From positions 1 through 58,161 of IMG/VR virus record IMGVR_UViG_3300044825_001220: a DNA stretch of 58,161 nt, one strand, 5' to 3'. Both the position numbers and the translations under genes were made by a program. The notes under the pieces are model-generated. The model saw nothing but the letters and a program-made list of their open reading frames with translations, had not been told where the DNA came from and searched no databases. Origin of the DNA: a virus (Duplodnaviria > Caudoviricetes). This document shows positions 1 through 58,161 of this stretch, one piece after another; positions within the stretch are counted from its first letter, which is position 1, and each line of letters begins with the position of its first letter.

Positions 1-180
1 TTTTGTCATCACTAATTCTTTGCCCTCTTTGCGCACAACACATGACCCGGCAGCGCACAGCGTGGCGTGGGCGTACATATGCTCATGACGCGGCAACCCC
101 TCACCCTTGTCGGCGTGATACACGTTGAGCACAGCCCCGTCATAAGTGAAGGAGTGGGCTGGGTTGAGGGCGACTATCAT
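1..180 (-). CDS. Cupin-fold protein, truncated by window edge
   Basis: Not in ORF track; read manually from ATG at 180: MIVALNPAHSFTYDGAVLNVYHADKGEGLPRHEHMYAHATLCAAGS...; HxH cupin motif 1; runs off the left edge. Confidence 0.7.
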   Translation of the reverse strand, partial: MIVALNPAHSFTYDGAVLNVYHADKGEGLPRHEHMYAHATLCAAGSCVVRKEGKELVMTK

Positions 181-188
181 GAAGCGTT

Positions 189-422
189 TTACTTGGTTGG
201 CATCAGCGCCTTGAGTTCGTCTGGCGTCTGTGCTGCGTCCATCTGAGTCTGGAGGGCGGCGTATTTGTCACGGATTGCCTGACGAGCGGCTTCTGCACCG
301 TCTACCTGACCGGGAATTTGTTTGGCAATGGCGTTGTCAAACGGCTCAAACTCTTTGGCACGGGCAGCGCGACGGGCATCATGGGCGATAGCCTTCGCCT
401 TTGTCATGTTGATCTGGATCAT
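189..422 (-). CDS. Hypothetical protein, tail fibre assembly-like
   Basis: MIQINMTKAK... helical 77 aa; start overlaps the stop of the upstream gene; tail module context. Confidence 0.65.
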   Translation of the reverse strand: MIQINMTKAKAIAHDARRAARAKEFEPFDNAIAKQIPGQVDGAEAARQAIRDKYAALQTQMDAAQTPDELKALMPTK

Positions 423-607
423 GCATACTCCCATGCGTTGCGGAAGGTGCGGTCAGACGGAATGTCAGCGACATCCACGATCTGGAAGGGTTTGCCTGCC
501 GGCACGTCCTTGGCCGCGATCTGTTCAATCGTCAGGCCGCACTCGGCAGCAGGCACGATGACGGACACGCCGCCGTCGTCGTTGGGGTAGATGATGCGTT
601 GGTTCAT
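419..607 (-). CDS. Small tail-associated protein
   Basis: SD AGGAG; IIYPNDDGGVSVIVPA...DRTFRNAW is typical of phage tail accessory proteins. Confidence 0.7.
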   Translation of the reverse strand: MNQRIIYPNDDGGVSVIVPAAECGLTIEQIAAKDVPAGKPFQIVDVADIPSDRTFRNAWEYA

Positions 608-619
608 GGTTGCTCCTGA

Positions 620-1132
620 TTAACGGAAGATGGCAACAGAGATTAACTCAAAATCTTGTGCACTACCTCCGTTATCTTTTGATGTAACCCTGTAACTTCC
701 AGTTGCATTTGAAAATGAATAAACAACCCTTGCAGCTTGCCCTGACCCGTTTAGTGCGGGGGCGTATCCAATAGTTGGAGAGTAATTTACATCCGGCATC
801 GCCGTCGTGAAATTGACGGTGTAATCCCCAGTGCCGTTGTCCGTGATGCTCGTCACGTTGCCAGACGCACGAATCGCTACAGTGCCGGTGCCGTTAAAGT
901 TGACCCATGCGCGGCAACCGTAAGCTGTGGCAACAGAGCCGTATCCTGAATTCATCAGGAAGTTGCCAGAGGCGTCAAACTCACCGCGCTGTACGCCGCC
1001 CGTCGAAAAACCAAGCCTGTCAGCGCCTGGGAAATAAACGCCGGTGTTGGCGTCAGTCCCCCTGATGGCAGGAGTAGATACAGAGCCGTCGATGTCAGAC
1101 AGGCCGTCGGTGCCAGACAAAATTAATGTCAT
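620..1132 (-). CDS. Tail fibre-like protein
   Basis: C-terminal CRAWVNFNGTG...ITDNGTGDYTVNF beta-rich domain seen in phage fibres; SD GAGGAG. Confidence 0.7.
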   Translation of the reverse strand: MTLILSGTDGLSDIDGSVSTPAIRGTDANTGVYFPGADRLGFSTGGVQRGEFDASGNFLMNSGYGSVATAYGCRAWVNFNGTGTVAIRASGNVTSITDNGTGDYTVNFTTAMPDVNYSPTIGYAPALNGSGQAARVVYSFSNATGSYRVTSKDNGGSAQDFELISVAIFR

Positions 1133-1233
1133 GATTGCTCCTCAGCAGGCAGTGGCTGGTTGCCTTCGGCAAGCCATGCAAGGTATTTCTGGTAGTCGGT
1201 GTTTATCGGATTAAAGAAGAGAATTTGGTGCAT
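1129..1233 (-). CDS. Short (34 aa) tail fibre chaperone-like peptide, possibly N-terminally truncated
   Basis: Manual read MHQILFFNPINTDYQKYLAWLAEGNQPLPAEEQS; NxDYQxYLxWLAEGN motif; fills the gap exactly. Confidence 0.55.
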   Translation of the reverse strand: MHQILFFNPINTDYQKYLAWLAEGNQPLPAEEQS

Positions 1234-1244
1234 GTCAATCAGCC

Positions 1245-2279
1245 TCATAGTTCAGCGCCGCTTGCTTCAAAAACTCGCGACGCCACAGCACAAGCTCCAA
1301 ACGCAGCGCCGACCAAAACACTTTGCGCCTCACTGGCATTAACAGCGGCCAGTGTCGCAGAGGATACGTTGGTTGTACTGCCTGCCGCAACTTGAACCAT
1401 CGTTGGCGTTGTGCGCATAGGAACAAAAAAGTTTCGCGCCACGGTCAAAGTCGAGCCCGCACCACCAGCAGGAAACTGCTGCTCCATCTGGAGGCGCTGA
1501 TAATACCGCTGACACAGCGCCAACTCTTGCCCGTATGACCTGAAATCAAAGCTCGATGCTGTGCTGCCGCGCTCCAACTGGACTCCGGTGATGTAGAAGG
1601 TGGCTCCGTTGGTGCCGACGACAGAGGTTGCGCCGGTGGCTGAAGTAAAGTTAGAGCCTGCCCATGCGCCAGCAGTGCCGCTAAGTGTCGAGCCAGTACC
1701 CAAACTAAAAGTTAAATTGATGCCGGTATTTTCATCCGTAAGCCATGTTCCACTCGTGTCACCAGGGATGGTGATTGTTTTATATTCAAATGTGTTGGCT
1801 GAATTAATTGTGTATGAAAAAGGGTAAGACCTGTTTGTCGCAGAATTTCTTATTGAGCCACCAAACGCCCCTGTAAGGCTTGATCTAACCCAAAACGACA
1901 GAGTAACTGTTTGCGCCCCCGCCGCACCCCAGCCAAGGTCTGCCACATTAAAGCCCTCAATACGTTGAGTAAAAACAAATGTTTCTGCCGCCCCTACTGT
2001 ATATGCAGAGCTTGATGTGCAAATAACTGAGTTTCTAAATCCTGCCGGTACTGTGGTTGATCTTTGCGCGGTAAACTTTGATGTAACAGTTCCCACAATC
2101 AAAAACCTATCAACAGGGAACAAATTGCCCGTCCCCTGAGTCACGCTCGCCCCAGCATTCCTCTGGTCAATAACCATACCACCGTTGATGATGCGGTTGC
2201 GAAAATTAATTGCCGCCGTGTTCTGTACCGTGTTGTCGGTAAACGTGATGCCGGTGGTACCATTGATTACAGTTGGCAT
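1245..2279 (-). CDS. Tail fibre / carbohydrate-binding domain protein
   Basis: FRNRIINGGMVIDQRN...GVQLERGS...ELALCQRYY motifs typical of phage fibre CBM-like domains. Confidence 0.75.
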   Translation of the reverse strand: MPTVINGTTGITFTDNTVQNTAAINFRNRIINGGMVIDQRNAGASVTQGTGNLFPVDRFLIVGTVTSKFTAQRSTTVPAGFRNSVICTSSSAYTVGAAETFVFTQRIEGFNVADLGWGAAGAQTVTLSFWVRSSLTGAFGGSIRNSATNRSYPFSYTINSANTFEYKTITIPGDTSGTWLTDENTGINLTFSLGTGSTLSGTAGAWAGSNFTSATGATSVVGTNGATFYITGVQLERGSTASSFDFRSYGQELALCQRYYQRLQMEQQFPAGGAGSTLTVARNFFVPMRTTPTMVQVAAGSTTNVSSATLAAVNASEAQSVLVGAAFGACAVASRVFEASGAEL

Positions 2280-2288
2280 GGTTGTTCC

Positions 2289-2594
2289 TTAAAGGTCTTG
2301 AGTGCCTTGAGATGCAGGCTGTTCACTTGCAGGTAGCGGCGCAGGTTTCGGTTCATTTGTCACGCACTCAGTGCCGTTCCATGTGAACCCGATTTGTGCT
2401 TCGCCCATGCGCTGTACCAACACCCAATCGTTGATGGGGGCATCCCAAAACCACACCAGCGCCATCGTGGTCGATTGCACCAGCATCAGGTATCCGGCAG
2501 GCGGTTGCCATGTTTCGGGATTTCCGTCCCACAAGCATACGTTGTCCACCACGTTGGTGGATTGATTCATCATGAGATAGTTTTGGACTGTCAT
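2289..2594 (-). CDS. Small tail accessory protein
   Basis: Follows Gly-rich fibre gene; NVVDNVCLWDG...AQIGFTWNG. Confidence 0.6.
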   Translation of the reverse strand: MTVQNYLMMNQSTNVVDNVCLWDGNPETWQPPAGYLMLVQSTTMALVWFWDAPINDWVLVQRMGEAQIGFTWNGTECVTNEPKPAPLPASEQPASQGTQDL

Positions 2595-2599
2595 GCTGA

Positions 2600-3364
2600 T
2601 CACCATTCAAAAATAACTACGCCCGCGCCGCCTGCTGCGCCTGCATGTAAACCACCACCACTGCGAAAAGCGCCGCCAGCGCCGCCGCCATAAGCTCCAC
2701 CAGCCGCACCAGCACCGTTTGAAGAAGTCCTGCCAAGTCCACCATTACCAAGAATAGACGGCCCACCCATGCCAGAGCCCGAGTTAGAAGAGCCGCCACC
2801 CCCACCGCCACTCATATTAAGTGTGCCGCCAGAAGCTGATCCGCCCGCTGCACCATTGAAATTAGAACTATCAATGACCCCACTACTTCCACTGCCGCCG
2901 TTTCCAGTTATTGTTGAAATACTTTGAGTACCAGAGGCAACACTAGAGTTACCGCCTGTGCCACCGCTGCTGGGCGAAGTAGAACCCGCCGTCCCCCCAC
3001 TACCAACAGTCACAGTCAGCGTATTTCCAGGGGTTAAACCAGTTAAATACGATATTGCCGCACCTCCGCCCCCGCCTCCAGCAGAAGCAGCGGCTGCTGA
3101 GCAAGGATTATTTGCTACTCCCCCGCTACCTCCACCCCCACCAACAACGGTGACCTTGAGCGTAGTAACGCCGGTTGGGATGGTGAACGTGCCGTTGGAT
3201 GTAAAGACTTGGCCCCTGGTGCCGCCAGAAACAAGATCGCTGGTCAAAGCGACGGTCCCGGTTGAATCGGGCAACGTGAGGGTTTGGTTGTTGTTGGAGT
3301 TTGGCGATGCAACCGTAAATATGCCGGTGCCGCCCGCATTGCCCGAAAGACGTACTGAACTCAT
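2600..3364 (-). CDS. Glycine-rich tail fibre protein
   Basis: VFTSNGTFTIPTGVTTLKVTVVGGGGG...GAGVVIFEW glycine-rich domain. Confidence 0.75.
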   Translation of the reverse strand: MSSVRLSGNAGGTGIFTVASPNSNNNQTLTLPDSTGTVALTSDLVSGGTRGQVFTSNGTFTIPTGVTTLKVTVVGGGGGSGGVANNPCSAAAASAGGGGGGAAISYLTGLTPGNTLTVTVGSGGTAGSTSPSSGGTGGNSSVASGTQSISTITGNGGSGSSGVIDSSNFNGAAGGSASGGTLNMSGGGGGGSSNSGSGMGGPSILGNGGLGRTSSNGAGAAGGAYGGGAGGAFRSGGGLHAGAAGGAGVVIFEW

Positions 3365-3373
3365 GTTCGCTCC

Positions 3374-3964
3374 TTAAACCACTACCCAGCTTGAGCCGGT
3401 GGTTACAGTTACCGATATACCGCTGTCAATTGTGACGGGGCCAAACGTACCGGCGTTGGTTGCTGCCGGGATGGTGTAGTTTGCGGTCACGTTCTGACCG
3501 TTCTCAAAGAATATCTGATCCGTGCCACCACCCGTTGCACCGCCAGAGCCGCCAGCAACTTTGACAAAATCACCAACCCCTGAGTCCCATGCCATCAGGG
3601 CTGCCTGACCAGCAGAAACAAATGCGCCCGCCGTGGGGCTGCTCGGGCCGCCGCGCAAATACACCAGGGAATCTGAGTTGTTGATCACCACATACATCTT
3701 GCTCTGCTTGGGAGCGTTGATGTAGCGCGTAGCACCCGGTGTCCCGGTGGCAATCAGGATGGCGTTTCTGGCCTCGTTTGGAGCGCCGCCTGCGGTGGTG
3801 GTCAGGGTCCAGTCGCCAGCCGTCACACTGGCGGTTGAAAATTGAGCAATCGCATCCTCAACCAGTTGTGTAAGCTGGCTGTTTACGGCGGTTCCCCATG
3901 TGTTTACAAGGCTGCCCGTTACGGGCTGGATCAGCCCGAGTAGCGAAGTGTATGCGGATGGCAT
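3374..3964 (-). CDS. Tail fibre proximal/adaptor protein
   Basis: N-terminal NTWGTAVN motif; C-terminal FFENGQ...GPVTIDSG...WVVV domain. Confidence 0.65.
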   Translation of the reverse strand: MPSAYTSLLGLIQPVTGSLVNTWGTAVNSQLTQLVEDAIAQFSTASVTAGDWTLTTTAGGAPNEARNAILIATGTPGATRYINAPKQSKMYVVINNSDSLVYLRGGPSSPTAGAFVSAGQAALMAWDSGVGDFVKVAGGSGGATGGGTDQIFFENGQNVTANYTIPAATNAGTFGPVTIDSGISVTVTTGSSWVVV

Positions 3965-3967
3965 CAA

Positions 3968-5119
3968 TTACTCCTGTGAATCGTCTGTCTTTTGCCAGCC
4001 AGGACCTGCCGAGGTGTTGACATTTTGCCATGTAGAGGCTTGGCTGTCATCAATAACTACCCAACCAGAGTTGCCCGAGGCTTGTATGACCTGCCATGTC
4101 CCGTTCTGGCTACCGTCTATGGTCACCCAGTTGGCGGCTTGAGCGTCTGGGATCACTTCCCAGCGGAACCGCGCTGTGATGACATCTAAGGCAAGAGCGC
4201 CTTCTGATATTTGGACTGAAAGAGTTAGTTGCATTGCAACCGTGTCTTCAGCCGTCGAGGACTCAAAAATGCTGACCGGGAAATCCGCAGCCGCACTGAT
4301 TATGTCTGTCCCTGCCGCAGTTTCACTTACGGCTCTTGTAAAAATTTGCCCCGCAAGATTTGTTTCTGCCCCGGTTGCGGACTCCAAAACGCTACCAAAG
4401 AAGGTGAAGCTCGACGCTGTAAGGTCGATTCCAGCCGCAGACTCAGCAATCTGGGCAGAGTAAACCGGCACGGACGATACGGCGTCTGACGCCAAAGCGG
4501 AGGCCAAGAAACTGACAGCAAAATTTACCGTTGCCACCTGCGCGTCAGAGCCTCTGGCAACCTCACTCACCGATGCACGCATGGTGGCGCTGGCTGCAAT
4601 TGAGTCTGCGCCCGTCGCTGCCTCAGACACAGACGCCAGGAATGCAAGCCGTGCGGCCACCGCATCCAATCCCGTTGCCGTCTCAGAAACATTGGAGAAG
4701 TAAACGATGCGGGAAGAAACTGTATCCGTGCCAGTGGCTGACTCAGAAATCTGCGTGGAGTACGTGGGCAGCGCCGATACGGTGTCTGTGCCGGTTGCGG
4801 TCTCAGCAAGAGACGCAAGAAAAGTTGCCGCCGCTGACACGGTGTCTGTGCCCACGGCAGACTCAGAAACCGCCGCAAGAAATGCGGCGCTGGCAGATTG
4901 AGAATCTGACCCAGTCGCTGTTTCAGAAACAGACGACGAGAACGTGATCCGTGCTGCCTGTGAATCTGAGCCTGTTGCCGTCTCTGCGACAGAGGTTGGA
5001 AATGTGACTCTGGCTGCTTGTGCGTCGGATGCCGTGGCTGACTCAATGACCGCAGCGGCAAATACGTTCCCCGCCAGCGCGGAAATCGCTGTTGTTGAGA
5101 ACGCATGAAAGCCAAACAT
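3968..5119 (-). CDS. Virion protein with about 15 repeats of 20 aa (SETATGxD)
   Basis: Visible 20-residue periodicity; Trp-spaced C-terminus. Confidence 0.7.
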   Translation of the reverse strand: MFGFHAFSTTAISALAGNVFAAAVIESATASDAQAARVTFPTSVAETATGSDSQAARITFSSSVSETATGSDSQSASAAFLAAVSESAVGTDTVSAAATFLASLAETATGTDTVSALPTYSTQISESATGTDTVSSRIVYFSNVSETATGLDAVAARLAFLASVSEAATGADSIAASATMRASVSEVARGSDAQVATVNFAVSFLASALASDAVSSVPVYSAQIAESAAGIDLTASSFTFFGSVLESATGAETNLAGQIFTRAVSETAAGTDIISAAADFPVSIFESSTAEDTVAMQLTLSVQISEGALALDVITARFRWEVIPDAQAANWVTIDGSQNGTWQVIQASGNSGWVVIDDSQASTWQNVNTSAGPGWQKTDDSQE

Positions 5120-5577
5120 CAGACGACCGTCCAGTTTGAACCAGAGGGCACCGTCACCGTCACACCACTTGCAATCGTGACCGGACCGCCGCTGATGGCA
5201 TTGTGTCCATCATTGACCGTTGAGGACTGCGTTATGACGGCTTCGTTCTCGATGTACCCCATGCCGCCGATGACAGCCCTTCCTGCGGGGTAGTCGCAAA
5301 ACACATCCTTGGTGCCCGCCGAAAAACTAACCTTTGCCCCAGAGGCGCTGGAGGCAAGCACCGTGTCCCGAGACAGCGTTGTGCCCGAGGCTGTGTATGT
5401 GCCTATCCCCACCTCCCACTCAGAGGTGCCCTGGCCCGCAATGGTGTAGTACGTGGTGTTGGCGTTGCCGATGGCAGCAAAGGTCTGAAAACCCGTAACT
5501 GCCCCCGCCAGCGTCACCGATACGGTGCCGGTCGTTGTTGTGGTCTCACGGACTCGGTCCGCAAGGACGAAGGGCAT
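5119..5577 (-). CDS. Virion structural protein
   Basis: LADRVRETTTTTGT...EWEVGIGTY...FSAGTKDVFC; translationally coupled to neighbours. Confidence 0.7.
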   Translation of the reverse strand: MPFVLADRVRETTTTTGTVSVTLAGAVTGFQTFAAIGNANTTYYTIAGQGTSEWEVGIGTYTASGTTLSRDTVLASSASGAKVSFSAGTKDVFCDYPAGRAVIGGMGYIENEAVITQSSTVNDGHNAISGGPVTIASGVTVTVPSGSNWTVV

Positions 5578-5578
5578 G

Positions 5579-5758
5579 TCAAGCCCCCGTCAGTTGGTCT
5601 TCATCAAACCAGCGTTGTTGAGTCGCACCGTTTGCGTCCGTCCACTCAACGAGATACTGGATCACGCCGTTGTCGTCTATACGCAGTGCCAACACTGGAC
5701 CTTGCGGCACGATGCTGGTGAGCTTTACAACATCGCCCTTCTTGAATGCGGTGGCCAT
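5579..5758 (-). CDS. Small SH3/KOW-like protein (59 aa)
   Basis: Manual read MATAFKKGDVVKL...YLVEWTD...RWFDEDQL; SD AGGAG; fills the gap. Confidence 0.7.
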   Translation of the reverse strand: MATAFKKGDVVKLTSIVPQGPVLALRIDDNGVIQYLVEWTDANGATQQRWFDEDQLTGA

Positions 5759-5767
5759 GTGCTCTCC

Positions 5768-6289
5768 TTATGCGGCATCGAGGCTGAAAGTGTATGTGAC
5801 GGTCAGCGTATCGCCGTTGACCACCGAGCGATCCCCAGGCGACTGGAAATCAGAGGCCGAGAACAAGATGCCGGTGGTGCCACCCTTGGTGTTGTTGCTG
5901 GTCAAGAACGCGCCACCAACGGTTGTGGTGCCGTTGATGCTGAAAGTGGCAGGAGAAGCTGAGTTGGTGATCACCGACGGGTCTGCCGTGGTGGCGGTGC
6001 CGAACGTCACAGCAGGACGAGTGGCTTGGCTGTAAGCCGTCACTTCAGTCCAACCAATGTGGGACGCCATCGTGTCACCGGCAGCGGGATTGTTTGTGGA
6101 GCCAGAGCCGTACAGGCCAATGTACCAAACGGCTGTGTAACCAGAGCCAGCAAAGTACTTGGTGTTCATGTCTTGCAGGCCCTCGTTGACCACAAGGTTG
6201 TGGTTTTCCTCGGCCCACTTCAAATTCCCATCCTTGTCAAAGCACTGAACGGTGAACACGCCACCTGCTTTAAGTTTTTCGTTGAACAT
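5768..6289 (-). CDS. Virion structural protein
   Basis: NLVVNEGL...GDTLTVTYTF beta protein; SD AAGGAG. Confidence 0.7.
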   Translation of the reverse strand: MFNEKLKAGGVFTVQCFDKDGNLKWAEENHNLVVNEGLQDMNTKYFAGSGYTAVWYIGLYGSGSTNNPAAGDTMASHIGWTEVTAYSQATRPAVTFGTATTADPSVITNSASPATFSINGTTTVGGAFLTSNNTKGGTTGILFSASDFQSPGDRSVVNGDTLTVTYTFSLDAA

Positions 6290-6298
6290 GGTTGCTCC

Positions 6299-6721
6299 TT
6301 AAACGAGGCGGATTAACGCAGATGTGCTGGTGTTGGCGGGCATCTGCACGGTAAAGGTTGTAGCTGATGTTTTGTCAGACCCAAAGTCCAACACGCACAC
6401 AGCGCCGTTTGCTCCAGATTTGTAGATCAAGGCACCACGGGCCGTGATTGCTCCTGTCCACGCTGGAGATGAGAAGTTGATGTACGTGATGCTGCCGCTT
6501 GCGGTGTCTTGGCTTGAGACTGTGGCCGTGACAATCTCTCCACCAGCCACGTAATTGCCGCCAGAGGCTTCGCCGGTCGAGGTGTACTCGGTGGTGGTCT
6601 GATCCAGCGTGGCTGAGTTGGTGTACAGCGCCAGATAGAACGTGTCCGAGGCGAAGTTGATCGTGCCGTTGGCAAGACCAGACCGCAGCGTGTTGCAAGA
6701 ATAATTGCCAGTGAATGCCAA
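6299..6721 (-). CDS. Virion structural protein
   Basis: DTFYLALYT...TARGALIY...VLDFGSDK conserved-looking phage motifs. Confidence 0.7.
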   Translation of the reverse strand: MAFTGNYSCNTLRSGLANGTINFASDTFYLALYTNSATLDQTTTEYTSTGEASGGNYVAGGEIVTATVSSQDTASGSITYINFSSPAWTGAITARGALIYKSGANGAVCVLDFGSDKTSATTFTVQMPANTSTSALIRLV

Positions 6722-7669
6722 TTACATCACCCCGTTATTCTGCGGCAGGGGCGGCGCACGGAACTGCCCGCTGCGGTATGCGTCACTGCGCTCCAGGCCA
6801 TCACCCAGACGTTTAGCCAGAGCAAGGGCTTCTTTGTACTTGCCGTCGTACAAGGCCATCATGTCGGCCTCACCCTTCATGTAGGTATAAGCCTCAACCA
6901 GAGTGCCGTAAAGCAATACGCTGTCAAAGTTGTCGCCCAGCCAAGAAGTGCCATCAGCGTTGAGCACGGACTGCACAGGGGCAGAGAAGCCCGATCCGGT
7001 ACCACCAATAGACGCCGCAGCCGCAGACATGGTGTCACCCACCACATACTTGCTGCCGTACTCAGAAATATTGACCGAGAACACAGAGCCACCGGCAATC
7101 ACAACCGTGGCTTTTGCGCCCTCACCCGTACCGCCCGTCAGCGGCACATCGTAGTACGTACCATTGACGTATCCAGTTCCACCCGTGACGGTGCCAAGCG
7201 AATAAAGCTGGCCACGGATGATGGACACCGGGTAGTAGTAATAGTGCAACTCAACCGAGTACGCGCCGTCTGGTGTCGGCCCAAGGATAAAGCTCAACTC
7301 GTTGGTAATCTGTGGGCTTGCCCCCGATGTCGTGGTCGGGCCAAACAGCGCGTAGTACTTGGGGATGGCGGTATCGTTGGGGCTTGGGTACGCCTGACGG
7401 ATGAAGTTCACATCTTTGTTCAACAAGTACTCGTACGACCCGGTGGCATCAATGACAGCCATTGAATAGGCCGCAAGAAAGTCGGTCGGGCACGACAGGT
7501 ACTTGTTGTTGATCGAAGTGAAGCCTGTCACGTTCTTCCGCAACGACGGAAACTGGACCGTGTTGTAGATGCGCTGCTCGGCCTGACGGATGAACGTGTT
7601 CATGTCCACGTTTGGGACATTGTTCTCCGTGTAGTTCGTTACAGCAGTGACAAGTTCGTCGTACGTCAT
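6722..7669 (-). CDS. Head-tail adaptor / tail tubular protein with inserted Gly-rich domain
   Basis: Likely start MTYDELVTAV; FIRQAEQRIY, PKYYA, GPTPD, LLYGTLVEAY motifs. Confidence 0.65.
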   Translation of the reverse strand: MTYDELVTAVTNYTENNVPNVDMNTFIRQAEQRIYNTVQFPSLRKNVTGFTSINNKYLSCPTDFLAAYSMAVIDATGSYEYLLNKDVNFIRQAYPSPNDTAIPKYYALFGPTTTSGASPQITNELSFILGPTPDGAYSVELHYYYYPVSIIRGQLYSLGTVTGGTGYVNGTYYDVPLTGGTGEGAKATVVIAGGSVFSVNISEYGSKYVVGDTMSAAAASIGGTGSGFSAPVQSVLNADGTSWLGDNFDSVLLYGTLVEAYTYMKGEADMMALYDGKYKEALALAKRLGDGLERSDAYRSGQFRAPPLPQNNGVM

Positions 7670-7670
7670 A

Positions 7671-7919
7671 TTAAGCCATCGGGCCCCGAGACACTTTACC
7701 TTTGGTTGCCGCACCGCCGCCACGCATCATCGTGCCGCTGGTTTTGGTCGGCTCATAGTCTTGGCTGCGGGTGTTAGCCACAGACACATTGGCCTTGCGC
7801 ATGGTCTCTTTGGCAGGCTCTTCACCCACCACGACAGACGGATAGACCTTGGGCTGGATGTACTTCCCAATCGGGTCTTTGGTTTCCGCCGGGAAATACT
7901 TGAAGTCGTCGGTGTTCAT
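7671..7919 (-). CDS. Small basic virion-associated protein
   Basis: C-terminus KTSGTMMRGGGAATKGKVSRGPMA; SD GGAGG. Confidence 0.7.
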   Translation of the reverse strand: MNTDDFKYFPAETKDPIGKYIQPKVYPSVVVGEEPAKETMRKANVSVANTRSQDYEPTKTSGTMMRGGGAATKGKVSRGPMA

Positions 7920-7920
7920 A

Positions 7921-8088
7921 TCAGCCTCCCTTGCGGCCAGGGCTACGCTGGTTCATGACCTTGGCCATGTTACGCCCGTACTTGAGCATGTCGGCGTTGG
8001 TTTTACCACCAGCCTTCAGCTTGGTCAGGGGTTTGCCAGGGTGCATGGCTTTCTCGTGTTTATGCACAGCCTTCTTTGCGTCCATCAT
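7921..8088 (-). CDS. Small basic protein (LKAGG motif)
   Basis: AVHKHEKAMHPGKPLTKLKAGG; SD AAGGAG. Confidence 0.7.
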   Translation of the reverse strand: MMDAKKAVHKHEKAMHPGKPLTKLKAGGKTNADMLKYGRNMAKVMNQRSPGRKGG

Positions 8089-8098
8089 GATCGACTCC

Positions 8099-8521
8099 TT
8101 ATGTCGTTGCAACCGTAATTGTGCCCAAATTCACTGTCAGAACCAAGTTATTTGGCGTTTCAGTGGCGGTAAAAAACGAAGAACCTCCAACGGGGTTCCA
8201 GCCCCACTGGAATATGCGACTACCAGCCTCTACCGATCCAGTGCCCAGCGGCCCAGAACCTGTCTGAATCTGCAATCCACTGGTACCAGAGAGCCTGTAG
8301 CTGCGGTCAGGGCGAGGATTCCTCAAACCCTGCGGGTCATCCACCGGGTACATACCCAACTGCAACTGCGGCTGATCTGGGTCCCAGCACTCCGGACATA
8401 CCAACAACTCATAGTTCTTGGTCTTGATGACCTCGCGCTTGAGCATTTTGAGCTTGAAACGCTGATCACAGCGATCACACTGGGCAATCGCATACTTACC
8501 GCTGGCAAACCTATTGCCCAT
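8099..8521 (-). CDS. CxxC...CxxC protein, structural cluster
   Basis: CDRC and CPEC; HPQ-like QPQLQLG...DPQGLRNPRPD. Confidence 0.7.
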   Translation of the reverse strand: MGNRFASGKYAIAQCDRCDQRFKLKMLKREVIKTKNYELLVCPECWDPDQPQLQLGMYPVDDPQGLRNPRPDRSYRLSGTSGLQIQTGSGPLGTGSVEAGSRIFQWGWNPVGGSSFFTATETPNNLVLTVNLGTITVATT

Positions 8522-9459
8522 CAGTAAGTGCTCCCGATGAATTGCTGGCGCGGCACAAACCGGATTGCGGCCTTCTCACGGTCCTCATCAGCGGCCAACT
8601 GCCACGCCTCGTCGTATTGAGCCTTCAGGACGGGCAAACGCTCCATCCCCCCGGGAATCTTCCCGGCGATGTAATAGGACAGACCCGCCGCCATGCAGGG
8701 GATGAACCTGAACGGCACATCCATGATGTTCACACCGCCACCGGCATCCTGCGTACGGCGCAGCCGCCAGTACACAAACTGGTACTGCTGGGCGTTGTCC
8801 GGTGTTGGCCAGACCGTGATAGCCGGAAGCTGCTGCCAGTAGACCGTTGACCCGTTGTTGTGAGATGCCGCCGTGGTATTGGCCTGACCCCTAAAGCAGT
8901 TGTATAGGGTATTCCCTAAGATGTACCCATAGTTGATGATCTCAGAGTCAATCTTGATAAACCCGGTGGCAGGCAGGCCAACCACAGAGTTGAGGGTGAT
9001 CTCAGTGACGGTGGCGTTGATTCCACCCACTTGGCTGATGGACAAGCCGGTCGGGCTCTGCTGGCCGTTGTACCGCTGAACCCAGACTTGGATCGGGCGG
9101 GCCTGCTGGAGCTTGTTTGGCAGAGTGGCGTAGGTTGAGACACTGATCCGGGTGATGGTCAGGTCTGCCTGAGTCGCAGCCACGTTGGCCCCGGTGCGGA
9201 TCACATGCTCCAGAAGATCAATTGTGTCGGTCGGCAGAGCGTAGGTGTTCTGGCCCTGCACAAGGTCAATCGTGCCCTGCTCGATGGTCCAGAGATTGAT
9301 GCCCCGGTTGGCCCAGTCGGCAAACATGATGTTGAGCGAACGACGGGCGGTCTTGAGATCGTAGCCCGTGCGCAACTCTGAACCGGCACGCTCAAACGCT
9401 TCCTCGACCAGTTCAGTCAGGTCGAGGTTAAAACTGCTTGCGCCTGATGTGGTGGCCAT
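8521..9459 (-). CDS. Head-tail adaptor / tail tubular protein A-like with inserted beta domain
   Basis: EEAFERAG...ARRSLN...WANRGINLW...VWPTPD...VPFRF motifs. Confidence 0.7.
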   Translation of the reverse strand: MATTSGASSFNLDLTELVEEAFERAGSELRTGYDLKTARRSLNIMFADWANRGINLWTIEQGTIDLVQGQNTYALPTDTIDLLEHVIRTGANVAATQADLTITRISVSTYATLPNKLQQARPIQVWVQRYNGQQSPTGLSISQVGGINATVTEITLNSVVGLPATGFIKIDSEIINYGYILGNTLYNCFRGQANTTAASHNNGSTVYWQQLPAITVWPTPDNAQQYQFVYWRLRRTQDAGGGVNIMDVPFRFIPCMAAGLSYYIAGKIPGGMERLPVLKAQYDEAWQLAADEDREKAAIRFVPRQQFIGSTY

Positions 9460-9692
9460 TACCTATACCTCGCCGTCTTCGCCGCCACCTTGGGTGGTTG
9501 CTTTACAAATTGTTTTCCAACCTTTTTGCCTGCCCGCTTGGCACGGGTTGTGGCAGCATACTCAGCGGGAGTCAACGCCTTGATGGCTTTCTCAGGCAGA
9601 TATCGCTCACCCGTCTTGGAAGACGGTTTGCCGGACTTGGTGCGCCACTTCTGAGCACCCCAGTCCTTGAGCGATTGCTGCGGGTCTTTCAC
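9459..9692 (-). CDS. Small basic protein
   Basis: PQQSLKDW...WRTKSGKPSSKTGERYLP; coupled to neighbours. Confidence 0.7.
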   Translation of the reverse strand: MKDPQQSLKDWGAQKWRTKSGKPSSKTGERYLPEKAIKALTPAEYAATTRAKRAGKKVGKQFVKQPPKVAAKTARYR

Positions 9693-9973
9693 TTGTACCC
9701 ACCCCCACGGGCCTTGTACTGTTTGGCCAGAAGCTGTGCCTTACGGGCTGACCATTGGCCTGCGCCTGTACCCTGCACCGCACGGGACTTGATTGACTCA
9801 AACAGCGACTTGCGCATACCCGGCTTGGTGTAGACGCCAGCCTGATTGACCTTGGATTTGGTCTGGCCACCAGCCGCGTACTGATCAAAGTCAGTATCGT
9901 CCCTACGGGCCTTGCGTTTCGGCCCGGGCATCTTGCTGGGGTTGATGGCCCCCATGCCACGGCTGGCCATCAT
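9689..9973 (-). CDS. Small basic protein (YAAGG motif)
   Basis: MMASRGMGAINPSK...GQWSARKAQLLAKQYKARGGGYK. Confidence 0.7.
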   Translation of the reverse strand: MMASRGMGAINPSKMPGPKRKARRDDTDFDQYAAGGQTKSKVNQAGVYTKPGMRKSLFESIKSRAVQGTGAGQWSARKAQLLAKQYKARGGGYK

Positions 9974-9975
9974 GG

Positions 9976-10272
9976 TTACACCAGCTTGCCGCGAGTTTTG
10001 CCACGCTGCGCGCAACCATCAGCAGCGCGTACATAACCGCCATTGGCATAACCAGAAGATGATTTGTCCATCGACTTTGGCATCTCTGTAGATGTCAAAG
10101 ACTGGTTATAGGCATCCTCCAGTTTGGGTGCCATTTTTTCATCTTCCATTTCTTGAATCATCCGCATCTGCGCACCAGTAGGAGGAATCTTCCTGCCACG
10201 GCCAGCACCAGCCGTGCTGTTCATTTTCATGCCCAGCTTTTTTTCAACTTCTTCTGTGATGTTTGGATTCAT
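9976..10272 (-). CDS. Small protein (YANGG, DGCAQRGKT C-terminal motif)
   Basis: SD GAGG; shares C-terminal motif with two neighbours. Confidence 0.7.
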   Translation of the reverse strand: MNPNITEEVEKKLGMKMNSTAGAGRGRKIPPTGAQMRMIQEMEDEKMAPKLEDAYNQSLTSTEMPKSMDKSSSGYANGGYVRAADGCAQRGKTRGKLV

Positions 10273-10281
10273 GATTGCACC

Positions 10282-11193
10282 TCAATAAATTTTGCACTTT
10301 GTTTTGCCTTTGGAGGCAATGCCGTCGCCGCGTTTAGAAGCGGAGGACACTCCACCAGAAGCCATCTTCTTTGGCTTGGCCTTGACCGCGCCGCCTTCTT
10401 TACGTCGAGTGGTGTTAAAACCCCGGCCACGTTTTGCCAACTCTTCTTGTTGACGGCGGTATGCTTCTAGCTCTCGTGCAGTAGGACCACCTTGAGCACC
10501 GCGACCGCCTTTTACAGTGCTTGGTCGAACCCCGGTTCTATAATAAGTTAAAGCACTTGCATCGGTTTGGGTTCCGTACGGGACACCACTTTCTGCCAAA
10601 GCGTTAGCTTTTCTTACCATGCGTCTATACTCTTGATCGCGCTCCATTTCTTCTGCTGTTGCGCCGCCTATACCGCTACTGCGGCCAGCACCAGCCGGGT
10701 TATCAAGCTTAACGCCAGTTATGCGAGAAATCTCACCACTGATATTGGGGCCGATATCTTGCCCGGGGTTAAAAACACTTTCCTCATCATAGCTAGACCT
10801 TCGCCGGGGGGCGGCGGCAGGAGCGCGATTTTCGAACATCGCGTCTGCGGCGGCATTAGCGCTACGCTGAGAATCGTCAGCGAAAACACCGCGACGGGGG
10901 CGATAAGTAACAGCGGGGGCGGAGGCGACAGCGGCGGGGGGACGAAACGTAGAACCACCGGGTTCCCGGTCATCATCAAAAGTCACCCTTGCGGCAGCAT
11001 CCGCATACAAATCCGCTGGACTCATATCTCCGCGAACGGACGGCGGGCGGTCTTCTACGGGCGGACGGTCAGTCCCGCGATACTCCACAGGAGCAAGCTC
11101 TTCTCCGGCCCTTTTGTACAGGCCCTTACCCGCCATAAACCCCAACGCGCCCAGCGCAGCAAGGCCAGCTAAATTACGAGAACGTCGAGACAT
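10282..11193 (-). CDS. Low-complexity protein with N-terminal hydrophobic helix and DGIASKGKT C-terminal motif
   Basis: SD AGGAG; LAGLAALGALGF; MASGG. Confidence 0.7.
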   Translation of the reverse strand: MSRRSRNLAGLAALGALGFMAGKGLYKRAGEELAPVEYRGTDRPPVEDRPPSVRGDMSPADLYADAAARVTFDDDREPGGSTFRPPAAVASAPAVTYRPRRGVFADDSQRSANAAADAMFENRAPAAAPRRRSSYDEESVFNPGQDIGPNISGEISRITGVKLDNPAGAGRSSGIGGATAEEMERDQEYRRMVRKANALAESGVPYGTQTDASALTYYRTGVRPSTVKGGRGAQGGPTARELEAYRRQQEELAKRGRGFNTTRRKEGGAVKAKPKKMASGGVSSASKRGDGIASKGKTKCKIY

Positions 11194-11205
11194 GATAATC
11201 TCCTA

Positions 11206-11691
11206 TTAGCAGGCGTAGCCGCCCTTTTTCATGCCCAGCGGCTTGGATGCACCCATCTTGACCTGCATGCCTTTGGTCTTGCCCTTCGTCGCAACACCAT
11301 CTTTACTGGGAGCGGCGGTACGGACGGTGCCCATTTTGGCGGTAGTGATGCCACCATTGGCCATCTTCTTCATACCGGCCTCTTTCATCTCATGCTTGAT
11401 CATGGACTTGGGAGCGCCCTTCTTCTTCATAAAGGACACTTCTTTCTTCATCATCTCTTTCGATTCTTTCATGTCGCCACCTCTTGCAAAAAGTTCTTGC
11501 TTGCCTTGATTGGTTTTAGGTCGGTTGATCGCCTGCGTACTCGCCCGGCTACCAGACCCAAACCGCTTACCCTTGTCTGCCTTCATGAACTCTTTGCCGA
11601 CAGACTGTGGGACCCCTACGCGCTTGGCAGCGGCGGGGTCGTTAGCCACCATCGCCATCAAGTTGTGCTGTTTCTTGCTAACCGAGGGCAC
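11206..11691 (-). CDS. Lys/Met-rich basic protein with several xAxGG motifs
   Basis: MPSVSKKQHNLMAMVA...; FARGG, MANGG, MKKGG. Confidence 0.75.
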   Translation of the reverse strand: MPSVSKKQHNLMAMVANDPAAAKRVGVPQSVGKEFMKADKGKRFGSGSRASTQAINRPKTNQGKQELFARGGDMKESKEMMKKEVSFMKKKGAPKSMIKHEMKEAGMKKMANGGITTAKMGTVRTAAPSKDGVATKGKTKGMQVKMGASKPLGMKKGGYAC

Positions 11692-11926
11692 TGCGCTGCT
11701 CCTTCATGAAGTCATCAATCTTCTTCTCAAGCCGGTCAAGCCGATCCAAGACGCGATTGATGTCCGTATGCACCTCCTGCTTGGTGACATACTCCTTCGC
11801 AATCTCTTCCCGGGTACGGTTGAGAAGAATCTGAATGCGCTTCATCTCGTCCGTGGACATCTTCACCCAGAACAAAATTAGGGCGGAGACGAGGGAGAGC
11901 GCAGCGTTCCACAGCGTTACATCCAT
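11678..11926 (-). CDS. Single-TM coiled-coil protein (holin-like?)
   Basis: N-terminal TM LWNAALSLVSALILFWV followed by coiled coil. Confidence 0.6.
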   Translation of the reverse strand: MDVTLWNAALSLVSALILFWVKMSTDEMKRIQILLNRTREEIAKEYVTKQEVHTDINRVLDRLDRLEKKIDDFMKEQRSALG

Positions 11927-11927
11927 T

Positions 11928-12182
11928 TCAGCAGTTCCACGCCCTCAGGCTTTTGTTGATACGGCTGTTTGGGTCCTTCTTGGCCTTCTCGCCGGTCATT
12001 TTGGCCTTCATCCCAGACATCCTGGCACAGAAGGAGTCGCGGCGCGCTCCGCCTTGTGGCTGCGGGGGTTTGAGCCCCGGTTTGCCCGGATTGGCTTTGT
12101 TGTAGGAGGCTCGCCCCTTGGCGTTGAGTCCGCCTTTGGGGTTCTTGCCTTCCTTGCGAGTCCACGCCGGGGTCTTAGCCAT
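11928..12182 (-). CDS. Small basic protein
   Basis: MAKTPAWTRKEGKNPKGGLN...SFCARM...SLRAWNC. Confidence 0.7.
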   Translation of the reverse strand: MAKTPAWTRKEGKNPKGGLNAKGRASYNKANPGKPGLKPPQPQGGARRDSFCARMSGMKAKMTGEKAKKDPNSRINKSLRAWNC

Positions 12183-12462
12183 AGAAGATCGTGACTGCGG
12201 CAGCATCACCTGTGTCGCAGAACACCCCGTTATCAGCCCGAATGCCTTCGCCAGGGATCACAACAGTGTGTGCTCCCGCCGCCGTAACACCCAAACGCAA
12301 CAACACGTTACCAGACGCAGCCGAGGCGTTGTCATAGAAAACAACCGGGTTGGTTCCGCCGGTAGTTACAGAGATGTACGCACCTTTGATGCGTACGGGG
12401 TACGGAACCATCGCCGCGTCAGACGCCGTATAGGCGGCTTTTACGTCATATTGCATGGCCAT
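12175..12462 (-). CDS. Small virion protein
   Basis: SD GGAGG; IPGEGI...VTIFYG beta protein. Confidence 0.7.
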   Translation of the reverse strand: MAMQYDVKAAYTASDAAMVPYPVRIKGAYISVTTGGTNPVVFYDNASAASGNVLLRLGVTAAGAHTVVIPGEGIRADNGVFCDTGDAAAVTIFYG

Positions 12463-12474
12463 GTCGGCCTCCTA

Positions 12475-12897
12475 TTAAGCCGTACGGCTGAAGGTGTAGG
12501 CGGTGGCGCTGGAGAACATCAGGGTGAAACGGGCCAAGCCAGTCGCACCAGCAGCAATGGTCAGGTCACCAAAGTTGGCGGTACTGCCATCCACGCCAGC
12601 ACTGGACAGGACTGCGTTGGTATTTGCGGCCACAGTCACAACGCTTGCACCTGCGGTGTTGTCAACAAACAGGTCCAGCACCGTGCCACGAGATGCGCCC
12701 AAGAAGGTACCCAGATCAGTGCCGGTGGGCAGCGTAATCGTGACGGTGCCAGCCGAAGTAGAGGTGATGTAGCCATCAGCAACCTGTGCCGCAGTAGCGG
12801 TGCCGGTCGTGTTGATAGCGTTGAGGGAAGTGGGTTGGTGGCCTTGAATGAAGCCGTTTTGCGAAACGACCGGGCCATTGAACGTAGTACGTGCCAT
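12475..12897 (-). CDS. Capsid-associated/decoration protein
   Basis: MARTTFNGPVVSQNGF N-terminus; directly downstream of capsid gene. Confidence 0.65.
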   Translation of the reverse strand: MARTTFNGPVVSQNGFIQGHQPTSLNAINTTGTATAAQVADGYITSTSAGTVTITLPTGTDLGTFLGASRGTVLDLFVDNTAGASVVTVAANTNAVLSSAGVDGSTANFGDLTIAAGATGLARFTLMFSSATAYTFSRTA

Positions 12898-12899
12898 GA

Positions 12900-12980
12900 T
12901 TCCTCACATGCGAGTTAATTGAGGGCGCTCTGTCTGCATGTCGTCAGCCGGGACTGTCAGAAACGCCGGAAACCCCGGGA
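12900..12980 (-). ncRNA. Structured, pseudoknotted RNA downstream of the capsid gene (candidate Mu-gpT-DE motif)
   Basis: Three crossing helices seen: 12971-78/12948-55, 12958-67/12924-32, 12936-41/12906-11; position downstream of a Mu gpT-like capsid gene. Confidence 0.5.
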
Positions 12981-12987
12981 TGTAGCC

Positions 12988-13016
12988 AATATACAGGAAA
13001 AAGAAAAGGGGCACAA
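12988..13016 (-). promoter_or_regulatory. Putative sigma70 promoter overlapping the capsid terminator
   Basis: TTGTGC-17 bp-TATATT on minus strand. Confidence 0.4.
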
Positions 13017-13027
13017 GGCCCCTTTTC
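12998..13027 (-). terminator. Rho-independent terminator after capsid gene
   Basis: GAAAAGGGGC cttgt GCCCCTTTTC followed by TTTTT. Confidence 0.75.
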
Positions 13028-13037
13028 TAGGTTTTCA

Positions 13038-13949
13038 TCAGGTCGAACCTGACGAGCCCCACATACCCAGCGGGTCAGACCAGCCGAACGAATAACGCTC
13101 GCGGGCCTTGTAGCGGACGTTGCCGGTGTCAAAGTCACCGTCCATCGAGTTCTGCAACGGAGTACGCACAAAGTGCTTCATGCCGTTGGGAACGTCGGTG
13201 GTCAGGAACCAAGCGTTCGGGTCAGTCAAGAAGTGGTTGACCGTGTAACCCTCAGGGATTGCGCCCATCTGCTTGATAGCGTTGATATCGTTATCAGCAG
13301 TTGCAACCCGCAGTTCGGTGTCAAGCAGGCGCTTGGCGGTGAACATCAGGGCCGGGGGAACAATCATCTTCTTGGGTTTGGCAGCGATCAGCAGGCCACG
13401 CTCGTCGGTCCAAGCGGCGATCTGAATAACGGCGGCTTCCAGGGAAGTCTCGTTCAGGTCAACTTGGGTGCCGGGAGTGTTGCTGTTCACACCACCGGAA
13501 ACCAGCGGGTGATTTGCATTGAACAGGGAAACGCCATCACCACCGGGGTAGGTGTTGGAGAAGCCGTTGTTCAGCACAGCAGCAGCCTTTACTTGCTTGG
13601 TGTACGCCATAGCGCGGGCCAGAGCCTTGGTGTAACGAGCAGACAGGCTGTCGTACAGGTTGTCTTCAATCGCCTCTTCGGTAATCGAGAAACCCAGGGC
13701 AATGGTTTCGTGCGTATAGCGGGTGCTCCAAGCCTCTTGCGCGTTGTCGTAGGCAATCGCACTGCCCTCGTTCTTCACCGGAGCGGCGGAGAAGCCAGAC
13801 AGCTTGGTTTCCTCTTCAAACGAACGCTCGGAAGTCTCGGTTTCGTAGATTTCCTTGTGCTCTTCGCCGTAGCGAGCGTACTCCATACCGAACAGGGCGT
13901 TCAGACCGGGGAGCAGCTCTTTCAGCAGTTGTGCGCGTGAAATAGCCAT
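13038..13949 (-). CDS. Major capsid protein (HK97 fold, Mu gpT-like family)
   Basis: MAISRAQLLKELLPGLNALFG...DFDTGNVRYKARERYSFGWSD; strong codon bias; followed by terminator. Confidence 0.9.
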   Translation of the reverse strand: MAISRAQLLKELLPGLNALFGMEYARYGEEHKEIYETETSERSFEEETKLSGFSAAPVKNEGSAIAYDNAQEAWSTRYTHETIALGFSITEEAIEDNLYDSLSARYTKALARAMAYTKQVKAAAVLNNGFSNTYPGGDGVSLFNANHPLVSGGVNSNTPGTQVDLNETSLEAAVIQIAAWTDERGLLIAAKPKKMIVPPALMFTAKRLLDTELRVATADNDINAIKQMGAIPEGYTVNHFLTDPNAWFLTTDVPNGMKHFVRTPLQNSMDGDFDTGNVRYKARERYSFGWSDPLGMWGSSGST

Positions 13950-13967
13950 GATTAATTACTCCTTCGA

Positions 13968-14660
13968 TTAGACGCCAACGGGGTTGAGGTACTGATGACC
14001 GCCGGTGACAACGCTGGCCGTGGTCGTGGTGATGCCGCCACTGGAGGTGGAGGTAGACACAACGTACGGAGCATTGAACTTGCAGATCACTTCAACGAAG
14101 TTGCCAGACGAGTTTGCGGTGTCGGGCACAACGTCGATGATGCGAATGGGCAACGATGCGGTGCCAGTGCTGCCGGTGGTGTAGACACCAATCCGGCTGT
14201 CGCCGGTCGAAGTCAAGCCAGCGTTTTGCACTAGTTCAGCGTTCGTGCCAATCACACTACGGCTCAGGTAGGTCGGCGTCAAGCCGTTGCCACCTTCGGT
14301 TTGACCAGCAACCAGAACGGCCTTGAACAGGACATCCGGGTCATCCTGCACGTATGCAGTGATGTAAGTGCCGGTGGGCGCAGCGTACCCGGTGGGGTAG
14401 TACTGAGCGAAGATGGTCTGACCTTGCGCGTTAACGTAAGAGCAGCCCTGAAAGATACCAACAGGCGTAGCGGTTGCTTCGCCAAGGTCTTTCTCGATGT
14501 AGCCCGTCGAAACAATCTTCACCACATCTCCATAAAAGATGTTACCAGCGAACCCAGCGGGGTCGATCTGATACTGGCGAGTTTGTCCGGCGAACACCTG
14601 ACCACCGATCAAATTGATCGGCTTCAAGCCATACGGCTTGTCAACGGTGGGATAAGCCAT
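13968..14660 (-). CDS. Capsid cement/minor head protein
   Basis: PYGLKPINLIGG...IFYGDVV...GIFQGCSY...DDPD; immediately upstream of capsid gene. Confidence 0.7.
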   Translation of the reverse strand: MAYPTVDKPYGLKPINLIGGQVFAGQTRQYQIDPAGFAGNIFYGDVVKIVSTGYIEKDLGEATATPVGIFQGCSYVNAQGQTIFAQYYPTGYAAPTGTYITAYVQDDPDVLFKAVLVAGQTEGGNGLTPTYLSRSVIGTNAELVQNAGLTSTGDSRIGVYTTGSTGTASLPIRIIDVVPDTANSSGNFVEVICKFNAPYVVSTSTSSGGITTTTASVVTGGHQYLNPVGV

Positions 14661-14675
14661 TTAAGACTCCTAAAT

Positions 14676-15155
14676 TTAAGAACCAGAACCGAAAGTGACC
14701 TTGGAGCTTCGTTCAGTGAATTTCTGCATCCGAGGATCATTTTCACGAAGGAAACTGTTGTCCACCGAATCAATCTGAGCCTTGTTTTGGCGCTCGTAGT
14801 GTTGCATACGCTGCTCCAAAAACTCAGTCGGAATACGACAGAGCAACAGACCACCAACCTCGATACCGCCTTTGAAGCGGCCCTCAGTAGCGGCGTGCAT
14901 CATGAGTTCAGGATATTCCTCTGCTTTGCAGGGTTCGTATCCCTCTCGTAACTTGCTAGAGATGTTGCTGGGATCAGCAGTGCCTTGAATGCTCACGCGA
15001 ACGTAGCGATGCTTCCAACCCGGACGATCATCCGGTTGAGGAAGAATTTCCGGGGCACGCCACATCTGGGGACGGGCATTAACCGCACGGGACTCCATTG
15101 CGCGGGGCGCACGATTTTGACGACCTTGGGCCGCCATTTGCTCTTGCTGTTCCAT
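14676..15155 (-). CDS. Conserved head-module protein
   Basis: W.RV...NISSKLREGYEP...IEVGGLLLCRIP. Confidence 0.7.
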   Translation of the reverse strand: MEQQEQMAAQGRQNRAPRAMESRAVNARPQMWRAPEILPQPDDRPGWKHRYVRVSIQGTADPSNISSKLREGYEPCKAEEYPELMMHAATEGRFKGGIEVGGLLLCRIPTEFLEQRMQHYERQNKAQIDSVDNSFLRENDPRMQKFTERSSKVTFGSGS

Positions 15156-16165
15156 TATTCACCTCTGTTAAGTAAAGCAGCCTGTTTAGCATATTGTTCC
15201 AAAGGAACCCCAAGACGACGAGCTATGTTCGCTTCGGATGACTTCAGTCGAATACGACTAGGCGACGAACTGCGAGAGGCCGGAGCCACCACAGTCGCGG
15301 GTTTTGAAGCACGGCGCGGAGGCTCTTCTTCCTCCTCAACCGGGGCTGACCTCTTTCGCGGAGGCGGGTCATTGTCCTCTTGGCTCTGAGTCTCAAAGTA
15401 CTCAGGAAATCTTTTTCGCATAGTACGGTCAATAGTCTTAAAGTACTCTTCCGTACCGACATAGTCCGCACCATACTCCCGCTGCAACTTCTTGTCAAGA
15501 CCCATTGCAGCCATCGTCATTTCATCGTCCGGGCCAAACCAATCGCTGTTAGCGTCAACCCAACGCTTGGTACGGGGGCTGATCTTGGGGGCGGCGGGTT
15601 CCGCTTTCGCAGGTTTAAATTCTTCCTTCTCCTCAAGCTCAATTGGTTTGAGCGTCTCGGCCTTGTCCAGTTTTACGGTAGCCTTAGCAATCGCCTCCTG
15701 AGCCGTAATGATTGCGTCAGCATCGCCTGCGTCATACGCCTTACGATACTTCTCCTTGGCCGTCTCAAGTTCCGCCTGCGCGGCCCCTTTTGAGGTCTCA
15801 ATATACGCCTTGCTGCCGGTAGAAAGCTGCTCTTTCAGGCGTTTGTTCTCTTCATACACCTGCTTGGCAAAATGCTCCGCAGCCTCGCGCTCGCGTAGAG
15901 CTTCCTCTTTGGCCCGACGCTCATCGTGATATCCACGGGTGAACTTCTTGATTCGGGACTGGACTTTCTCGTCGTAGGACGCCAATTCGTCGTCCGTGGG
16001 GTCCTCAACCGGCTCGCGCATGGGTTTACGCCCGCGATCCGCCGGAGGGGTGTCGTCTTCGATTTCAACTTTTACGTCGGAATCATCAGCCTTTTCGGCT
16101 TTAAATTTGGTCTTTTGTTCCGCCTCATCGGGGAACTCAAACTCTTCAAATTGCTGCGTTGCCAT
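15155..16165 (-). CDS. Capsid scaffolding protein
   Basis: Acidic, coiled-coil, ends IARRLGVPLEQYAK; lies between portal and capsid. Confidence 0.7.
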   Translation of the reverse strand: MATQQFEEFEFPDEAEQKTKFKAEKADDSDVKVEIEDDTPPADRGRKPMREPVEDPTDDELASYDEKVQSRIKKFTRGYHDERRAKEEALREREAAEHFAKQVYEENKRLKEQLSTGSKAYIETSKGAAQAELETAKEKYRKAYDAGDADAIITAQEAIAKATVKLDKAETLKPIELEEKEEFKPAKAEPAAPKISPRTKRWVDANSDWFGPDDEMTMAAMGLDKKLQREYGADYVGTEEYFKTIDRTMRKRFPEYFETQSQEDNDPPPRKRSAPVEEEEEPPRRASKPATVVAPASRSSSPSRIRLKSSEANIARRLGVPLEQYAKQAALLNRGE

Positions 16166-16175
16166 TTGTCACTCC

Positions 16176-16580
16176 TTATGCAGCGCGGGTAATCCCACGC
16201 GGGTCTTCCACAACGGCCTCAACCGATTCATCATTGATGATGCGGAACTCTCGGCCATGAATCTTCAAGCGGGTGCCTGAATTGGGTCGGACGATGACAA
16301 AGTCACCTTGTTTGCACGACGGTCCACTAGGGAACCGGGTCTTGTCCTGATAGCAGTCAGGGCCGAGCTTGACCACGAACAACACGGGGGTCAGAACCTC
16401 CTCGTAGTGCATGGTTTGTGCGGACTTAAGAATTTCGCTGTCTTCATATTCCGCCATCGCCTCAGGAACGACACACAGCATGTGATACGTCTTTGGGTCA
16501 GGAAGCTGTTTGGCTTTCTCTTCTGCGCTCTTGTTCAAAATGCCGGAGAGGTCTACGGCAGCCACATCAAATTCACTCAT
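16176..16580 (-). CDS. groES: GroES-like co-chaperonin
   Basis: VVKLGPDCY...CKQGDFVIV...GTRLKIHGREFRIINDESVEAVV Cpn10 pattern. Confidence 0.8.
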   Translation of the reverse strand: MSEFDVAAVDLSGILNKSAEEKAKQLPDPKTYHMLCVVPEAMAEYEDSEILKSAQTMHYEEVLTPVLFVVKLGPDCYQDKTRFPSGPSCKQGDFVIVRPNSGTRLKIHGREFRIINDESVEAVVEDPRGITRAA

Positions 16581-16767
16581 TCGTCATCCTTTGCACGAGG
16601 TCCTCAATCACATGATCTGCGTAGTTAAGACCCCGGATCACTCCACAGACTTTTTTGTACTCGTCGTACGTGTCGGCACGGCTTGCAGCAAGAAAGGCAA
16701 CTTGCTCCTGCCGGTACTTTTCAATCTCTTTCTGCACGAGTGCGAGCACTCGGATTTCATCCTGCAT
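16573..16767 (-). CDS. Small helical protein downstream of portal
   Basis: YDEYKKVCGVIRGL; coupled to neighbours. Confidence 0.7.
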   Translation of the reverse strand: MQDEIRVLALVQKEIEKYRQEQVAFLAASRADTYDEYKKVCGVIRGLNYADHVIEDLVQRMTNE

Positions 16768-19232
16768 TACGATTTACTCCTCTCGGGTTGACGTTGTGGG
16801 CGACTCATTTGCGCTCTGTCTTTGGCAATCTGGACACCGAGCTTGGCACCTTCGAGCTCAAGATTCTTATTGAGCTTGTCTTTTGCGGCGGCTGCGTTGG
16901 CAGCAACCTGCATAGCGGCAATTTCTTTCTGCGCCGCAATCCGCGCCATCTCAACCTCAAGCTGATCGGCCTTGGCTGCGGCATCGGTGGCCTGCTTCTG
17001 CGCTTTAAGTTCAAGGTCCTTCATCTTCAACTGCAACTCTTGCATCTGCATCTGGACCACCGGGTCCTGCATCTGCTGCTGGGCTGCGGCCTGCTGGGCC
17101 TCCTGCTGATCACGCTGGAGCAACTGCTGCGACGCTTGGGCTGCTTTGATGGCAATCTGATCGGCCATCTCCGGGGGCACCTGCTTATTGGCCTCCTCAC
17201 CGGGCAGCACCATACCCATCGCCTCTTCAATCTGACGGCGATACTCCATCGCAACATGCTCATTGATGTGGGCCATCGCAGCCGCAAAAATCTGCTGCGC
17301 CATCGGATTACCCTGGATGACCTGCTGAATCTTCGGGTTCTGGATCGCAGCCATGTGGACCTGAATGTGGGCCTGATGGTTCTGCTCAATGAACGCTTTG
17401 ACCGGCTTGTTGGTCAGCAGGTTCTGGTTCTCCGTGATGGGGTCCATCGGCACCATGTCGTCCTCGATGGGCACGAGCTTGGCTGCGTTCTTGATACCGA
17501 GCACCTCGATCATCTGGCGGTGGAGCAGCGGCATGTTGTAAAGCTGCGGCGAACCCTGCGCAAGCTGGAAGACCGCCTGATACTGCACGATCTTCTGGGC
17601 CATCGTGGCAGCGTTGGGATCGCTCACCGGGATGACATCAACCATGTCGTAGTCGGACTTCTTGGCCTTGCGGGAGCCATCGACCGGCTCGTAGTCATAC
17701 TCCTCGGGCGTATAGTCTGCAATGATGACTTTGAGGAGCTTGAACTCCTGCTTCATCGAGAAGTGCATCCGCGCCTGAACCGCGCCCATCACCTTCAACT
17801 GCCGCTCCAGCAGGGCCAGAGTCGTACCCACCGGGGCGTTGGCCGACATGTCACTGACGCTCATGTCGCCAGCGGAAGCAAACTGACGGCCCTCCGTCAC
17901 GATCTGATTGAACAGCGTGTAGAGAACCTGAGACGGCTCTTTGTACGGCAGCGGCAGGATGTTGTCGCGGATGGAGCCCGAGGGCACATCTACGTCTCGG
18001 AACTCTCCTGGCGCGATGGGAGTGTCATCACCTTTAACGCGAAGCCCCCGTGACTTAAGTCCTCCGGGGAGATTCGAGAGAGTGCCCGCATCAACCAGTT
18101 GACGGATGAGCATGGTAGCGGACTTAGCGTAACCTCCAATGAGATGGATAAGCCCGTAGCCGTAGAACCCGAAGCCGGGGATGTATTGGTAGTGGACGAA
18201 GTGCTGACGTTTGAGGTGGAGTTGGTCGTCTTCATACCAATTACGGCGAATAGCCAGAATCTTGCTGGTGCCCTTCTCAATAGTGATCACGTACGGCAAC
18301 GCGATCCCAGTGGGCTCACCCTTCTTATTCTTGTGCTCAAACCCAGGCAAGTCAAGATCAACGTGCATCTCAAGGATGCGGAACCGATCATCCTGTATCG
18401 CAGACATGCCGGTCTCTTCGGCCTTCTGCTTCTCAATGTCATCAAGCTGGTGAGACGGCTCACCCAGGTCTACATCAACGTAGAACCCGGCCTCCATCAA
18501 CTTAATGATCTCGTTCTTGGTCTTGCGCATCACATGCGTAACGCGCTCAGCCTTCTCAATACTGGACGCACCGTACGGCACCACGATGTCTTCTGCGGGG
18601 ATGAACATCGCCACCTGCCGCCCAAGGCTCGGGTCGTAGTACACCTTCTTGAACGCGCTGCCCGCAATCGGCAGGTTCCACAGCAGCTTCTCGTGCTCCG
18701 GGCGGTACTCGACCATCACTTCGGTAAGCTGGTAGTTCATGTCGTCGCGCACCCGCGCTGCCGCCTCCTCGACCTCAGGAGTGTCCTTACCAATAATCGT
18801 AGTCTTGACAGGGCCTGCGGCGGGGAACGTCTCCGTGATCCCCTCACTCTGGAACCGCACCACGCTCTCAGTCAGCATGGGGTGGAACACACCACACGCC
18901 CCGTTCCACGGCTCGGTACGCTCTTCGTACTTCAGACCCAGTAGCTTGAGCCCCTCAACAAAGGTCTGCATCCAGTCCTTGCGATCTTGGATGTCCTTAT
19001 CGAAGTCCTCTACAAGCTCCGAACCCAGCGAGTCCAACTCACCAGAGTCCATGTAATCTGCGAGGTTGGCGTCAAAGTCCTCCGCCGTCTCCTTGCGTGG
19101 TGTGAGTTCAATCTCAATGTCACCCATGCCAATGCGCACCTCCTCGGGGTCCTCGATCTCAATCTCGATGGGAGGGCCAACCTCCTCCATCATCCCCAGA
19201 GGCGCTGCATACAAACCTTTGTCAATCGCCAT
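16767..19232 (-). CDS. Portal protein (podovirus type, Gln-rich C-terminal barrel)
   Basis: 821 aa directly after terL; GSAFKKVYYD, PGFGFYGYG, long Q-rich coiled coil. Confidence 0.85.
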   Translation of the reverse strand: MAIDKGLYAAPLGMMEEVGPPIEIEIEDPEEVRIGMGDIEIELTPRKETAEDFDANLADYMDSGELDSLGSELVEDFDKDIQDRKDWMQTFVEGLKLLGLKYEERTEPWNGACGVFHPMLTESVVRFQSEGITETFPAAGPVKTTIIGKDTPEVEEAAARVRDDMNYQLTEVMVEYRPEHEKLLWNLPIAGSAFKKVYYDPSLGRQVAMFIPAEDIVVPYGASSIEKAERVTHVMRKTKNEIIKLMEAGFYVDVDLGEPSHQLDDIEKQKAEETGMSAIQDDRFRILEMHVDLDLPGFEHKNKKGEPTGIALPYVITIEKGTSKILAIRRNWYEDDQLHLKRQHFVHYQYIPGFGFYGYGLIHLIGGYAKSATMLIRQLVDAGTLSNLPGGLKSRGLRVKGDDTPIAPGEFRDVDVPSGSIRDNILPLPYKEPSQVLYTLFNQIVTEGRQFASAGDMSVSDMSANAPVGTTLALLERQLKVMGAVQARMHFSMKQEFKLLKVIIADYTPEEYDYEPVDGSRKAKKSDYDMVDVIPVSDPNAATMAQKIVQYQAVFQLAQGSPQLYNMPLLHRQMIEVLGIKNAAKLVPIEDDMVPMDPITENQNLLTNKPVKAFIEQNHQAHIQVHMAAIQNPKIQQVIQGNPMAQQIFAAAMAHINEHVAMEYRRQIEEAMGMVLPGEEANKQVPPEMADQIAIKAAQASQQLLQRDQQEAQQAAAQQQMQDPVVQMQMQELQLKMKDLELKAQKQATDAAAKADQLEVEMARIAAQKEIAAMQVAANAAAAKDKLNKNLELEGAKLGVQIAKDRAQMSRPQRQPERSKS

Positions 19233-19241
19233 GATGGCTCC

Positions 19242-20783
19242 TTACACTGTGTAGAACCGCTCTCGGCGGTGACTCTTGAACCAATGAATCTCTTCGGGCT
19301 CGTCTGTGGGTAGACGCAACAACCCGCCCTGCCTGAACCGCATCAACGCCAGCGTGGTGGCGTCTACCAAGTCATCATGCTCCCCGTTGGGAAACTCTGC
19401 AATTTCATCGACCAACTCCTCGGCCCAACGCGTGCGAGGAACCCACACCTTACCAGACGCAATTATGTCGGAGACCGCATTCAAGCGGGCAATTTTGTCC
19501 TGGCCCTTACTTGGCGTGAACTCCTGAACCGGGACCCCCATCGCCCGCAGGTCGTAAATCAGCGGTGCCCCAGAGGCTTTCTTCTCCACAATCAGCGCGT
19601 CGGGCTCGTAATCCCGGTACTCTGCGAGCACGTCTTTCTTCAGGTCCGGGAACTCAACGCGCTTCTTATACGTATTGAGCAGGATGATGTTGGGCCTGTT
19701 GCCATCCTTGGGATTACTGAAAATCCCCCACGTCGTGCCCGCTGAATAGTCAGCCCGCTGCGTCTTCTCGAACGCCGTATCCCACGACTGCAAGATGAAC
19801 TCACACTGCGGTGGGTCGTCTTCTTCCCACCACTGCCACCAGTCGCGCTTGATGATGGCCGACTCGTTACCAATCGGGTTCTGCTGGTACTGTGCCTGCC
19901 ACTTGGCATTGGGCAACTCGTCCTGCAACGCCTTGAGCTCGTCAAAACTCCAGAACTCAGGCCACAGCGGGTTGCCCGAGGGCATGATGGCGGGGAACTC
20001 AATGACCTCCCACTGCTCACCCCCACGTCCGGCCGCCGCTTTGAGCACCTGTCCCGTCAAATCCCGCTGCGCCCAGCGAGTCATCACGATCACGATGGCC
20101 CCACCGGGCTGGAGACGCTGGCGTGGCCCCGATGTGTACCACTCGTACACCTTGTCGTAGATGTCCGGGTTGGTCGCCGCCAGCGCAGCCTCCTGTTCAG
20201 AGTGCGGATCGTCGATGATCAGCAGGTGGGCACCCTTACCAGTGACCGTACCGCCCACACCGATGGCGAAATAGTCGCCGCCCTTGGACGTATTCCACCT
20301 TCCAGCAGCTTTTGAGTCCGCCTGAAGCTCCAAATTCGGAAAAATGTCCTTGTACGCCTCAGAATCAACCAAATTTCGTACTTTTCGACCAAAACCGACC
20401 GCTAATTCGCCAGTATTAGAACTTTGGATTACTTTTTTGTTCGGAAACCGACCCAAAAACCACGCCGGGAGCAGATACGAGGCAAATTCCGACTTCGTAT
20501 GCCGTGGCGGCATGTTGATGATGAGCCGTTTGCACTCGCCATTGGCCACTCGCTCGAACGCTTTGGCCATAATCTTGTGGTGACGCCCGCCAATGAAGTC
20601 CGGCCAGACCTTATTGACGAACCCCAGAAACGTATCGCGGGCTTTTTCCTTCTCTAACAGCTTCTCCCGGCGCTCCAAGTCCTCCAAAATGAGTACTTTC
20701 TTCGCCTCCGGCAGCTTATCAAGCTGCGAAAGGAGTACTTTTAGCTCCTCATCAAGCGTAGAAACCTGCGTTTCATACCGCAT
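19242..20783 (-). CDS. terL: Terminase large subunit
   Basis: INMPPRHTKS (Walker A variant), LLIIDDP (Walker B), VMTRW, QSWDTA, HDDLVD nuclease motifs; start reassigned to MRYE. Confidence 0.92.
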   Translation of the reverse strand: MRYETQVSTLDEELKVLLSQLDKLPEAKKVLILEDLERREKLLEKEKARDTFLGFVNKVWPDFIGGRHHKIMAKAFERVANGECKRLIINMPPRHTKSEFASYLLPAWFLGRFPNKKVIQSSNTGELAVGFGRKVRNLVDSEAYKDIFPNLELQADSKAAGRWNTSKGGDYFAIGVGGTVTGKGAHLLIIDDPHSEQEAALAATNPDIYDKVYEWYTSGPRQRLQPGGAIVIVMTRWAQRDLTGQVLKAAAGRGGEQWEVIEFPAIMPSGNPLWPEFWSFDELKALQDELPNAKWQAQYQQNPIGNESAIIKRDWWQWWEEDDPPQCEFILQSWDTAFEKTQRADYSAGTTWGIFSNPKDGNRPNIILLNTYKKRVEFPDLKKDVLAEYRDYEPDALIVEKKASGAPLIYDLRAMGVPVQEFTPSKGQDKIARLNAVSDIIASGKVWVPRTRWAEELVDEIAEFPNGEHDDLVDATTLALMRFRQGGLLRLPTDEPEEIHWFKSHRRERFYTV

Positions 20784-21525
20784 CGGGGGTCTCCGGCGGC
20801 TGCTGAGCGGGCGGGGCGGGCTCAACCTCTTCAACCATCTCAAGCGGGGGCTTTGTCCCCAACTCTGCATCGATGTCAATGTCCACAGGCGACAAATCCG
20901 CACCGTGAGCCAACAACATTTTGCGAACTTTGTCCTTGATGGCGTTGTCGATGTCTGCAACTGAGTTGTAGGTGACCGTGATCTCGGTCTTCTCCGTAAA
21001 CAGCCCCACGTCGCTAATCTTGCCGAGCATCTCCGCTGCTTTAATTTCTATGCGCGGATCACCGCACATCGACAAGTCAAGCAGCTTGTTGGTCACAACC
21101 ATGCGAAGCTCCGCTGCGTCTGCAACGGTGTGACTGTTGTACTCGTTGAGCATCGTGCGGATGCGCTCCGCTACGTTGCCTTGGTACAGCGATGGGGGAT
21201 TTACGGACTCTGCGCGTGGGGTTGGCGAAGTCTCGGCGGTCGCATACTTCCTAGGTCTGCCGCCCTTGTTCTTGGCGGGCTTGGCTGGCTGCTCTGGCGC
21301 AATCGCATCCTCGAACTGCTGCTTCGCCCGCTCTGAAAAAGCACGGAACACCTCGTCCGCCATCTCAGTGTCTGCTTGCGAGACCTCGCCGGGCGGGCGT
21401 AACTCGGAAAGGAGCGCCGCTGTGTCCGCCGCGATCTGCATGTTTTCGCGCAGGGTCGTTGCGGCCTCGGGCGCGTCGCCCGCTGGATAAGGCACAGTCC
21501 TATCAGGTCGAATCTGTAGTGTCAT
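20773..21525 (-). CDS. Putative terminase small subunit
   Basis: Directly upstream of terL; GGRPRK; IKAAEMLGKISDVGLF. Confidence 0.6.
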   Translation of the reverse strand: MTLQIRPDRTVPYPAGDAPEAATTLRENMQIAADTAALLSELRPPGEVSQADTEMADEVFRAFSERAKQQFEDAIAPEQPAKPAKNKGGRPRKYATAETSPTPRAESVNPPSLYQGNVAERIRTMLNEYNSHTVADAAELRMVVTNKLLDLSMCGDPRIEIKAAEMLGKISDVGLFTEKTEITVTYNSVADIDNAIKDKVRKMLLAHGADLSPVDIDIDAELGTKPPLEMVEEVEPAPPAQQPPETPDAV

Positions 21526-21551
21526 GGCACCGAGTAATCGGGAATGCGCGG

Positions 21552-21581
21552 AATGTAACAGAAATATATAGTACTACGCAA
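21552..21581 (-). promoter_or_regulatory. Putative late-arm promoter
   Basis: TTGCGT-18 bp-TACATT with TGn extension, upstream of terS. Confidence 0.45.
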
Positions 21582-22010
21582 GGAGAAATTTGGGTCCCCT
21601 TGACGGGGGGTGTTTCTGTGTGGCGATGCCCGCTTCGCCCGCTGGAAATTGAAAGGGGGTGGGGGGGGTCTAGTTTTGCACCGGTTTTTGCTGATCGGGT
21701 GTGCAAAACACTATGTATATGTCCTGGGCCCCCCAACTGCACGTATTCGGGCCCCCGGGGAGGCTTGCCCTCTGGCGCGGCGGGCTTAGAACCCCTGACC
21801 CCGGCTGCGCTCGCTCCGTCATGGCGGTAGTTCGGCGCACGGCGTTCGCGTTTTTTCGGGCGTTCCGCGCATTGCCCGCCGTGTTCGCGCCCAGGCCTCC
21901 CGTGTTCCTGGCCCGCCTCGAGGGTCGCGGTCAGGCGTGGGGAATCCCCCCAAACTCTGTCAGTTTGATATAGTAACACCATGGACAGACGGGGTGATGC
22001 CCGCTGTGCT

Positions 22011-22042
22011 GAACAAACCGACAACCCCCTGTCGGATTGTTC
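22011..22042. repeat. Palindromic motif copy 1 (6-bp spacer)
   Basis: GAACAAACCGACA accccc TGTCGGATTGTTC. Confidence 0.8.
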
Positions 22043-22080
22043 GGGCGCTGTGCCCGTTCTTTATTGAAAGGAAAAACATC

Positions 22081-22752
22081 ATGGCTAAATCTATTCCTGT
22101 TGTCGCGGCTCAGTCTGCGATCCCCGGTGTCAATGAAGCCCCTGTGGCTGAAGCGGCTGTGGTTCTCTCACCCTCGGAACTCGAGACAATCGAGCAGTTG
22201 GGGCGCGACTACTGGATGGCCGAGGACGCCAAAGCGGTCGCGGATCGCAAGCTGAGCCAATGTGACGTGGCGCTTTTCGATATCGTCAAAGGCGTCAGCT
22301 ATCGGCGCTTCATGGCGATCCGTGCGGCCTACGTCACGGGATGCCGGGACAAAGGCGCGGCTACTGATGAAGCGGCGGCCAAAGTGTGGGAGCGCGCAAT
22401 CAATCGCATTGGCAATTCGTGCGGTTTCGAGCGTCCCAAAGCTGAGTCGGAAGCGGCAAAGCGCATGGCGGCTAAGCGGGAAGCGCTGGCCAAGCAGTTC
22501 GAGTCCAAGACGGACGGCGAGTTGATCGAACAGCGCAATGCCCTCGTGGCCTTTGGCGATACTAAGTCGCTGAAGCAGGCGACAGAGATTGCCAAAGAGA
22601 TCGAGCGGCGCGAAAAGCCCGTACTGGATGAGGCGCAAAACCAGCGGGTGGCCGTGCGTGACAAGCTGATTGCCCGTGCCAAGGAATTGTGCAAGGCGGG
22701 CACGGCGGATGCGGATGACAAGATGATCCGCGCCCTTCAGGCTATGTCGTAA
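22081..22752 (+). CDS. First early gene, helical hypothetical protein
   Basis: SD GAAAGGA before ATG 22081 (MAKSIPVV). Confidence 0.75.
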   Translation: MAKSIPVVAAQSAIPGVNEAPVAEAAVVLSPSELETIEQLGRDYWMAEDAKAVADRKLSQCDVALFDIVKGVSYRRFMAIRAAYVTGCRDKGAATDEAAAKVWERAINRIGNSCGFERPKAESEAAKRMAAKREALAKQFESKTDGELIEQRNALVAFGDTKSLKQATEIAKEIERREKPVLDEAQNQRVAVRDKLIARAKELCKAGTADADDKMIRALQAMS

Positions 22753-22768
22753 CCCGAGCGGGCATATC

Positions 22769-22960
22769 ATGAGAGACATTCATGCTGTGCCCGCCATCGG
22801 GCGGGACTACAAATCCATGGCGGCTGTCAAAGCCGATTGGGCGGCGGGCAAGGATTTTCGTTGCACTCTAACCGGGCGCTATTTTAGCGTACGGGATAAT
22901 TTGCCCTGCGAAGTCTGGGTGCGCTACGCCCGCATGACCAAAGTCGTTAGAGTTAAGTAA
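22769..22960 (+). CDS. Small phage hypothetical protein
   Basis: GRDYKS...ADWAAGKDF motif; followed by terminator. Confidence 0.7.
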   Translation: MRDIHAVPAIGRDYKSMAAVKADWAAGKDFRCTLTGRYFSVRDNLPCEVWVRYARMTKVVRVK

Positions 22961-22966
22961 ATTATT

Positions 22967-23003
22967 GGCCCTCGGTGCTTCGGCGCTGAGGGCCGTTTTT
23001 TTT
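22967..23003 (+). terminator. Rho-independent terminator
   Basis: GGCCCTCGGTGC TTCG GCGCTGAGGGCC + 8 T. Confidence 0.85.
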
Positions 23004-23077
23004 GGCCCGCGTGGCCCGCCCGGACTGACTCGGCGGCGGCGCGGGCGGCGCTGAGCGTAGTTCCTGATAGTAGTTCC

Positions 23078-23103
23078 GGAGGATCGGTGGAGGATCGGTG
23101 GAG
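23078..23103 (+). repeat. 11-bp tandem repeat
   Basis: GGAGGATCGGT x2 plus GGAG. Confidence 0.8.
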
Positions 23104-23180
23104 CTTGCGCGGCAAGCTATGCTGGCGTAAGGGTTGTTTGCCGTGAAGCATCGGCGTAGTCTGCGCGGCGGGCGGGGCCG

Positions 23181-23207
23181 AACAAAGCGACAAAGTGTCG
23201 GATTGTT
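23181..23207. repeat. 27-bp palindromic motif copy 2
   Basis: AACAAAGCGACA aag TGTCGGATTGTT. Confidence 0.85.
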
Positions 23208-23515
23208 TACCTTGAGTTTCTATGCACAGGGGCGCTGACGCCTCGCCCGCCTCGCCTAGTGTACCTAAGTACTACTTTTAACCATATCAAACTCGGCACA
23301 TTTACAAAACGTGTAATACCGGCAAAGCGGGCCCCGCTGGCATCGCGGCTTCCCCAGTAAGCAGCTACTGACTAATGTTGTTAAACGGACTTGATTTCCT
23401 GGCTAATATATCATTTATTCATCCTAAGCATATCTTATTCGCCATGCCCGCATCGGCAAACCGTTGATTTTCCTAGCTTTCTTCTTCTTTACTTTAAATA
23501 AAATAAATAATATAT

Positions 23516-23646
23516 GATGTTGTTCCTGACTTGGGGGTATAGAGAACAAAGCACCAGTTCACCCCCACGCCCATGCCTACCCGACCCCCACCCCCTCGCT
23601 TTTCCCGCCCCTTCTTTCCCTATTCCTCAAAGTCTGGAACAACATC
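23516..23646. repeat. Long inverted repeat in AT-rich region (candidate origin)
   Basis: GATGTTGTTCCTGACTT (23516-32) vs AAGTCTGGAACAACATC (23630-46), 16/17 complementary. Confidence 0.7.
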
Positions 23647-23685
23647 TTTTATTTTTTATCAAACCCTTTTTTACCCTTGATTTTA

Positions 23686-23713
23686 TTGACTTTCGCCCCG
23701 AGTATGATATGCT
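23686..23713 (+). promoter_or_regulatory. Putative sigma70 promoter
   Basis: TTGACT-16 bp-TATGCT with TGn extension. Confidence 0.4.
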
Positions 23714-23769
23714 TACCCCGCAAGTTTTGTTATCTTGCCGGTTAACTCTATCAAACTCAAGGAGCCACC

Positions 23770-24501
23770 ATGGGACGCCCAATCCGCTACGCCAACGCCG
23801 ACAACCTCCTCGCCAACTGCACCATCAAGGACGACTGCTTTCTCTGGCCCGAGTCCTCAACCCCCATGCCGATGCTCAGCCCCGCATCGCCTCTGACCAA
23901 GCAGTTCGGTACATCCTCTGTTGTGCGTATCCTATTCTCTATCTGTAGGTACGTACCGGCGGGTCCACGGCTGGTGCGTCGATGCAGCCACCGCTTCTGC
24001 GTCAACCCGTACCACTACTCCGAGGCCAAAGAGTTCCGCGCTCGGCGGGCGAAGCTCACCGACCCCCATGGACTCCTGCCCGAGCAGGAGGGCTCGCGCC
24101 ACCTCATCGCCCCGCCCGACGAGGTTCTCTATTCCATGCGCCCGACTGACCCATTTCACGTTAAGGTTCTGATGGACGCGGCGGTCATGGCGGGCTTCGA
24201 CGCCAAGGGCATCGTGAACAAGCGCAGTTACGCACCGATCCCCAAGCCCGAGCCCCGCTACGCCGACCCCCAGAAGCCTGTGCTTGTCGTGCGCGGCAAG
24301 GCCAAGCCCGCCTCGAGCCCAGACGGCGGCTCCCTCGACGATATCGAGGAGTCCTTGGGGAAAACCCACAACCCTCGGGACTTCCCACCCACCCAAGACC
24401 AGCGTGATTTGGACAGCATCTTCAGCCTCATCCACCACCGGGACCGCCTCCTCGAAGCGGGCGTAGCGAAAACCCACGGTGCGGAACAGCCTGGAAACTA
24501 G
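23770..24501 (+). CDS. HNH/His-Me finger-like protein, catalytic His apparently missing
   Basis: CFLW...LVRRCSHRFCVNPYH; SD AAGGAG. Confidence 0.65.
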   Translation: MGRPIRYANADNLLANCTIKDDCFLWPESSTPMPMLSPASPLTKQFGTSSVVRILFSICRYVPAGPRLVRRCSHRFCVNPYHYSEAKEFRARRAKLTDPHGLLPEQEGSRHLIAPPDEVLYSMRPTDPFHVKVLMDAAVMAGFDAKGIVNKRSYAPIPKPEPRYADPQKPVLVVRGKAKPASSPDGGSLDDIEESLGKTHNPRDFPPTQDQRDLDSIFSLIHHRDRLLEAGVAKTHGAEQPGN

Positions 24502-24533
24502 GCGAACCCGAGCCTCTATTGGCGAACATGGAC

Positions 24534-24562
24534 TTGACAAAGTCCAATTTATATGGTACAAT
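24534..24562 (+). promoter_or_regulatory. Strong sigma70 promoter
   Basis: TTGACA-17 bp-TACAAT. Confidence 0.8.
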
Positions 24563-24612
24563 GTACGAAGTACATTGAGCGCTAGGGGGCGGCAATGTAC
24601 GACGTGACGTAG

Positions 24613-24639
24613 AACTCTCCGACACCGTGTCGCTTTGTT
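24613..24639. repeat. 27-bp palindromic motif copy 3
   Basis: AACTCTCCGACA ccg TGTCGCTTTGTT, between promoter and RBS. Confidence 0.85.
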
Positions 24640-24673
24640 CTAGACCAGCAACTTTCCTATATTGGAGGATACG

Positions 24674-24901
24674 ATGACCACCACATTGACTTTTGCCCAG
24701 CTGCGTGAAGTGCAGCTCCCCCTGAACATAAGGAACGTAAGCATCTACCCGAACGGGCGGATGTACGTGTCATTCGACAACCCGTCGAATGACCTCCGGG
24801 CTACTAAGCCCTGGAGTTCCGAGGTTACCCTGGACAAGGCCAAAGTTTTGTTTGCCCACCTCGGCACCGGAGTCCACCCTGTTCGCGCCGTCTGGGGGTG
24901 A
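24674..24901 (+). CDS. Hypothetical early protein
   Basis: SD GGAGG. Confidence 0.7.
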   Translation: MTTTLTFAQLREVQLPLNIRNVSIYPNGRMYVSFDNPSNDLRATKPWSSEVTLDKAKVLFAHLGTGVHPVRAVWG

Positions 24902-24904
24902 GCG

Positions 24905-25108
24905 ATGACCGATGACCGACTAATCGAACTGCACAACAGTATTGTTGACTACGTGCAGTACTACGCAGACGGGGTGCTCACGCTGCCCGAGTTCGCCGCC
25001 CGCATCGCGGCAATCCACAACGAGTTGACCGCCGACAGCCCCATCGGGCTGCTCGACCCCGTCAGCGGGCTGCGCCTCGTTCAGGAGTACTGCCATGGAC
25101 CCGTTTGA
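24905..25108 (+). CDS. Hypothetical early protein
   Basis: Operon packing. Confidence 0.6.
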   Translation: MTDDRLIELHNSIVDYVQYYADGVLTLPEFAARIAAIHNELTADSPIGLLDPVSGLRLVQEYCHGPV

Positions 25109-25202
25109 TTTCTCTGGCCCCGGGCGGGCGTGGCGCATCGTGCTGCTGCTTGCAATCGTGGTCGTGCTGTGCCTCGACCTGTTCGTGTGGAGGCCGCTAT
25201 GA
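25095..25202 (+). CDS. 35-aa single-TM peptide
   Basis: Manual read MDPFDFSGPGRAWRIVLLLAIVVVLCLDLFVWRPL; SD AGGAG; ATGA overlap with next gene. Confidence 0.6.
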   Translation: MDPFDFSGPGRAWRIVLLLAIVVVLCLDLFVWRPL

Positions 25203-25423
25203 GTGACTTCTTTGAATGTGAGTGCTGTGGCGATGACGTTCACTCTGCCCGCTGGGCACTCGACTACCGCGTTTGTCTCAAGTGCGGTGATCTGCTTGCA
25301 GAGGATGCCCGGGCTTCGTGGTGCATCGTGCAAGAGTACGGCAAGGGCCCGTACCAGTTTGTGACCGCCGCGTCCGCTCCCCGGACTCTGCTGGACACGA
25401 ACCAGAAGTGCCCTCGTTCCTAA
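25199..25423 (+). CDS. C4 zinc-finger protein (DksA/TraR-finger-like)
   Basis: CECCGDDVHSARWALDYRVCLKCG; SD GGAGG. Confidence 0.65.
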   Translation: MSDFFECECCGDDVHSARWALDYRVCLKCGDLLAEDARASWCIVQEYGKGPYQFVTAASAPRTLLDTNQKCPRS

Positions 25424-25459
25424 CTTTCCGTCACTTTTGTCGGATTGTTTCTTCCAACC
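25422..25459. repeat. Palindromic motif copy 4 within a 37-38 bp direct repeat
   Basis: AACTTTCCGTCA cttt TGTCGGATTGTT TCTTCCAACC. Confidence 0.85.
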
Positions 25460-25475
25460 AACTTTGGAGAGAGTA

Positions 25476-25718
25476 ATGATTGAAACCATCGTAGGAAAAA
25501 CCATCGCCGGCGTTCGCTACGTCGACCCGTGGAGCCGAGGGCTGACCATCGTGTTCACCGACGGCACCAAGCTGCGCGTCGATGAGCGGATGCAGGCGGG
25601 CGAGATCAATGTGGAGCTCAACAACGAGCCCGTTTCATATGGGGTGCAGGCGGGCGAGATCAATGTGGCGCTCAACAACGAGCCCGTTTCATATGAGCGG
25701 GATTTGGAGCAGGAATAA
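25476..25718 (+). CDS. Hypothetical protein with 18-aa tandem duplication
   Basis: MIETIVGKTI...; QAGEINVxLNNEPVSY x2. Confidence 0.65.
   Translation: MIETIVGKTIAGVRYVDPWSRGLTIVFTDGTKLRVDERMQAGEINVELNNEPVSYGVQAGEINVALNNEPVSYERDLEQE
25591..25695 (+). repeat. 54-bp-period tandem duplication
   Basis: 25591-25641 and 25645-25695 differ at one base. Confidence 0.9.
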
Positions 25719-25730
25719 ACCCCACCAGCA

Positions 25731-25767
25731 AACTTTCCGTCATTCTGTCGGATTGTTTCTTCCAACC
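25731..25767. repeat. Palindromic motif copy 5 within the direct repeat
   Basis: AACTTTCCGTCA ttc TGTCGGATTGTT TCTTCCAACC. Confidence 0.85.
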
Positions 25768-25786
25768 TTTGTATCAAGGACTAAAA

Positions 25787-26863
25787 ATGAAAACTGACGT
25801 TAACCTCATTCGCCGCGTGAACTTCGCGGAGACAGTCAATGTTCTGCTCAACGCGGGCGAGAACTCCGTGCATCTTGTTGGCGAGCCCGGTGTGGGCAAG
25901 ACCGCCATGCACAAGGAAATCATTGAGCGCACGGGGTTCCGTGGTATCTACATCGACGGGCCCAACACCGACGTGGGTCAGTCGGGTATGCCCATCCCCA
26001 ACCACCAGAGTAGGACGCTGGACTTCTATCCAGCCGAGTACTACGGACTGCACACGGGTGAGCCCCTGTGCATCATGATCGACGAGTGGACCAAGACTGA
26101 CGACTACGTGCGTAACACGTTGCACCCCCTGCTCCATGAGCGCAGGCTGGGTAACTTCAATCTCCACCCGGACAGCATTGTCTTCACCACCGGTAATCTG
26201 GACAGCGACGGCGTGGGCGACCACGTCAAGGCGCATACCCGGAGCCGACAAACTTGGTTGCCATACATGAAACCTACAGCTAAAGAATGGTGTGCTTGGG
26301 CCACCAACAACGGTATGACCGCCGAGGTCATCGCATGGGTACACGAGTACGAGCATTGCATGATGAGCTACTTGGACGGCGGGCAAGAGAAGAACCCGTA
26401 CATCTTCAATCCCAACGATGCGTCGCAGACCGCGTTCGTGTCCCCGCGCACGCTGGCCAAGGCGTCGCATTGGGTGCAACGCCGTTCTGCGTTATCGGAA
26501 AACGCGTTCATCGCCTGCCTTGACGGCACTATCGGCTACGCGGCATCGCGGGATTTGCAGGCGTACATCGAGCTTGCCGATCAACTGCCAACACGGGAGT
26601 CCATCGAGACTTCGCCCGAGACGGCGACTGTGCCCACCAGCCCAGCGGCCCAGTGCATCTTGATGTTCAAGGCTGTGGCTGTGGTGAGCCGCGACAACTT
26701 TGCGACGTGGATGCGCTACGTCAAGCGCATGCCCAAAGAGACACAGGCTGTGTTCATCAACAGCTTGCTCGAAGTCAGGGACAAGAAGGCATGGGCCATC
26801 GTGCATCCGAGTTTCGTGACCTGGGCTCGTGAGAACCAGTACATGTTTGCTGGCTTGAAATAA
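25787..26863 (+). CDS. MoxR/dynein-related AAA+ ATPase
   Basis: Walker A GEPGVGKT, Walker B IMIDE, sensor TGN, SPRT. Confidence 0.85.
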   Translation: MKTDVNLIRRVNFAETVNVLLNAGENSVHLVGEPGVGKTAMHKEIIERTGFRGIYIDGPNTDVGQSGMPIPNHQSRTLDFYPAEYYGLHTGEPLCIMIDEWTKTDDYVRNTLHPLLHERRLGNFNLHPDSIVFTTGNLDSDGVGDHVKAHTRSRQTWLPYMKPTAKEWCAWATNNGMTAEVIAWVHEYEHCMMSYLDGGQEKNPYIFNPNDASQTAFVSPRTLAKASHWVQRRSALSENAFIACLDGTIGYAASRDLQAYIELADQLPTRESIETSPETATVPTSPAAQCILMFKAVAVVSRDNFATWMRYVKRMPKETQAVFINSLLEVRDKKAWAIVHPSFVTWARENQYMFAGLK

Positions 26864-26884
26864 ACGACAAATTGTCGGAATGTT
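26858..26884. repeat. 27-bp palindromic motif copy 6
   Basis: AAATAAACGACA aat TGTCGGAATGTT, overlaps stop codon and abuts next SD. Confidence 0.75.
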
Positions 26885-26894
26885 TGGAGGACAC

Positions 26895-27062
26895 ATGAAC
26901 ACCGAGAAACAAATCAGCAACCCACCCCAGCCAGATTGGCGCGACCCGAACAGCGGATGCTACTGCGTGGTCTGCTTGGCCCCGGTCAAGGAGGACATCT
27001 TCGTGCAGCGGCAGGGGTGCTGCCCCGACCACAAGTTCGATGATGAATGCACCTACACATGA
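26895..27062 (+). CDS. Small Cys-rich protein
   Basis: SD GGAGG; CVVC...CCPDH. Confidence 0.6.
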   Translation: MNTEKQISNPPQPDWRDPNSGCYCVVCLAPVKEDIFVQRQGCCPDHKFDDECTYT

Positions 27063-27073
27063 GGGGTAATCAA

Positions 27074-27238
27074 ATGAACAACCAACGCACCGAGGCGCAA
27101 GCCTACGCGAACTTTGTGGACTACACCGGCTTTGTGACGATCATGCCATTCGCTGATCATCCCACCGCGTGCGAGGCCATGTGTGAGTTCTTTGAGCAAT
27201 GGCTCAACCTTGCCAAACAACGGGGAGAACTGGAATGA
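27074..27238 (+). CDS. Hypothetical protein
   Basis: SD GAGG; operon packing. Confidence 0.55.
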   Translation: MNNQRTEAQAYANFVDYTGFVTIMPFADHPTACEAMCEFFEQWLNLAKQRGELE

Positions 27239-27402
27239 CTAGAGAAGATTGGATCATCCTGCGCCTGCTGATGACAACATCGAAGGCCAATCTGCACAAC
27301 GACTTGGACGTAGCCCGGTCGATCATGCATTTGATCAAGAGGTACGGACAGGATGCGGTGAACAACTGCATCGACCAACTGCACAAGGAGAGAAGCAAAT
27401 GA
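27235..27402 (+). CDS. Hypothetical protein
   Basis: MTREDW; ATGA coupling. Confidence 0.6.
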   Translation: MTREDWIILRLLMTTSKANLHNDLDVARSIMHLIKRYGQDAVNNCIDQLHKERSK

Positions 27403-27644
27403 TGCCGAAAAGCGTATGGAAAGTGACGGGTCGTCACATCGAAGATAGCCCGGATGGAGTTCTGTTCGAGGCGTACTTCACCGACAGGGACACGGCTCAC
27501 GCTGTGTACCACAAGGGTGAGCGCGAGTACGGCATAGCCGCTGGCTACACCAAGATGCGCTGGTCATTGGAGGGGTTCTACCTCAACAACGACCCGCACA
27601 TTGACCAGATGTTCAACGATGTTCGTGAAGCAATGGAGGAATGA
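27399..27644 (+). CDS. Hypothetical protein
   Basis: MMPKSVW; SD AAGGAG; ATGA coupling. Confidence 0.6.
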   Translation: MMPKSVWKVTGRHIEDSPDGVLFEAYFTDRDTAHAVYHKGEREYGIAAGYTKMRWSLEGFYLNNDPHIDQMFNDVREAMEE

Positions 27645-27645
27645 A

Positions 27646-27831
27646 ATGAAACACATCTACTGCCTGTGGCAGGAGGAAGAAGTCATCCCGAGGCTGTGGT
27701 TCGACACGAAGGAAGCCGCTGAAACCGCCGCCCGGATGCTCTATCCCAACGAATCGCCTGAGATGCGGTACTCCCGCATCTACGAGCGCCCCCTGCGATC
27801 CCTCAACGACCTCACCGGAGAAACCAAATGA
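27646..27831 (+). CDS. Hypothetical protein
   Basis: MKHIYCLW; SD GGAGG. Confidence 0.6.
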   Translation: MKHIYCLWQEEEVIPRLWFDTKEAAETAARMLYPNESPEMRYSRIYERPLRSLNDLTGETK

Positions 27832-28076
27832 AACGACCATTCGTAACTCAGTATTTCACAGAAAGCGATGCCTCGGGCAAGAAGCCCGTGAGCATGGGCT
27901 ACGCCGCAAGCGTGGGCGGAGCGCGTAAGAACATGGCGGTGCGTATCGTCATCGGCCAGTACGGTCTAGCCGTCGTGCTTGACCGCGAGTCGCGTGATGT
28001 GATCAGCACCATGCGTAGGACCAAAGCTGGAATGTCAATCAAAGATATGGGGGTGCAAGATGTTGCTCAAAAATAA
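27828..28076 (+). CDS. Hypothetical protein
   Basis: ATGA coupling. Confidence 0.6.
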   Translation: MKRPFVTQYFTESDASGKKPVSMGYAASVGGARKNMAVRIVIGQYGLAVVLDRESRDVISTMRRTKAGMSIKDMGVQDVAQK

Positions 28077-29331
28077 AATGCCTGCTGAGCGCAGGCTCGA
28101 ACTTGTTCATGTATCGCTGATGCGGGACAAAGCGTTCGCGTTCTTCGCGGGCTTATTCATGGTCGGTAAGACGACCATCCTCGACAAGCCAATCACGGCG
28201 CGGACCAACGGGCGTGACGTTGAGTACGGGCGTGCGTTCGTGGACGGGCTCACCGACAAGGAGCTTGCCTTTCTTGTGCTTCACGAGAACATGCACAAGT
28301 GCTATCGCCATCTCACAACGTGGCGGGCGTTGTTCGACAAGGACAAGCGCCGTGCCAACATGGCGTGCGACTTTGTCATCAACATCCAGTTGCGTGATAT
28401 GGACCCGGAGGAGCGCCTGATCGCCATGCCTCGGGATCGCAAGACCGGGGAGTTCATCGGTTGCTACGACGTGCAGTATCGTGGAATGGATACCAAGCAG
28501 GTTTGGGATGCGCTCGAAGGCAAGACGAAAGACAAAGACAAAGACAAGGGCCGGGGCGGCGCGGGCGACAAGGGTCAGGGTGACCCCGAACAAGGCGACG
28601 GAATGTCGGAAAGTTCAGACGATGGCTATGACGCACTCGATGAGCACGATTGGGAAGGCGCACAGGAGCTGTCTCAGAAAGAACAGCAAGACCTTGAGCG
28701 TGAGATCGACCGGGCCCTGCGGCAGGGCGGCATCTACGCGGGCAAGATGGGCGGCAATATGTCACGCGACATTGAGCGACTGCTTGAACCCAAGGTTGAT
28801 TGGCGCGAGGTGTTGCGCCGGTTCGTGCGTACTTCACTCACGGATCGGGACAGCCCGTCGTGGCGCAAGGCGCACAAGCGGTATCTCTGGCAGGACATTA
28901 TCTTGCCGAGCATCATCGGTAAGCGTATGAAGTCGCTGGCCGTGGGCATCGACACATCTGGTTCTATCCAAGGCGATCTGCTCGGTGCGTTCATGGGCGA
29001 GCTTGACAAGGTGGTGCGTACCGTATCGCCTGATCGCGTGGACATCATGTACTGGGACACCAACGTGGCTAGGCACGAGGTGTACACCAGCAACGCCCAG
29101 TCCATCGTTGACAGCACCAAGCCAGCGGGCGGTGGTGGCACAGACCCGGACTGCGTACCTGCGTTCATGCGAGATCACAAGATCAATCCTGACGCACTCA
29201 TCATGCTGACGGATGGGTTCATGAGTAGCGACTCCGGCAGGTGGGCGCATCTGTCGTGTCCTGTTCTCTGGTGTGTGATTGGTAACCCGAACGTGTCCAT
29301 CCCGAAGGGGTCTGTGGTTCGCGTCGAGTGA
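28060..29331 (+). CDS. Metallopeptidase-like + vWA domain protein (DUF2201 type)
   Basis: TARTNG, LHENMH (HExxH), NMACDFVIN; MIDAS IDTSGSI, GGGTD, LTDG. Confidence 0.85.
   Translation: MLLKNKMPAERRLELVHVSLMRDKAFAFFAGLFMVGKTTILDKPITARTNGRDVEYGRAFVDGLTDKELAFLVLHENMHKCYRHLTTWRALFDKDKRRANMACDFVINIQLRDMDPEERLIAMPRDRKTGEFIGCYDVQYRGMDTKQVWDALEGKTKDKDKDKGRGGAGDKGQGDPEQGDGMSESSDDGYDALDEHDWEGAQELSQKEQQDLEREIDRALRQGGIYAGKMGGNMSRDIERLLEPKVDWREVLRRFVRTSLTDRDSPSWRKAHKRYLWQDIILPSIIGKRMKSLAVGIDTSGSIQGDLLGAFMGELDKVVRTVSPDRVDIMYWDTNVARHEVYTSNAQSIVDSTKPAGGGGTDPDCVPAFMRDHKINPDALIMLTDGFMSSDSGRWAHLSCPVLWCVIGNPNVSIPKGSVVRVE
28589..28615. repeat. 27-bp palindromic motif copy 7 (inside CDS linker)
   Basis: AACAAGGCGACG gaa TGTCGGAAAGTT. 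Confidence 0.8.
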
Positions 29332-29366
29332 CCCGTGTTAACAAGTTCTTTTATTAGGAGTCGATC

Positions 29367-29606
29367 ATGACTGATCATGTGATTTTGACCATTGGTGAAA
29401 CGAAGTTCGTGTTGACCACGAACGAGGCGTTTGGTATCGCCAACATACTCAACGGTTCCACGCAGATAACCACTGCGTGGCTGAATGGGAAAAGCAGAAG
29501 AGTGTACGGCGAGCCGAAGATGGATGCGGCGCACATTGCCCCGATCAACGGACCACTTCAGCTTGAGCTGGAGACGAACACCAAAGAACGCGAGGCATCG
29601 AAATGA
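29367..29606 (+). CDS. Hypothetical protein
   Basis: SD AGGAG. Confidence 0.7.
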   Translation: MTDHVILTIGETKFVLTTNEAFGIANILNGSTQITTAWLNGKSRRVYGEPKMDAAHIAPINGPLQLELETNTKEREASK

Positions 29607-29773
29607 AACAGATACCGCTCGATACTTTCTCGGTCAAGTTGAACCGAGAGACTTGGGACCTGCTTGTTCAGGTCCGCACAGAACTCGGGGCCAAGCTCGG
29701 GTTTGAACCTACGAACGGCCAAGTCGTTCGCCATCTCATCGCCATTTACTTTGGAGAAGCAAGCAATGTATAA
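29603..29773 (+). CDS. 56-aa ribbon-helix-helix-like protein
   Basis: Manual read MKQIPLDTFSVKLNRETWDLLVQVRTELGAKLGFEPTNGQVVRHLIAIYFGEASNV; ATGA coupling; fills the gap. Confidence 0.6.
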   Translation: MKQIPLDTFSVKLNRETWDLLVQVRTELGAKLGFEPTNGQVVRHLIAIYFGEASNV

Positions 29774-30836
29774 CACGTACGGAGCACCATCCCTGTCAAC
29801 CTATCAGGCGGCATTGGATTGGTACAACAAAACCAAACCCATTCGTGGGGCAACCACAAGGCCCATCGGCAACAGACGCTACCACCACTCGGCGTCGATA
29901 GATAAGCGCGAAGACAACATCGTGCTGGTCTACGAGCGGCAACCGCTGATCGTGTGGGAGCCTGACTCGACGTTCACGCTTCGTGCACCTGCGTACTACA
30001 ACGCATATCAAGCGGACCGGTTGTACGGCTGGGGCCCGAGGGGCATGCGGTTTAACTGGGACAGCGGGCGTTTATTTGTTGTGAACAGGGACGACAACAT
30101 ACATCTGCCTGAGGGCGGGTCGCTCAGGTTTGTGCCGACGAGCGATTCCCCGTTTCCAACGTACCAGTGCGTCACCGAACGCAGCAGTCTTGAGTACAAG
30201 ATGCGGCGCGGGGTTGCAAACAAGCTGGCTTCCGCACAATGCGTGGACTTTCTCGCTTGGGCACAAGTTGTTCTGGCGACAAGCACCCCGGTTGTGTACG
30301 AGGAGTGCGTCGAGGCGCGGGGGAGACTTCAGACTGCTGTCGGGTATTCACCCGAGTTCATAAAAGAGATGGACTCGCGGCATCAGACAAGTAACAGTCC
30401 TGAAGCAGAGCACGCTCGTCGGAGGTGGTATCGACTGCACAACCGGATCAGAAGCCTCCCGTTTCGGTTGACCAACGATGGGAGGGGCTGGGTGTTTGCG
30501 CCCGCGTGTAGAGTCATGTTGGATCAAATCACTTCGACGGATTACGCGCAATGGGATGACGTGCTCAAGGTAATCGCCGGTCACTCAGGTCGGAGTCTGT
30601 ACACACCGGTGTCTCACGGCAACGGGTTCAGTCGGATGCTGACGCGCCAAGCCTTGACGTTCGATGGGGTAGTGGAGTTCATCCATAAGCTGATAGCTTG
30701 TGTTTACCGAGACGCGGTGTTCGAGGTAGTCCCTGTGCGTAACGGCGCGATGCCGTCTGCGCGTAACTCCGGTTTCTTCCGCGACATGCTGGATGAACCG
30801 GAACAAGGCGACAAATTGTCGGAAAGTTCTGTTTAA
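29766..30836 (+). CDS. Hypothetical protein
   Basis: Likely start MYNTYG; SD GGAG. Confidence 0.7.
   Translation: MYNTYGAPSLSTYQAALDWYNKTKPIRGATTRPIGNRRYHHSASIDKREDNIVLVYERQPLIVWEPDSTFTLRAPAYYNAYQADRLYGWGPRGMRFNWDSGRLFVVNRDDNIHLPEGGSLRFVPTSDSPFPTYQCVTERSSLEYKMRRGVANKLASAQCVDFLAWAQVVLATSTPVVYEECVEARGRLQTAVGYSPEFIKEMDSRHQTSNSPEAEHARRRWYRLHNRIRSLPFRLTNDGRGWVFAPACRVMLDQITSTDYAQWDDVLKVIAGHSGRSLYTPVSHGNGFSRMLTRQALTFDGVVEFIHKLIACVYRDAVFEVVPVRNGAMPSARNSGFFRDMLDEPEQGDKLSESSV
30802..30828. repeat. 27-bp palindromic motif copy 8
   Basis: AACAAGGCGACA aat TGTCGGAAAGTT. Confidence 0.85.
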
Positions 30837-30850
30837 CCAAGGAGTCAATC

Positions 30851-31729
30851 ATGAGCCAAGTAAATTTCGAAACCCCAACCCTTTCGCTCGCATCCATGGC
30901 GATGCTGGTCGAGCTACGCATCAGCACGTGGACTGCGCGTAAGCGTGACAACGCGACGACTGAGGAAGTCAACCGATCAAAGAACGCCAACGACGATGCG
31001 GGCAGCGTCTACAAGTACCTCATGGCGGGCAGTGATCACCTCAAGAAGATCGAGAAGTACGCGGCCAAGTGCCGGGCGTGGAACGGCCAGCAGACCCTGC
31101 CGTGGATGAAGGGCGTGGGCTTGCTCCCGATGGAGAACTTCTTTTCGTATCGAGAGCAGCTCGGCACGATGGAATCCAATTTCAACGGATTGGTTGAAGA
31201 CTTCATCAAGGTCTACCCGTCGCTCGTCAGCGCACAGGCGTTCAAGCTCGGGGATTACTTCGTGGCCGAGGAGTTCCCGCTGGTGGAGTCATTGCCCCGC
31301 CGGTTCCGCTTTGAATACAACTTCCTCCCGGTTCCAGAGAAGGGGGACTTCCGTATTAAATGCGAGGAGCGAGTGCGCCAAGACTTGGCCGAGCAGTACG
31401 ACAAGATGTTCAACCAGAAGCTGGCCGAGGCGATGCGTGAACCGTGGCAGCGACTGCACGATGTGCTGGTGCATATGACCGAGCGACTGAGTGACGCGAG
31501 CGATGGCACCCGCAACATCTTCCGCGACTCCATCGTGAACAAACCGCTGGAGTTGTGCGCCCTGCTGTCCAAGCTCAACGTGACCAAGGACCCGCAGCTT
31601 GAGGAAGCGCGGCGCATGCTGGAGGTGGCGCTCGTTGGCGTAAGCCCTGACGACTTGCGCAATATCCCATCGGCGCGGGCTGAGCTGAAGTCAAGCGTCC
31701 AAGAGATCATCAACAAGTTCACATGGTAA
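30851..31729 (+). CDS. DUF3150-like protein
   Basis: LRISTWTARKRD...TLPW...LLP...; co-occurs with AAA and vWA genes. Confidence 0.6.
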   Translation: MSQVNFETPTLSLASMAMLVELRISTWTARKRDNATTEEVNRSKNANDDAGSVYKYLMAGSDHLKKIEKYAAKCRAWNGQQTLPWMKGVGLLPMENFFSYREQLGTMESNFNGLVEDFIKVYPSLVSAQAFKLGDYFVAEEFPLVESLPRRFRFEYNFLPVPEKGDFRIKCEERVRQDLAEQYDKMFNQKLAEAMREPWQRLHDVLVHMTERLSDASDGTRNIFRDSIVNKPLELCALLSKLNVTKDPQLEEARRMLEVALVGVSPDDLRNIPSARAELKSSVQEIINKFTW

Positions 31730-31739
31730 GGAGTGATTC

Positions 31740-32645
31740 ATGTCTAACGTAGAAAGCAAAAACCCCAAGGTCATACCAGACCCGTTCCTGCTTGAACTGT
31801 TCAAGCGCGTGGCGCTGGTCAATTCAAACCTCAAGTTTGTGTACGACTTTGTAAATGGTAATCATCAGCCATACACCACGAAGCAAAGCTGCATAAAACG
31901 GAGCGACGGTACAAGGGAGACTGCACCGGAGGATTATTCTTTCGGGCAGTACTACGATGTGTACGACAACGGCAAGCCGTGCGGTGTCGTGCGTGTTGAC
32001 TATCAGTATCAGCGAAACAAGGGGAACGTTTCGATGTACGCCATCAAGTCGCACCTCGTCGAGCGGACGAGTCGTGGGCGTGGCTTCATACGCACGGGTG
32101 ACGTAGCCAAGGCTGTGGCAAACGCCAAGAAGTACCTACGCGCTCCAACGGATGGGTACACCTTGTTCAACAAGCTGGCCGAGGCAGACAGCACCATGCG
32201 TGATGTTGTGTCAGACTTGATGCGCCCCATCACCCGTGGCAACTTCCTGACAGACATAACGAGTGCGCAGGTACTACTGAATGCTTACATGACCGGACGC
32301 CCCGTTGACACCCAACTGGAAAGCGCGATGCGGGCTAAGCTGACATCAGACAAGTTCGACGCCGCGCTCAGCGAGTACTATCTTGCTAAATGGCTTCGGG
32401 ATTTACCGGGCACAGAGCGACTGTTTGTTCATCGCAACGGCACAAGCTATTCGTTCTTTACATCCAACCCGGACCCGGGCTCTGAAGAGGCGGCGATAAC
32501 CACACCGGTTGTGACGGTGGAGTTTGAGGACTTACCCCTCAAGACGCAAGAACGACTAAGTGTGCTGCAACTTATGAAAGACCGTGAGGTAGTCTTGAAT
32601 GTCGGCATCCGCATAACAGACACCGAGTTCTTCATAAGAGTGTAA
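31740..32645 (+). CDS. Hypothetical protein
   Basis: SD AAGGAG; followed by terminator. Confidence 0.75.
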   Translation: MSNVESKNPKVIPDPFLLELFKRVALVNSNLKFVYDFVNGNHQPYTTKQSCIKRSDGTRETAPEDYSFGQYYDVYDNGKPCGVVRVDYQYQRNKGNVSMYAIKSHLVERTSRGRGFIRTGDVAKAVANAKKYLRAPTDGYTLFNKLAEADSTMRDVVSDLMRPITRGNFLTDITSAQVLLNAYMTGRPVDTQLESAMRAKLTSDKFDAALSEYYLAKWLRDLPGTERLFVHRNGTSYSFFTSNPDPGSEEAAITTPVVTVEFEDLPLKTQERLSVLQLMKDREVVLNVGIRITDTEFFIRV

Positions 32646-32664
32646 GATCAACTGTCTGCCACTT

Positions 32665-32689
32665 GACCCGCTTCGGCGGGTCTTTTTTT
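32665..32689 (+). terminator. Rho-independent terminator closing early arm
   Basis: GACCCGC TTCG GCGGGTC + 7 T. Confidence 0.9.
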
Positions 32690-32705
32690 GCCTGTACTTT
32701 CCCCG

Positions 32706-32732
32706 AACAATCCGACATACTGTCGGTTTGTT
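32706..32732. repeat. 27-bp palindromic motif copy 9
   Basis: AACAATCCGACA tac TGTCGGTTTGTT. Confidence 0.85.
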
Positions 32733-32765
32733 TTTGGCTAGGTGTTTCCCCTAGTCATGATGCGC

Positions 32766-32794
32766 TTGACATAGTCTAGTCCTCGTGCTACATT
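32766..32794 (+). promoter_or_regulatory. sigma70 promoter of replication arm
   Basis: TTGACA-17 bp-TACATT with TGn extension. Confidence 0.75.
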
Positions 32795-32814
32795 GATCTT
32801 CCGAGGACATAAAA

Positions 32815-33180
32815 GTGGCATCCACTCCCGAGCGAAAAGTTAAGGAAGCTGTAGCGGCGGTGTTGAAGAACAACGCAGTCTACTACTTCTTTCCCCCTGC
32901 CAACGGTTTAGGCCGTGCGGGCATCCCCGACATCATCGCATGCTGCAACGGCATGTTCCTTGCCATTGAGTGCAAGGCGGGCAAGGGAGTCACCACCGCA
33001 CTACAAGAACGAGAACTCTCCCGCATACGCAACGCGGGCGGGGTAGCCATCGTCGTGCGTGAGAACAACATAGACAGCATCCAACCGATCATCAACCAAC
33101 TAAGGAGCATCCGTGGCCTACCCAAAGTTTCTGCGCCGCCTAGTCCCAGAAGAACTCCGCGCTCTGCTGGAGAAGATTGA
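32815..33180 (+). CDS. VRR-NUC nuclease / Holliday junction resolvase
   Basis: TPERKVK...GIPDII...FLAIECKA...TALQ. Confidence 0.85.
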   Translation: MASTPERKVKEAVAAVLKNNAVYYFFPPANGLGRAGIPDIIACCNGMFLAIECKAGKGVTTALQERELSRIRNAGGVAIVVRENNIDSIQPIINQLRSIRGLPKVSAPPSPRRTPRSAGED

Positions 33181-33463
33181 TTCAATCCACAGCCCGATGG
33201 ATAGTAGTTACCAAGCGATAGATATGTTCACGCGCACAACAAAATTGCGGTGGTTTGAGAATCAACTTGTGCGTAGCGCAATGAAGCGCGTACAGCGTGA
33301 GTACACCTTGGCTCAGGCCATGCACATCGTCATTTACAACAAGATGGACCGCTTCGAAAGCCCCGAGATTGATCTGGACGTAAGGAGCCGCGTCATAAAT
33401 TCGACGCGCGTGTACGCGAAACAGGACAAGACGGCTTCCGTGATCAGTAGGCAGTTTCTGTGA
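33113..33463 (+). CDS. Hypothetical protein
   Basis: SD AAGGAG before GTG; GTGA coupling to pol. Confidence 0.6.
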   Translation: MAYPKFLRRLVPEELRALLEKIDSIHSPMDSSYQAIDMFTRTTKLRWFENQLVRSAMKRVQREYTLAQAMHIVIYNKMDRFESPEIDLDVRSRVINSTRVYAKQDKTASVISRQFL

Positions 33464-35280
33464 TCACACTCGATTTCGAAACTTTCTACGACAAAGATTT
33501 TAGTCTGTCGAAGATGACGACTGAGGAGTACGTGCGTGACCATTTGTTCGAGGTCATCGGTGTAGCTGTAAAAGTCAACGACGGACCGACCGAGTGGTTC
33601 AGCGGTGACCACGGGGAAACCGCGCAGTGGCTGGAACGGTTCGATTGGGGCAACAACTTCGTGTTAGCCCACAATGCCATGTTCGACGCGGCCATTCTGA
33701 CGTGGCGCTTTGGTATCCGCCCGAAAGCGTGGTTTGATACGCTGTCCATGGCCCGTGCTGTGCTCGGCCCCACGACGAGTGTGTCGCTGGCGTCGCTGGC
33801 ATCTCACTTCGGGCTGGGCGAGAAGGGCACCGAAGTCGAGGACGCCAAGGGTATGCGCCGTGGAGATTTCGACAGCGATCAACTGCACCGCTACGGACAG
33901 TACTGCCGCAACGATGTGGACCTGACGTATGCCGTGTACAAGGAACTTGAGGGCGCTGTATCGACCAAGGAGAAGCGGCTCATTGATCTGACCATCCGCA
34001 TGTTCAGTGATCCGGTGCTGGTGCTGGATGTGCCGCGCCTTGAGACGCACCTGACGGAAGTCCGGGAGCGCAAGCGCAAACTCTTTGAAGACGCGCAGAT
34101 AACGCCTGAGGTGCTCAACAGCAACAAGAAGTTTGCTGCGCTGCTGGAGTCTTTTGAGGTGCTCACGCCCATGAAGATGAGCAAGACCACAGGCAAATGG
34201 ACGTATGCGTTCGCAAAGAGTGACGAGGAGTTCACGGCACTGCTCAACCACCCTGACGAGCGGGTTCAAGCTATTGTGGCTGCACGGTTGGGGGCCAAGT
34301 CTACGCTGGAGGAGACGAGGACCGAGCGGTTCATCGCCATCGCCAACCGCACGAAGGACAACCTGCTGCCCATCCCGCTCAAGTATTACGCTGCACACAC
34401 GGGCCGGTGGGGCGGCACTGACTCCGTCAACCTCCAGAATCTGCCGAGCCGGGGTGAGCGTGGCAACAAACTCAAGCGGTGTATCCGAGCCCCTGACGGG
34501 CATGTGATCATCGACTGTGACTCGTCGCAGATCGAAGCCCGAGTGCTGGCGTGGCTGGCGGGGCAGAACGATCTGTTGCTGCGCTTTGAGCGTAACGACG
34601 ATGTGTATCGGTACATGGCCTCGATGCTGTACGACAAGCGGCCCGATGAAGTGTCACCGGAGGAGCGGTTCATCGGCAAGACAACCGTGCTCGGTGCGGG
34701 CTACGGCATGGGTGCTGTAAAGTTCCAGGCCCAGTTGCAGTCCATGGGCAAGAACGTAGACTTGGATACCTGCAAGTACATCATCAAGGTGTACCGGCAG
34801 AGGAACCAAGCCATCTCACAGTGGTGGATCAGACTCAACGATGTGCTGGTCAGGATGGCCGCGCAACAGCCGATGGACGCGCTCGACGCCGTGGGCCTGC
34901 TGGAGTTGTCGGTGCTGGGCATGGGCATCCGGTTGCCCAACAACATGTATCTGAGCTACCCGGAGTTGCGGCGCGAAGCCCTCGGGGAGTACTCGTACAA
35001 GACACGGTACGGGCGCAACCGTATCTACGGCGGCAAGGTGGCCGAGAACATCTGCCAAGCTGTGGCCCGCTGCATCATCGGGGATCAGATGCTTGAGATT
35101 GCCAAGCGATACCGCGTGGTCCTGACCGTCCATGACGCGATAGCCTGCGTGGTCCGTGAGGAAGAGAAGGATGAAGCGGTTGCCTACGTGGAGAGCTGCA
35201 TGCGTAAAACGCCCGCGTGGGCTGAAGGGCTCCCGTTGAACTGTGAGTCCGGTGTTGGAGAAACTTATGGCGACTGCTAA
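33460..35280 (+). CDS. Family A DNA polymerase with 3'-5' exonuclease
   Basis: Exo LDFET, AHNAMFD; motif A DSSQIEAR, motif B KTTVLGAGYG, motif C VHD. Confidence 0.92.
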   Translation: MITLDFETFYDKDFSLSKMTTEEYVRDHLFEVIGVAVKVNDGPTEWFSGDHGETAQWLERFDWGNNFVLAHNAMFDAAILTWRFGIRPKAWFDTLSMARAVLGPTTSVSLASLASHFGLGEKGTEVEDAKGMRRGDFDSDQLHRYGQYCRNDVDLTYAVYKELEGAVSTKEKRLIDLTIRMFSDPVLVLDVPRLETHLTEVRERKRKLFEDAQITPEVLNSNKKFAALLESFEVLTPMKMSKTTGKWTYAFAKSDEEFTALLNHPDERVQAIVAARLGAKSTLEETRTERFIAIANRTKDNLLPIPLKYYAAHTGRWGGTDSVNLQNLPSRGERGNKLKRCIRAPDGHVIIDCDSSQIEARVLAWLAGQNDLLLRFERNDDVYRYMASMLYDKRPDEVSPEERFIGKTTVLGAGYGMGAVKFQAQLQSMGKNVDLDTCKYIIKVYRQRNQAISQWWIRLNDVLVRMAAQQPMDALDAVGLLELSVLGMGIRLPNNMYLSYPELRREALGEYSYKTRYGRNRIYGGKVAENICQAVARCIIGDQMLEIAKRYRVVLTVHDAIACVVREEEKDEAVAYVESCMRKTPAWAEGLPLNCESGVGETYGDC

Positions 35281-35524
35281 ACAGATTAAAGAAAACGCCC
35301 GCAAACGATTCATGTGGGCTGGATCACTCCGACAGCGTGGGCTCACGTACGCGGAGATCGGGAGAGTGCTTGGCGTTGGAACAGAGCGGGCGAGGCAGTT
35401 GGTGCTGAACTTTGAGCGGGACTGCACCCGGACAGCGCGTTGGGGTGGGTTGAAGCCACACGAATACATGGCGCTGAAGCCGCTTCAGGATTGGTTGGAT
35501 TTTTTAACGAAGGAAAGTAAATGA
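35267..35524 (+). CDS. HTH protein (sigma region 4-like)
   Basis: GLTYAEIGRVLGVGTERARQL. Confidence 0.75.
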   Translation: MATAKQIKENARKRFMWAGSLRQRGLTYAEIGRVLGVGTERARQLVLNFERDCTRTARWGGLKPHEYMALKPLQDWLDFLTKESK

Positions 35525-36192
35525 GCAACATCACTTGGTCTTACAGCAACCTGAGCCTGTACCAGCAGTGCCCGAAGAAATACTTTCACCTCAAGGTAGC
35601 CAAGGATGTGAAGGAGCCGCCGAGTGACGCGCTCACATTCGGCAATGAGATTCACAAGATTGCGCAGGAATACATTGAGAGCGACAAACCCATTCCGGAG
35701 AAGTTCAAGCAGGAGATGCAAGCACCGCTGGACCGCCTCAAGGCGATCCCCGGGCAGAAGCTGTGCGAGAACAAGCTGGGGCTCACCGCAGACTTCAAGC
35801 CCTGCGGGTTCTTTGACCGCAACGTGTGGTGGCGCGGCATCGCTGACATCATCATCTTGCAGGACGACAAGGCGTTCACCGTGGACTACAAGACCGGCAA
35901 GTCGTCCAAGTACGCTGACTTGAAGCAGCTTGAGATTCTGTCTCTTGCGATCTTCAAGCACTTCCCTAATGTTAAGAAAGTCAAAGCGGGCTTGATGTTC
36001 TTGTTCGCTGAAGACTTCGTAAGAACCGAGTACCTTGCGGAACAGCAGAGTGATCTGTGGGTTTCGTGGGTAGCGGACGTTGGGCAACTGGAGGCATCCG
36101 TACAGAGCAAGGTATGGAACCCCAAACCCAACTTTACCTGCCGGGGCTACTGCCCGGTGACATCATGTGACCACAACCAAGGAGCTAAGTAA
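35521..36192 (+). CDS. PD-(D/E)XK exonuclease (Cas4/RecB-like)
   Basis: WSYS, CPKKY, GIAD, DYKTG, C-terminal CxxxCPxxxC. Confidence 0.85.
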   Translation: MSNITWSYSNLSLYQQCPKKYFHLKVAKDVKEPPSDALTFGNEIHKIAQEYIESDKPIPEKFKQEMQAPLDRLKAIPGQKLCENKLGLTADFKPCGFFDRNVWWRGIADIIILQDDKAFTVDYKTGKSSKYADLKQLEILSLAIFKHFPNVKKVKAGLMFLFAEDFVRTEYLAEQQSDLWVSWVADVGQLEASVQSKVWNPKPNFTCRGYCPVTSCDHNQGAK

Positions 36193-36677
36193 TGAAAACT
36201 GCAAAATCCAAAACCAAAGCGTATCGTATTCGTCGCTATGAGCACAGCCACCCCGGCGCTACGGCAAAAGAAGTCGCCAAGGCGCTGGGCGTCACCGAGG
36301 CGTACGTGTACGTTGTCCGGTCCAAGGAACGCAAGTCGATCAAGAAGGAAGCGGCGCAGCTAAAGACGTTGACGCTGCCTAAGCCAACCAGCAACACGGC
36401 TTTCACCCACATGTGGGTGGACCCGAACAAGATGGGTGAACACGCTCAAGCTGAATTGTCAAGGAGACTTGGAGCCGACGATCCGGTCAATCACCCGGCC
36501 CACTACAAGGTCGGTGGTATCGAGACCATCGACTTCATTGAGGCCAAGAAGCTGAACTACAACATGGGCAATGCGGTGAAGTACATCGCCCGTGCTGACC
36601 ACAAGAGCAACCGCAAGCAAGACCTAGAGAAGGCGGTGTGGTATCTCAACCGTGAAATCAGCGGCATGGGGGTGTGA
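36192..36677 (+). CDS. HTH + DUF3310 (T7 gp1.7-like nucleotide kinase) protein
   Basis: TAKEVAKALGV; DPVNHPAHY...IETID...GNAVKY...DLEKAVWYL. Confidence 0.8.
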   Translation: MKTAKSKTKAYRIRRYEHSHPGATAKEVAKALGVTEAYVYVVRSKERKSIKKEAAQLKTLTLPKPTSNTAFTHMWVDPNKMGEHAQAELSRRLGADDPVNHPAHYKVGGIETIDFIEAKKLNYNMGNAVKYIARADHKSNRKQDLEKAVWYLNREISGMGV

Positions 36678-36678
36678 C

Positions 36679-36861
36679 ATGGACGCAAAGAGAACTGATC
36701 CGTGGATACCTATTGGCCATCCCGACTTCGTGTGGACATCGGGTGCTGATGTGCAGGCCACATGGCGCAAGTACGGGTGGACCCCGCCAAGCGAGAAGCG
36801 GCCCCCGGTTGTGGTGGAGAACAGAGAGCCTGAGTGGGTGGCGATGAGGCGGGTTAAATGA
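36679..36861 (+). CDS. Hypothetical protein
   Basis: DVQATWRKYGWTPPSE. Confidence 0.6.
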   Translation: MDAKRTDPWIPIGHPDFVWTSGADVQATWRKYGWTPPSEKRPPVVVENREPEWVAMRRVK

Positions 36862-37064
36862 AGGCCATCCTTGAGTTCACGTATCCCGAAGACGAAGACA
36901 AGCTGCGCCATGCAATGCACGGTGACACCGCCATCTATGCGCTCGATGATATGCGGCAGATGATCCACTCATGGGAGAAGCACGATGGCACCAACCCAGG
37001 CGCTATGGTCGAGCGACTCAAGCTGCGGTTGGTTGAAGCGTTAACAGCCTGTGGGGAGGACTGA
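36858..37064 (+). CDS. Hypothetical protein
   Basis: MKAILEF.YPED; ATGA/TAA coupling. Confidence 0.65.
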   Translation: MKAILEFTYPEDEDKLRHAMHGDTAIYALDDMRQMIHSWEKHDGTNPGAMVERLKLRLVEALTACGED

Positions 37065-37253
37065 ATGGCTAAGCCCCGCACTGAGGCTAAGCGCATTACG
37101 CTGCCCGTGTCGCCAGACATCGACAAGATCAGAGATCGACTGGAGCGCGACACGGGTGTGCGTATGACGTACACCCAGACCTTTAACTTCCTCGTGCATT
37201 TCTATGTTGAACGGGCGAACGAACCGAAAAGCAGATGGAGGTCGTTGGAATGA
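37065..37253 (+). CDS. RHH-like small protein
   Basis: KRITLPV strand followed by two helices. Confidence 0.55.
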   Translation: MAKPRTEAKRITLPVSPDIDKIRDRLERDTGVRMTYTQTFNFLVHFYVERANEPKSRWRSLE

Positions 37254-37477
37254 GCATCACCGCAATGCGTCAGGCGTTGGAAGCGCTGTATATGGCAAAT
37301 GCTCGTGAGTGGCCTGAAAACAAAATTGGCGCAGCGATAAACGCGTTGAGCGCCGCCATCGCAGAGGCTGAGAAGCAGGAGCCAGTTAAACGCACCGTTA
37401 TGTACAGACCCGCAGACTTGGAATCACTTGACCTGACGCATGAGGATGTTGTGAAGCTGATCAAGGAGCAATCATGA
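37250..37477 (+). CDS. Hypothetical protein
   Basis: MSITAMRQALEAL...AEKQEPV. Confidence 0.6.
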   Translation: MSITAMRQALEALYMANAREWPENKIGAAINALSAAIAEAEKQEPVKRTVMYRPADLESLDLTHEDVVKLIKEQS

Positions 37478-37665
37478 AAGAAGACATCATCAAGATGGCG
37501 CAAGAAGCTGGTTGGGAGATGGGCGACGATCTGTCTGACGGTTTTGGTGTGAGGCTTGAACGTTTCGCCGCCCTTGTCGCAGACCGCTGCGCCAAGATCG
37601 CATACGAGGCCGAGCCGTGGCATTCTGCTGATCTGATCCGCAAAGCTTTTGGAGTAGAGAAATGA
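37474..37665 (+). CDS. Hypothetical protein
   Basis: DIIKMAQEAG...LERFAALV. Confidence 0.65.
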   Translation: MKEDIIKMAQEAGWEMGDDLSDGFGVRLERFAALVADRCAKIAYEAEPWHSADLIRKAFGVEK

Positions 37666-37874
37666 CCGACAAAGGAGCCAATCTCAATCTTTTACGCCGA
37701 GCATGGGACGCACTGGATTCGTTCAAGCAGGCATACCCAGAGAATTGGCACGAAGAAGATCAGGCGGTTTTGGATGACTTGATCAAGGCCGACAACGCAA
37801 TACAACGGGCGCAAACAGAAACTCCCACGCTGATGAGCCACGTGTGGATAGAACAACTGTGGAGGAACAAATGA
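37662..37874 (+). CDS. Hypothetical protein
   Basis: ATGA coupling. Confidence 0.6.
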   Translation: MTDKGANLNLLRRAWDALDSFKQAYPENWHEEDQAVLDDLIKADNAIQRAQTETPTLMSHVWIEQLWRNK

Positions 37875-38071
37875 TTGACCCAAACAAACTGCAATACATG
37901 ACGATGGCAGCACGACTGCGCGGATACGCGGAGGGCCTACTGGAGGGTTATCAGGGTGAGGCCCGGCATGGAACTCTGGCCAATACATTGAACAAGGCGG
38001 CAGACCTTCTGGAGGCAGTGTGGGCTGAACACACCCAGCAAGAGGATGAGAAGTTTGGAGGTACAGATTGA
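37871..38071 (+). CDS. Hypothetical protein
   Basis: SD GGAGG; MIDPNKLQ. Confidence 0.6.
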   Translation: MIDPNKLQYMTMAARLRGYAEGLLEGYQGEARHGTLANTLNKAADLLEAVWAEHTQQEDEKFGGTD

Positions 38072-38262
38072 AGTGCGAACTGTGCGGAGCCCCAAGTGAT
38101 GTCAAACAAACCAAACACATCGACGGTGTCCCCATCAGACGCCGCATCTGCTACAACGAGCACAGCTTCAACACCAAAGAAGTTGCGATCAGCGAACCTA
38201 AACCAAAGCGAAAACTTCGCACGAAGCTGGCCATTCCAGAGAGTAGACCCAAGACTGCTTGA
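38068..38262 (+). CDS. Zinc-ribbon protein (NrdR N-terminus-like)
   Basis: MKCELCG...RRRICYNEHSFNTKE. Confidence 0.65.
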   Translation: MKCELCGAPSDVKQTKHIDGVPIRRRICYNEHSFNTKEVAISEPKPKRKLRTKLAIPESRPKTA

Positions 38263-38319
38263 ACGGGCGCATCGGCAAGCAACCAAACCCCAACCCCATC
38301 CCTTTGAGGAAGCCCCATT

Positions 38320-38619
38320 TTGAGCACCCTAATTGACTACGCCAGCCCAATGATGCAGATTGAAAAAAGGCTGAAGGAAATGCACAATGAACTGCTGAGT
38401 CGAGACTTCGACAAAGCGCAGGAAAGCGCAGTGATGCTGATCACAGATGCGCGACTGCTATGCAACACGCTACTGCTTATGAAGGAGCAACAAAATGCCT
38501 TACGTGAACAAACCACGCCCGTACAAGAAAGAGTACCAGCAACAGATTCAGCGCGGGGAAATACCCGACAAGCTGGAACGCCAGCGGGCAAGGCGGGCGA
38601 TGGACAAGCGCGGCGTTGA
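38320..38619 (+). CDS. Hypothetical protein
   Basis: IDYASPMMQIEKRLK; 3' part overlaps next gene. Confidence 0.5.
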   Translation: MSTLIDYASPMMQIEKRLKEMHNELLSRDFDKAQESAVMLITDARLLCNTLLLMKEQQNALREQTTPVQERVPATDSARGNTRQAGTPAGKAGDGQARR

Positions 38620-38749
38620 TCGTAACGGGAAGGACGTAGCCCACGTCAAGGCGCTGAGCAAAGGCGGGTCGAACAAGGACGGAGTTCAATTGCAGGCTCC
38701 CTCCAAGAACCGATCCTTCAAACGAAACTCTGATGGTTCAATGAAGTAA
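38495..38749 (+). CDS. Small HNH-like protein
   Basis: GKDVAHVKALSKGGSN...NRS; SD AAGGAG. Confidence 0.7.
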   Translation: MPYVNKPRPYKKEYQQQIQRGEIPDKLERQRARRAMDKRGVDRNGKDVAHVKALSKGGSNKDGVQLQAPSKNRSFKRNSDGSMK

Positions 38750-40317
38750 TGCAAATCCTTGCCAATGAAACGCTGGTCATACAGACCCGTTTTCCCGCAC
38801 GTATCGTAGAGACGCTCCCAGAGAGCAAGGTCGTCAACAACTACGGGGACGGGCGGTATGAAGTGGCCGTGCGCTGGGGGCTTCAGGAGGCCATCACACT
38901 CAGCAGGCTCAACCTGAAGAACGTGCCGTCTACCATCAAACGCGACTACAAGTGGCCGCGCCCGCTGGGGTTGGAGCCGTTCGACCACCAGAAAGAAACA
39001 GCGTCGTTCCTCTCGTTGAGGCGTCGCGCTTTCTGTTTCAACGAACAAGGCACGGGGAAGACCGCCTCGGTCATCTGGGCAGCGGACTACCTGATGAAGA
39101 TGGGCGTCATCAAACGGGTGCTCATCATCTGCCCGTTGTCGATCATGCAGTCCGCGTGGCAGCAAGACCTGTTCAAGTTCGCCGTGCATCGCACAGTCGA
39201 TGTGGCGTATGGCACCGCAGACAAGCGCAACAAGATCGCTAACGGGGCGGCTGAGTTCATAGTCATCAACTATGACGGCGTGCCCGCGATTGCAGACTCA
39301 ATACTCAATAACAACCTGTTCGATCTGGTGGTGATCGACGAGGCCAACGCCTACAAGAACGCACAGACCAAACGCTGGAAGTTGATGCGCAAGCTGGTGC
39401 GGGACGATACGTGGCTGTGGATGCTTACCGGCACGCCCGCCGCTCAGTCTCCGCTCGATGCGTACGGGTTAGGACGACTGTGCGTACCGGCGCGGGCACC
39501 GCGTTTCCTGGGGGACTATCGTGAGTCTGTGATGCAGCAGGTTTCCGCGTTCCGCTGGGAGCCGAGGCCAGAGGCAGAGAAGATCGTGTTCGAGATGTTG
39601 CAGCCCGCGATCCGATACACGAAGGCAGAGTGCCTGGACCTGCCCGACGTGACTCACGTAACCCGGATGGCACCCATGTCAACCGAGCAGCGAAAGTACT
39701 ACAAAGAGTTGAAGGACCAACTCCTGCTGGAGAGCAACGGGGAGGAGGTCAGCGCGGTCAACGCAGCAGCCAAGATGAACAAGCTGTTGCAGATTTCTGG
39801 TGGCGCGGTCTACACAGACACCGGGGCAGTCATTCACTTCGATGTGACAGACCGGATGCGGATCGTGGAGGAGGTCATCGACGAAGCGAGTCACAAAGTC
39901 CTCGTGTTCGTACCATTCAGGCATACGATTGATATGCTGTCGGATCACCTGACCCGCGCTGGCATCGTCAACGATGTGATCCATGGCGATGTCCCGGCCC
40001 GCAAACGCACCGAGTTGTTCAAGCAGTTTCAGGAGCAGCCCAATCCACGGGTGCTGGTGATTCAGCCGTCAGCCGCTGCACACGGGGTAACCCTGACCGC
40101 TGCCAACGTTGTAATCTGGTACGCTCCTGTTACGTCCACCGAGACGTACCTTCAGGCCAACGCCCGGATAAACCGGCCCGGCCAACGCAACCCGATGACT
40201 GTTGTCCACATTCAAGGCAGCCCCGTTGAGAACCGGCTGTACTCGATGTTGCAGGGCAACATCAACACACACGAGAAGCTCGTCGATCTCTACAAAAAAG
40301 TTGTGGCCGAGGCTTGA
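38749..40317 (+). CDS. SNF2-family helicase
   Basis: EQGTGKT, VIDEA, LTGTP, HGVTLT, QANARINR. Confidence 0.9.
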   Translation: MQILANETLVIQTRFPARIVETLPESKVVNNYGDGRYEVAVRWGLQEAITLSRLNLKNVPSTIKRDYKWPRPLGLEPFDHQKETASFLSLRRRAFCFNEQGTGKTASVIWAADYLMKMGVIKRVLIICPLSIMQSAWQQDLFKFAVHRTVDVAYGTADKRNKIANGAAEFIVINYDGVPAIADSILNNNLFDLVVIDEANAYKNAQTKRWKLMRKLVRDDTWLWMLTGTPAAQSPLDAYGLGRLCVPARAPRFLGDYRESVMQQVSAFRWEPRPEAEKIVFEMLQPAIRYTKAECLDLPDVTHVTRMAPMSTEQRKYYKELKDQLLLESNGEEVSAVNAAAKMNKLLQISGGAVYTDTGAVIHFDVTDRMRIVEEVIDEASHKVLVFVPFRHTIDMLSDHLTRAGIVNDVIHGDVPARKRTELFKQFQEQPNPRVLVIQPSAAAHGVTLTAANVVIWYAPVTSTETYLQANARINRPGQRNPMTVVHIQGSPVENRLYSMLQGNINTHEKLVDLYKKVVAEA

Positions 40318-40341
40318 CAAAGTCTAGATTGCCGCTACAAT
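40314..40341 (+). promoter_or_regulatory. sigma70 promoter
   Basis: TTGACA-16 bp-TACAAT. Confidence 0.65.
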
Positions 40342-40368
40342 ACAAGTCCCTTCAACCAAGGAGCAACT

Positions 40369-40767
40369 ATGACAGACATGGACGAGATGTCCCAGCAGTA
40401 CCTTCGACTTCGTCAGAAGCGTGAACTGCTCAAGGAACGATATACCACAGAAGACGGCGCACTTGAGAAAGAGATGGCCGTGATCGAAGAGCAATTGCTC
40501 AACACCCTCAATGAATCGAACAGCAACAGCATGAGCACCAACTCTGCCGTGATCATGCGTTCGGTGCGTAAGCGGTACATGCCCACGAACTGGGACGCTG
40601 TGTACAAGCTGATCGAAAAGCACAAGGCGTTTGCCCTGCTTGAGAAGCGCATCCACAACGGCAACATGAAAGATTTTCTCGAAGAGCATCCCGACGAGTA
40701 CCCTGCCGGGCTCAATGTTGACAGTCGCTACGCGGTGACGGTACGCCGCAAAAACCAAGGAGAATGA
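40369..40767 (+). CDS. Replication-module hypothetical protein
   Basis: N-terminal coiled coil, NWD...LLEKRI...PAGLN. Confidence 0.75.
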   Translation: MTDMDEMSQQYLRLRQKRELLKERYTTEDGALEKEMAVIEEQLLNTLNESNSNSMSTNSAVIMRSVRKRYMPTNWDAVYKLIEKHKAFALLEKRIHNGNMKDFLEEHPDEYPAGLNVDSRYAVTVRRKNQGE

Positions 40768-40768
40768 G

Positions 40769-41668
40769 ATGACCAACCAAGTACAGACCTTCAAAGAAAA
40801 ACTGCCCGCGCATTTGCAGCGCGTTCAACTGGACGACTTCACCAAGGCGTTCACATCCTCTGGCGGTTCCGTCAAACGCATCTCGCTTCGTGGGCGCGTG
40901 TTCCGTATGGTCGATGGCGGCAAAGAGATCGCCAAGAACAAAGAACTGCACCTCGATGTGATTGTTGTGAATGGCTCCACGACTGTGCAGAAGACGTATC
41001 ACGCCAAGTCCTACGACCCGGACGAGACTTCGACTCCCGACTGCTGGTCCAGCAATGGTGAGCGGCCCGACCCCGAGGTAGAGGACCCGCAGTCTTCCAA
41101 CTGCAAGGAATGCCCGAAAGCCATCAAAGGCTCGGCGGGCGGCACCAAGACTTCGTGCCGGTTTTCCCAGCGTATCGCTGTCGTGCTGGCCAACAACCCC
41201 GGCGGCGACGTGTTCCAACTGGTGATCCCGTCGAAGTCTTTGTTCGGCGCGGGCGACATGGAGCACATGCCCTTCCTTCAGTACGCTCGCTATGTCGGCA
41301 ACTCGGGCTTCAACCTCAACATGCTGACCACACGTCTGATGTTCGACACGGACAGCGATGTGCCCAAGCTGTTCTTCAGCAACGTCGAGTTCCTCGATGT
41401 GGACACGCACAATCTGGTCATCGAACAGGGTCAGACCGCTGCGGCAGTCAACGCTGGCAAGCTCTCGTTTAAGAAGAAGGGTGAGACCGCTGCAAGCACT
41501 GAGATGCCCAAGCTCGTGGCACCGGCTGGGTCGGCTGCGGCCAAGGTCAAAGCAGAAGAAGCAGCAGCCAAGCCCGCTGCCAAGCCTAAGGCTGCGGAAC
41601 CCGCGCCCGCACCAGCCAAGGACACGGGGCTGAGCACCCTTGTCGATGAATGGGGTGACGACCAATGA
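40769..41668 (+). CDS. Putative ssDNA-binding protein
   Basis: PDCWS...C..CP...C; Ala/Lys linker and acidic-aromatic tail VDEWGDDQ. Confidence 0.6.
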   Translation: MTNQVQTFKEKLPAHLQRVQLDDFTKAFTSSGGSVKRISLRGRVFRMVDGGKEIAKNKELHLDVIVVNGSTTVQKTYHAKSYDPDETSTPDCWSSNGERPDPEVEDPQSSNCKECPKAIKGSAGGTKTSCRFSQRIAVVLANNPGGDVFQLVIPSKSLFGAGDMEHMPFLQYARYVGNSGFNLNMLTTRLMFDTDSDVPKLFFSNVEFLDVDTHNLVIEQGQTAAAVNAGKLSFKKKGETAASTEMPKLVAPAGSAAAKVKAEEAAAKPAAKPKAAEPAPAPAKDTGLSTLVDEWGDDQ

Positions 41669-41886
41669 TTGGCTATACGCTGTATATGCAGCAGGTCAAC
41701 AAGTCCGCCGATACCAAGAGGCTCGGTGTGAAGTTGGGACGCCACTGCATCAAGAACAGTTTGTCCGTGGCTGCGCTGGCCAAGGAGTTCGGTGTGAGCC
41801 GTCAGACCATCTACAACTGGTTTTCCGGTAAGACTGAACCCACAAAGCAGCACACTCCACGGATCAAAGAAATTCTTGGTTTGTAA
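41665..41886 (+). CDS. XRE/Cro-like HTH protein
   Basis: SVAALAKEFGVSRQTIYNWFSG. Confidence 0.85.
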   Translation: MIGYTLYMQQVNKSADTKRLGVKLGRHCIKNSLSVAALAKEFGVSRQTIYNWFSGKTEPTKQHTPRIKEILGL

Positions 41887-41975
41887 AAGTTTGGGGGTGG
41901 CTAGTTCGACGGAACGAACGGGGCGTCCGTCAGCCCCTGCCACCCTCCATTTATTTGACGTGCAGATAGGCAATC

Positions 41976-44825
41976 ATGGCGGACATTGATTTGCTACAGA
42001 AGGTCGTACCACAAGTTGACGGGTGGTACTGCGTTCTTGGATTGTTTCAAGGCGAGATTCGCTCCCAGAAATTCTTCAAGACGCTCGATGAGGTGCGTGA
42101 ACGAGCCGATGAGTTGGTGGCGTTCAAACAAGACGCGTTTTTTGCGCTCGGTAAATTTGAGACGAACGAGAACAGGACGGCACGCAACTGCAAGATGTTG
42201 CAGTCGTTCTTTCTCGACATCGACTGCGGGCCGACCAAGGCCGCTCCTGATAAGAACGGGCGGGTCAAGGGCTACATTGATCAGCAGGCGGGCATGGCTG
42301 CGCTCAAGCAACTATGCGCTGCGCTCAAGCTACCCAAGCCAACCATCGTCAACTCCGGGCGTGGCTGGCATGTCTACTGGCCGCTGACCGAGCCGGTGGA
42401 GCGGGAGACGTGGCTCGATGCCGCGCACACGTTCAAGAGCCGGTGTCTGGAGAATGGCTTTCACATCGACCCCGATGTGCCAGCCGATGCTGCCCGTGTG
42501 CTTCGCGTACCCGGCACCAAGAACTTCAAGGACGACCCGGCGCATGACGTTGTGGTGATGCACGAAGCTACGGCCATCAGCTTCGATGCCTTCGTGGCCA
42601 AGATTGGTCCGCTGGTTCCACGCAAACCCACATTCCAACCCAAGCCGCTGGACGACTTCACGCGGGCCTTGATGGGGAACAAACAATCTCGGTTTAGGAC
42701 CATCTTGGAGAAGACGGCCAACGGCACGGGCTGTGAGCAACTGCGGTACATCATCCTAAATCAAGACAAGGCCGAGGAGCCGATGTGGCGGGCAGGGCTG
42801 TCCATCGCTCAGCACTGTGTGGACCGGGACAAAGCCATCCACATCATCTCCAACAAGCACCCGGACTACACCCCCGCTGCCACGGAAAAGAAAGCCAGCC
42901 AGATCAAAGGCCCCTACACCTGCGAAACCTTCGACAACTTCTCGCCCGGCGTGTGCGACACCTGCCCCCATCACGGCAAGATCAAATCGCCAATCGTGCT
43001 TGGAAACGAAGTAGCTAGATCAGAGCCCGGAGAGGTAATTGAAGAGGCTAATTTTGCGGAGGCTCAACCCGAGTTTGTAGTACCAAAGCTCCCATATAAG
43101 TACTTTAGGGGCAAGAACGGTGGTATCTACAAGACCGTCGCACAAGGGGAGAAAGACGACGAGGGCAATGAGATCGAGGGGGAGTCATCCGTACTGCTGA
43201 TTTACGAGTACGACCTGTTCATCATCAAGCGTTTGTACGACCCGTCCTACGGCGAGACCGTCTTGATTCGTTTGTCGCTACCCAAGGACAAGGTCAAGGA
43301 GTTCTCCCTCACGCTCGTGGACGCCTTGAGCAAAGACGAACTGCGCAAGGCGCTTTCGTTCCGTGGAGTTATTGCGCTGCCCGCGCAAATGAATTTGATC
43401 CTGACGTACTTGGTGGCTTGCGCCAAGGAACTTCAGGTTACACAGGAGTTGGAAATGATGCGTTTGCAGTTTGGCTGGGCCGATGCAGACAGCCGCTTTA
43501 TCTTGGGGGACCGGGAAATTGGCCCTGCCTTCGTGCGGTACAGCCCGCCATCCAAGGCCACCCGCGAAGTTGCCGCTGCGCTGCGCCCCATGGGCACCCT
43601 CGATGAGTGGAAACGAATCGTCAATGTGTACAACATGCCGGGGTTTGAGCCCCACGCTTTTGCCGTTTTCTCCGCGTTCGGGGCCCCGCTGCTGAAGTTC
43701 CTGGGGGTTAAGGGTGGCATCATCAACCTGATCAACAACCGTTCTGGCACCGGTAAGTCCACGATTTTGCAAGTCATGAACAGCGTCTGGGGGCACCCGG
43801 ATGAGTTGATGCTTCAGTGGCGTGACACGCTTAACGTCAAGCTGCACCGCATGGCGGTCATGAACAACCTGCCGCTGGGTGTGGATGAGATCACCAAGAT
43901 GAGCGGGGACGACTTCTCTGATCTGGCCTACAGCGTGACACAGGGGGCTCCACGCCGCCGCATGAAAGCATCCGCCAACGAGGAGCGGGAAGCGCAGGGC
44001 TACTGGGCCACCACGATGGTGTGTACATCCAACTCGTCCATGACGGACAAGCTGGAGGCGCTCAAGGCCACGTCCGAGGGCGAGCTTATGCGGCTGATGC
44101 AGTACAAGATTGAGCCGACCGGCAACCTTGAGCGGGATGAGGCCAAGCGGATTTTCAGCCGGTTGCACAGCAACTATGGGGTGGCCGCGCAGCCGTACGC
44201 TCAGTTCCTCGTGCAGAACCTTGAAGAAGTGATCGAGCAGATGATGAAGGTGCAGCACCGCTTTGACGCGGCGGCGGGCATCGAGAGCCGTGAGCGGTTC
44301 TGGTCAGCCATGGTGGCCTCCAACATCTTCGGCGGTATGGTGGCCAAGAAGCTGGGTATCCACGACATCGACTGCAAGCGCGTGTTCGACTGGGTGGTGG
44401 AAGAAGTGAAGGTGATGCAGAGTTCTATCAAACTCTCGTTTGAAGACTACGCCACCATCCTCGGTGAGTTCTTGCTGCACCACAACACGAACATTCTAGT
44501 GGTGAACAAGCGCAGCACGTCCAAGAACAATGTGGCGGCTGCACCCATTCTCACGCCCAGAGGATCACTGCTGATCCGGTACGAACCTGATACTAAACGC
44601 CTATTTATCATCAGGCAAGTACTGAAAGAGTATTGCGTTTCCAAGCAGGTGACGTTCATTGAGATGCTGGCCGCGCTCAACAAAACTGGTGCGTTCATCG
44701 GGGAGGCCCGGACCCGGTTGGACGTGGGCACGGAAATCAACGCGCCTCCGGTGGTTGCCCTTGAGTTTGACGCGGACCTACTAGGGATTTCCCCTACGAT
44801 CTCAACTCAGGGCGATGAGAGTTGA
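41976..44825 (+). CDS. Primase-helicase (AEP/RepB-like primase, DUF927, P-loop)
   Basis: FLDID, SGRGWHVYW, RVLRVPGT; CxxCPH; SGTGKS and VDE. Confidence 0.85.
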   Translation: MADIDLLQKVVPQVDGWYCVLGLFQGEIRSQKFFKTLDEVRERADELVAFKQDAFFALGKFETNENRTARNCKMLQSFFLDIDCGPTKAAPDKNGRVKGYIDQQAGMAALKQLCAALKLPKPTIVNSGRGWHVYWPLTEPVERETWLDAAHTFKSRCLENGFHIDPDVPADAARVLRVPGTKNFKDDPAHDVVVMHEATAISFDAFVAKIGPLVPRKPTFQPKPLDDFTRALMGNKQSRFRTILEKTANGTGCEQLRYIILNQDKAEEPMWRAGLSIAQHCVDRDKAIHIISNKHPDYTPAATEKKASQIKGPYTCETFDNFSPGVCDTCPHHGKIKSPIVLGNEVARSEPGEVIEEANFAEAQPEFVVPKLPYKYFRGKNGGIYKTVAQGEKDDEGNEIEGESSVLLIYEYDLFIIKRLYDPSYGETVLIRLSLPKDKVKEFSLTLVDALSKDELRKALSFRGVIALPAQMNLILTYLVACAKELQVTQELEMMRLQFGWADADSRFILGDREIGPAFVRYSPPSKATREVAAALRPMGTLDEWKRIVNVYNMPGFEPHAFAVFSAFGAPLLKFLGVKGGIINLINNRSGTGKSTILQVMNSVWGHPDELMLQWRDTLNVKLHRMAVMNNLPLGVDEITKMSGDDFSDLAYSVTQGAPRRRMKASANEEREAQGYWATTMVCTSNSSMTDKLEALKATSEGELMRLMQYKIEPTGNLERDEAKRIFSRLHSNYGVAAQPYAQFLVQNLEEVIEQMMKVQHRFDAAAGIESRERFWSAMVASNIFGGMVAKKLGIHDIDCKRVFDWVVEEVKVMQSSIKLSFEDYATILGEFLLHHNTNILVVNKRSTSKNNVAAAPILTPRGSLLIRYEPDTKRLFIIRQVLKEYCVSKQVTFIEMLAALNKTGAFIGEARTRLDVGTEINAPPVVALEFDADLLGISPTISTQGDES

Positions 44826-45033
44826 TGGGGTAGAGTACGTCATCGACTGGGAGAACTTCACGGTAGGGAGTTCTTTTTTCTTGCCGTGCCTGCGGGACGA
44901 AGAAGGGCGGCAACGCATCGAGCAGAAGATGAACCGACTGGGGTTCAAGGTGCTCATCAAGGTCGTCATCGAAGACGGTATCCGAGGCTTGCGGGTCTGG
45001 AGAGTGCCCAAGTACAATGAACCCGTTGGCTAA
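44815..45033 (+). CDS. Hypothetical protein
   Basis: GSSFFLPC...GLRVWR. Confidence 0.7.
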   Translation: MRVDGVEYVIDWENFTVGSSFFLPCLRDEEGRQRIEQKMNRLGFKVLIKVVIEDGIRGLRVWRVPKYNEPVG

Positions 45034-45069
45034 TGCAGTTGCCAACTTCTCCTTGGTTGGAAGAATTTC

Positions 45070-45097
45070 GCCCCGCCGTAACTGGCGGGGCTTTTTT
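45070..45097 (+). terminator. Terminator at convergence of the two arms
   Basis: GCCCCGCCG taac TGGCGGGGC + 6 T. Confidence 0.8.
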
Positions 45098-48000
45098 ACT
45101 CCTCGTCCTCTTCGCTCAGTTTGCTGACGTAGTCATCATTGAGCAGGTAGGCCATCCGTTTGTTCAGGATCAGTCCGTGCTGAGCCTGCGTGGATTTTTG
45201 CAACCGCTGTTTTACCGACCGATTTAGTGAGGTCGCGGCAATTGCCATAGCGGGATGCTGCTCGTTAAACTTGAGCATCTTTTCAAGGGCTTTCTGCACG
45301 CCCTCGGCATCGCTGCTCATGAATGACGCCCCATACAGATTAAGCAGGTTCTGGCGTTTCTTCAGGATTTCCTGCTCCTGCCCCTTCTTCTGGATGTTGT
45401 AGTACTGAATCTCCGCAATCTCAGCCGGGCGGAATCCCAGCGACTGCATGAACAGATCAAACGGCCCGACGTTTTCAACGAGCGGGTCTCCACGCAGACT
45501 CTTCACGCCTTCTTCGGCATACCGTGTTGCGATCAACGGCTGCTTGATGAATGCAGGGGCCACCGCCTCCAGGGCTCGGTCAGCGTGACCTTGGTTGTAC
45601 AGGTCAACAGCGCGGGCGACGTTGACCGTGAGTCCCACCGTGGGACCCAGCAGATCAACCAAGAATTGCCGCCATGCGTCTTCTTCGTCCAGATTCTTCC
45701 GGCCATCACGGAACCACATGTTGTCCAGAGACACCCGGCTGTGCAGATCGACACCTGCTGCATTACCTGCGCCACGGGTGAGGAACATCCCCAGGTTGGT
45801 CCCGAAGGTGTTGACCGCCCAGTTCATGTACTCCAACTCGAAGTCGAACGGTTCGTCCTCATCGTCCCCGAATCCGTTGACCACAGCGTTGATGATTGAC
45901 GCGGCGGTTGAGAAGCCCCACAAGCCCGTCGTGCCCGCCAGGATACCGGTCATGCCCATGGTGCCAACGAAGCGAGCAGTTGCTTCCCGCTTCATAAGAG
46001 CGTGTCTTTTTAAGAATTGCTCTCGTTCCGCGTCGCTCATAAGTGCCATTTGCGTCTCTGACGGCTTTTTGACCATGTTCACAAAGTTGCGCGTCAAGAA
46101 GAACGTCATCTGCTGCGGAAACTGCTTGAACTGCAAGATGACACGAGCAGCGGGATGCTGCATGTAGCGTGGCTTGTTCGCAGTGGAGTAGTCAAACATG
46201 GACCGGGTGGTCACATCTTTGGCCTCCGCGATGGCTTCGGAGAACGCCCGCTGCTGGTCAGGGTAGTTGGCGCGTTTCTCCATCGCAGCCCGGAATGCAG
46301 ACATGGCGATCACTTCGCGGTTGAACCGTTCTGCGTTGTGGAACAGCGCCGCCAGCGCAGTCATAACCCGATTGCGTATGCCGTCGTAGCTCTCTGTTGG
46401 TGACGACGCCAAACCAGACTGATCGTAAGTAGCAGTGATGTCGATCAAACCATCAGCAACGAACCGGTTATACGCAGCCTGATCTAAGCGGCTAAGTCCA
46501 GCGCGATCAAGCGACGGGAACAGAACCATGTTGTCGCGTATCCGGGGGCCACGTTCCAACCCGAAGCCTGTGCTCAAAATCTGTGCAGCCACGTCTTTCA
46601 TCTGCCCAAGGCTCTTGAGCGTAGCCGTGGTGTACGACATGTTGGGATTCAACCGTATTTGCTGACCAATCAAGGTCGGCAGACCAATGGTTAATCCACC
46701 CAAGATGTTGGTTGCCGCAGAAGCAAACGAGGTCAGGTACCAGATGAAGCCGATGTTCGACAGGGTCGAGACAACGATGCCTGTGTCCTCTGGGTTGAGG
46801 ATGTACGAGAGACGCTTGTCAAGCTCGCGCACGTAATCCGTAAGCTCGCTGTTCTCGCGCATCACGTCCATATTGGCGCGATCAGACTCGTCTTTGCGGT
46901 CTTTCAACTGTATGCGTGCAGCGGTCATCTGCGAGAACATCTCGGGGGAGTACTCGAAACGCGCCTGCTGGTACGCCATGTGGAAAGACGAGTACGAGAA
47001 GTTACGCAGGGCATCTTGAGAAAAGCCCTCGACGTTGGACCGATGCACGAACCGATTGCGGAAACTTGTCTCGGGTAGGTTGGTCAGCCACGCCTGATAC
47101 AACTCGTCCTTGAGGCTCTGCTTCAAAGCGTCCTCTTGAGCCGGTCCAGCCACGCGAATCTGATCGACGGCATTGAAGGCCGACTTGAGGAAGCTGGACT
47201 CGCGGGCGTGGAGGTCCATGCCCTTCATGTAGTCATCGCCGTACTGAATGGTTGCTTCCAGATGCGGGACTTCCGACAGCCGCTGCTTGATGTGCGCCTC
47301 CCGCTCGTTGGCAGTCTCGAACATGTAGTACTCGCGGCTGTTTCCCTTGCCAATCTGATACCAGAAACGCCCATACCGCATGAGTGGGAAGTACGGCCCT
47401 GCGCCGATGCCCTTCTCAAACTCGTTGCGAATCTCATTGATAGTAGTTTCTGAGACCCCCAACTGGCGCATCTGAACCACACGCTGACGCAGAGTGCGTT
47501 TGTACTCGGAGAACCGGCGTGCGTAGAAGTCGCGCACATCGCGGTAAATCTGCTTGGCCTCCGGGTTCAACTCCCGCCACATGGTCATCAGATCGGGATC
47601 AGCGTTACGCTGTTCGGCTGTGGCCTTGTCCGGGTCGATACGCTGTATGGTGGCACGATGCATCACAGCCCCGACCTTACGAGACATCTCGGGGTCCATG
47701 GCTTGCAGGCGCTGCCAGCGTTTGGTGATGTCGCCGGACTCGGTCAAGATGCGGTTCTTACGAGCCGTGTAGTCTTCGACGACGCGGATGAAGTTGTCGA
47801 GTTGTGGGATGCGTCCGTCCACAAGGTCTGCAATCTGGCGCAGCGTCAATGCACCCAGCGCCACTGGCCGCAGGTTGGACTTGAGCCCCCGGTAGAACGT
47901 GCCCCAGTCATTCTTGACTTCGCTCCACGGGCGTGGCGTCATGTAGTTACGCAGCGACTGGGTGGAGTTCGGACGCCCCACGGGGATGCGTTTCTTACTT

Positions 48001-51000
48001 TGGGCCAAACCCTTGGCCTGAGACTTGACCTGCAAGTCTGTCATCGGCCCGGTCAGATCGTCTTTACCGGCGGTGCCGCCGAGCATCATCGCGTCTGCGG
48101 CAAAGATGGCCTCGTTGAGGATGTTGCTTTCGCGCCCCTGCTTGATGTTAAACAGCTTACGGATTCCATCCGTGAACCAGTTCATCATCGAGAAGGGTGA
48201 TGCCTTGTACCGAATCGCCCGCAGCAGGGCTTGAAACTCTGGGTTGGTCAGGGCTTCGGACACAAACTCATGCAGGTCTGTGAGTCCGTAGATGTTGCTG
48301 CCGCCTACTTCATTCTCAGTCAGAACGCCTTTGGCGTGCTTGTACAACTCGACGAGCTTGTCGTATCCCTGACGACGAACGCCAGACAGCGTATCGGGGC
48401 GGTCAAGCAGTCCAAGCGTGGCTGCATGCAGAACCTCGTGCAAGAACGTGTGGTTCGTCATGCCAACTCCGCTACGCATGAAAATCGTATCGGACGTGGG
48501 GTCGTACTTACCAATCCAGCCGTACTGTTGGCTGATAAAGTCTGTAGCCGCACCAACCAACTGAATCTGTGCATCAGTCAGAGGTGAAGCAGTGCCACGG
48601 CTGGCGTTGTTGAGTTCAGCCAGCGCCTGCTCCAGATCACGGAGTTTGCTGGAGTCCAGCAGGCGCAGCAGTTCAGTGTGACGTTCTTGCGGCAGCGTTG
48701 TGGTCACCAACTCACGCAGCGAACCCAAGAAGTTGTCAAACGTCTTGCGAACCTCGGGGGTATCGTTCAGCGGAGCGATGGTGTCCCGGGAGATCAGTTC
48801 AGTCTTGGCCGTGATGCCCGCTTCAAGCAAACGCTCTGCCAGCATGGCGTAGTACGGGTTGGACTTACTGTCCGCAAGCAGTTGCAGAGCCTGCTGCGTG
48901 TTACCCGCTTCAAGCGCACGACGAATCGCGGGGTGAATCTCGTACAGACCCTGCACACGAGGCAGATTTTTACGAGAGACCTTGGGTTCAGTTACCTCTT
49001 CACGCTCTTCCTCGGGCGTAAATTCACCCGCCCGATCACGAGACTTTTTCGGGGCGCGGGGCATGGGCACTTTCGCCGCTGCACGCTGCTTTTCTTTATA
49101 CGCGTCGAGGCGGGCGTTGTACTCACTGACCGCCTGTTCAAACTCCGCGTTTGCTTGTGCGGTTTCTTTGTGGCCTTGAATCAACTCGTCCAGAAGTGCC
49201 ACAGTGCCAGGGTCAAGGTTCTGCTCGACCCACGTACGGAAGTCCTGCGCGTATTTGCCGCCCTCACCGTAGAACGTGGAGTTGGCACCGTAGTGTTTGG
49301 GGTCCAACTCATACATCGCCAAGTCAAACGCCAAGTCTTGCAGCGCCTGCCCGAACGTCTCACGCGTGCGGTTGTTCAGGTAGTTGGCGGCAGCGCGGGC
49401 GGACGCGCTCAGTTTCTCGCCAGCGGTGACCATCTGCCGCAGCATACGGATGGCCGTGCGCAGGCGTGAGTCGGACAGGGTGTACTGCTTGATCCGCGAC
49501 GCCTGCCCGGGACGGCGTGGCCTGCCCTCTTTGGCGGTGGCGGGCACTTGCGTAACCCGGACATCCTGCTCAATCTCTTCTTTGTAAGGCACCGGAGACT
49601 TGGTAACCCGCGAAGGAGTAGACCGCTGCGGTGTGGGGATGCCTTCCCCGGTGGCAGGCAGTTGTTTGAAGTACTCTTGGACTTGCCCGCTGAACTCTTC
49701 CATCCCACGACGGGTCGTGAGATTGGGCAAGCCCGCACGCTGGAGCAGGAACGCTTGCCGATCAGGAGAGGCACCACGCAACTGCTGCACAAGTTGCTGA
49801 AACGCTTCCATGCCACCGACGCGGTTGGCGAGGTAACGGAGCGCAGCCAGCCCGCCCTCGGTAGTCGTCTCCCCCGGGGCGGCGATGTCGTACTCAAGCA
49901 GCGCGGCTTGAGCGGCGTTCTTCGGTGACTGATACTTCTCACGCTCGACGGGAGACTCAGTGGCGGGCTCGATAACGTCAAAGAACCCCTGAATCGCCTG
50001 ACCTTCTTCCGTTTGAAGCAGGCGTTCAGTGTCAACGGCGGGGGCAACAACCCGCTCCTTCTGCGACACAGCGGGGCGAGTCTCTTCTCGAACTGGCTCT
50101 TCAACGATGCCCTCATCAGAGCCGAACTCAGGTTCTGCGGCTGCGCGTTCTTCTTGTTGCACCTCCGCAGCGGCTTGCTTAAGTTCGCTAACCAACTGAG
50201 AGCGAGGGCTCGGAGTGGGAGGCAACGCGCCAAAGAGATCACCCTGCATCCCACGGGCCGGGCCTTTAGATTGCACAGCCGCAATCGCTTCTGCGGTGCG
50301 CTGCTCTTCCTGCTGCAAATAAAGCTCAGCAACCTTCTTGGGGTTGTCAAACCCTTCTTCGGGAGTCAAGCCAACCTGCGGTGCGTTCGTGCGGCCCCAG
50401 ATGCCGTTGTTTATGTTGGCCGCTACCCGGTCCCGGAAGCGTTGCAGTTGCTCTTGCAAGTACTGCACGGACTTCTGCGGGTCACCGCGTCCGATGGCAA
50501 GAGCGCGGTTAGTCAGGTCGAGTACGTCTTTGCGGCCACCAAACAAGTCGCCGCGCATCCCGCGTGCTTGACCGGTTGGCACTTGACTGGCTGCAATCTG
50601 CAAGTCCGTCAGAACCCGAGTCCCATCGAACATCGGATTCTTCAGTTGATCAACCAAGGCTTTGCTGCCGATCAGATCGGCGTTGGCATCAACGATAGAG
50701 GCCAAGTCCCTGTTCACCAACAACAGCCTGCGCCCATCGGCTTGCGTGGGGCTGGTAATACTCAGCAGTTCGTTGGCTTCTTGGCGCAGGTCGTTGTACT
50801 GCCGTGAGAAGTCTTCGAGGCGAGCTACTGCACCGGACTGAGTTCCTTCTCCAGCGGCGGCTGGTGGTGCGGCAAAAACATCTTTGACTGTTTTTTCGAT
50901 GCGCGCAAGTTCTGCTTGGTTTGCCTCGTCCAAAATTTCCAACTCTTGAAACTCAGCCCGCAGCTTGGAAAAGTGACGATCAATAGGCAGGCCTCGCTTG

Positions 51001-52559
51001 GCGTCCATGATCGCCTCGCCAAGAAACCTATTAAGATGTGACGTGCCAAACCCGTTTTGCATAACGAAGTCGGCAGCATCATTGGGCAATACGATTGAGC
51101 CATATCCTCCAGCGGGTACTACAGAAAACTTTCCATCCCGGCTGGTCCATAGGCCATTGCGCTTCTTGGCCCCCTCATACGGAGGTTTGTCTGGATTAAT
51201 AAGAGGATCAAAATCCTCCAAATCTTCTTGTGCTCGTATCAGCGCAGTAGCCTCTACTGCACCGGACTGAGTTCCTTCTCTAGCAGGAGGCTGTCCAACA
51301 TCCGCTGGAGTAGAAACCATTCCATCTGGTTGAGTTGTAACAGGTCGTCCGGCGGGGGGTCGAGCTCCGGGGACGCCAGCCACTCCAGCGCCCGCTCCAC
51401 CTGTGAGTTCGAAAGGTTCTGCAACATCTTCTTCCTCCGAGAACGTCCCGCCCAGCAACGACCTCTCATCCAGTTTGATTGGCGGCTGCGGTTTTTCGGC
51501 GGCACGACCAAACACAACGTCGGATGCGCCAGTGATGACGCCACCACCAATACCGCCCTTTAGACCGGCATTGACGAAGCGAACAAAATTTTCTGCGGTA
51601 AAGAAGTTAGGGTTATTTGCGACGAAGGCTTCTGCCGCTGCGCTGGACATTTCCTGCACAGCCTCAGTGCCGCCCTCAGTGAAGAACCCCTTGCCAAGAC
51701 CAACCGCACCGCGCTTATACCACGCGCCAATGATCTCTTGAGGAGGGATGCCCGCTGTGCCAACCTTGCGCAGAAGTTGCACCGGCAGAATCGCGTCCAG
51801 CACGGAATTGAAACCACCGGCCACAAGGGCAGCGCCGATATCTTCCTTGCCGGTTTCTTGGAGAATATTCTGGTACACCTCAGGGATGTTCTGCGCCGCC
51901 GAACCGGTCAACGCACCCACTGCTTGGTACTTGAGCGCCGTACGCTGCGCGGCCTTTACACCCTCGTCCAGCGCCGCTTTACGAATGCCTTGGAGTGTGG
52001 CGTCGGTCAAAGCGCCAGAGGCCGTAGCCCGTGCTACTTCCCTCGCTGCCACGCCCTCTGCGGCTTGCATGGCAGCAGTCATGGCCGGGCGGGCCAACAG
52101 CGCGGCCGCGCCACCCGTAAACAAGCTGGGGAGTAGAGAGGGGATGGCCTCGCCAACCGCCTCGGTGATGTACGTCACTGCATCGCCAACACCTTTGATG
52201 TCGGTGAACGATGGCACTGCGGCAGGGAACCGCTCCTGAATCTCTTTCTGTGAGGCAGCCGCTTCCGCAAGTTGACGGTTGGCGTACTCATCTGCGCCCA
52301 CCGCCCGACCAAGCATGGCGGGGAGAACGTCCCCAAACAGCACGCCGGTCTGCATGGCGCTGCGTTTAATCGACGGAATAAACCCCGTCTGAGGCGCAGG
52401 GCCGGGCGCAGGGCCAAGAGTGGGTTCAAAAAGCGGCGCTTCAGGAGCCGAACCCAGAAACTGATTAAGAAAAAACGCCGCGTCTCGGTCTGTCAGCCCT
52501 GGCGGGCCGTCAAACTTATACATACGCCCATCAGGCCCTTTTGCACGGTACTGCGCCAT
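45096..52559 (-). CDS. Giant internal virion/ejection protein (polyvalent type) with zincin HExxH domain
   Basis: About 2487 aa, last gene of structural arm; hydrophobic N-terminal helices; FLHEVLHAA...HEFVSEALTNPEFQ. Confidence 0.8.
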   Translation of the reverse strand: MAQYRAKGPDGRMYKFDGPPGLTDRDAAFFLNQFLGSAPEAPLFEPTLGPAPGPAPQTGFIPSIKRSAMQTGVLFGDVLPAMLGRAVGADEYANRQLAEAAASQKEIQERFPAAVPSFTDIKGVGDAVTYITEAVGEAIPSLLPSLFTGGAAALLARPAMTAAMQAAEGVAAREVARATASGALTDATLQGIRKAALDEGVKAAQRTALKYQAVGALTGSAAQNIPEVYQNILQETGKEDIGAALVAGGFNSVLDAILPVQLLRKVGTAGIPPQEIIGAWYKRGAVGLGKGFFTEGGTEAVQEMSSAAAEAFVANNPNFFTAENFVRFVNAGLKGGIGGGVITGASDVVFGRAAEKPQPPIKLDERSLLGGTFSEEEDVAEPFELTGGAGAGVAGVPGARPPAGRPVTTQPDGMVSTPADVGQPPAREGTQSGAVEATALIRAQEDLEDFDPLINPDKPPYEGAKKRNGLWTSRDGKFSVVPAGGYGSIVLPNDAADFVMQNGFGTSHLNRFLGEAIMDAKRGLPIDRHFSKLRAEFQELEILDEANQAELARIEKTVKDVFAAPPAAAGEGTQSGAVARLEDFSRQYNDLRQEANELLSITSPTQADGRRLLLVNRDLASIVDANADLIGSKALVDQLKNPMFDGTRVLTDLQIAASQVPTGQARGMRGDLFGGRKDVLDLTNRALAIGRGDPQKSVQYLQEQLQRFRDRVAANINNGIWGRTNAPQVGLTPEEGFDNPKKVAELYLQQEEQRTAEAIAAVQSKGPARGMQGDLFGALPPTPSPRSQLVSELKQAAAEVQQEERAAAEPEFGSDEGIVEEPVREETRPAVSQKERVVAPAVDTERLLQTEEGQAIQGFFDVIEPATESPVEREKYQSPKNAAQAALLEYDIAAPGETTTEGGLAALRYLANRVGGMEAFQQLVQQLRGASPDRQAFLLQRAGLPNLTTRRGMEEFSGQVQEYFKQLPATGEGIPTPQRSTPSRVTKSPVPYKEEIEQDVRVTQVPATAKEGRPRRPGQASRIKQYTLSDSRLRTAIRMLRQMVTAGEKLSASARAAANYLNNRTRETFGQALQDLAFDLAMYELDPKHYGANSTFYGEGGKYAQDFRTWVEQNLDPGTVALLDELIQGHKETAQANAEFEQAVSEYNARLDAYKEKQRAAAKVPMPRAPKKSRDRAGEFTPEEEREEVTEPKVSRKNLPRVQGLYEIHPAIRRALEAGNTQQALQLLADSKSNPYYAMLAERLLEAGITAKTELISRDTIAPLNDTPEVRKTFDNFLGSLRELVTTTLPQERHTELLRLLDSSKLRDLEQALAELNNASRGTASPLTDAQIQLVGAATDFISQQYGWIGKYDPTSDTIFMRSGVGMTNHTFLHEVLHAATLGLLDRPDTLSGVRRQGYDKLVELYKHAKGVLTENEVGGSNIYGLTDLHEFVSEALTNPEFQALLRAIRYKASPFSMMNWFTDGIRKLFNIKQGRESNILNEAIFAADAMMLGGTAGKDDLTGPMTDLQVKSQAKGLAQSKKRIPVGRPNSTQSLRNYMTPRPWSEVKNDWGTFYRGLKSNLRPVALGALTLRQIADLVDGRIPQLDNFIRVVEDYTARKNRILTESGDITKRWQRLQAMDPEMSRKVGAVMHRATIQRIDPDKATAEQRNADPDLMTMWRELNPEAKQIYRDVRDFYARRFSEYKRTLRQRVVQMRQLGVSETTINEIRNEFEKGIGAGPYFPLMRYGRFWYQIGKGNSREYYMFETANEREAHIKQRLSEVPHLEATIQYGDDYMKGMDLHARESSFLKSAFNAVDQIRVAGPAQEDALKQSLKDELYQAWLTNLPETSFRNRFVHRSNVEGFSQDALRNFSYSSFHMAYQQARFEYSPEMFSQMTAARIQLKDRKDESDRANMDVMRENSELTDYVRELDKRLSYILNPEDTGIVVSTLSNIGFIWYLTSFASAATNILGGLTIGLPTLIGQQIRLNPNMSYTTATLKSLGQMKDVAAQILSTGFGLERGPRIRDNMVLFPSLDRAGLSRLDQAAYNRFVADGLIDITATYDQSGLASSPTESYDGIRNRVMTALAALFHNAERFNREVIAMSAFRAAMEKRANYPDQQRAFSEAIAEAKDVTTRSMFDYSTANKPRYMQHPAARVILQFKQFPQQMTFFLTRNFVNMVKKPSETQMALMSDAEREQFLKRHALMKREATARFVGTMGMTGILAGTTGLWGFSTAASIINAVVNGFGDDEDEPFDFELEYMNWAVNTFGTNLGMFLTRGAGNAAGVDLHSRVSLDNMWFRDGRKNLDEEDAWRQFLVDLLGPTVGLTVNVARAVDLYNQGHADRALEAVAPAFIKQPLIATRYAEEGVKSLRGDPLVENVGPFDLFMQSLGFRPAEIAEIQYYNIQKKGQEQEILKKRQNLLNLYGASFMSSDAEGVQKALEKMLKFNEQHPAMAIAATSLNRSVKQRLQKSTQAQHGLILNKRMAYLLNDDYVSKLSEEDEE
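50825..51280. repeat. 27-bp exact direct repeat 429 bp apart
   Basis: CTACTGCACCGGACTGAGTTCCTTCTC at 50825-50851 and 51254-51280. Confidence 0.9.
51254..51427 (-). CDS. Candidate nested out-of-frame gene (57 aa)
   Basis: GGAGG-6 nt-ATG; MLQNLSNSQVERALEWLASPELDPPPDDLLQLNQMEWFLLQRMLDSLLLEKELSPVQ. Confidence 0.5.
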   Translation of the reverse strand: MLQNLSNSQVERALEWLASPELDPPPDDLLQLNQMEWFLLQRMLDSLLLEKELSPVQ

Positions 52560-52586
52560 GGTCAATCCTTCTCAGGGTGGCCCAGA

Positions 52587-54770
52587 TTATTCGTCATCAT
52601 CCGAGTCGTCGGGCGTTACGTTGCTGATGAATCCTTTGTTAAGTTTACCCAATTCGCGCTCTGCGTACAGTTCGTAGAGTTGCGCGGACGACGTAATTCC
52701 GCGATCCTTGAACATTTTCTGCATGGCCGGGTTCAATGCGGCGGATTCAAAGTCAGCCTTGGCCAGCCGCTGTGCCCGGTCAAGAGCCCGCTCTCGTGCC
52801 GCTCCGTAGTTCTTCATGATCGCGGCGCTGCTCCTAGCCTGTGCAGCGGGGCCTGCGGCTGCAATACGCTGCCGCATAAGTCCTTCTTTGACTTGACTAG
52901 AACGCCGCTGCTCATCAAGCTGCTCACGCTGTAGAGCAAGCTGCGCTTGCGACTGCTCAAGTGCGCGAACCTGACCGGCCAAAGCCGCCGCCGTTTGCAA
53001 GTCGCCCTTACGCTGCGCAATCTCAAACTGCTTCAAGCTCATCCGCAGCTTCATGTCATTCTGGTCCATCTCCCGAGCCAGCTTGGCGCTTCCAGCCATG
53101 GATGCCGAGATGGTGGGTGCCGCTGCGGACGCACTGCCGAGGAACGTAGCACCGGGTTTAGATGCGGCAGCGGCCATTTGAAAACCAAAGTCTGCAAGTG
53201 CTGCACCAAACGCCCGTTCTTTTACCTCTTTAGAACCACCCATACTCTTTTCAGCTTCCGCAAGAAGGCTTTTCATCTCCTCCTTACTGGACTGATTAAG
53301 CTCGTCGCGCAACTCTTTAAACTTCTCCATGAAAGAGTCGCGGTTTACACCCACTTTGTCCGCCATCTGCTCCACCGCTTGCGTGATGGATGCATTAGTG
53401 GCACCGGCGGGTGCGGGTGCGCGGGCGCGAGCTCTGGCTTGAGCCGGTTTGGCGTCCGACCGGGATTTTTTACTGACCCGGCTTGCTGACGCTGCTTCCT
53501 CTTCTTCCAGCGGCTGGACGAAAGGGCGTGTAGGAGGTCGTGGTGGTGGTTCAGCAAGTCTAGAAGCAGCGCCCCCGTAGTATTCCGCAATGGATTTACC
53601 ACCACGGGCTATTCGCCCGGGAGCGTCTAGTAGCCGTTCAAGTAATGAACTTTCTCTTATCGTGGGGGCAACAAAATCAGACCCGCCAAACTCTGGGCTC
53701 ACACCGCCGTTTGCAAACGCCACGATGCCACCGTTGGCAGCGGTAAACACGCGCTCTTGATCTTCTGCCGGGAGCGAATCAAACGCGCCACCGAGACCTG
53801 CGCGGAGCGACGCCCGCTCGGCAAGCTCGTCGTCAATCATCATCAATTGCTGGTTATCGCCCCTGTTGAGCGCAGCCATACGCGATTGCTGCAATTGAGC
53901 ATCGCTGAGTCTGTCGATGATGTCATCAACACTGTAATCGCTGGTCACACCCCCACCGGCATACTCATCGACCTGACCACCTTCAGCAAACCCCCTGCCA
54001 AAACCTGTCATCGCACCCAAGCCAACACCAAGACCGGCCAACTGGCCAAGGACGTTTGGAGGCGGCTGATACAACGTCTGAACACTACCCATCGGGGTGC
54101 CGCGCAGGATGTTGGACATGAACTCCAACTGCTGGTACGGGTACTTCTGCTGGTTGAGGAAGTCTTGATAACCCTGGCTCAGGCGTTGCTGCTCCAACCC
54201 CTGACGCATCCCGCCGTACTGCATTTGTAGACCCTGCGCCCGACGAGCCTCTTCAGAGCCTTGCTCAAACGCACGCTGAGAACCCATAGCTTGGATGTCG
54301 CCCATCTGGCGCATGAGGTTGCGGTTGTCTTCTGCCCGTTGGATGCCTTCACGATACCCGCCAAACGCCCCCGCACCCGTAGCCCTTGCCTGCTGCTGCG
54401 CACCAAGAATACCGGCGCTGCGCATGGCTTCGCGCTTTTGAACGTCCACCACGTTCTGCATGTAGGGCGACATGTAGCCCTGAACCTGTTTGCCAAACTC
54501 CTCTGGGCTTGAAGCAGTGCGCATGGCCTGCTCTTGCATGGGATCAAACCCGGCAATTCGGTCTTTTGAATATACCTGATACGGGTTTTGGCTGATGTCT
54601 GTCAGCGCAGCAGCTTTGCCAAGCGTCTCTTTGGCGTACGGCTTGGCCCACTCTGGGAGGTCTGCAATCTGAGTTTGAGAGGCAGGGGCCGAAGAACCGC
54701 CACCACCACCGCCGCCAAGATGCAGAGTAAACCAGTCCGGGTTGAACAACCACTTCCAAATCTTAAACAT
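52587..54770 (-). CDS. Internal virion / DNA ejection protein
   Basis: Leader + poly-Gly; YMSPYMQNVV, AGAFGG, QKYPYQQL; repeated FAxGG motifs. Confidence 0.75.
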   Translation of the reverse strand: MFKIWKWLFNPDWFTLHLGGGGGGGSSAPASQTQIADLPEWAKPYAKETLGKAAALTDISQNPYQVYSKDRIAGFDPMQEQAMRTASSPEEFGKQVQGYMSPYMQNVVDVQKREAMRSAGILGAQQQARATGAGAFGGYREGIQRAEDNRNLMRQMGDIQAMGSQRAFEQGSEEARRAQGLQMQYGGMRQGLEQQRLSQGYQDFLNQQKYPYQQLEFMSNILRGTPMGSVQTLYQPPPNVLGQLAGLGVGLGAMTGFGRGFAEGGQVDEYAGGGVTSDYSVDDIIDRLSDAQLQQSRMAALNRGDNQQLMMIDDELAERASLRAGLGGAFDSLPAEDQERVFTAANGGIVAFANGGVSPEFGGSDFVAPTIRESSLLERLLDAPGRIARGGKSIAEYYGGAASRLAEPPPRPPTRPFVQPLEEEEAASASRVSKKSRSDAKPAQARARARAPAPAGATNASITQAVEQMADKVGVNRDSFMEKFKELRDELNQSSKEEMKSLLAEAEKSMGGSKEVKERAFGAALADFGFQMAAAASKPGATFLGSASAAAPTISASMAGSAKLAREMDQNDMKLRMSLKQFEIAQRKGDLQTAAALAGQVRALEQSQAQLALQREQLDEQRRSSQVKEGLMRQRIAAAGPAAQARSSAAIMKNYGAARERALDRAQRLAKADFESAALNPAMQKMFKDRGITSSAQLYELYAERELGKLNKGFISNVTPDDSDDDE

Positions 54771-55212
54771 TTAGATGCTCCTTGCGGTAGTCGTCAAACC
54801 GCTCATAAAACACAGCTTTCCAGACCTCTGGAAGAATCTCTTTGGCTTTTTCTGGACCAACACAAACATGTACGGCATAGGCCAAGATGTTGCCAGCAGC
54901 GTACCGCAGACTATGCGCAATCTCAATCCCGTGCGGGTCTTTGTTTCGCTCAAAAGTGTTCGCCGTCTCAAACGAAGAAACTACAACCAACCACATCGGC
55001 AAGATGTCGTCTTGGATGCTGCGGTAAAACGGGTTGGCAGGAAGATAAACAAGTGCGGTTAGGAAGGCTTGGTTGATGGTGTCATCGGATACATCCTTGT
55101 CCCTGTCCACCATGTCATCCCAAGCGTGTGCCAAAAACACAAACGCCCGAAACATGTTCAGGGCGTCTTGGTTCCCTCCGAACCACTCAAGTTTGCCTTC
55201 GTTGATGTTCAT
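54763..55212 (-). CDS. Small all-alpha protein with DDxxD motif (isoprenoid synthase-like)
   Basis: LAHAWDDMVDRD; overlaps both neighbours. Confidence 0.6.
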   Translation of the reverse strand: MNINEGKLEWFGGNQDALNMFRAFVFLAHAWDDMVDRDKDVSDDTINQAFLTALVYLPANPFYRSIQDDILPMWLVVVSSFETANTFERNKDPHGIEIAHSLRYAAGNILAYAVHVCVGPEKAKEILPEVWKAVFYERFDDYRKEHLNV

Positions 55213-56750
55213 GCTGGCAGGTATTTGTCGGCGCGGGTGTTTTTGGCGACTCGGCCTTTACCAGTCGTTTGGCCACGAGCTGCTTGTACACGGTTCATCA
55301 TGGCGTACAGCTTACGCGCACCGGCCTCAGTCGAGCCGTTACCCAGTTCAGAGACGATGCGGGCCGGGATTACAAACTCACCGTCTGCAAGACGAGCAGG
55401 GCGCTTGTTGCCAATTGTGGCCGGGATAGAGTCAGACACCCCATCACCAGGGCCGCGCAGCAGCCTGCCGCCGTCAGAGTAGTCGCCAAGGTGAGAGTAC
55501 CCGCCGCCAGCAAGAGCAGTGATGCCACCTTTGTAGAAACCAATTCCGTCAGTTCCAGTATCTGCGCTCATACCACTGGCGTTTGAAGCGGCATTTGCTC
55601 CAGAAACATCAGCGGCTTGAGCAGCGCCCATGGAATCCATGGCACTGGCATTTATAGCGCCAACCTCACCGTGTCCAATTGAGGCATCTGACAAGGCATT
55701 GACACTCTGCGCCGTATCAAACGCGCCTATGGCTTCGTCTCCGACTCCCGAGGCCAGAGCGGCGGCGGCAAGGCCAGACAAACCAGGGCCCGCAGCGGCC
55801 AAATCACCACCCGCGCCGACAGAATCCATTGTGCGATCAGGATTACCAGCTTTTGTTGGTTTCGGCGGCTCAACCTTTTTGTATGACTGCGTCAGCGGGT
55901 CATAGGTGTATTTGTTGTCATCGGTACTGCCGCCCGTACCGCGATCAAGAAGGCCACCCTCGGCGGCCAGACGGGTATATTGAGGCTGGAAATTCATGCG
56001 TTCCCCGCGATAGTCCGCAGGGTAAAGAGACTCAGGGTTCTTGACCCGGCCAGGGTTAAACGCAAAAAGCGCTCTCTGTGAGTCTGATTGAGGAGGTGCT
56101 GACTCCGACTCTCCTGCCATGAGCATAGGAGCGGCAGCACCTGCGGCATATTTGAGCAGTCCTTTGCCGCCGCCAATACTTTTCATGAAGGCTTCTCTGC
56201 CACCAGTTTCTGTTAAACCAGTCAGCCCTTTGGCCGCCGTTGAAAATGGACTCTCTAATGCTGTTTTTGTGGCTTGGGCAGCGACTTCGTTCATGGCGGC
56301 CTGTGATGCGCCTTGACCAAGACCAGCAACGGCACCTTGCTGCGCTGCCGCTGTACCCGCACCAAACAAACCGCCCCCAAGTCCAGCACCGCCATATGCG
56401 CCAAGACCAGCCATCAGCCCCTTGCCGATGTCGCCTGTCCGAGCCGCTTGGAGCGCACCCACACCAAGGCCGATGGTGGCTGGCATACCCATCCCAAACA
56501 ATCCTGCACCTGCGGCAGCGCCAAGCCCCCCGGTGGCAAACATCAAGCCACCGCCAATAATCGCCGGGAGAAGACTGTCCAGAAACCCAGCCTCAGGAAG
56601 TCCTGTCTCAGGGTTAATACTTAGAGTGCCACCATGGGCTTTGGCAAGTTCTTGGAGACTGCTCAACTCGCCCAGCGACATGTGGACAAGCTGAGTGTCT
56701 GGGCCTCGGCCCTTAGAGGCAAGGTGTTTGGCGGCGGCTTCAAGGCTCAT
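55209..56750 (-). CDS. Internal virion protein
   Basis: N-terminal GRGPDTQLVH...INPETGLPE; Gly/Ala hydrophobic helices; C-terminal GPGDGVSDSIPA...DGEFV. Confidence 0.75.
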   Translation of the reverse strand: MSLEAAAKHLASKGRGPDTQLVHMSLGELSSLQELAKAHGGTLSINPETGLPEAGFLDSLLPAIIGGGLMFATGGLGAAAGAGLFGMGMPATIGLGVGALQAARTGDIGKGLMAGLGAYGGAGLGGGLFGAGTAAAQQGAVAGLGQGASQAAMNEVAAQATKTALESPFSTAAKGLTGLTETGGREAFMKSIGGGKGLLKYAAGAAAPMLMAGESESAPPQSDSQRALFAFNPGRVKNPESLYPADYRGERMNFQPQYTRLAAEGGLLDRGTGGSTDDNKYTYDPLTQSYKKVEPPKPTKAGNPDRTMDSVGAGGDLAAAGPGLSGLAAAALASGVGDEAIGAFDTAQSVNALSDASIGHGEVGAINASAMDSMGAAQAADVSGANAASNASGMSADTGTDGIGFYKGGITALAGGGYSHLGDYSDGGRLLRGPGDGVSDSIPATIGNKRPARLADGEFVIPARIVSELGNGSTEAGARKLYAMMNRVQAARGQTTGKGRVAKNTRADKYLPA

Positions 56751-56784
56751 ATTTGCCTCGCAGAAAAGGGTTTAAACGAGTCTA

Positions 56785-57657
56785 TCATGGAGGGAGCGCA
56801 GATACAAATCCAAGTGTGGCTACCACAGATGCCGTGGCCGGTCTGGTTGGCCCTGTTGACGGGCCGTAACATTCAAGGGTTACCTTCTGATCAGTGGTGG
56901 ACCACCAGATTTCTACGTACTGCCCAGCATTTAACTGCAAAAAATAGTTCCAGCCAATGATGGCGTGACCGTCAATACCGCCATGAGTGCCGACAACAGA
57001 AATAAACCCCGTAGAACCAACCACATCAACCCCATTTACACGCAGCCAAACTGAAGCGTCATGTATGGCCGAATCTGAGTTGTTGAACTGCCCCGACCAC
57101 TGCAAGTTGTAAATGCCAGCCTTTACGGCAGTTATTCTGGTCTCGTTTACGATACTTACGTTGTTTGCGTAGTCCGTAGTGTTGATGTACATGGGCACAG
57201 CAGTGGCCGCAGGAGGTGACTGTATTTTGGTTACAGCCACGCCAGTGGAGTGCGCTACGTTTGTTGACCCCCTTGCGCCACGGGTGCAGCCCGTGAATGT
57301 TGTAGGCGTTTTGCCAGTGTAGGTGATGACTTCAGATGTGATGCGAAGCTCACCAGCAGTTGGAAATCCTGCGGTGCTGACGACGGTGATTGTGGTGACC
57401 GAGTTGTTGATGCCGCCGTTAAGCGTGGTGTACGCCGTATCTTGAAACGCACCGTATGGAAGGCGAATGCCAGAGCCGTCAATTGCACCAGACCCTGTAT
57501 TTAACTGCGCCAAAATGCCATCGAGTCGGTTGAAGTACAGGCGCAGAACATCCGCGAATTGATCGTGATACCGCTTCTCGTAGTCGTTTGGCGCGTCTGG
57601 CAACCTGGGTGCGGCAACCCGATTTAATTCGTAGGTGGAGGTAACGATGAACGTCAT
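56785..57657 (-). CDS. Tail tip/needle-position structural protein
   Basis: APRLP...LRLYFNRLD; C-terminal GIYNLQWSGQ...YVEIWW beta sandwich. Confidence 0.65.
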   Translation of the reverse strand: MTFIVTSTYELNRVAAPRLPDAPNDYEKRYHDQFADVLRLYFNRLDGILAQLNTGSGAIDGSGIRLPYGAFQDTAYTTLNGGINNSVTTITVVSTAGFPTAGELRITSEVITYTGKTPTTFTGCTRGARGSTNVAHSTGVAVTKIQSPPAATAVPMYINTTDYANNVSIVNETRITAVKAGIYNLQWSGQFNNSDSAIHDASVWLRVNGVDVVGSTGFISVVGTHGGIDGHAIIGWNYFLQLNAGQYVEIWWSTTDQKVTLECYGPSTGPTRPATASVVATLGFVSALPP

Positions 57658-58160
57658 TACGTGTTGCCCCTGCGGCCATCGGGTTTGATGTCAATACGCG
57701 GAGCGCCAAGCTGCCACTGCACCCCAAGATTGGCAGACTCGACCTTGAACTCCATCTGCCTACCACGAACCCGGATCAGCACCTGCCCGGTAAATTGTTC
57801 AACCGGAACCGATGCGCTGCGCACCACAGGAGCGTTGTTTGTGCCGCCGACAGACTCAGGGTTGTTAAAGCCCGAGCCAGAGTTTTGCAGCGGCTTGAGC
57901 GTCATGGTCACCTGCGGGTTTGCAGCAGACGAACCCCTGAACGTGATGTCAGGCAACAACCTCCAGATGAACCCAAAAGCATGGCCATCACCAATATCAA
58001 ACTGCGACGAGGTGATGTAGGCGTTGATCGGGGCCGGGGTGCCAGAGACGTTGTCGTCAACACCAAACTCATGGAAGACCAAATTGTTGGAGTACGTGGC
58101 AGCAATCGGATAGTTGTTCAGGCTGGAGTCATTCCAAGCCGTGCGGCCCATCGAGCCATA
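57657..58160 (-). CDS. C-terminal part of tail stabilisation / tubular protein B-like gene (5' truncated)
   Basis: Frame open to the window edge; RTAW, FDIGDG, LPD, RVRGRQ, WQLG...DGRR. Confidence 0.7.
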   Translation of the reverse strand, partial: YGSMGRTAWNDSSLNNYPIAATYSNNLVFHEFGVDDNVSGTPAPINAYITSSQFDIGDGHAFGFIWRLLPDITFRGSSAANPQVTMTLKPLQNSGSGFNNPESVGGTNNAPVVRSASVPVEQFTGQVLIRVRGRQMEFKVESANLGVQWQLGAPRIDIKPDGRRGNT

Positions 58161-58161
58161 G

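Follow-up and report, generated by a model that had tools for sequence, protein, structure and literature searches.

The stoperators of Cluster A mycobacteriophages are 13-bp asymmetric sites that are oriented with transcription, occur genome-wide and are bound by the immunity repressor of the temperate phage; a bound site is believed to halt RNA polymerase during elongation. The c repressor of phage phiC31 binds the conserved inverted repeats (CIR), and the ParB-type protein KorB binds the operators OB of IncP plasmids. Among described systems, the nearest to the array analysed here is a 17-bp palindrome, 5'-TGTTCGGNNNCCGAACA, that occurs in mycobacteriophages of Cluster O (PMC4351075). This repeat has 7-bp simple arms and one sequence type, and its more than 30 copies are distributed across the whole genome; the authors suggest that it provides sites for a dimeric regulator and leave its function open (PMC4351075).

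Our window, the whole stretch of 58,161 nucleotides that was analysed, is a 58-kb viral record from an uncultured freshwater phage. It contains nine dyad sites of the form GAAC-W3-S-CGACA-N3-TGTCG-S-W3-GTTC, all within 22011-32733 on the early plus-strand arm. Like stoperators, these are many copies of one site in transcribed regions and short intergenic gaps; unlike stoperators, they are dyad-symmetric and have no polarity, and so lack two defining features of that class. CIR and OB resemble them in that one palindromic operator stands at many intergenic places for global control by one protein, but the reader proteins of those systems are known, whereas no homologue was detected here. With the Cluster O repeat they share an inverted-repeat form whose 3-bp centre is free, many copies per genome, a location mostly in short intergenic gaps and sometimes inside genes, and some indels that are explained by site-to-site recombination; a further likeness is that the repeat is absent from the host genome (PMC4351075). 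By contrast, the present sites number 7-10 per genome on the early arm alone, have 13-bp bipartite arms, fall into five co-varying sequence types across the clade, and avoid complementarity in the spacer.

Results

A search of the window with the 27-bp consensus, allowing at most two mismatches, gave eight matches against a shuffle mean of 0.27 (0/100 shuffles reach 8). In seven (23181, 24613, 25731, 26858, 28589, 30802 and 32706) the strand that matches better shows 0-1 mismatch; the eighth, at 13634 in the late arm, has two and is probably due to chance. Two spacing variants with the same flanks, at 22012 (6-nt centre) and 25422 (4-nt centre), complete the nine; 7/9 sites have the standard 29-bp frame and 2/9 a longer centre. 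The original prediction, made by eye, was of nine copies of a 27-bp palindrome confined to the early arm. Number, place and palindrome stand, but each end is extended by a G/C pair (GAAC...GTTC), which makes the unit 29 bp long, not 27.

A half-site matrix built from relatives alone (60 unique half-sites from 15 loci, which included neither the window nor L005, its 96% twin) agrees. At a cut-off of at least 11 bits it finds 19 half-sites in the window, 18 of which form nine inverted pairs (20 shuffles: mean 3.55, maximum 6); the other is a lone weak half-site at 8394 (11.1 bits). The sites are therefore confined to 22011-32733 and isolated half-sites are absent. As had been claimed, copies are lacking elsewhere, only this half-site and the match at 13634 lying outside the array. 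The left and reverse-complemented right halves give the same matrix, and no left/right polarity is consistent across relatives, so the earlier remark that both orientations occur is meaningless.

There is one site every 0.3-2.2 kb (Table 1). Placements noted previously hold: one site (24613) follows the strong promoter at 24534, another (32706) precedes the replication promoter, with 33 nt to its -35, and two (28589 and 30802) lie in coding sequence. A predicted promoter is close to only 3/9 window sites. Intergenic motifs that recur shortly before genes are also reported for Cluster K mycobacteriophages, as start-associated sequences (PMC3203893), and for halovirus HF2, as intergenic repeats carrying promoters (PMC8707807). 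Those motifs are asymmetric and tied to the start codon or to promoter function; the window sites have no -10-like element at a constant distance. Sites 4 and 5 have a 38-nt repeat in common and bound a cassette-like ORF (25476-25718). The first early gene encodes a helical, K/R-rich product. Site 2 precedes an AT-rich stretch upstream of gene 23770.

Table 1. Sites, neighbouring features, candidate binders and motif types
Feature	Position	Strand	Description
Site 1	22011..22042		6-nt centre; halves strong, 22.0 + 21.5 bits; 5' leader of first early gene
Site 2	23180..23208		standard 29-bp frame; ~185 nt past terminator 22966-22995
Site 3	24612..24640		50 nt downstream of promoter 24534-24562; 34 nt before ATG 24674
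Site 4	25421..25450		4-nt centre; left inner block CGTCA; overlaps stop codon of upstream gene
Site 5	25730..25758		left inner block CGTCA; immediately upstream of AAA_5 ATPase gene
Site 6	26857..26885		overlaps ATPase stop codon; 10 nt before ATG 26895
Site 7	28588..28616		inside DUF2201/VWA gene, hypervariable acidic linker
Site 8	30801..30829		last 12 codons of ORF 29766-30836; 22 nt before ATG 30851 (DUF3150 gene)
Site 9	32705..32733		both halves strong; 22 nt past terminator 32665-32682 and its T-run
Early operon(s) marked by array	22081..32645	+	contents given by gene
AAA_5 ATPase gene	25787-26863		early operon
DUF2201/VWA gene	28060-29331		early operon
DUF3150 gene	30851-31729		early operon
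Hypervariable early ORFs	29766-30836; 31740-32645		plus many small variable ORFs
Sigma-70-like promoter	24534..24562	+	TTGACA-17-TACAAT, 11/12
Intrinsic terminator, early operon	32665..32692	+	GACCCGC..GCGGGTC + T7; conserved in all motif types
Promoter of replication (middle) module	32766..32794	+	conserved in relatives
Candidate binder 1	23770..24501	+	N-terminal ~95 aa, putative His-Me-finger/MH1-like fold, weak evidence
Candidate binder 2	29603..29773	+	56 aa, strand-helix-helix by eye
Type A			GAAC..CGACA-n3
Type B			GGA..TCGACA-n3
Type C			GAAC..CCAAC-n5
Type D			GAAC..TCGAA-n5
Type E			GGA..CCCTT-n5

Equivalent arrays in relatives had been proposed as a check, and 41/41 related IMG/VR loci carry syntenic arrays, each of one of five motif types (Table 1) that all keep the 29-bp frame at syntenic sites. 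This phage and its relatives have 7-10 copies per genome over the first ten kilobases of early genes; in nine whole records, all matches fall within a single 9-10 kb stretch (9/9). Between lineages the motif differs at 1-4 positions per half-site, and the halves always change together. In a tree of AAA+DUF2201, types B, C and D each form a single derived clade and type A is paraphyletic; all 14-20 half-sites per genome therefore changed together several times. Repeated concerted change of this kind would therefore require a trans-acting reader. Concerted type switches at syntenic sites imply a co-evolving sequence-specific factor.

The site inside the DUF2201 gene is kept at the same place in most relatives, each with its own motif type, and the linker peptide that it encodes changes along with that type. 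In 13/13 genomes examined, the first site is preceded by an extended -10-like promoter and followed by the first RBS. In 15/15 relatives examined (all five types), the last site comes 3-17 nt after the conserved terminator, with 12-45 nt left to the -35 of the next promoter, and would thus be missing from a terminated transcript. The median inter-site gap is 1.35 kb and the largest is usually 2.1-2.6 kb; an intragenic site is kept where the gap would otherwise reach ~4 kb. Central spacing is 3, 4 or 6 nt in the window, with counts of 79/5/1 in type A and 30/12 for two lengths in type C.

Two early proteins are candidate binders. Protein 23770, the gene for which is present in 33/41 loci, had been called HNH-like, and this agrees with fold and language-model leads that are both weak. 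It has an invariant C..C.NP.H motif, and a second invariant His is absent. The top three matches of its model among 48,161 chains are 9xvd_A, 5nm9_A and 1a73_A (Z 3.6, 3.2 and 3.2); Foldseek on the protein found nothing. The matched proteins (NFI, SMAD MH1 and I-PpoI) share a His-Me-finger-derived domain, to which the modelled resemblance of protein 23770 is weak (Z 3.2-3.6). All three entries are protein-DNA complexes, and 9xvd is titled a homodimer. Known members of this MH1/I-PpoI-like fold are dimers on palindromic DNA and read the major groove through a beta-hairpin. The second candidate, 29603 (38/41 loci), for which the earlier label RHH-like is still a judgement by eye, differs in its putative-strand residues between GAAC-type and GGA-type phages. 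Neither tracks motif type cleanly: 23770 has the same beta-hairpin in L021 (type A) and type C, and 29603 is 96% alike in L019 (type A) and type D. The hypervariable early proteins are further candidates, and a conserved Cro-like protein was excluded as specificity factor. Comparison of the early-arm proteins with Pfam, PHROG and NCBIfam gave no DNA-binding family, and no integrase or repressor was found.

After the last site comes an Hjc/VRR-NUC-like nuclease gene. A 2489-aa virion protein matches DarB-like/LPD39 families, and no virion RNA polymerase is present. The hairpin promoters of the N4 enzyme are like the sites in their 5-7 bp stem, 3-nt loop and early location, but here the loop base is variable and there are nine copies rather than three.

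Discussion

We propose that the sites are double-stranded DNA operators for a dyad-symmetric phage protein controlling or insulating the early operon, a reading to which we give an even chance; in it, we infer protein binding, the identity of the binder and the transcriptional outcome. A single phage-encoded, sequence-specific protein would bind the sites with dyad symmetry and co-evolve with them. Each half-site would be a 13-bp bipartite unit, with an outer GAAC, an inner (C/G)CGACA and an A/T-rich 3-bp spacer that may be read by shape, not by base. Occupation of the array could control the early operon as one unit: the strong end sites, one in the first-gene leader and the other separating the operon terminator from the promoter that follows, could gate or insulate, and internal sites would be roadblocks or nucleation points, turning early transcription off once the protein accumulates. 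The MH1/I-PpoI-like fold predicted for an early-arm core protein counts weakly for operators. The variable central spacing counts against them, because a rigid dimer should not tolerate it; so do the few sites near predicted promoters (3/9), the imperfect match of either candidate's variation to motif type, and the lack of DNA-binding families in the early-arm comparisons.

A DNA-binding array could also have a role outside transcription, an early or injected protein using the sites to protect, condense or bridge the early region or to load onto it. This protein might be a loader of the ParB/KorB kind, might shield the DNA from host nucleases, or might partner the injected DarB-like giant protein. 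We consider such a role unlikely, although it fits the confinement to one 9-10 kb stretch in 9/9 whole records, the fairly regular spacing with a site kept in a gene against a ~4 kb gap, the distance of most sites from promoters and the DarB-like matches of the virion protein. The proteins scanned included no member of ParB, SMC or a similar family, and the exact placement of the end sites, one in the leader and one where terminator and promoter meet, points to transcription.

It is quite improbable that the sites are RNA hairpins in the polycistronic early mRNA, recognised by a phage nuclease or RNA-binding protein so that each cistron is processed, stabilised or controlled in translation. 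They do lie on the transcribed arm, mostly between stop codon and RBS, 11-40 nt before an ATG, and in the cultured Planktothrix phage Pag-Yong1 the sites of an analogous 29-copy array precede RBSs in both arms. All nine sites fold (MFE -5.2 to -14.8 kcal/mol), and the loop-closing pair is G·U seven times and A·C never. However, for four sites 3-14/200 shuffles fold equally well, and overall sense-strand G·U (25) versus A·C (20) reveals no G·U bias. Pairing is 79.8% against 82.0% in shuffles, 499/500 of which are as high; a covariation test of the sites found no compensatory change and a score below shuffles. Stem bases are near-invariant, the centre is free and the spacer is W-rich; in most RNA-protein recognition the pattern is the opposite of a conserved stem with a free loop. 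Two window sites have conserved U·U mismatches in mid-stem, the last site is behind a strong terminator in all lineages, one site is kept in a coding region, and an Rfam search of the sites matched no family. Moreover, the Pag-Yong1 site (GGTTCA-GSC-TGAACC) is symmetric through its centre, which counts against a hairpin because the loop could not use that symmetry. The original prediction had read the lack of spacer covariation as favouring a double-stranded protein site over an RNA hairpin, and that argument is now stronger. Behind it stand pairing below shuffles, spacer depletion, the absence of G·U bias and a last site past the terminator.

The depletion, present in types A, B and C (P 0.002 or less), concerns complementarity at the free spacer position and yields A·A or T·T mismatches. 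It means that the halves 'see' each other as folded nucleic acid, so that operators need an added assumption, selection against an over-stable hairpin or cruciform. It would also suit DNA that folds into hairpins or cruciforms for recombination or replication, as attC-like cassette boundaries or signals for initiation on a single strand; the structure that is recognised would then include the conserved mismatch. The centre is free in length with the arms in register, small variable ORFs cluster just past sites, the nuclease gene lies after the last one, and the AAC...GTT ends resemble the attC core sites. ORF 25476-25718 lies between two copies where the twin has one copy and no ORF, the one site-to-site indel in favour of the cassette boundaries suggested earlier. 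Nevertheless, we hold this possibility to be a poor one. Two other indels relative to the twin break at gene starts, outside sites, and every relative shows synteny of the core genes that lie between sites. No tyrosine recombinase, serine recombinase or HUH protein was found among the proteins scanned, and mismatches in the inner 5-bp stem (CGTCA, CGCCA, TGACG), which would wreck a hairpin, are tolerated and conserved.

Passive repeats, spread and homogenised by recombination or gene conversion without a reader protein, are very improbable: the site-to-site indel and, in Cluster O phages, the same kind of event (PMC4351075) would fit, but the sites are syntenic across lineages despite a motif differing at 1-4 positions per half-site, the halves change together, the 29-bp frame and dyad are kept, and a site is maintained in a coding linker. 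Such syntenic, dyad-keeping sites are under strong purifying and concerted selection.

The palindrome is a selected element of the early arm

Nine copies of a bipartite palindrome, confined to the early arm, were originally predicted to form an operator or roadblock array of double-stranded protein-binding sites in a phage with no visible integrase. The palindrome is a genuine cis element under strong selection, and this reading is broadly on target. Seven sites match the predicted consensus with at most one mismatch, where a pattern search of the window expects 0.27, and two further sites have identical arms around a centre of 4 nt or 6 nt. The unit is 29 bp long (GAAC-A-A-W-S-CGACA-N3-TGTCG-S-W-T-T-GTTC). 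A half-site matrix built from relatives only returns exactly these nine sites as inverted pairs in the window together with one weak lone match, which agrees with the proposed confinement. Seven of the nine sites lie in intergenic gaps of the plus-strand arm or overlap stop codons there.

The 58,161-bp sequence is a whole viral record with completeness rated 92%. Its terminase is 48-56% identical to those of HTVC023P-type pelagiphages and Planktothrix phage Pag-Yong1. We found no cultured close relative, and a megablast of the region against phage records gave no match. The DNA is present in freshwater metagenomes of many studies (22 runs listed, none RNA). Among the roughly 70 ORFs scanned there was no RNA polymerase, integrase or ParB family. 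No tRNA was found in the window, and Rfam gave 0 matches at gathering score over its whole length. In the giant virion-arm protein, the C-terminal 770 aa match DarB-like antirestriction PHROGs and the N-terminal 1500 aa are without assignment.

Features of the viral genome and its early arm
Feature	Position	Strand	Remarks
Late genes	both flanks of plus-strand arm	-	
Capsid	13038-13949	-	
Portal	16767-19232	-	
Large terminase	19242-20960	-	
Ejection-type protein	late region	-	
Palindromes, sites 1-9	22011-32733		early plus-strand arm
Hairpin CGGGCG-ctgt-GCCCG plus TTCTTTATT	22042-22068		between site 1 and RBS of first early gene
Plus-strand arm	22081 to about 45227	+	early genes in first 10.7 kb
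Early genes	first 10.7 kb of plus-strand arm	+	helical K/R-rich first gene; 23770; AAA_5 (MoxR-like) ATPase; DUF2201 metallopeptidase-like/VWA; DUF3150; two hypervariable ORFs; many small ORFs
Replication module	after terminator and promoter	+	Hjc/VRR-NUC-like nuclease, PolA, PD-(D/E)XK nuclease, SNF2 helicase, DUF927 primase-helicase
Giant virion-arm protein, 2489 aa	45096-52565	-	LPD39 domain and DarB-like PHROGs

The array is shared by relatives and its motif has switched

The original prediction looked to relatives for equivalent arrays. A search with the DUF2201 protein gave 41 IMG/VR loci (54-96% identity), and all 41 carry an array in the same arm. They fall into five motif types: type A, the motif of the window (16 loci); type B, GGA-N4-TCGACA-N3 (12 loci); type C, GAAC-N3-CCAAC-N5 (8 loci); type D, GAAC-N3-TCGAA-N5 (4 loci); and type E, GGA-N4-CCCTT-N5 (1 locus). 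All five retain bipartite arms and a total of 29 bp, and types aligned in frame differ at 1-4 positions per 13-bp half-site. In nine whole records (four rated 100% complete), all matches lie within one 9-10.4 kb stretch, and a reversed-pattern control on these records gave no matches. Each genome has 7-10 sites, separated by a median of 1.35 kb, as counted from site lists made with a simple filter that, in the window, took in a chance match at 54997 and lost site 26858, and that elsewhere lost degenerate sites (for example 8734 and 10524 of relative L008), inflating a 7.6-kb gap. The right half of the palindrome scores higher at 6/9 window sites, but we dropped this polarity because it is absent across relatives, where left and right are inconsistent (30 versus 42 in type A, 34 versus 23 in type B).

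A midpoint-rooted tree of the ATPase and DUF2201 proteins (38 rows; L007, L022, L032 and L038, each missing one gene, left out) has type A paraphyletic and types B, C and D as one clade each. From this topology, motif specificity has switched several times with the sites in place. Such concerted switches at syntenic sites imply a trans-acting factor. In most lineages one site lies inside the DUF2201 gene, within a hypervariable acidic linker, and the linker peptide that it encodes changes with the motif type.

First and last sites lie at either end of the early operon

In 13/13 genomes examined, an extended -10-like promoter precedes the first site, and a small hairpin, a T-run and the first RBS follow it; the centre of this site is longer in types A, B and C. 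Internal sites occupy the short gaps from stop codon to RBS. The last site is placed 3-17 nt 3' of a conserved intrinsic terminator and 12-45 nt 5' of the -35 of the next, conserved promoter (15/15 genomes examined). A promoter at each site was ruled out, as a -10-like element occurs at no fixed distance. The small hairpin 3' of the first site is kept by compensatory changes in the 13 genomes (for example GAGCG..GCTCG), and looks like an attenuator or RBS-masking structure.

We propose that the sites are double-stranded operators for a candidate co-evolving phage protein governing the early operon, a reading to which we give an even chance. A DNA-binding role other than transcription is an unlikely rival; it too would place a protein on the duplex, and among the ORFs scanned there is no ParBc or KorB family match.

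Probable recognition as DNA and a signature of folding

The sites can be folded as RNA (-5.2 to -14.8 kcal/mol), and RNA hairpins are one rival. We looked for compensatory changes keeping base pairs and saw none. Over the 13-bp hairpin of 66 type-A sites, 79.8% of cells are paired and the covariation score is 0.065; shuffles give 82.0% and 0.091, so that both pairing and covariation are below shuffles. G·U and A·C occur in similar numbers (25 versus 20; 13 pairs, 65 sites), giving no sense-strand specificity. The stem bases are near-invariant and the centre varies freely; mismatches in mid-stem are tolerated. This evidence makes recognition as DNA more likely than an element acting as RNA: pairing and covariation are in deficit, G·U is at parity, there is no polarity, the stems are invariant and the last site stands behind a terminator. 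The original preference for a double-stranded site is supported, and we consider RNA hairpins improbable.

Folding nevertheless matters in some way. With right halves permuted within each genome, complementarity at the freely varying spacer position is depleted in type A (21/72 versus 31.6 expected), type B (8/59 versus 17.7) and type C (2/31 versus 14.6), from site lists made with the filter described above and with permutation P values that are optimistic because orthologous sites of related genomes are not independent. The mismatches at this position are A·A or T·T. In our reading, the avoidance reflects selection that keeps a hairpin or cruciform from becoming too stable, acting at the one position that the reader leaves free; on a rival reading, the mismatch is required in a folded-DNA form. 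A rigid-dimer model does not account for centres of 3, 4 and 6 nt.

The same avoidance, with its A·A or T·T mismatches, favours folded-DNA recombination or replication sites, a reading that we regard as doubtful. Integron attC sites are imperfect palindromes with unpaired bases that bound single mobile ORFs and have a tyrosine recombinase (IntI) next to them. The palindromes here show conserved mismatches and one site-bounded ORF indel, but the core genes between them are syntenic and their length is 29 bp. No Phage_integrase family match was found among the ORFs scanned. The weakest rival, that the sites are passive repeats, is very improbable for an element kept in frame and in place through changes of type.

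Comparison with known repeat systems

Stoperators of Cluster A mycobacteriophages are asymmetric sites of about 13 bp, oriented with transcription and bound by the immunity repressor of a temperate phage. The sites described here share with them the many copies within transcription units, in short intergenic gaps (7/9 sites). By contrast, they are dyad-symmetric 29-mers without polarity. A scan of roughly 70 ORFs for a possible repressor gave neither an integrase nor a CI-type repressor family. An N4-type hairpin promoter needs a giant, virion-borne RNA polymerase encoded by the phage. We rejected N4-like hairpin promoters (5-bp stem, 3-nt loop) since the giant ORF matches only LPD39 and DarB-like PHROGs and none of the ORFs scanned belongs to an RNA polymerase family.

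Dispersed palindromes are known from several phage groups. The Cluster O palindrome is an inverted repeat with a free 3-bp centre, present in more than 30 copies over the whole genome and left unexplained (PMC4351075). Our sites are likewise a simple, repeated inverted repeat with a free 3-bp centre, absent from host genomes; they differ in sequence, in copy number (9) and in being limited to 10.7 kb. Literature searches, including Pag-Yong1 and DUF3150, found no published description of these arrays.

A host REP-like element or host-derived site was rejected: a scan of 185,579 genomes found 22 single matches, mainly terminator-like hairpins with full complementarity, and one array only, on a single phage-like 60-kb contig of a metagenome-assembled genome. 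This contig (G001:C10, 60,068 bp; loci L051 and L071-L074) belongs to a Candidatus Nanopelagicales (acI-type actinobacterial) assembly, all of whose four type-A sites are on it, in a cluster at 50191-56765 and 665. Either the contig points to a host or its binning is an artefact.

Candidate readers

No early-arm protein fell into a known DNA-binding family in our family searches. Protein 23770-24501 is one of the core proteins, and its C..C.NP.H loop is invariant (C72, C77, N79, P80 and H82 in 19/19 sequences). Its AF2 model has a mean pLDDT of 77 (>90 for residues 11-140), and the top three structure matches (VIA), all weak, are I-PpoI (Z 3.6), NFIC (Z 3.2) and Smad4 MH1 (Z 3.2), all of them His-Me-finger-derived DNA binders. 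An Atlas language-model search placed it with HNH_3/zf-His_Me_endon clusters at 0.91-0.93; Pfam and Foldseek gave no match. Residues about 108-181 gave a profile match that is not significant (E 1.1) to African swine fever virus C147L, the RNA polymerase subunit 6 (Rpb6/omega-like) of that virus, which is of interest in an early phage protein whose N-terminus is DNA-binding-like.

Protein 29603-29773 has a strand-helix-helix pattern by eye, and its AF2 monomer has helices at 15-32 and 38-49 after an extended N-terminus. It has no Pfam, PDB or Foldseek match; Atlas gave a single cluster, at rank 9, with RHH_1 on 12% of members. Its putative-strand residues differ between GAAC-type and GGA-type phages, a difference that represents two evolutionary events only. 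The protein is 96% identical between one type-A phage and type-D sisters, so it would read at most the outer block.

Three other proteins were rejected as specificity factors. The recognition helix of the Cro-like HTH protein 41665 is almost invariant in types A-D (30 sequences), which indicates that it reads something conserved. The 22081 family is discordant with the core tree, yet its variants mix motif types. The HTH/DUF3310 protein 36192 shows no pattern by motif type.

By count of type-specific residues, only ORFs 31740, 22081 and 29766 stand out, and these are hypervariable in general. Their homologues (80 matches) are all unnamed and without Pfam family, and profile searches of the PDB gave no relative of known function. 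ORFs 29766-30836 and 31740-32645 are 23-31% identical among relatives (neighbour genes 70-97%). Neither belongs to a family or has a relative in the PDB, and the homologues of both are all unnamed and metagenomic. Both could be fast-evolving proteins of host interaction or anti-defence; in Pag-Yong1, the gene in the corresponding position carries an AcrVA2-like annotation.

A speculative joint reading, which we hold to be improbable, would combine these elements. The array and its reader would form a lineage-private, fast-evolving 'address code', in which 23770, His-Me-finger/MH1-like with a weakly omega/Rpb6-like C-terminal half, docks on the palindromes and acts on host RNA polymerase operon-wide. 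The sites would be read partly extruded or folded, given the obligatory spacer mismatch and free centre. If true, lytic phages would have a new class of transcription control, operon-wide and structure-aided, and the array would double as a recombination scaffold for early-gene swapping.

Whatever the reader, the clade is a natural mutagenesis series of a kind that the earlier cases of dispersed palindromes lacked: across dozens of genomes, five motif types occur at equivalent syntenic sites. The fixed 29-bp frame, the site in a coding linker and the avoidance of complementarity make the reader protein and the recognition rules directly testable, and offer a handle on early-gene timing in lytic phages of abundant freshwater bacteria.

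Cultured Pag-Yong1 (L048, OL906435.1; locus 1827-46982) provides a laboratory entry point. It has the ATPase/VWA/DUF3150 module in common with the window and 29 palindromes of its own (GGTTCA-N3-TGAACC at no more than one mismatch, versus 0.05 expected). These are mostly intergenic, just 5' of an RBS, and occur in both arms; most copies have GGC or GCC in the middle, which carries the symmetry through the centre. BLAST found no homologue of 23770 or 29603 in Pag-Yong1, and its 'Cas9/Csn1 family' ORF, considered as a relative of 23770, is unrelated. The HTVC023P-type phages L046 and L047, which are without the module, showed no palindrome family.

Recombination at the sites

The original prediction also raised the alternative that the sites serve to recombine gene cassettes, and comparison of breakpoints with the 96% relative L005 gives it one supporting case. 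ORF 25476-25718 and one site copy are present in the window and absent from L005, with breakpoints inside a 38-nt repeat made of site plus flank. Two other indels break instead at gene starts just 3' of sites, and core genes between sites are syntenic in relatives. Similar site-to-site recombination has been described in Cluster O phages (PMC4351075). Most simply, it is a by-product of having repeats.

Other conserved elements near the array

Upstream of gene 23770 lies a 560-bp AT-rich non-coding stretch (23209-23769) with a promoter-like site at 23686 and without an Rfam match; in relatives, too, a gap of about this size separates the orthologue from what lies 5' of it. The 74-aa protein 25199-25423, conserved in 35/41 loci, has two CxxC pairs and by eye the look of a TraR/DksA-type zinc ribbon, and a family search gave no significant match. 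The first middle-module gene (32815-33180), immediately 3' of the last palindrome, encodes the Hjc/VRR-NUC-like junction nuclease (Pfam E 5.7e-06) and is present in 35/41 loci.

A TTTCCCCTAAA-like stretch occurs 5' of the first early promoter in relatives, and the -35 hexamer of the middle promoter forms part of a small palindrome (in relatives, GACTTGACAnAGTC). In the window and its relatives, the stretch from the last site to this promoter (32734-32800) holds another conserved motif, GTGTTTCCCCTA, with an A-run after it. This motif has no repeat elsewhere in the window, and is a possible target for the Cro-like protein 41665-41886, which is itself conserved.

What the first reader, a model, noticed from the sequence alone, without database searches (positions are those of the whole stretch)
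54700..55212. DDxxD (ComQ/isoprenoid synthase-like) mini-enzyme coupled to an ejection protein with a Trp-rich leader
Seen: the 149-aa helical protein carries AHAWDDMVDRD, matching the first aspartate-rich motif of class I prenyl synthases. It overlaps the start of the next gene, whose product begins MFKIWKWLFNPDWFTLHL-GGGGGGG (three Trp, then poly-Gly). Established: in P22-like and T7-like podoviruses the gene just before the first ejection protein (gp14, gp13) is GNAT-like; P22 gp7 loses an N-terminal leader ahead of a Gly-rich segment; Bacillus ComQ uses this fold to prenylate a Trp in ComX. Inference: this phage may replace acylation with prenylation to lipid-anchor its DNA ejection conduit, which would be an undescribed virion modification system. 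Caveat: the protein is about half the size of a full synthase and only one DDxxD is visible.
Basis: partly seen in the sequence, partly recalled or inferred. Interest (0 to 1): 0.8.

Follow-up and report, generated by a model that had tools for sequence, protein, structure and literature searches.

The report
Mini prenyl-synthase-like phage protein
A small, highly conserved phage protein encoded just before a DNA-ejection protein looks like a cut-down isoprenoid (prenyl) synthase with an invariant metal-binding aspartate motif, which hints at unexplored lipid chemistry in phage infection, although the proposed tryptophan prenylation is not supported.

Summary
Gene 54763-55212 (-) encodes a 149-aa all-helical protein with W31-DDMVDRD-38. 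It overlaps by 8 nt the start of a 727-aa ejection-type protein beginning MFKIWKWLFNPDWFTLHL-GGGGGGG.

The small protein belongs to a large unannotated family: 678 clusters at 50% identity, no Pfam or NCBIfam match, PHROG 21390 'unknown'. D32 and D36 are invariant in 307 of 307 members, and D33, D38, N60 and R103 are nearly so.

Two AlphaFold models (pLDDT 96.5 and 93.7) have no significant Foldseek match. An exhaustive structural search put class I isoprenoid-synthase-fold proteins in 32 of 50 and 48 of 50 top rows, with modest Z (at most 8.9). In relatives the domain is fused to, or adjacent to, methyltransferases whose best solved relatives include prenyl-diphosphate C-methyltransferases.

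So "prenyl-synthase-like" is partly supported. ComQ-like Trp prenylation is not: 51 of 78 leaders lack Trp, and leaders diverge while the enzyme stays conserved. P22 gp14 is unrelated (hhalign 0.5%).

A second, non-phage context exists: the gene sits beside giant RTX adhesins in Lap-type secretion loci.

Most likely this is a Mg2+/diphosphate-binding mini enzyme tied to envelope-crossing proteins. Its substrate is unknown.

The parts
54763..55212 (-). Gene for the 149-aa all-helical 'DD' protein (PHROG 21390; no Pfam or NCBIfam family)
   Evidence: ORF. phrog_21390 E 4.4e-21. No Pfam match and no NCBIfam match. AF2 pLDDT 96.5. 678 representative clusters at E<=1e-3.
55099..55122 (-). Codons W31-D38 (WDDMVDRD), the invariant Asp-rich motif at the C-terminal end of the first long helix (residues 15-36)
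   Evidence: Sequence. D32 and D36 in 307/307, D33 in 300/307, D38 in 302/307, W31 in 296/307. Helix limits.
54763..54770 (-). ATGTTTAA overlap: stop of the DD gene and start of the 727-aa gene (translational coupling)
   Evidence: In relatives the downstream ORF starts mostly at -8, -17, -14 or -4 nt relative to the stop.
54717..54770 (-). 18-codon N-terminal leader MFKIWKWLFNPDWFTLHL of the 727-aa protein (three Trp)
   Evidence: Leader types differ between clades, and Trp is absent from 51 of 78 leaders.
54696..54716 (-). Seven-Gly run following the leader
   Evidence: GGG occurs within the first 70 aa in 78 of 116 downstream proteins. P22 gp7 has a 20-aa leader followed by KGGKGG.
52587..54770 (-). 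727-aa ejection-type protein: leader, poly-Gly, S/T/P/Q linker, then a conserved 'LPEWAKPY' domain
   Evidence: phrog_4287 'DNA ejection protein' E 1.5e-4. The same family lies at +1 in 98 of 151 distinct loci.
55209..56750 (-). 513-aa Gly/Ala-rich protein with a conserved C-terminus (...LYAMMNRVQAARG...KYLPA), coupled by ATGA to the DD gene
   Evidence: The same family lies at -1 in 74 of 151 distinct loci. No Pfam, PHROG or NCBIfam match.
45096..52565 (-). 2489-aa giant virion-type protein with a DarB-like C-terminal region, downstream of the 727-aa gene
   Evidence: phrog_10089 'DarB-like antirestriction' E 1.2e-90, residues 1705-2471.

Best explanation
The 149-aa protein is a founding member of an unannotated, widespread family. 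It is a compact seven-helix version of the class I isoprenoid-synthase (trans-prenyltransferase) fold. It keeps one Asp-rich motif (WDDxxDxD) plus conserved N60, E88 and R103.

Inferred mechanism: the Asp cluster holds Mg2+ and, together with N60 and R103, binds a diphosphate, most plausibly of a host isoprenoid diphosphate. The protein then ionises it or presents it.

The gene is translationally coupled between two large internal-virion / ejection-type proteins in phages. In some bacteria it sits directly after a giant type-1-secreted RTX adhesin. I therefore infer that the product of this chemistry, a lipid group or lipid-derived cofactor, serves the neighbouring envelope-crossing protein.

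Shown here: the gene, the motif's invariance, the synteny, the fold resemblance and the methyltransferase link. Inferred: metal and diphosphate binding, an isoprenoid substrate, and any transfer to protein. The leader plus poly-Gly of the 727-aa protein is best read as a P22-gp7-type cleavable N-terminal propeptide. It is not a conserved Trp acceptor.
For: 1. Conservation. D32 and D36 are present in 307/307 unique members, R103 in 305/307, D38 in 302/307, D33 in 300/307, N60 in 291/307 and E88 in 281/307.

3. Protein-language-model neighbours. For two members the nearest named clusters include polyprenyl_synt, DUF2600, HEPPP_synt_1 and HexPS-like. Scores are 0.76-0.78, so this is a lead only.

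4. Methyltransferase link. A class I SAM methyltransferase is fused to the domain in either order in P0202, P0214, P0215 and P0271. It is a separate gene directly upstream in L065, L068, L080 and L110. Its profile's best solved relatives are BezA (5.9e-12), sterol 24-C-MT (1.1e-11), C6-FPP MT (6.3e-9) and GPP 2-C-MT (8.5e-9). BezA is a GPP C6-methyltransferase, and GPP-MT genes pair with a terpene synthase gene in 2-MIB operons (passages of PMC10881772).

5. Synteny. 116 of 122 non-redundant loci have a >=150-aa ORF starting within -60 to +100 nt of the stop. The 727-aa family is at +1 in 98 of 151 distinct loci, and the 513-aa family at -1 in 74 of 151.

6. Relative conservation. The small protein is far more conserved than its neighbour. 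Pairs at 70-80% DD identity have a median of 40% identity in the neighbour's core and 28% in the leader. This fits an enzyme with a conserved small-molecule substrate.

7. Second context. In Halomonadaceae/Alcaligenaceae loci (six or seven of the 26 genome loci) the gene follows a giant adhesin. In L246 the order is ABC transporter, HlyD, a 1591-aa VWA+RTX protein, the DD gene, then LapD and LapG. The motif residues are intact there.
Against: - No sequence-level link to any isoprenoid enzyme. Pfam gives nothing for the protein or for 93 members at E<=1. The PF00348 model finds nothing in the six frames of the window. The family profile against PDB sequences gives nothing better than E 0.4.
- Foldseek finds no PDB match at E<=0.001 (best E 2.7). 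The prenyltransferase 9b3t_B reaches only TM 0.38.
- The protein is about half the size of a synthase. It has a single Asp-rich motif and no second DDxxD or NSE/DTE motif.
- The best structural matches include chains of heteromeric heptaprenyl synthases that, from recall, are non-catalytic small subunits.
- The methyltransferase similarity is not specific. Phosphoethanolamine N-MT, glucose O-MT and MitM score nearly as well. NCBIfam's best match is an uncharacterised 'DVU_1556 family' MT below its cut-off.
- The methyltransferase link is seen in only 4 adjacent loci and 4 fusions.
- No conserved acceptor residue was found in the neighbour's N-terminus.
- No biochemical data exist.
Confidence: 0.45

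Rival explanations
1. Non-catalytic assembly or ejection factor. The helical protein escorts the neighbouring large proteins into the procapsid, or keeps them translocation-competent as a chaperone for proteins that must pass a narrow channel. Alternatively it is itself a minor virion component. In this reading the acidic cluster binds a cation or a basic partner segment.
For: The gene is tightly coupled translationally between two large virion-type proteins. It occupies the same position as P22 gene 14, which the record annotates as 'virion stability factor' / head morphogenesis and which lies directly before gene 7. Its second context, beside a type-1-secreted giant adhesin, also involves a protein that must be exported through a narrow channel. 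The best structural matches include chains that, from recall, are non-catalytic subunits.
Against: Invariance of four acidic residues plus N60 and R103 over 307 members is more typical of a catalytic or ligand site. The protein is much more conserved than the supposed client, and the leader is swapped without matching change. Fusion to a methyltransferase in both orders fits an enzyme pathway better than a chaperone.
Confidence: 0.25
2. Host-directed small-subunit mimic or lipid-carrier binder. The protein pairs with, or competes at, a host trans-prenyl diphosphate synthase, or it sequesters a polyprenyl (di)phosphate. Either action would alter envelope or quinone lipid supply during infection.
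For: The top structural matches are chains of heteromeric heptaprenyl synthases and a GGPPS-recruiting protein (5h9d_D, 9kp1_A, 5xn6_C). The language-model neighbours include the about 146-aa 'component A of hexaprenyl diphosphate synthase'. No large subunit is encoded in the window, so any partner would have to come from the host.
Against: The late-operon position and strict coupling to virion proteins would be unusual for a host-takeover factor. From recall, the small subunits lack Asp-rich motifs, whereas here the motif is invariant. The adhesin-locus context is left unexplained.
Confidence: 0.1
3. A ComQ-like prenyltransferase prenylates a Trp in the leader of the ejection protein, replacing GNAT-type acylation.
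For: DDxxD motif and isoprenoid-synthase-like fold. The window's leader has three Trp.
Against: Trp is absent from 51 of 78 leaders. It occurs once in 16, twice in 7 and three times in 4. Non-homologous leader types occur at 80-85% identity of the small protein. Some neighbours have no leader at all (MCGGGGG..., MSGGGGG..., MGW...). There is no PF00348 match. P22 gp14 is unrelated to this family, and I could not show it to be a GNAT.
Confidence: 0.04
4. The fold resemblance is only a generic helical arrangement. The protein would then be another kind of Mg2+-dependent enzyme, for example a nucleotide or sugar-nucleotide pyrophosphatase or transferase, or a metal-binding module unrelated to isoprenoids.
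Against: The hit lists are too homogeneous for a generic bundle: 48 of 50 and 32 of 50 rows are one fold, including all of the top 18 and the top 29 rows respectively. They cover 134-152 of about 150 residues, and the result is reproduced with a member only 25% identical. No MazG, HD or dimeric-dUTPase entries appear in either list.
Confidence: 0.15

Closest known systems
Trans-prenyl diphosphate synthases and related prenyltransferases of the class I isoprenoid-synthase fold (Pfam polyprenyl_synt; e.g. hexaprenyl/heptaprenyl/GGPP synthases, MoeN5; ComQ by recall)
   Different: 149 aa instead of about 260-350. One Asp-rich motif instead of two. No detectable sequence homology. No significant Foldseek match. 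Whether the motif occupies the position of the first Asp-rich motif was not testable here, because no residue-level superposition is available.
Small subunits of heteromeric hexaprenyl/heptaprenyl diphosphate synthases (Pfam HEPPP_synt_1, HexPS-like). The chain identities of 5h9d_D, 9kp1_A and 3aqb_A as small subunits are recalled; the tool gives only titles and chain lengths.
   Different: From recall, those subunits lack an Asp-rich motif and work with a catalytic large subunit encoded nearby. Here the motif is invariant and no large subunit is encoded in the window. There is no Pfam match.
P22 gene 14 protein (Pfam DUF2824; 'virion stability factor') before gene 7 (injection protein with a 20-aa leader cleaved by host OpdA)
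   Same: Same genomic position and size (151 aa), directly before a leader-plus-Gly-rich ejection protein.
   Different: No homology (hhalign probability 0.5%). The two belong to different families (DUF2824 / phrog_651 versus phrog_21390).
GPP methyltransferase plus 2-methylisoborneol synthase gene pairs (methyltransferase next to a class I terpene synthase)
   Same: A SAM methyltransferase of the same broad subgroup is fused or adjacent to a DDxxD isoprenoid-synthase-fold protein. The pairing precedent comes from passages of PMC10881772.
   Different: The link is seen in a minority of loci and not in this window (tblastn). The specificity of the phage methyltransferase is unknown. The setting is a phage structural operon, not a biosynthetic cluster.

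Membership tests
Class I isoprenoid synthase / trans-prenyltransferase (Pfam PF00348, includes ComQ by recall) | Sequence match to the family profile | tested here: not met
   No Pfam hit for the protein or for any of 93 members at E<=1. PF00348 finds nothing in the window's six frames, while it finds all 14 control genomes. The profile against PDB sequences gives no prenyl synthase at E<=10.
Class I isoprenoid synthase / trans-prenyltransferase | Alpha-helical isoprenoid-synthase core fold | tested here: inconclusive
Class I isoprenoid synthase / trans-prenyltransferase | First Asp-rich motif DDxxD, conserved | tested here: met
   D32 in 307/307, D33 in 300/307, D36 in 307/307. Spatial equivalence to the canonical motif was not tested.
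Class I isoprenoid synthase / trans-prenyltransferase | Second metal-binding motif (second DDxxD, or NSE/DTE) and full size of about 260-350 aa | tested here: not met
   The protein has 149 aa and a single DDxxD at residue 32. No second conserved Asp-rich or N..S..E pattern was found. The other conserved polar residues are N60, N85, E88, R103, E137, Y142 and E145.
Class I isoprenoid synthase / trans-prenyltransferase | Mg2+-dependent turnover of an allylic diphosphate | not testable with these tools
   Needs biochemistry.
ComQ/ComX-type Trp prenylation system | Conserved Trp acceptor in the partner peptide, co-varying with the enzyme | tested here: not met
   51 of 78 leaders have no Trp. Leader identity is a median 28% at 70-80% enzyme identity.
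Small subunit of heteromeric hexa/heptaprenyl diphosphate synthase (PF07307 / PF22538) | Family profile match and a catalytic large subunit encoded nearby | tested here: not met
   No Pfam match. No PF00348 gene in the window. Only structural and language-model resemblance exists.
P22 gp14 family (DUF2824) | Homology to gp14 | tested here: not met
   hhalign of A1 against gp14: probability 0.5%, E 0.12. An HMM of A1 finds nothing in P22 positions 1-20000.
PHROG 21390 (unknown function) | Profile match | tested here: met
   E 4.4e-21, residues 7-133 against profile positions 13-138 of 153. The fusion proteins P0214 and P0223 also match.

The most novel reading that the evidence does not exclude
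This family is a minimal, half-size protein prenyltransferase (or other isoprenoid-diphosphate-dependent lipid transferase). It would lipidate the N-terminal region of envelope-penetrating proteins: phage ejection proteins after leader removal, and giant type-1-secreted adhesins in Halomonadaceae. In some lineages it would use a methylated prenyl donor made by the fused methyltransferase. That would be a previously unknown protein lipidation system in phages and Gram-negative bacteria, and the smallest known catalytic version of the class I isoprenoid-synthase fold.
Probability: 0.15. Interest if true: 0.9.

Novelty: new variant of a known kind. Interest (0 to 1): 0.62.

Why it matters
How short-tailed phages get their ejection proteins into and across the Gram-negative envelope is poorly understood, and no virion protein lipidation by prenyl chemistry is described. 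Searches for phage + prenyltransferase + ejection, GNAT + ejection proteins + phage, and phage-encoded + terpene synthase found nothing relevant.

This family is abundant in metagenomes: 678 clusters at 50% identity. It was found in only one isolate of the GenBank phage collection with three family queries and in none of the three other regions scanned with the family HMM. It has no Pfam or NCBIfam model.

If it binds or turns over isoprenoid diphosphates, it would define a minimal catalytic core of the isoprenoid-synthase fold. It would also link host lipid-carrier metabolism to phage DNA delivery and, through the Lap-locus members, to adhesin biology. Even if it proves non-catalytic, it is a conserved, testable component of the ejection-protein module.

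Tried and rejected
**Homologue and structure searches that found nothing**
- tblastn of three family members against 50,697 phage records found only Achromobacter phage CF418P1. No paper mentions that phage.
- The first 150 aa of the 727-aa protein gave no tblastn match in phage records.
- Foldseek against the PDB gave nothing at E<=0.001. Against BFVD it returned only four uncharacterised family members.
- phmmer and profile searches against PDB sequences gave nothing meaningful.

**Fused and tandem forms**
- Searches for longer fused forms found none with the single protein. With alignment A1 they found only P0271.
- The tandem-duplicated P0141 (315 aa) looked like a way to test a 'two halves make one synthase' idea. 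No other tandem form was found among the 80 best loci kept from an IMG/VR scan. In alignment A4 all single-domain members aligned to its second half. I therefore did not fold it and treat it as a singleton.

**Homodimer prediction**
- Complex prediction with A1 in two copies scored 0.38 against a mark of 0.42, which is no verdict. I draw nothing from it.

**Neighbouring small genes**
- I suspected that the 136-165-aa ORFs directly upstream of the gene in L038, L046, L062, L071, L077 and L129 were GNAT or gp14-like. Pfam gave nothing. PHROG gave only 'unknown' families. BLASTP against P22 gp14 gave E 1.1. Their nature stays open.
- The 169-172-aa ORFs in L140 and L152 carry a PRSGTTW P-loop. 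They match Sulfotransfer_3 only below its cut-off (E 6e-4) and phrog_10855 'hydrolase'. This is a lead only.

**Other**
- HTVC027P, a portal relative, lacks the family in its late region.
- Supplementary files of papers were not consulted.
- Script caveat: ORFs in scripts are the longest frames from the first ATG/GTG/TTG, so some N-termini may be over-extended. One search excluded L001, L082 and L159. One search excluded L001, L082, L159 and L160 and collapsed identical target proteins. One search used only the 54 loci among L002-L081 that have a recognisable P[EDSA][WYF][ALV][KRQ] motif.
Full report
**1. What is there**

The window is an IMG/VR virus record of 58,161 bases, estimated 92% complete. 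It is a podovirus-like phage. Its late operon runs on the minus strand: terminase (19242-20960), portal (16767-19232), major head protein (13038-13949) and many fibre-like genes. It continues from the window's other end with the following genes:
- a 290-aa fibre-like protein
- a 513-aa Gly/Ala-rich protein (55209-56750)
- the 149-aa gene of the finding (54763-55212)
- a 727-aa protein (52587-54770)
- a 2489-aa giant protein with a DarB-like C-terminal part (45096-52565)

The three genes 513 aa, 149 aa and 727 aa are coupled by ATGA and ATGTTTAA overlaps. The 149-aa protein contains WDDMVDRD at residues 31-38. The 727-aa protein begins MFKIWKWLFNPDWFTLHL followed by seven Gly.

A DDxxD in one protein is not remarkable by itself. 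A script counted 7 in the window's 73 predicted proteins against 2.7 expected.

**2. The family**

The protein has no Pfam family, no NCBIfam family and no sequence relative in the PDB. It matches PHROG 21390, annotated 'unknown function' (E 4.4e-21).
- A word-indexed search found 1164 close metagenomic relatives among 1171 candidates.
- An exhaustive HMMER search of 1.84 billion representatives found 678 clusters at E<=1e-3, of which 273 are at E<=1e-10.
- In GenBank phages only Achromobacter phage CF418P1 carries it, with the same synteny.

Across 307 unique full-length members aligned to the family HMM, conservation is as follows (first seen):

| Residue | Members with it (of 307) |
|---|---|
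| D32 | 307 |
| D36 | 307 |
| R103 | 305 |
| D38 | 302 |
| D33 | 300 |
| W31 | 296 |
| N60 | 291 |
| E88 | 281 |

**3. Fold**

AlphaFold2 with a 93-sequence alignment gave a confident all-helical model: pLDDT 96.5, pTM 0.88, seven main helices.
- Foldseek found no PDB match at E<=0.001 (best E 2.7). In BFVD it found only four uncharacterised family members. The highest TM-scores outside the family were both trans-prenyltransferases (9b3t_B at 0.38; an Indivirus enzyme at 0.40), neither significant.

Protein-language-model neighbours point the same way, but weakly (scores 0.76-0.79, leads only). They are polyprenyl_synt, DUF2600, HEPPP_synt_1 and the about 146-aa 'component A of hexaprenyl diphosphate synthase', alongside an unrelated G6PD_N cluster.

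At sequence level nothing links the family to these enzymes. There is only one Asp-rich motif, and the protein is half the usual size.

**4. Gene context in phages**

I fetched 80 close loci, 76 further loci with a distant query, and more via P0141. Scripts then gave these counts:
- Among 122 non-redundant loci, 116 have an ORF of at least 150 aa starting within -60 to +100 nt of the small gene's stop, usually overlapping it.
- Clustering the neighbours of 151 distinct family members put the 727-aa family at +1 in 98 loci, and two other families at +1 in 20 and 10 loci. The 513-aa family is at -1 in 74 loci.

The downstream proteins share a common architecture:
- a short, variable N-terminal leader (15-24 residues before the first GGG in 58 of 78 cases)
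- a Gly- or Gly/Ser/Asp-rich run
- an S/T/P/Q-rich linker
- a conserved domain beginning with a P-(E/D)-(W/Y)-A-(K/R)-P-Y-like motif

The leaders fall into unrelated types: MFKLWKWLFNPDWF..., MNPIKFILSALRFAGVFGL..., MLIPNKFNGYSRDGRRLY... and MFKLSSLLGFLLGPRL.... Some proteins have none and start MCGGGGG, MSGGGGG, MGW... or MGC....

Trp is absent from 51 of 78 leaders. It occurs once in 16, twice in 7 and three times in only 4. Pairs of phages whose small proteins are 70-80% identical have a median of 28% identity in the first 18 residues of the neighbour and 40% in its conserved core. The small protein is therefore the most conserved element and does not track the leader. This argues against a ComQ/ComX-like, leader-specific Trp prenylation.

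The architecture parallels P22 gene 7. The P22 record states that the N-terminal 20 residues of gp7 are cleaved by host OpdA, and gp7 reads MLYAFTLGRKLRGEEPSYPE-KGGKGG. I therefore read the window's leader as a probable cleavable propeptide. This is an inference.

**5. P22 gp14 and the 'GNAT replacement' idea**

P22 gene 14 (151 aa) occupies the same position before gene 7. It is Pfam DUF2824 and phrog_651 and shows no relation to this family (hhalign probability 0.5%). I could not confirm that gp14 is GNAT-like, and no paper combining GNAT, ejection proteins and phage was found.

In relatives, the slot just upstream of the DD gene sometimes holds extra genes:
- a 136-165-aa ORF of unknown family (at -1 in 6 of 151 loci)
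- a P-loop protein weakly resembling sulfotransferases (L140, L152; also in L110)
- a SAM methyltransferase (see section 6)

Other transferase-like genes are thus added to the DD gene. They are not exchanged for it.

**6. The methyltransferase link**

Four family members are fusions with a class I SAM methyltransferase. The methyltransferase is N-terminal in P0202, P0214 and P0271 and C-terminal in P0215. Homologues of that methyltransferase are separate genes immediately upstream of the DD gene in L065, L068, L080 and L110. The window itself has none.

A profile of these eight sequences finds the following best solved relatives:

| Solved relative | E-value |
|---|---|
| BezA | 5.9e-12 |
| a sterol 24-C-methyltransferase | 1.1e-11 |
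| phosphoethanolamine N-methyltransferase | 4.7e-11 |
| a C6-FPP methyltransferase | 6.3e-9 |
| GPP 2-C-methyltransferases | 8.5e-9 and 2.5e-8 |
| cyclopropane-fatty-acid-synthase-like enzymes | weaker |

Passages of PMC10881772 identify BezA as a GPP C6-methyltransferase. They also describe the GPP methyltransferase and 2-methylisoborneol synthase gene pair. The similarity is to a broad subgroup and does not fix the substrate, so I count it as circumstantial support for an isoprenoid or lipid substrate.

**7. A second, cellular context**

A scan of one genome per prokaryotic species found 26 loci. All but one small 'Halobacteriales' MAG contig are in Gram-negative lineages: Beta- and Gammaproteobacteria, Desulfovibrionaceae and Rhizobiales. 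Most look like prophages with the same neighbour architecture.

In six Halomonadaceae loci and one Alcaligenaceae locus the gene directly follows a giant protein. L241 (a betaproteobacterial MAG) has a similar-looking locus. In Billgrantia pellis (L246) Pfam shows this order:
1. ABC transporter
2. HlyD
3. LuxR-type regulator
4. a 1591-aa VWA plus RTX protein
5. the DD gene
6. a 110-aa unknown ORF
7. LapD (LapD_MoxY_N, GGDEF, EAL)
8. LapG-type protease (Peptidase_C93)

These members keep W31, D32, D33, D36, D38, N60, E88 and R103. What the two contexts share is a large protein that has to cross or lodge in the outer envelope.

**8. Reading**

The best-supported statement is that this is a minimal isoprenoid-synthase-fold protein with an invariant metal/diphosphate-type site, functionally tied to envelope-crossing proteins. 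That it uses an isoprenoid diphosphate, and that it modifies the neighbouring protein, are inferences. I put about 0.45 on the enzyme or ligand-binding reading as stated and about 0.15 on true protein lipidation.

The main rivals are:
- a non-catalytic assembly or ejection chaperone (0.25)
- a generic helical Mg2+ enzyme unrelated to isoprenoids (0.15)
- a mimic of prenyl-synthase small subunits aimed at the host (0.10)

A homodimer prediction gave no verdict and is not used.

**9. Novelty and limits**

No paper in the searchable library links phages, prenyltransferases and ejection, or describes phage-encoded terpene synthases of this kind. The ejection-protein review PMC8954989 (passages only) lists gp7/gp14-type proteins but nothing like this gene.

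I classify the finding as a new variant of a known kind: a half-size, single-motif relative of the isoprenoid-synthase fold in a new biological setting.

Limits:
- no residue-level superposition
- no HHpred-depth profile comparison
- no biochemistry
- simple ORF calling in scripts
- supplements of papers were not seen

Noticed in passing
window 45096-52565 (-): A 2489-aa giant protein follows the ejection-type gene. Its residues 1705-2471 match phrog_10089 'DarB-like antirestriction' (E 1.2e-90) and several giant-protein PHROGs. CF418P1 has a 2684-aa counterpart mis-annotated as 'putative portal'.
   Followed up: no
window 55209-56750 (-): The 513-aa protein is mostly Gly/Ala-rich low complexity, with a strongly conserved C-terminus (GEFVIPA...LYAMMNRVQAARG...KYLPA). 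It has no Pfam, PHROG or NCBIfam match, and its family precedes the DD gene in 74 of 151 loci. It may itself be an internal or ejection protein.
   Followed up: partly
L246 (Billgrantia pellis) 5-11591; also L245, L248, L249, L250, L259, L242: Family members sit inside Lap-type type-1 secretion adhesin loci, directly after a giant VWA/RTX protein and before LapD and LapG. A conserved 106-129-aa ORF of unknown family follows them.
   Followed up: partly
L140 5462-5971, L152 5463-5981, L110 4799-5314: A 169-172-aa protein with a PRSGTTW P-loop lies upstream of the DD gene. It has weak Sulfotransfer_3 similarity (E 6e-4, below cut-off) and matches phrog_10855 'hydrolase' (1.9e-44). In L110 the order is this gene, the methyltransferase, the DD gene, then the ejection-type protein.
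   Followed up: partly
L088, L094, L110, L095, L133, L137, L139, L149, L254, L260, L001: In a subset of relatives the downstream protein has a Cys at position 2-4 (MCGGGGG, MCCGGGGG, MGCMST, MCMGG) or a Cys right at the end of the leader before the Gly/Pro-rich linker (…IAFCGGG, …GICCLDLGG). Overall 16 of 116 have a Cys in the first 45 residues. The layout resembles a lipoprotein mature N-terminus without a classical signal peptide.
   Followed up: no
window 57657-58160 (-) and 620-9459 (-): The ORF at the window's right end is cut by the record end (5'-open). The late operon continues at the left end with a long series of fibre-like genes. This is consistent with a permuted, nearly complete genome (92% by CheckV).
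   Followed up: no
L160 (Pelagibacter phage HTVC027P) 21266-22213: This phage, a portal-level relative (44% identity) lacking the DD family, has an annotated glycosyltransferase in the corresponding region, ahead of its large structural proteins.
   Followed up: no
P0141 (315 aa): A single tandem duplication of the domain, with two WDD(L/I)IDKDK motifs. No other tandem form was found among the 80 best loci kept from an IMG/VR scan.
   Followed up: partly
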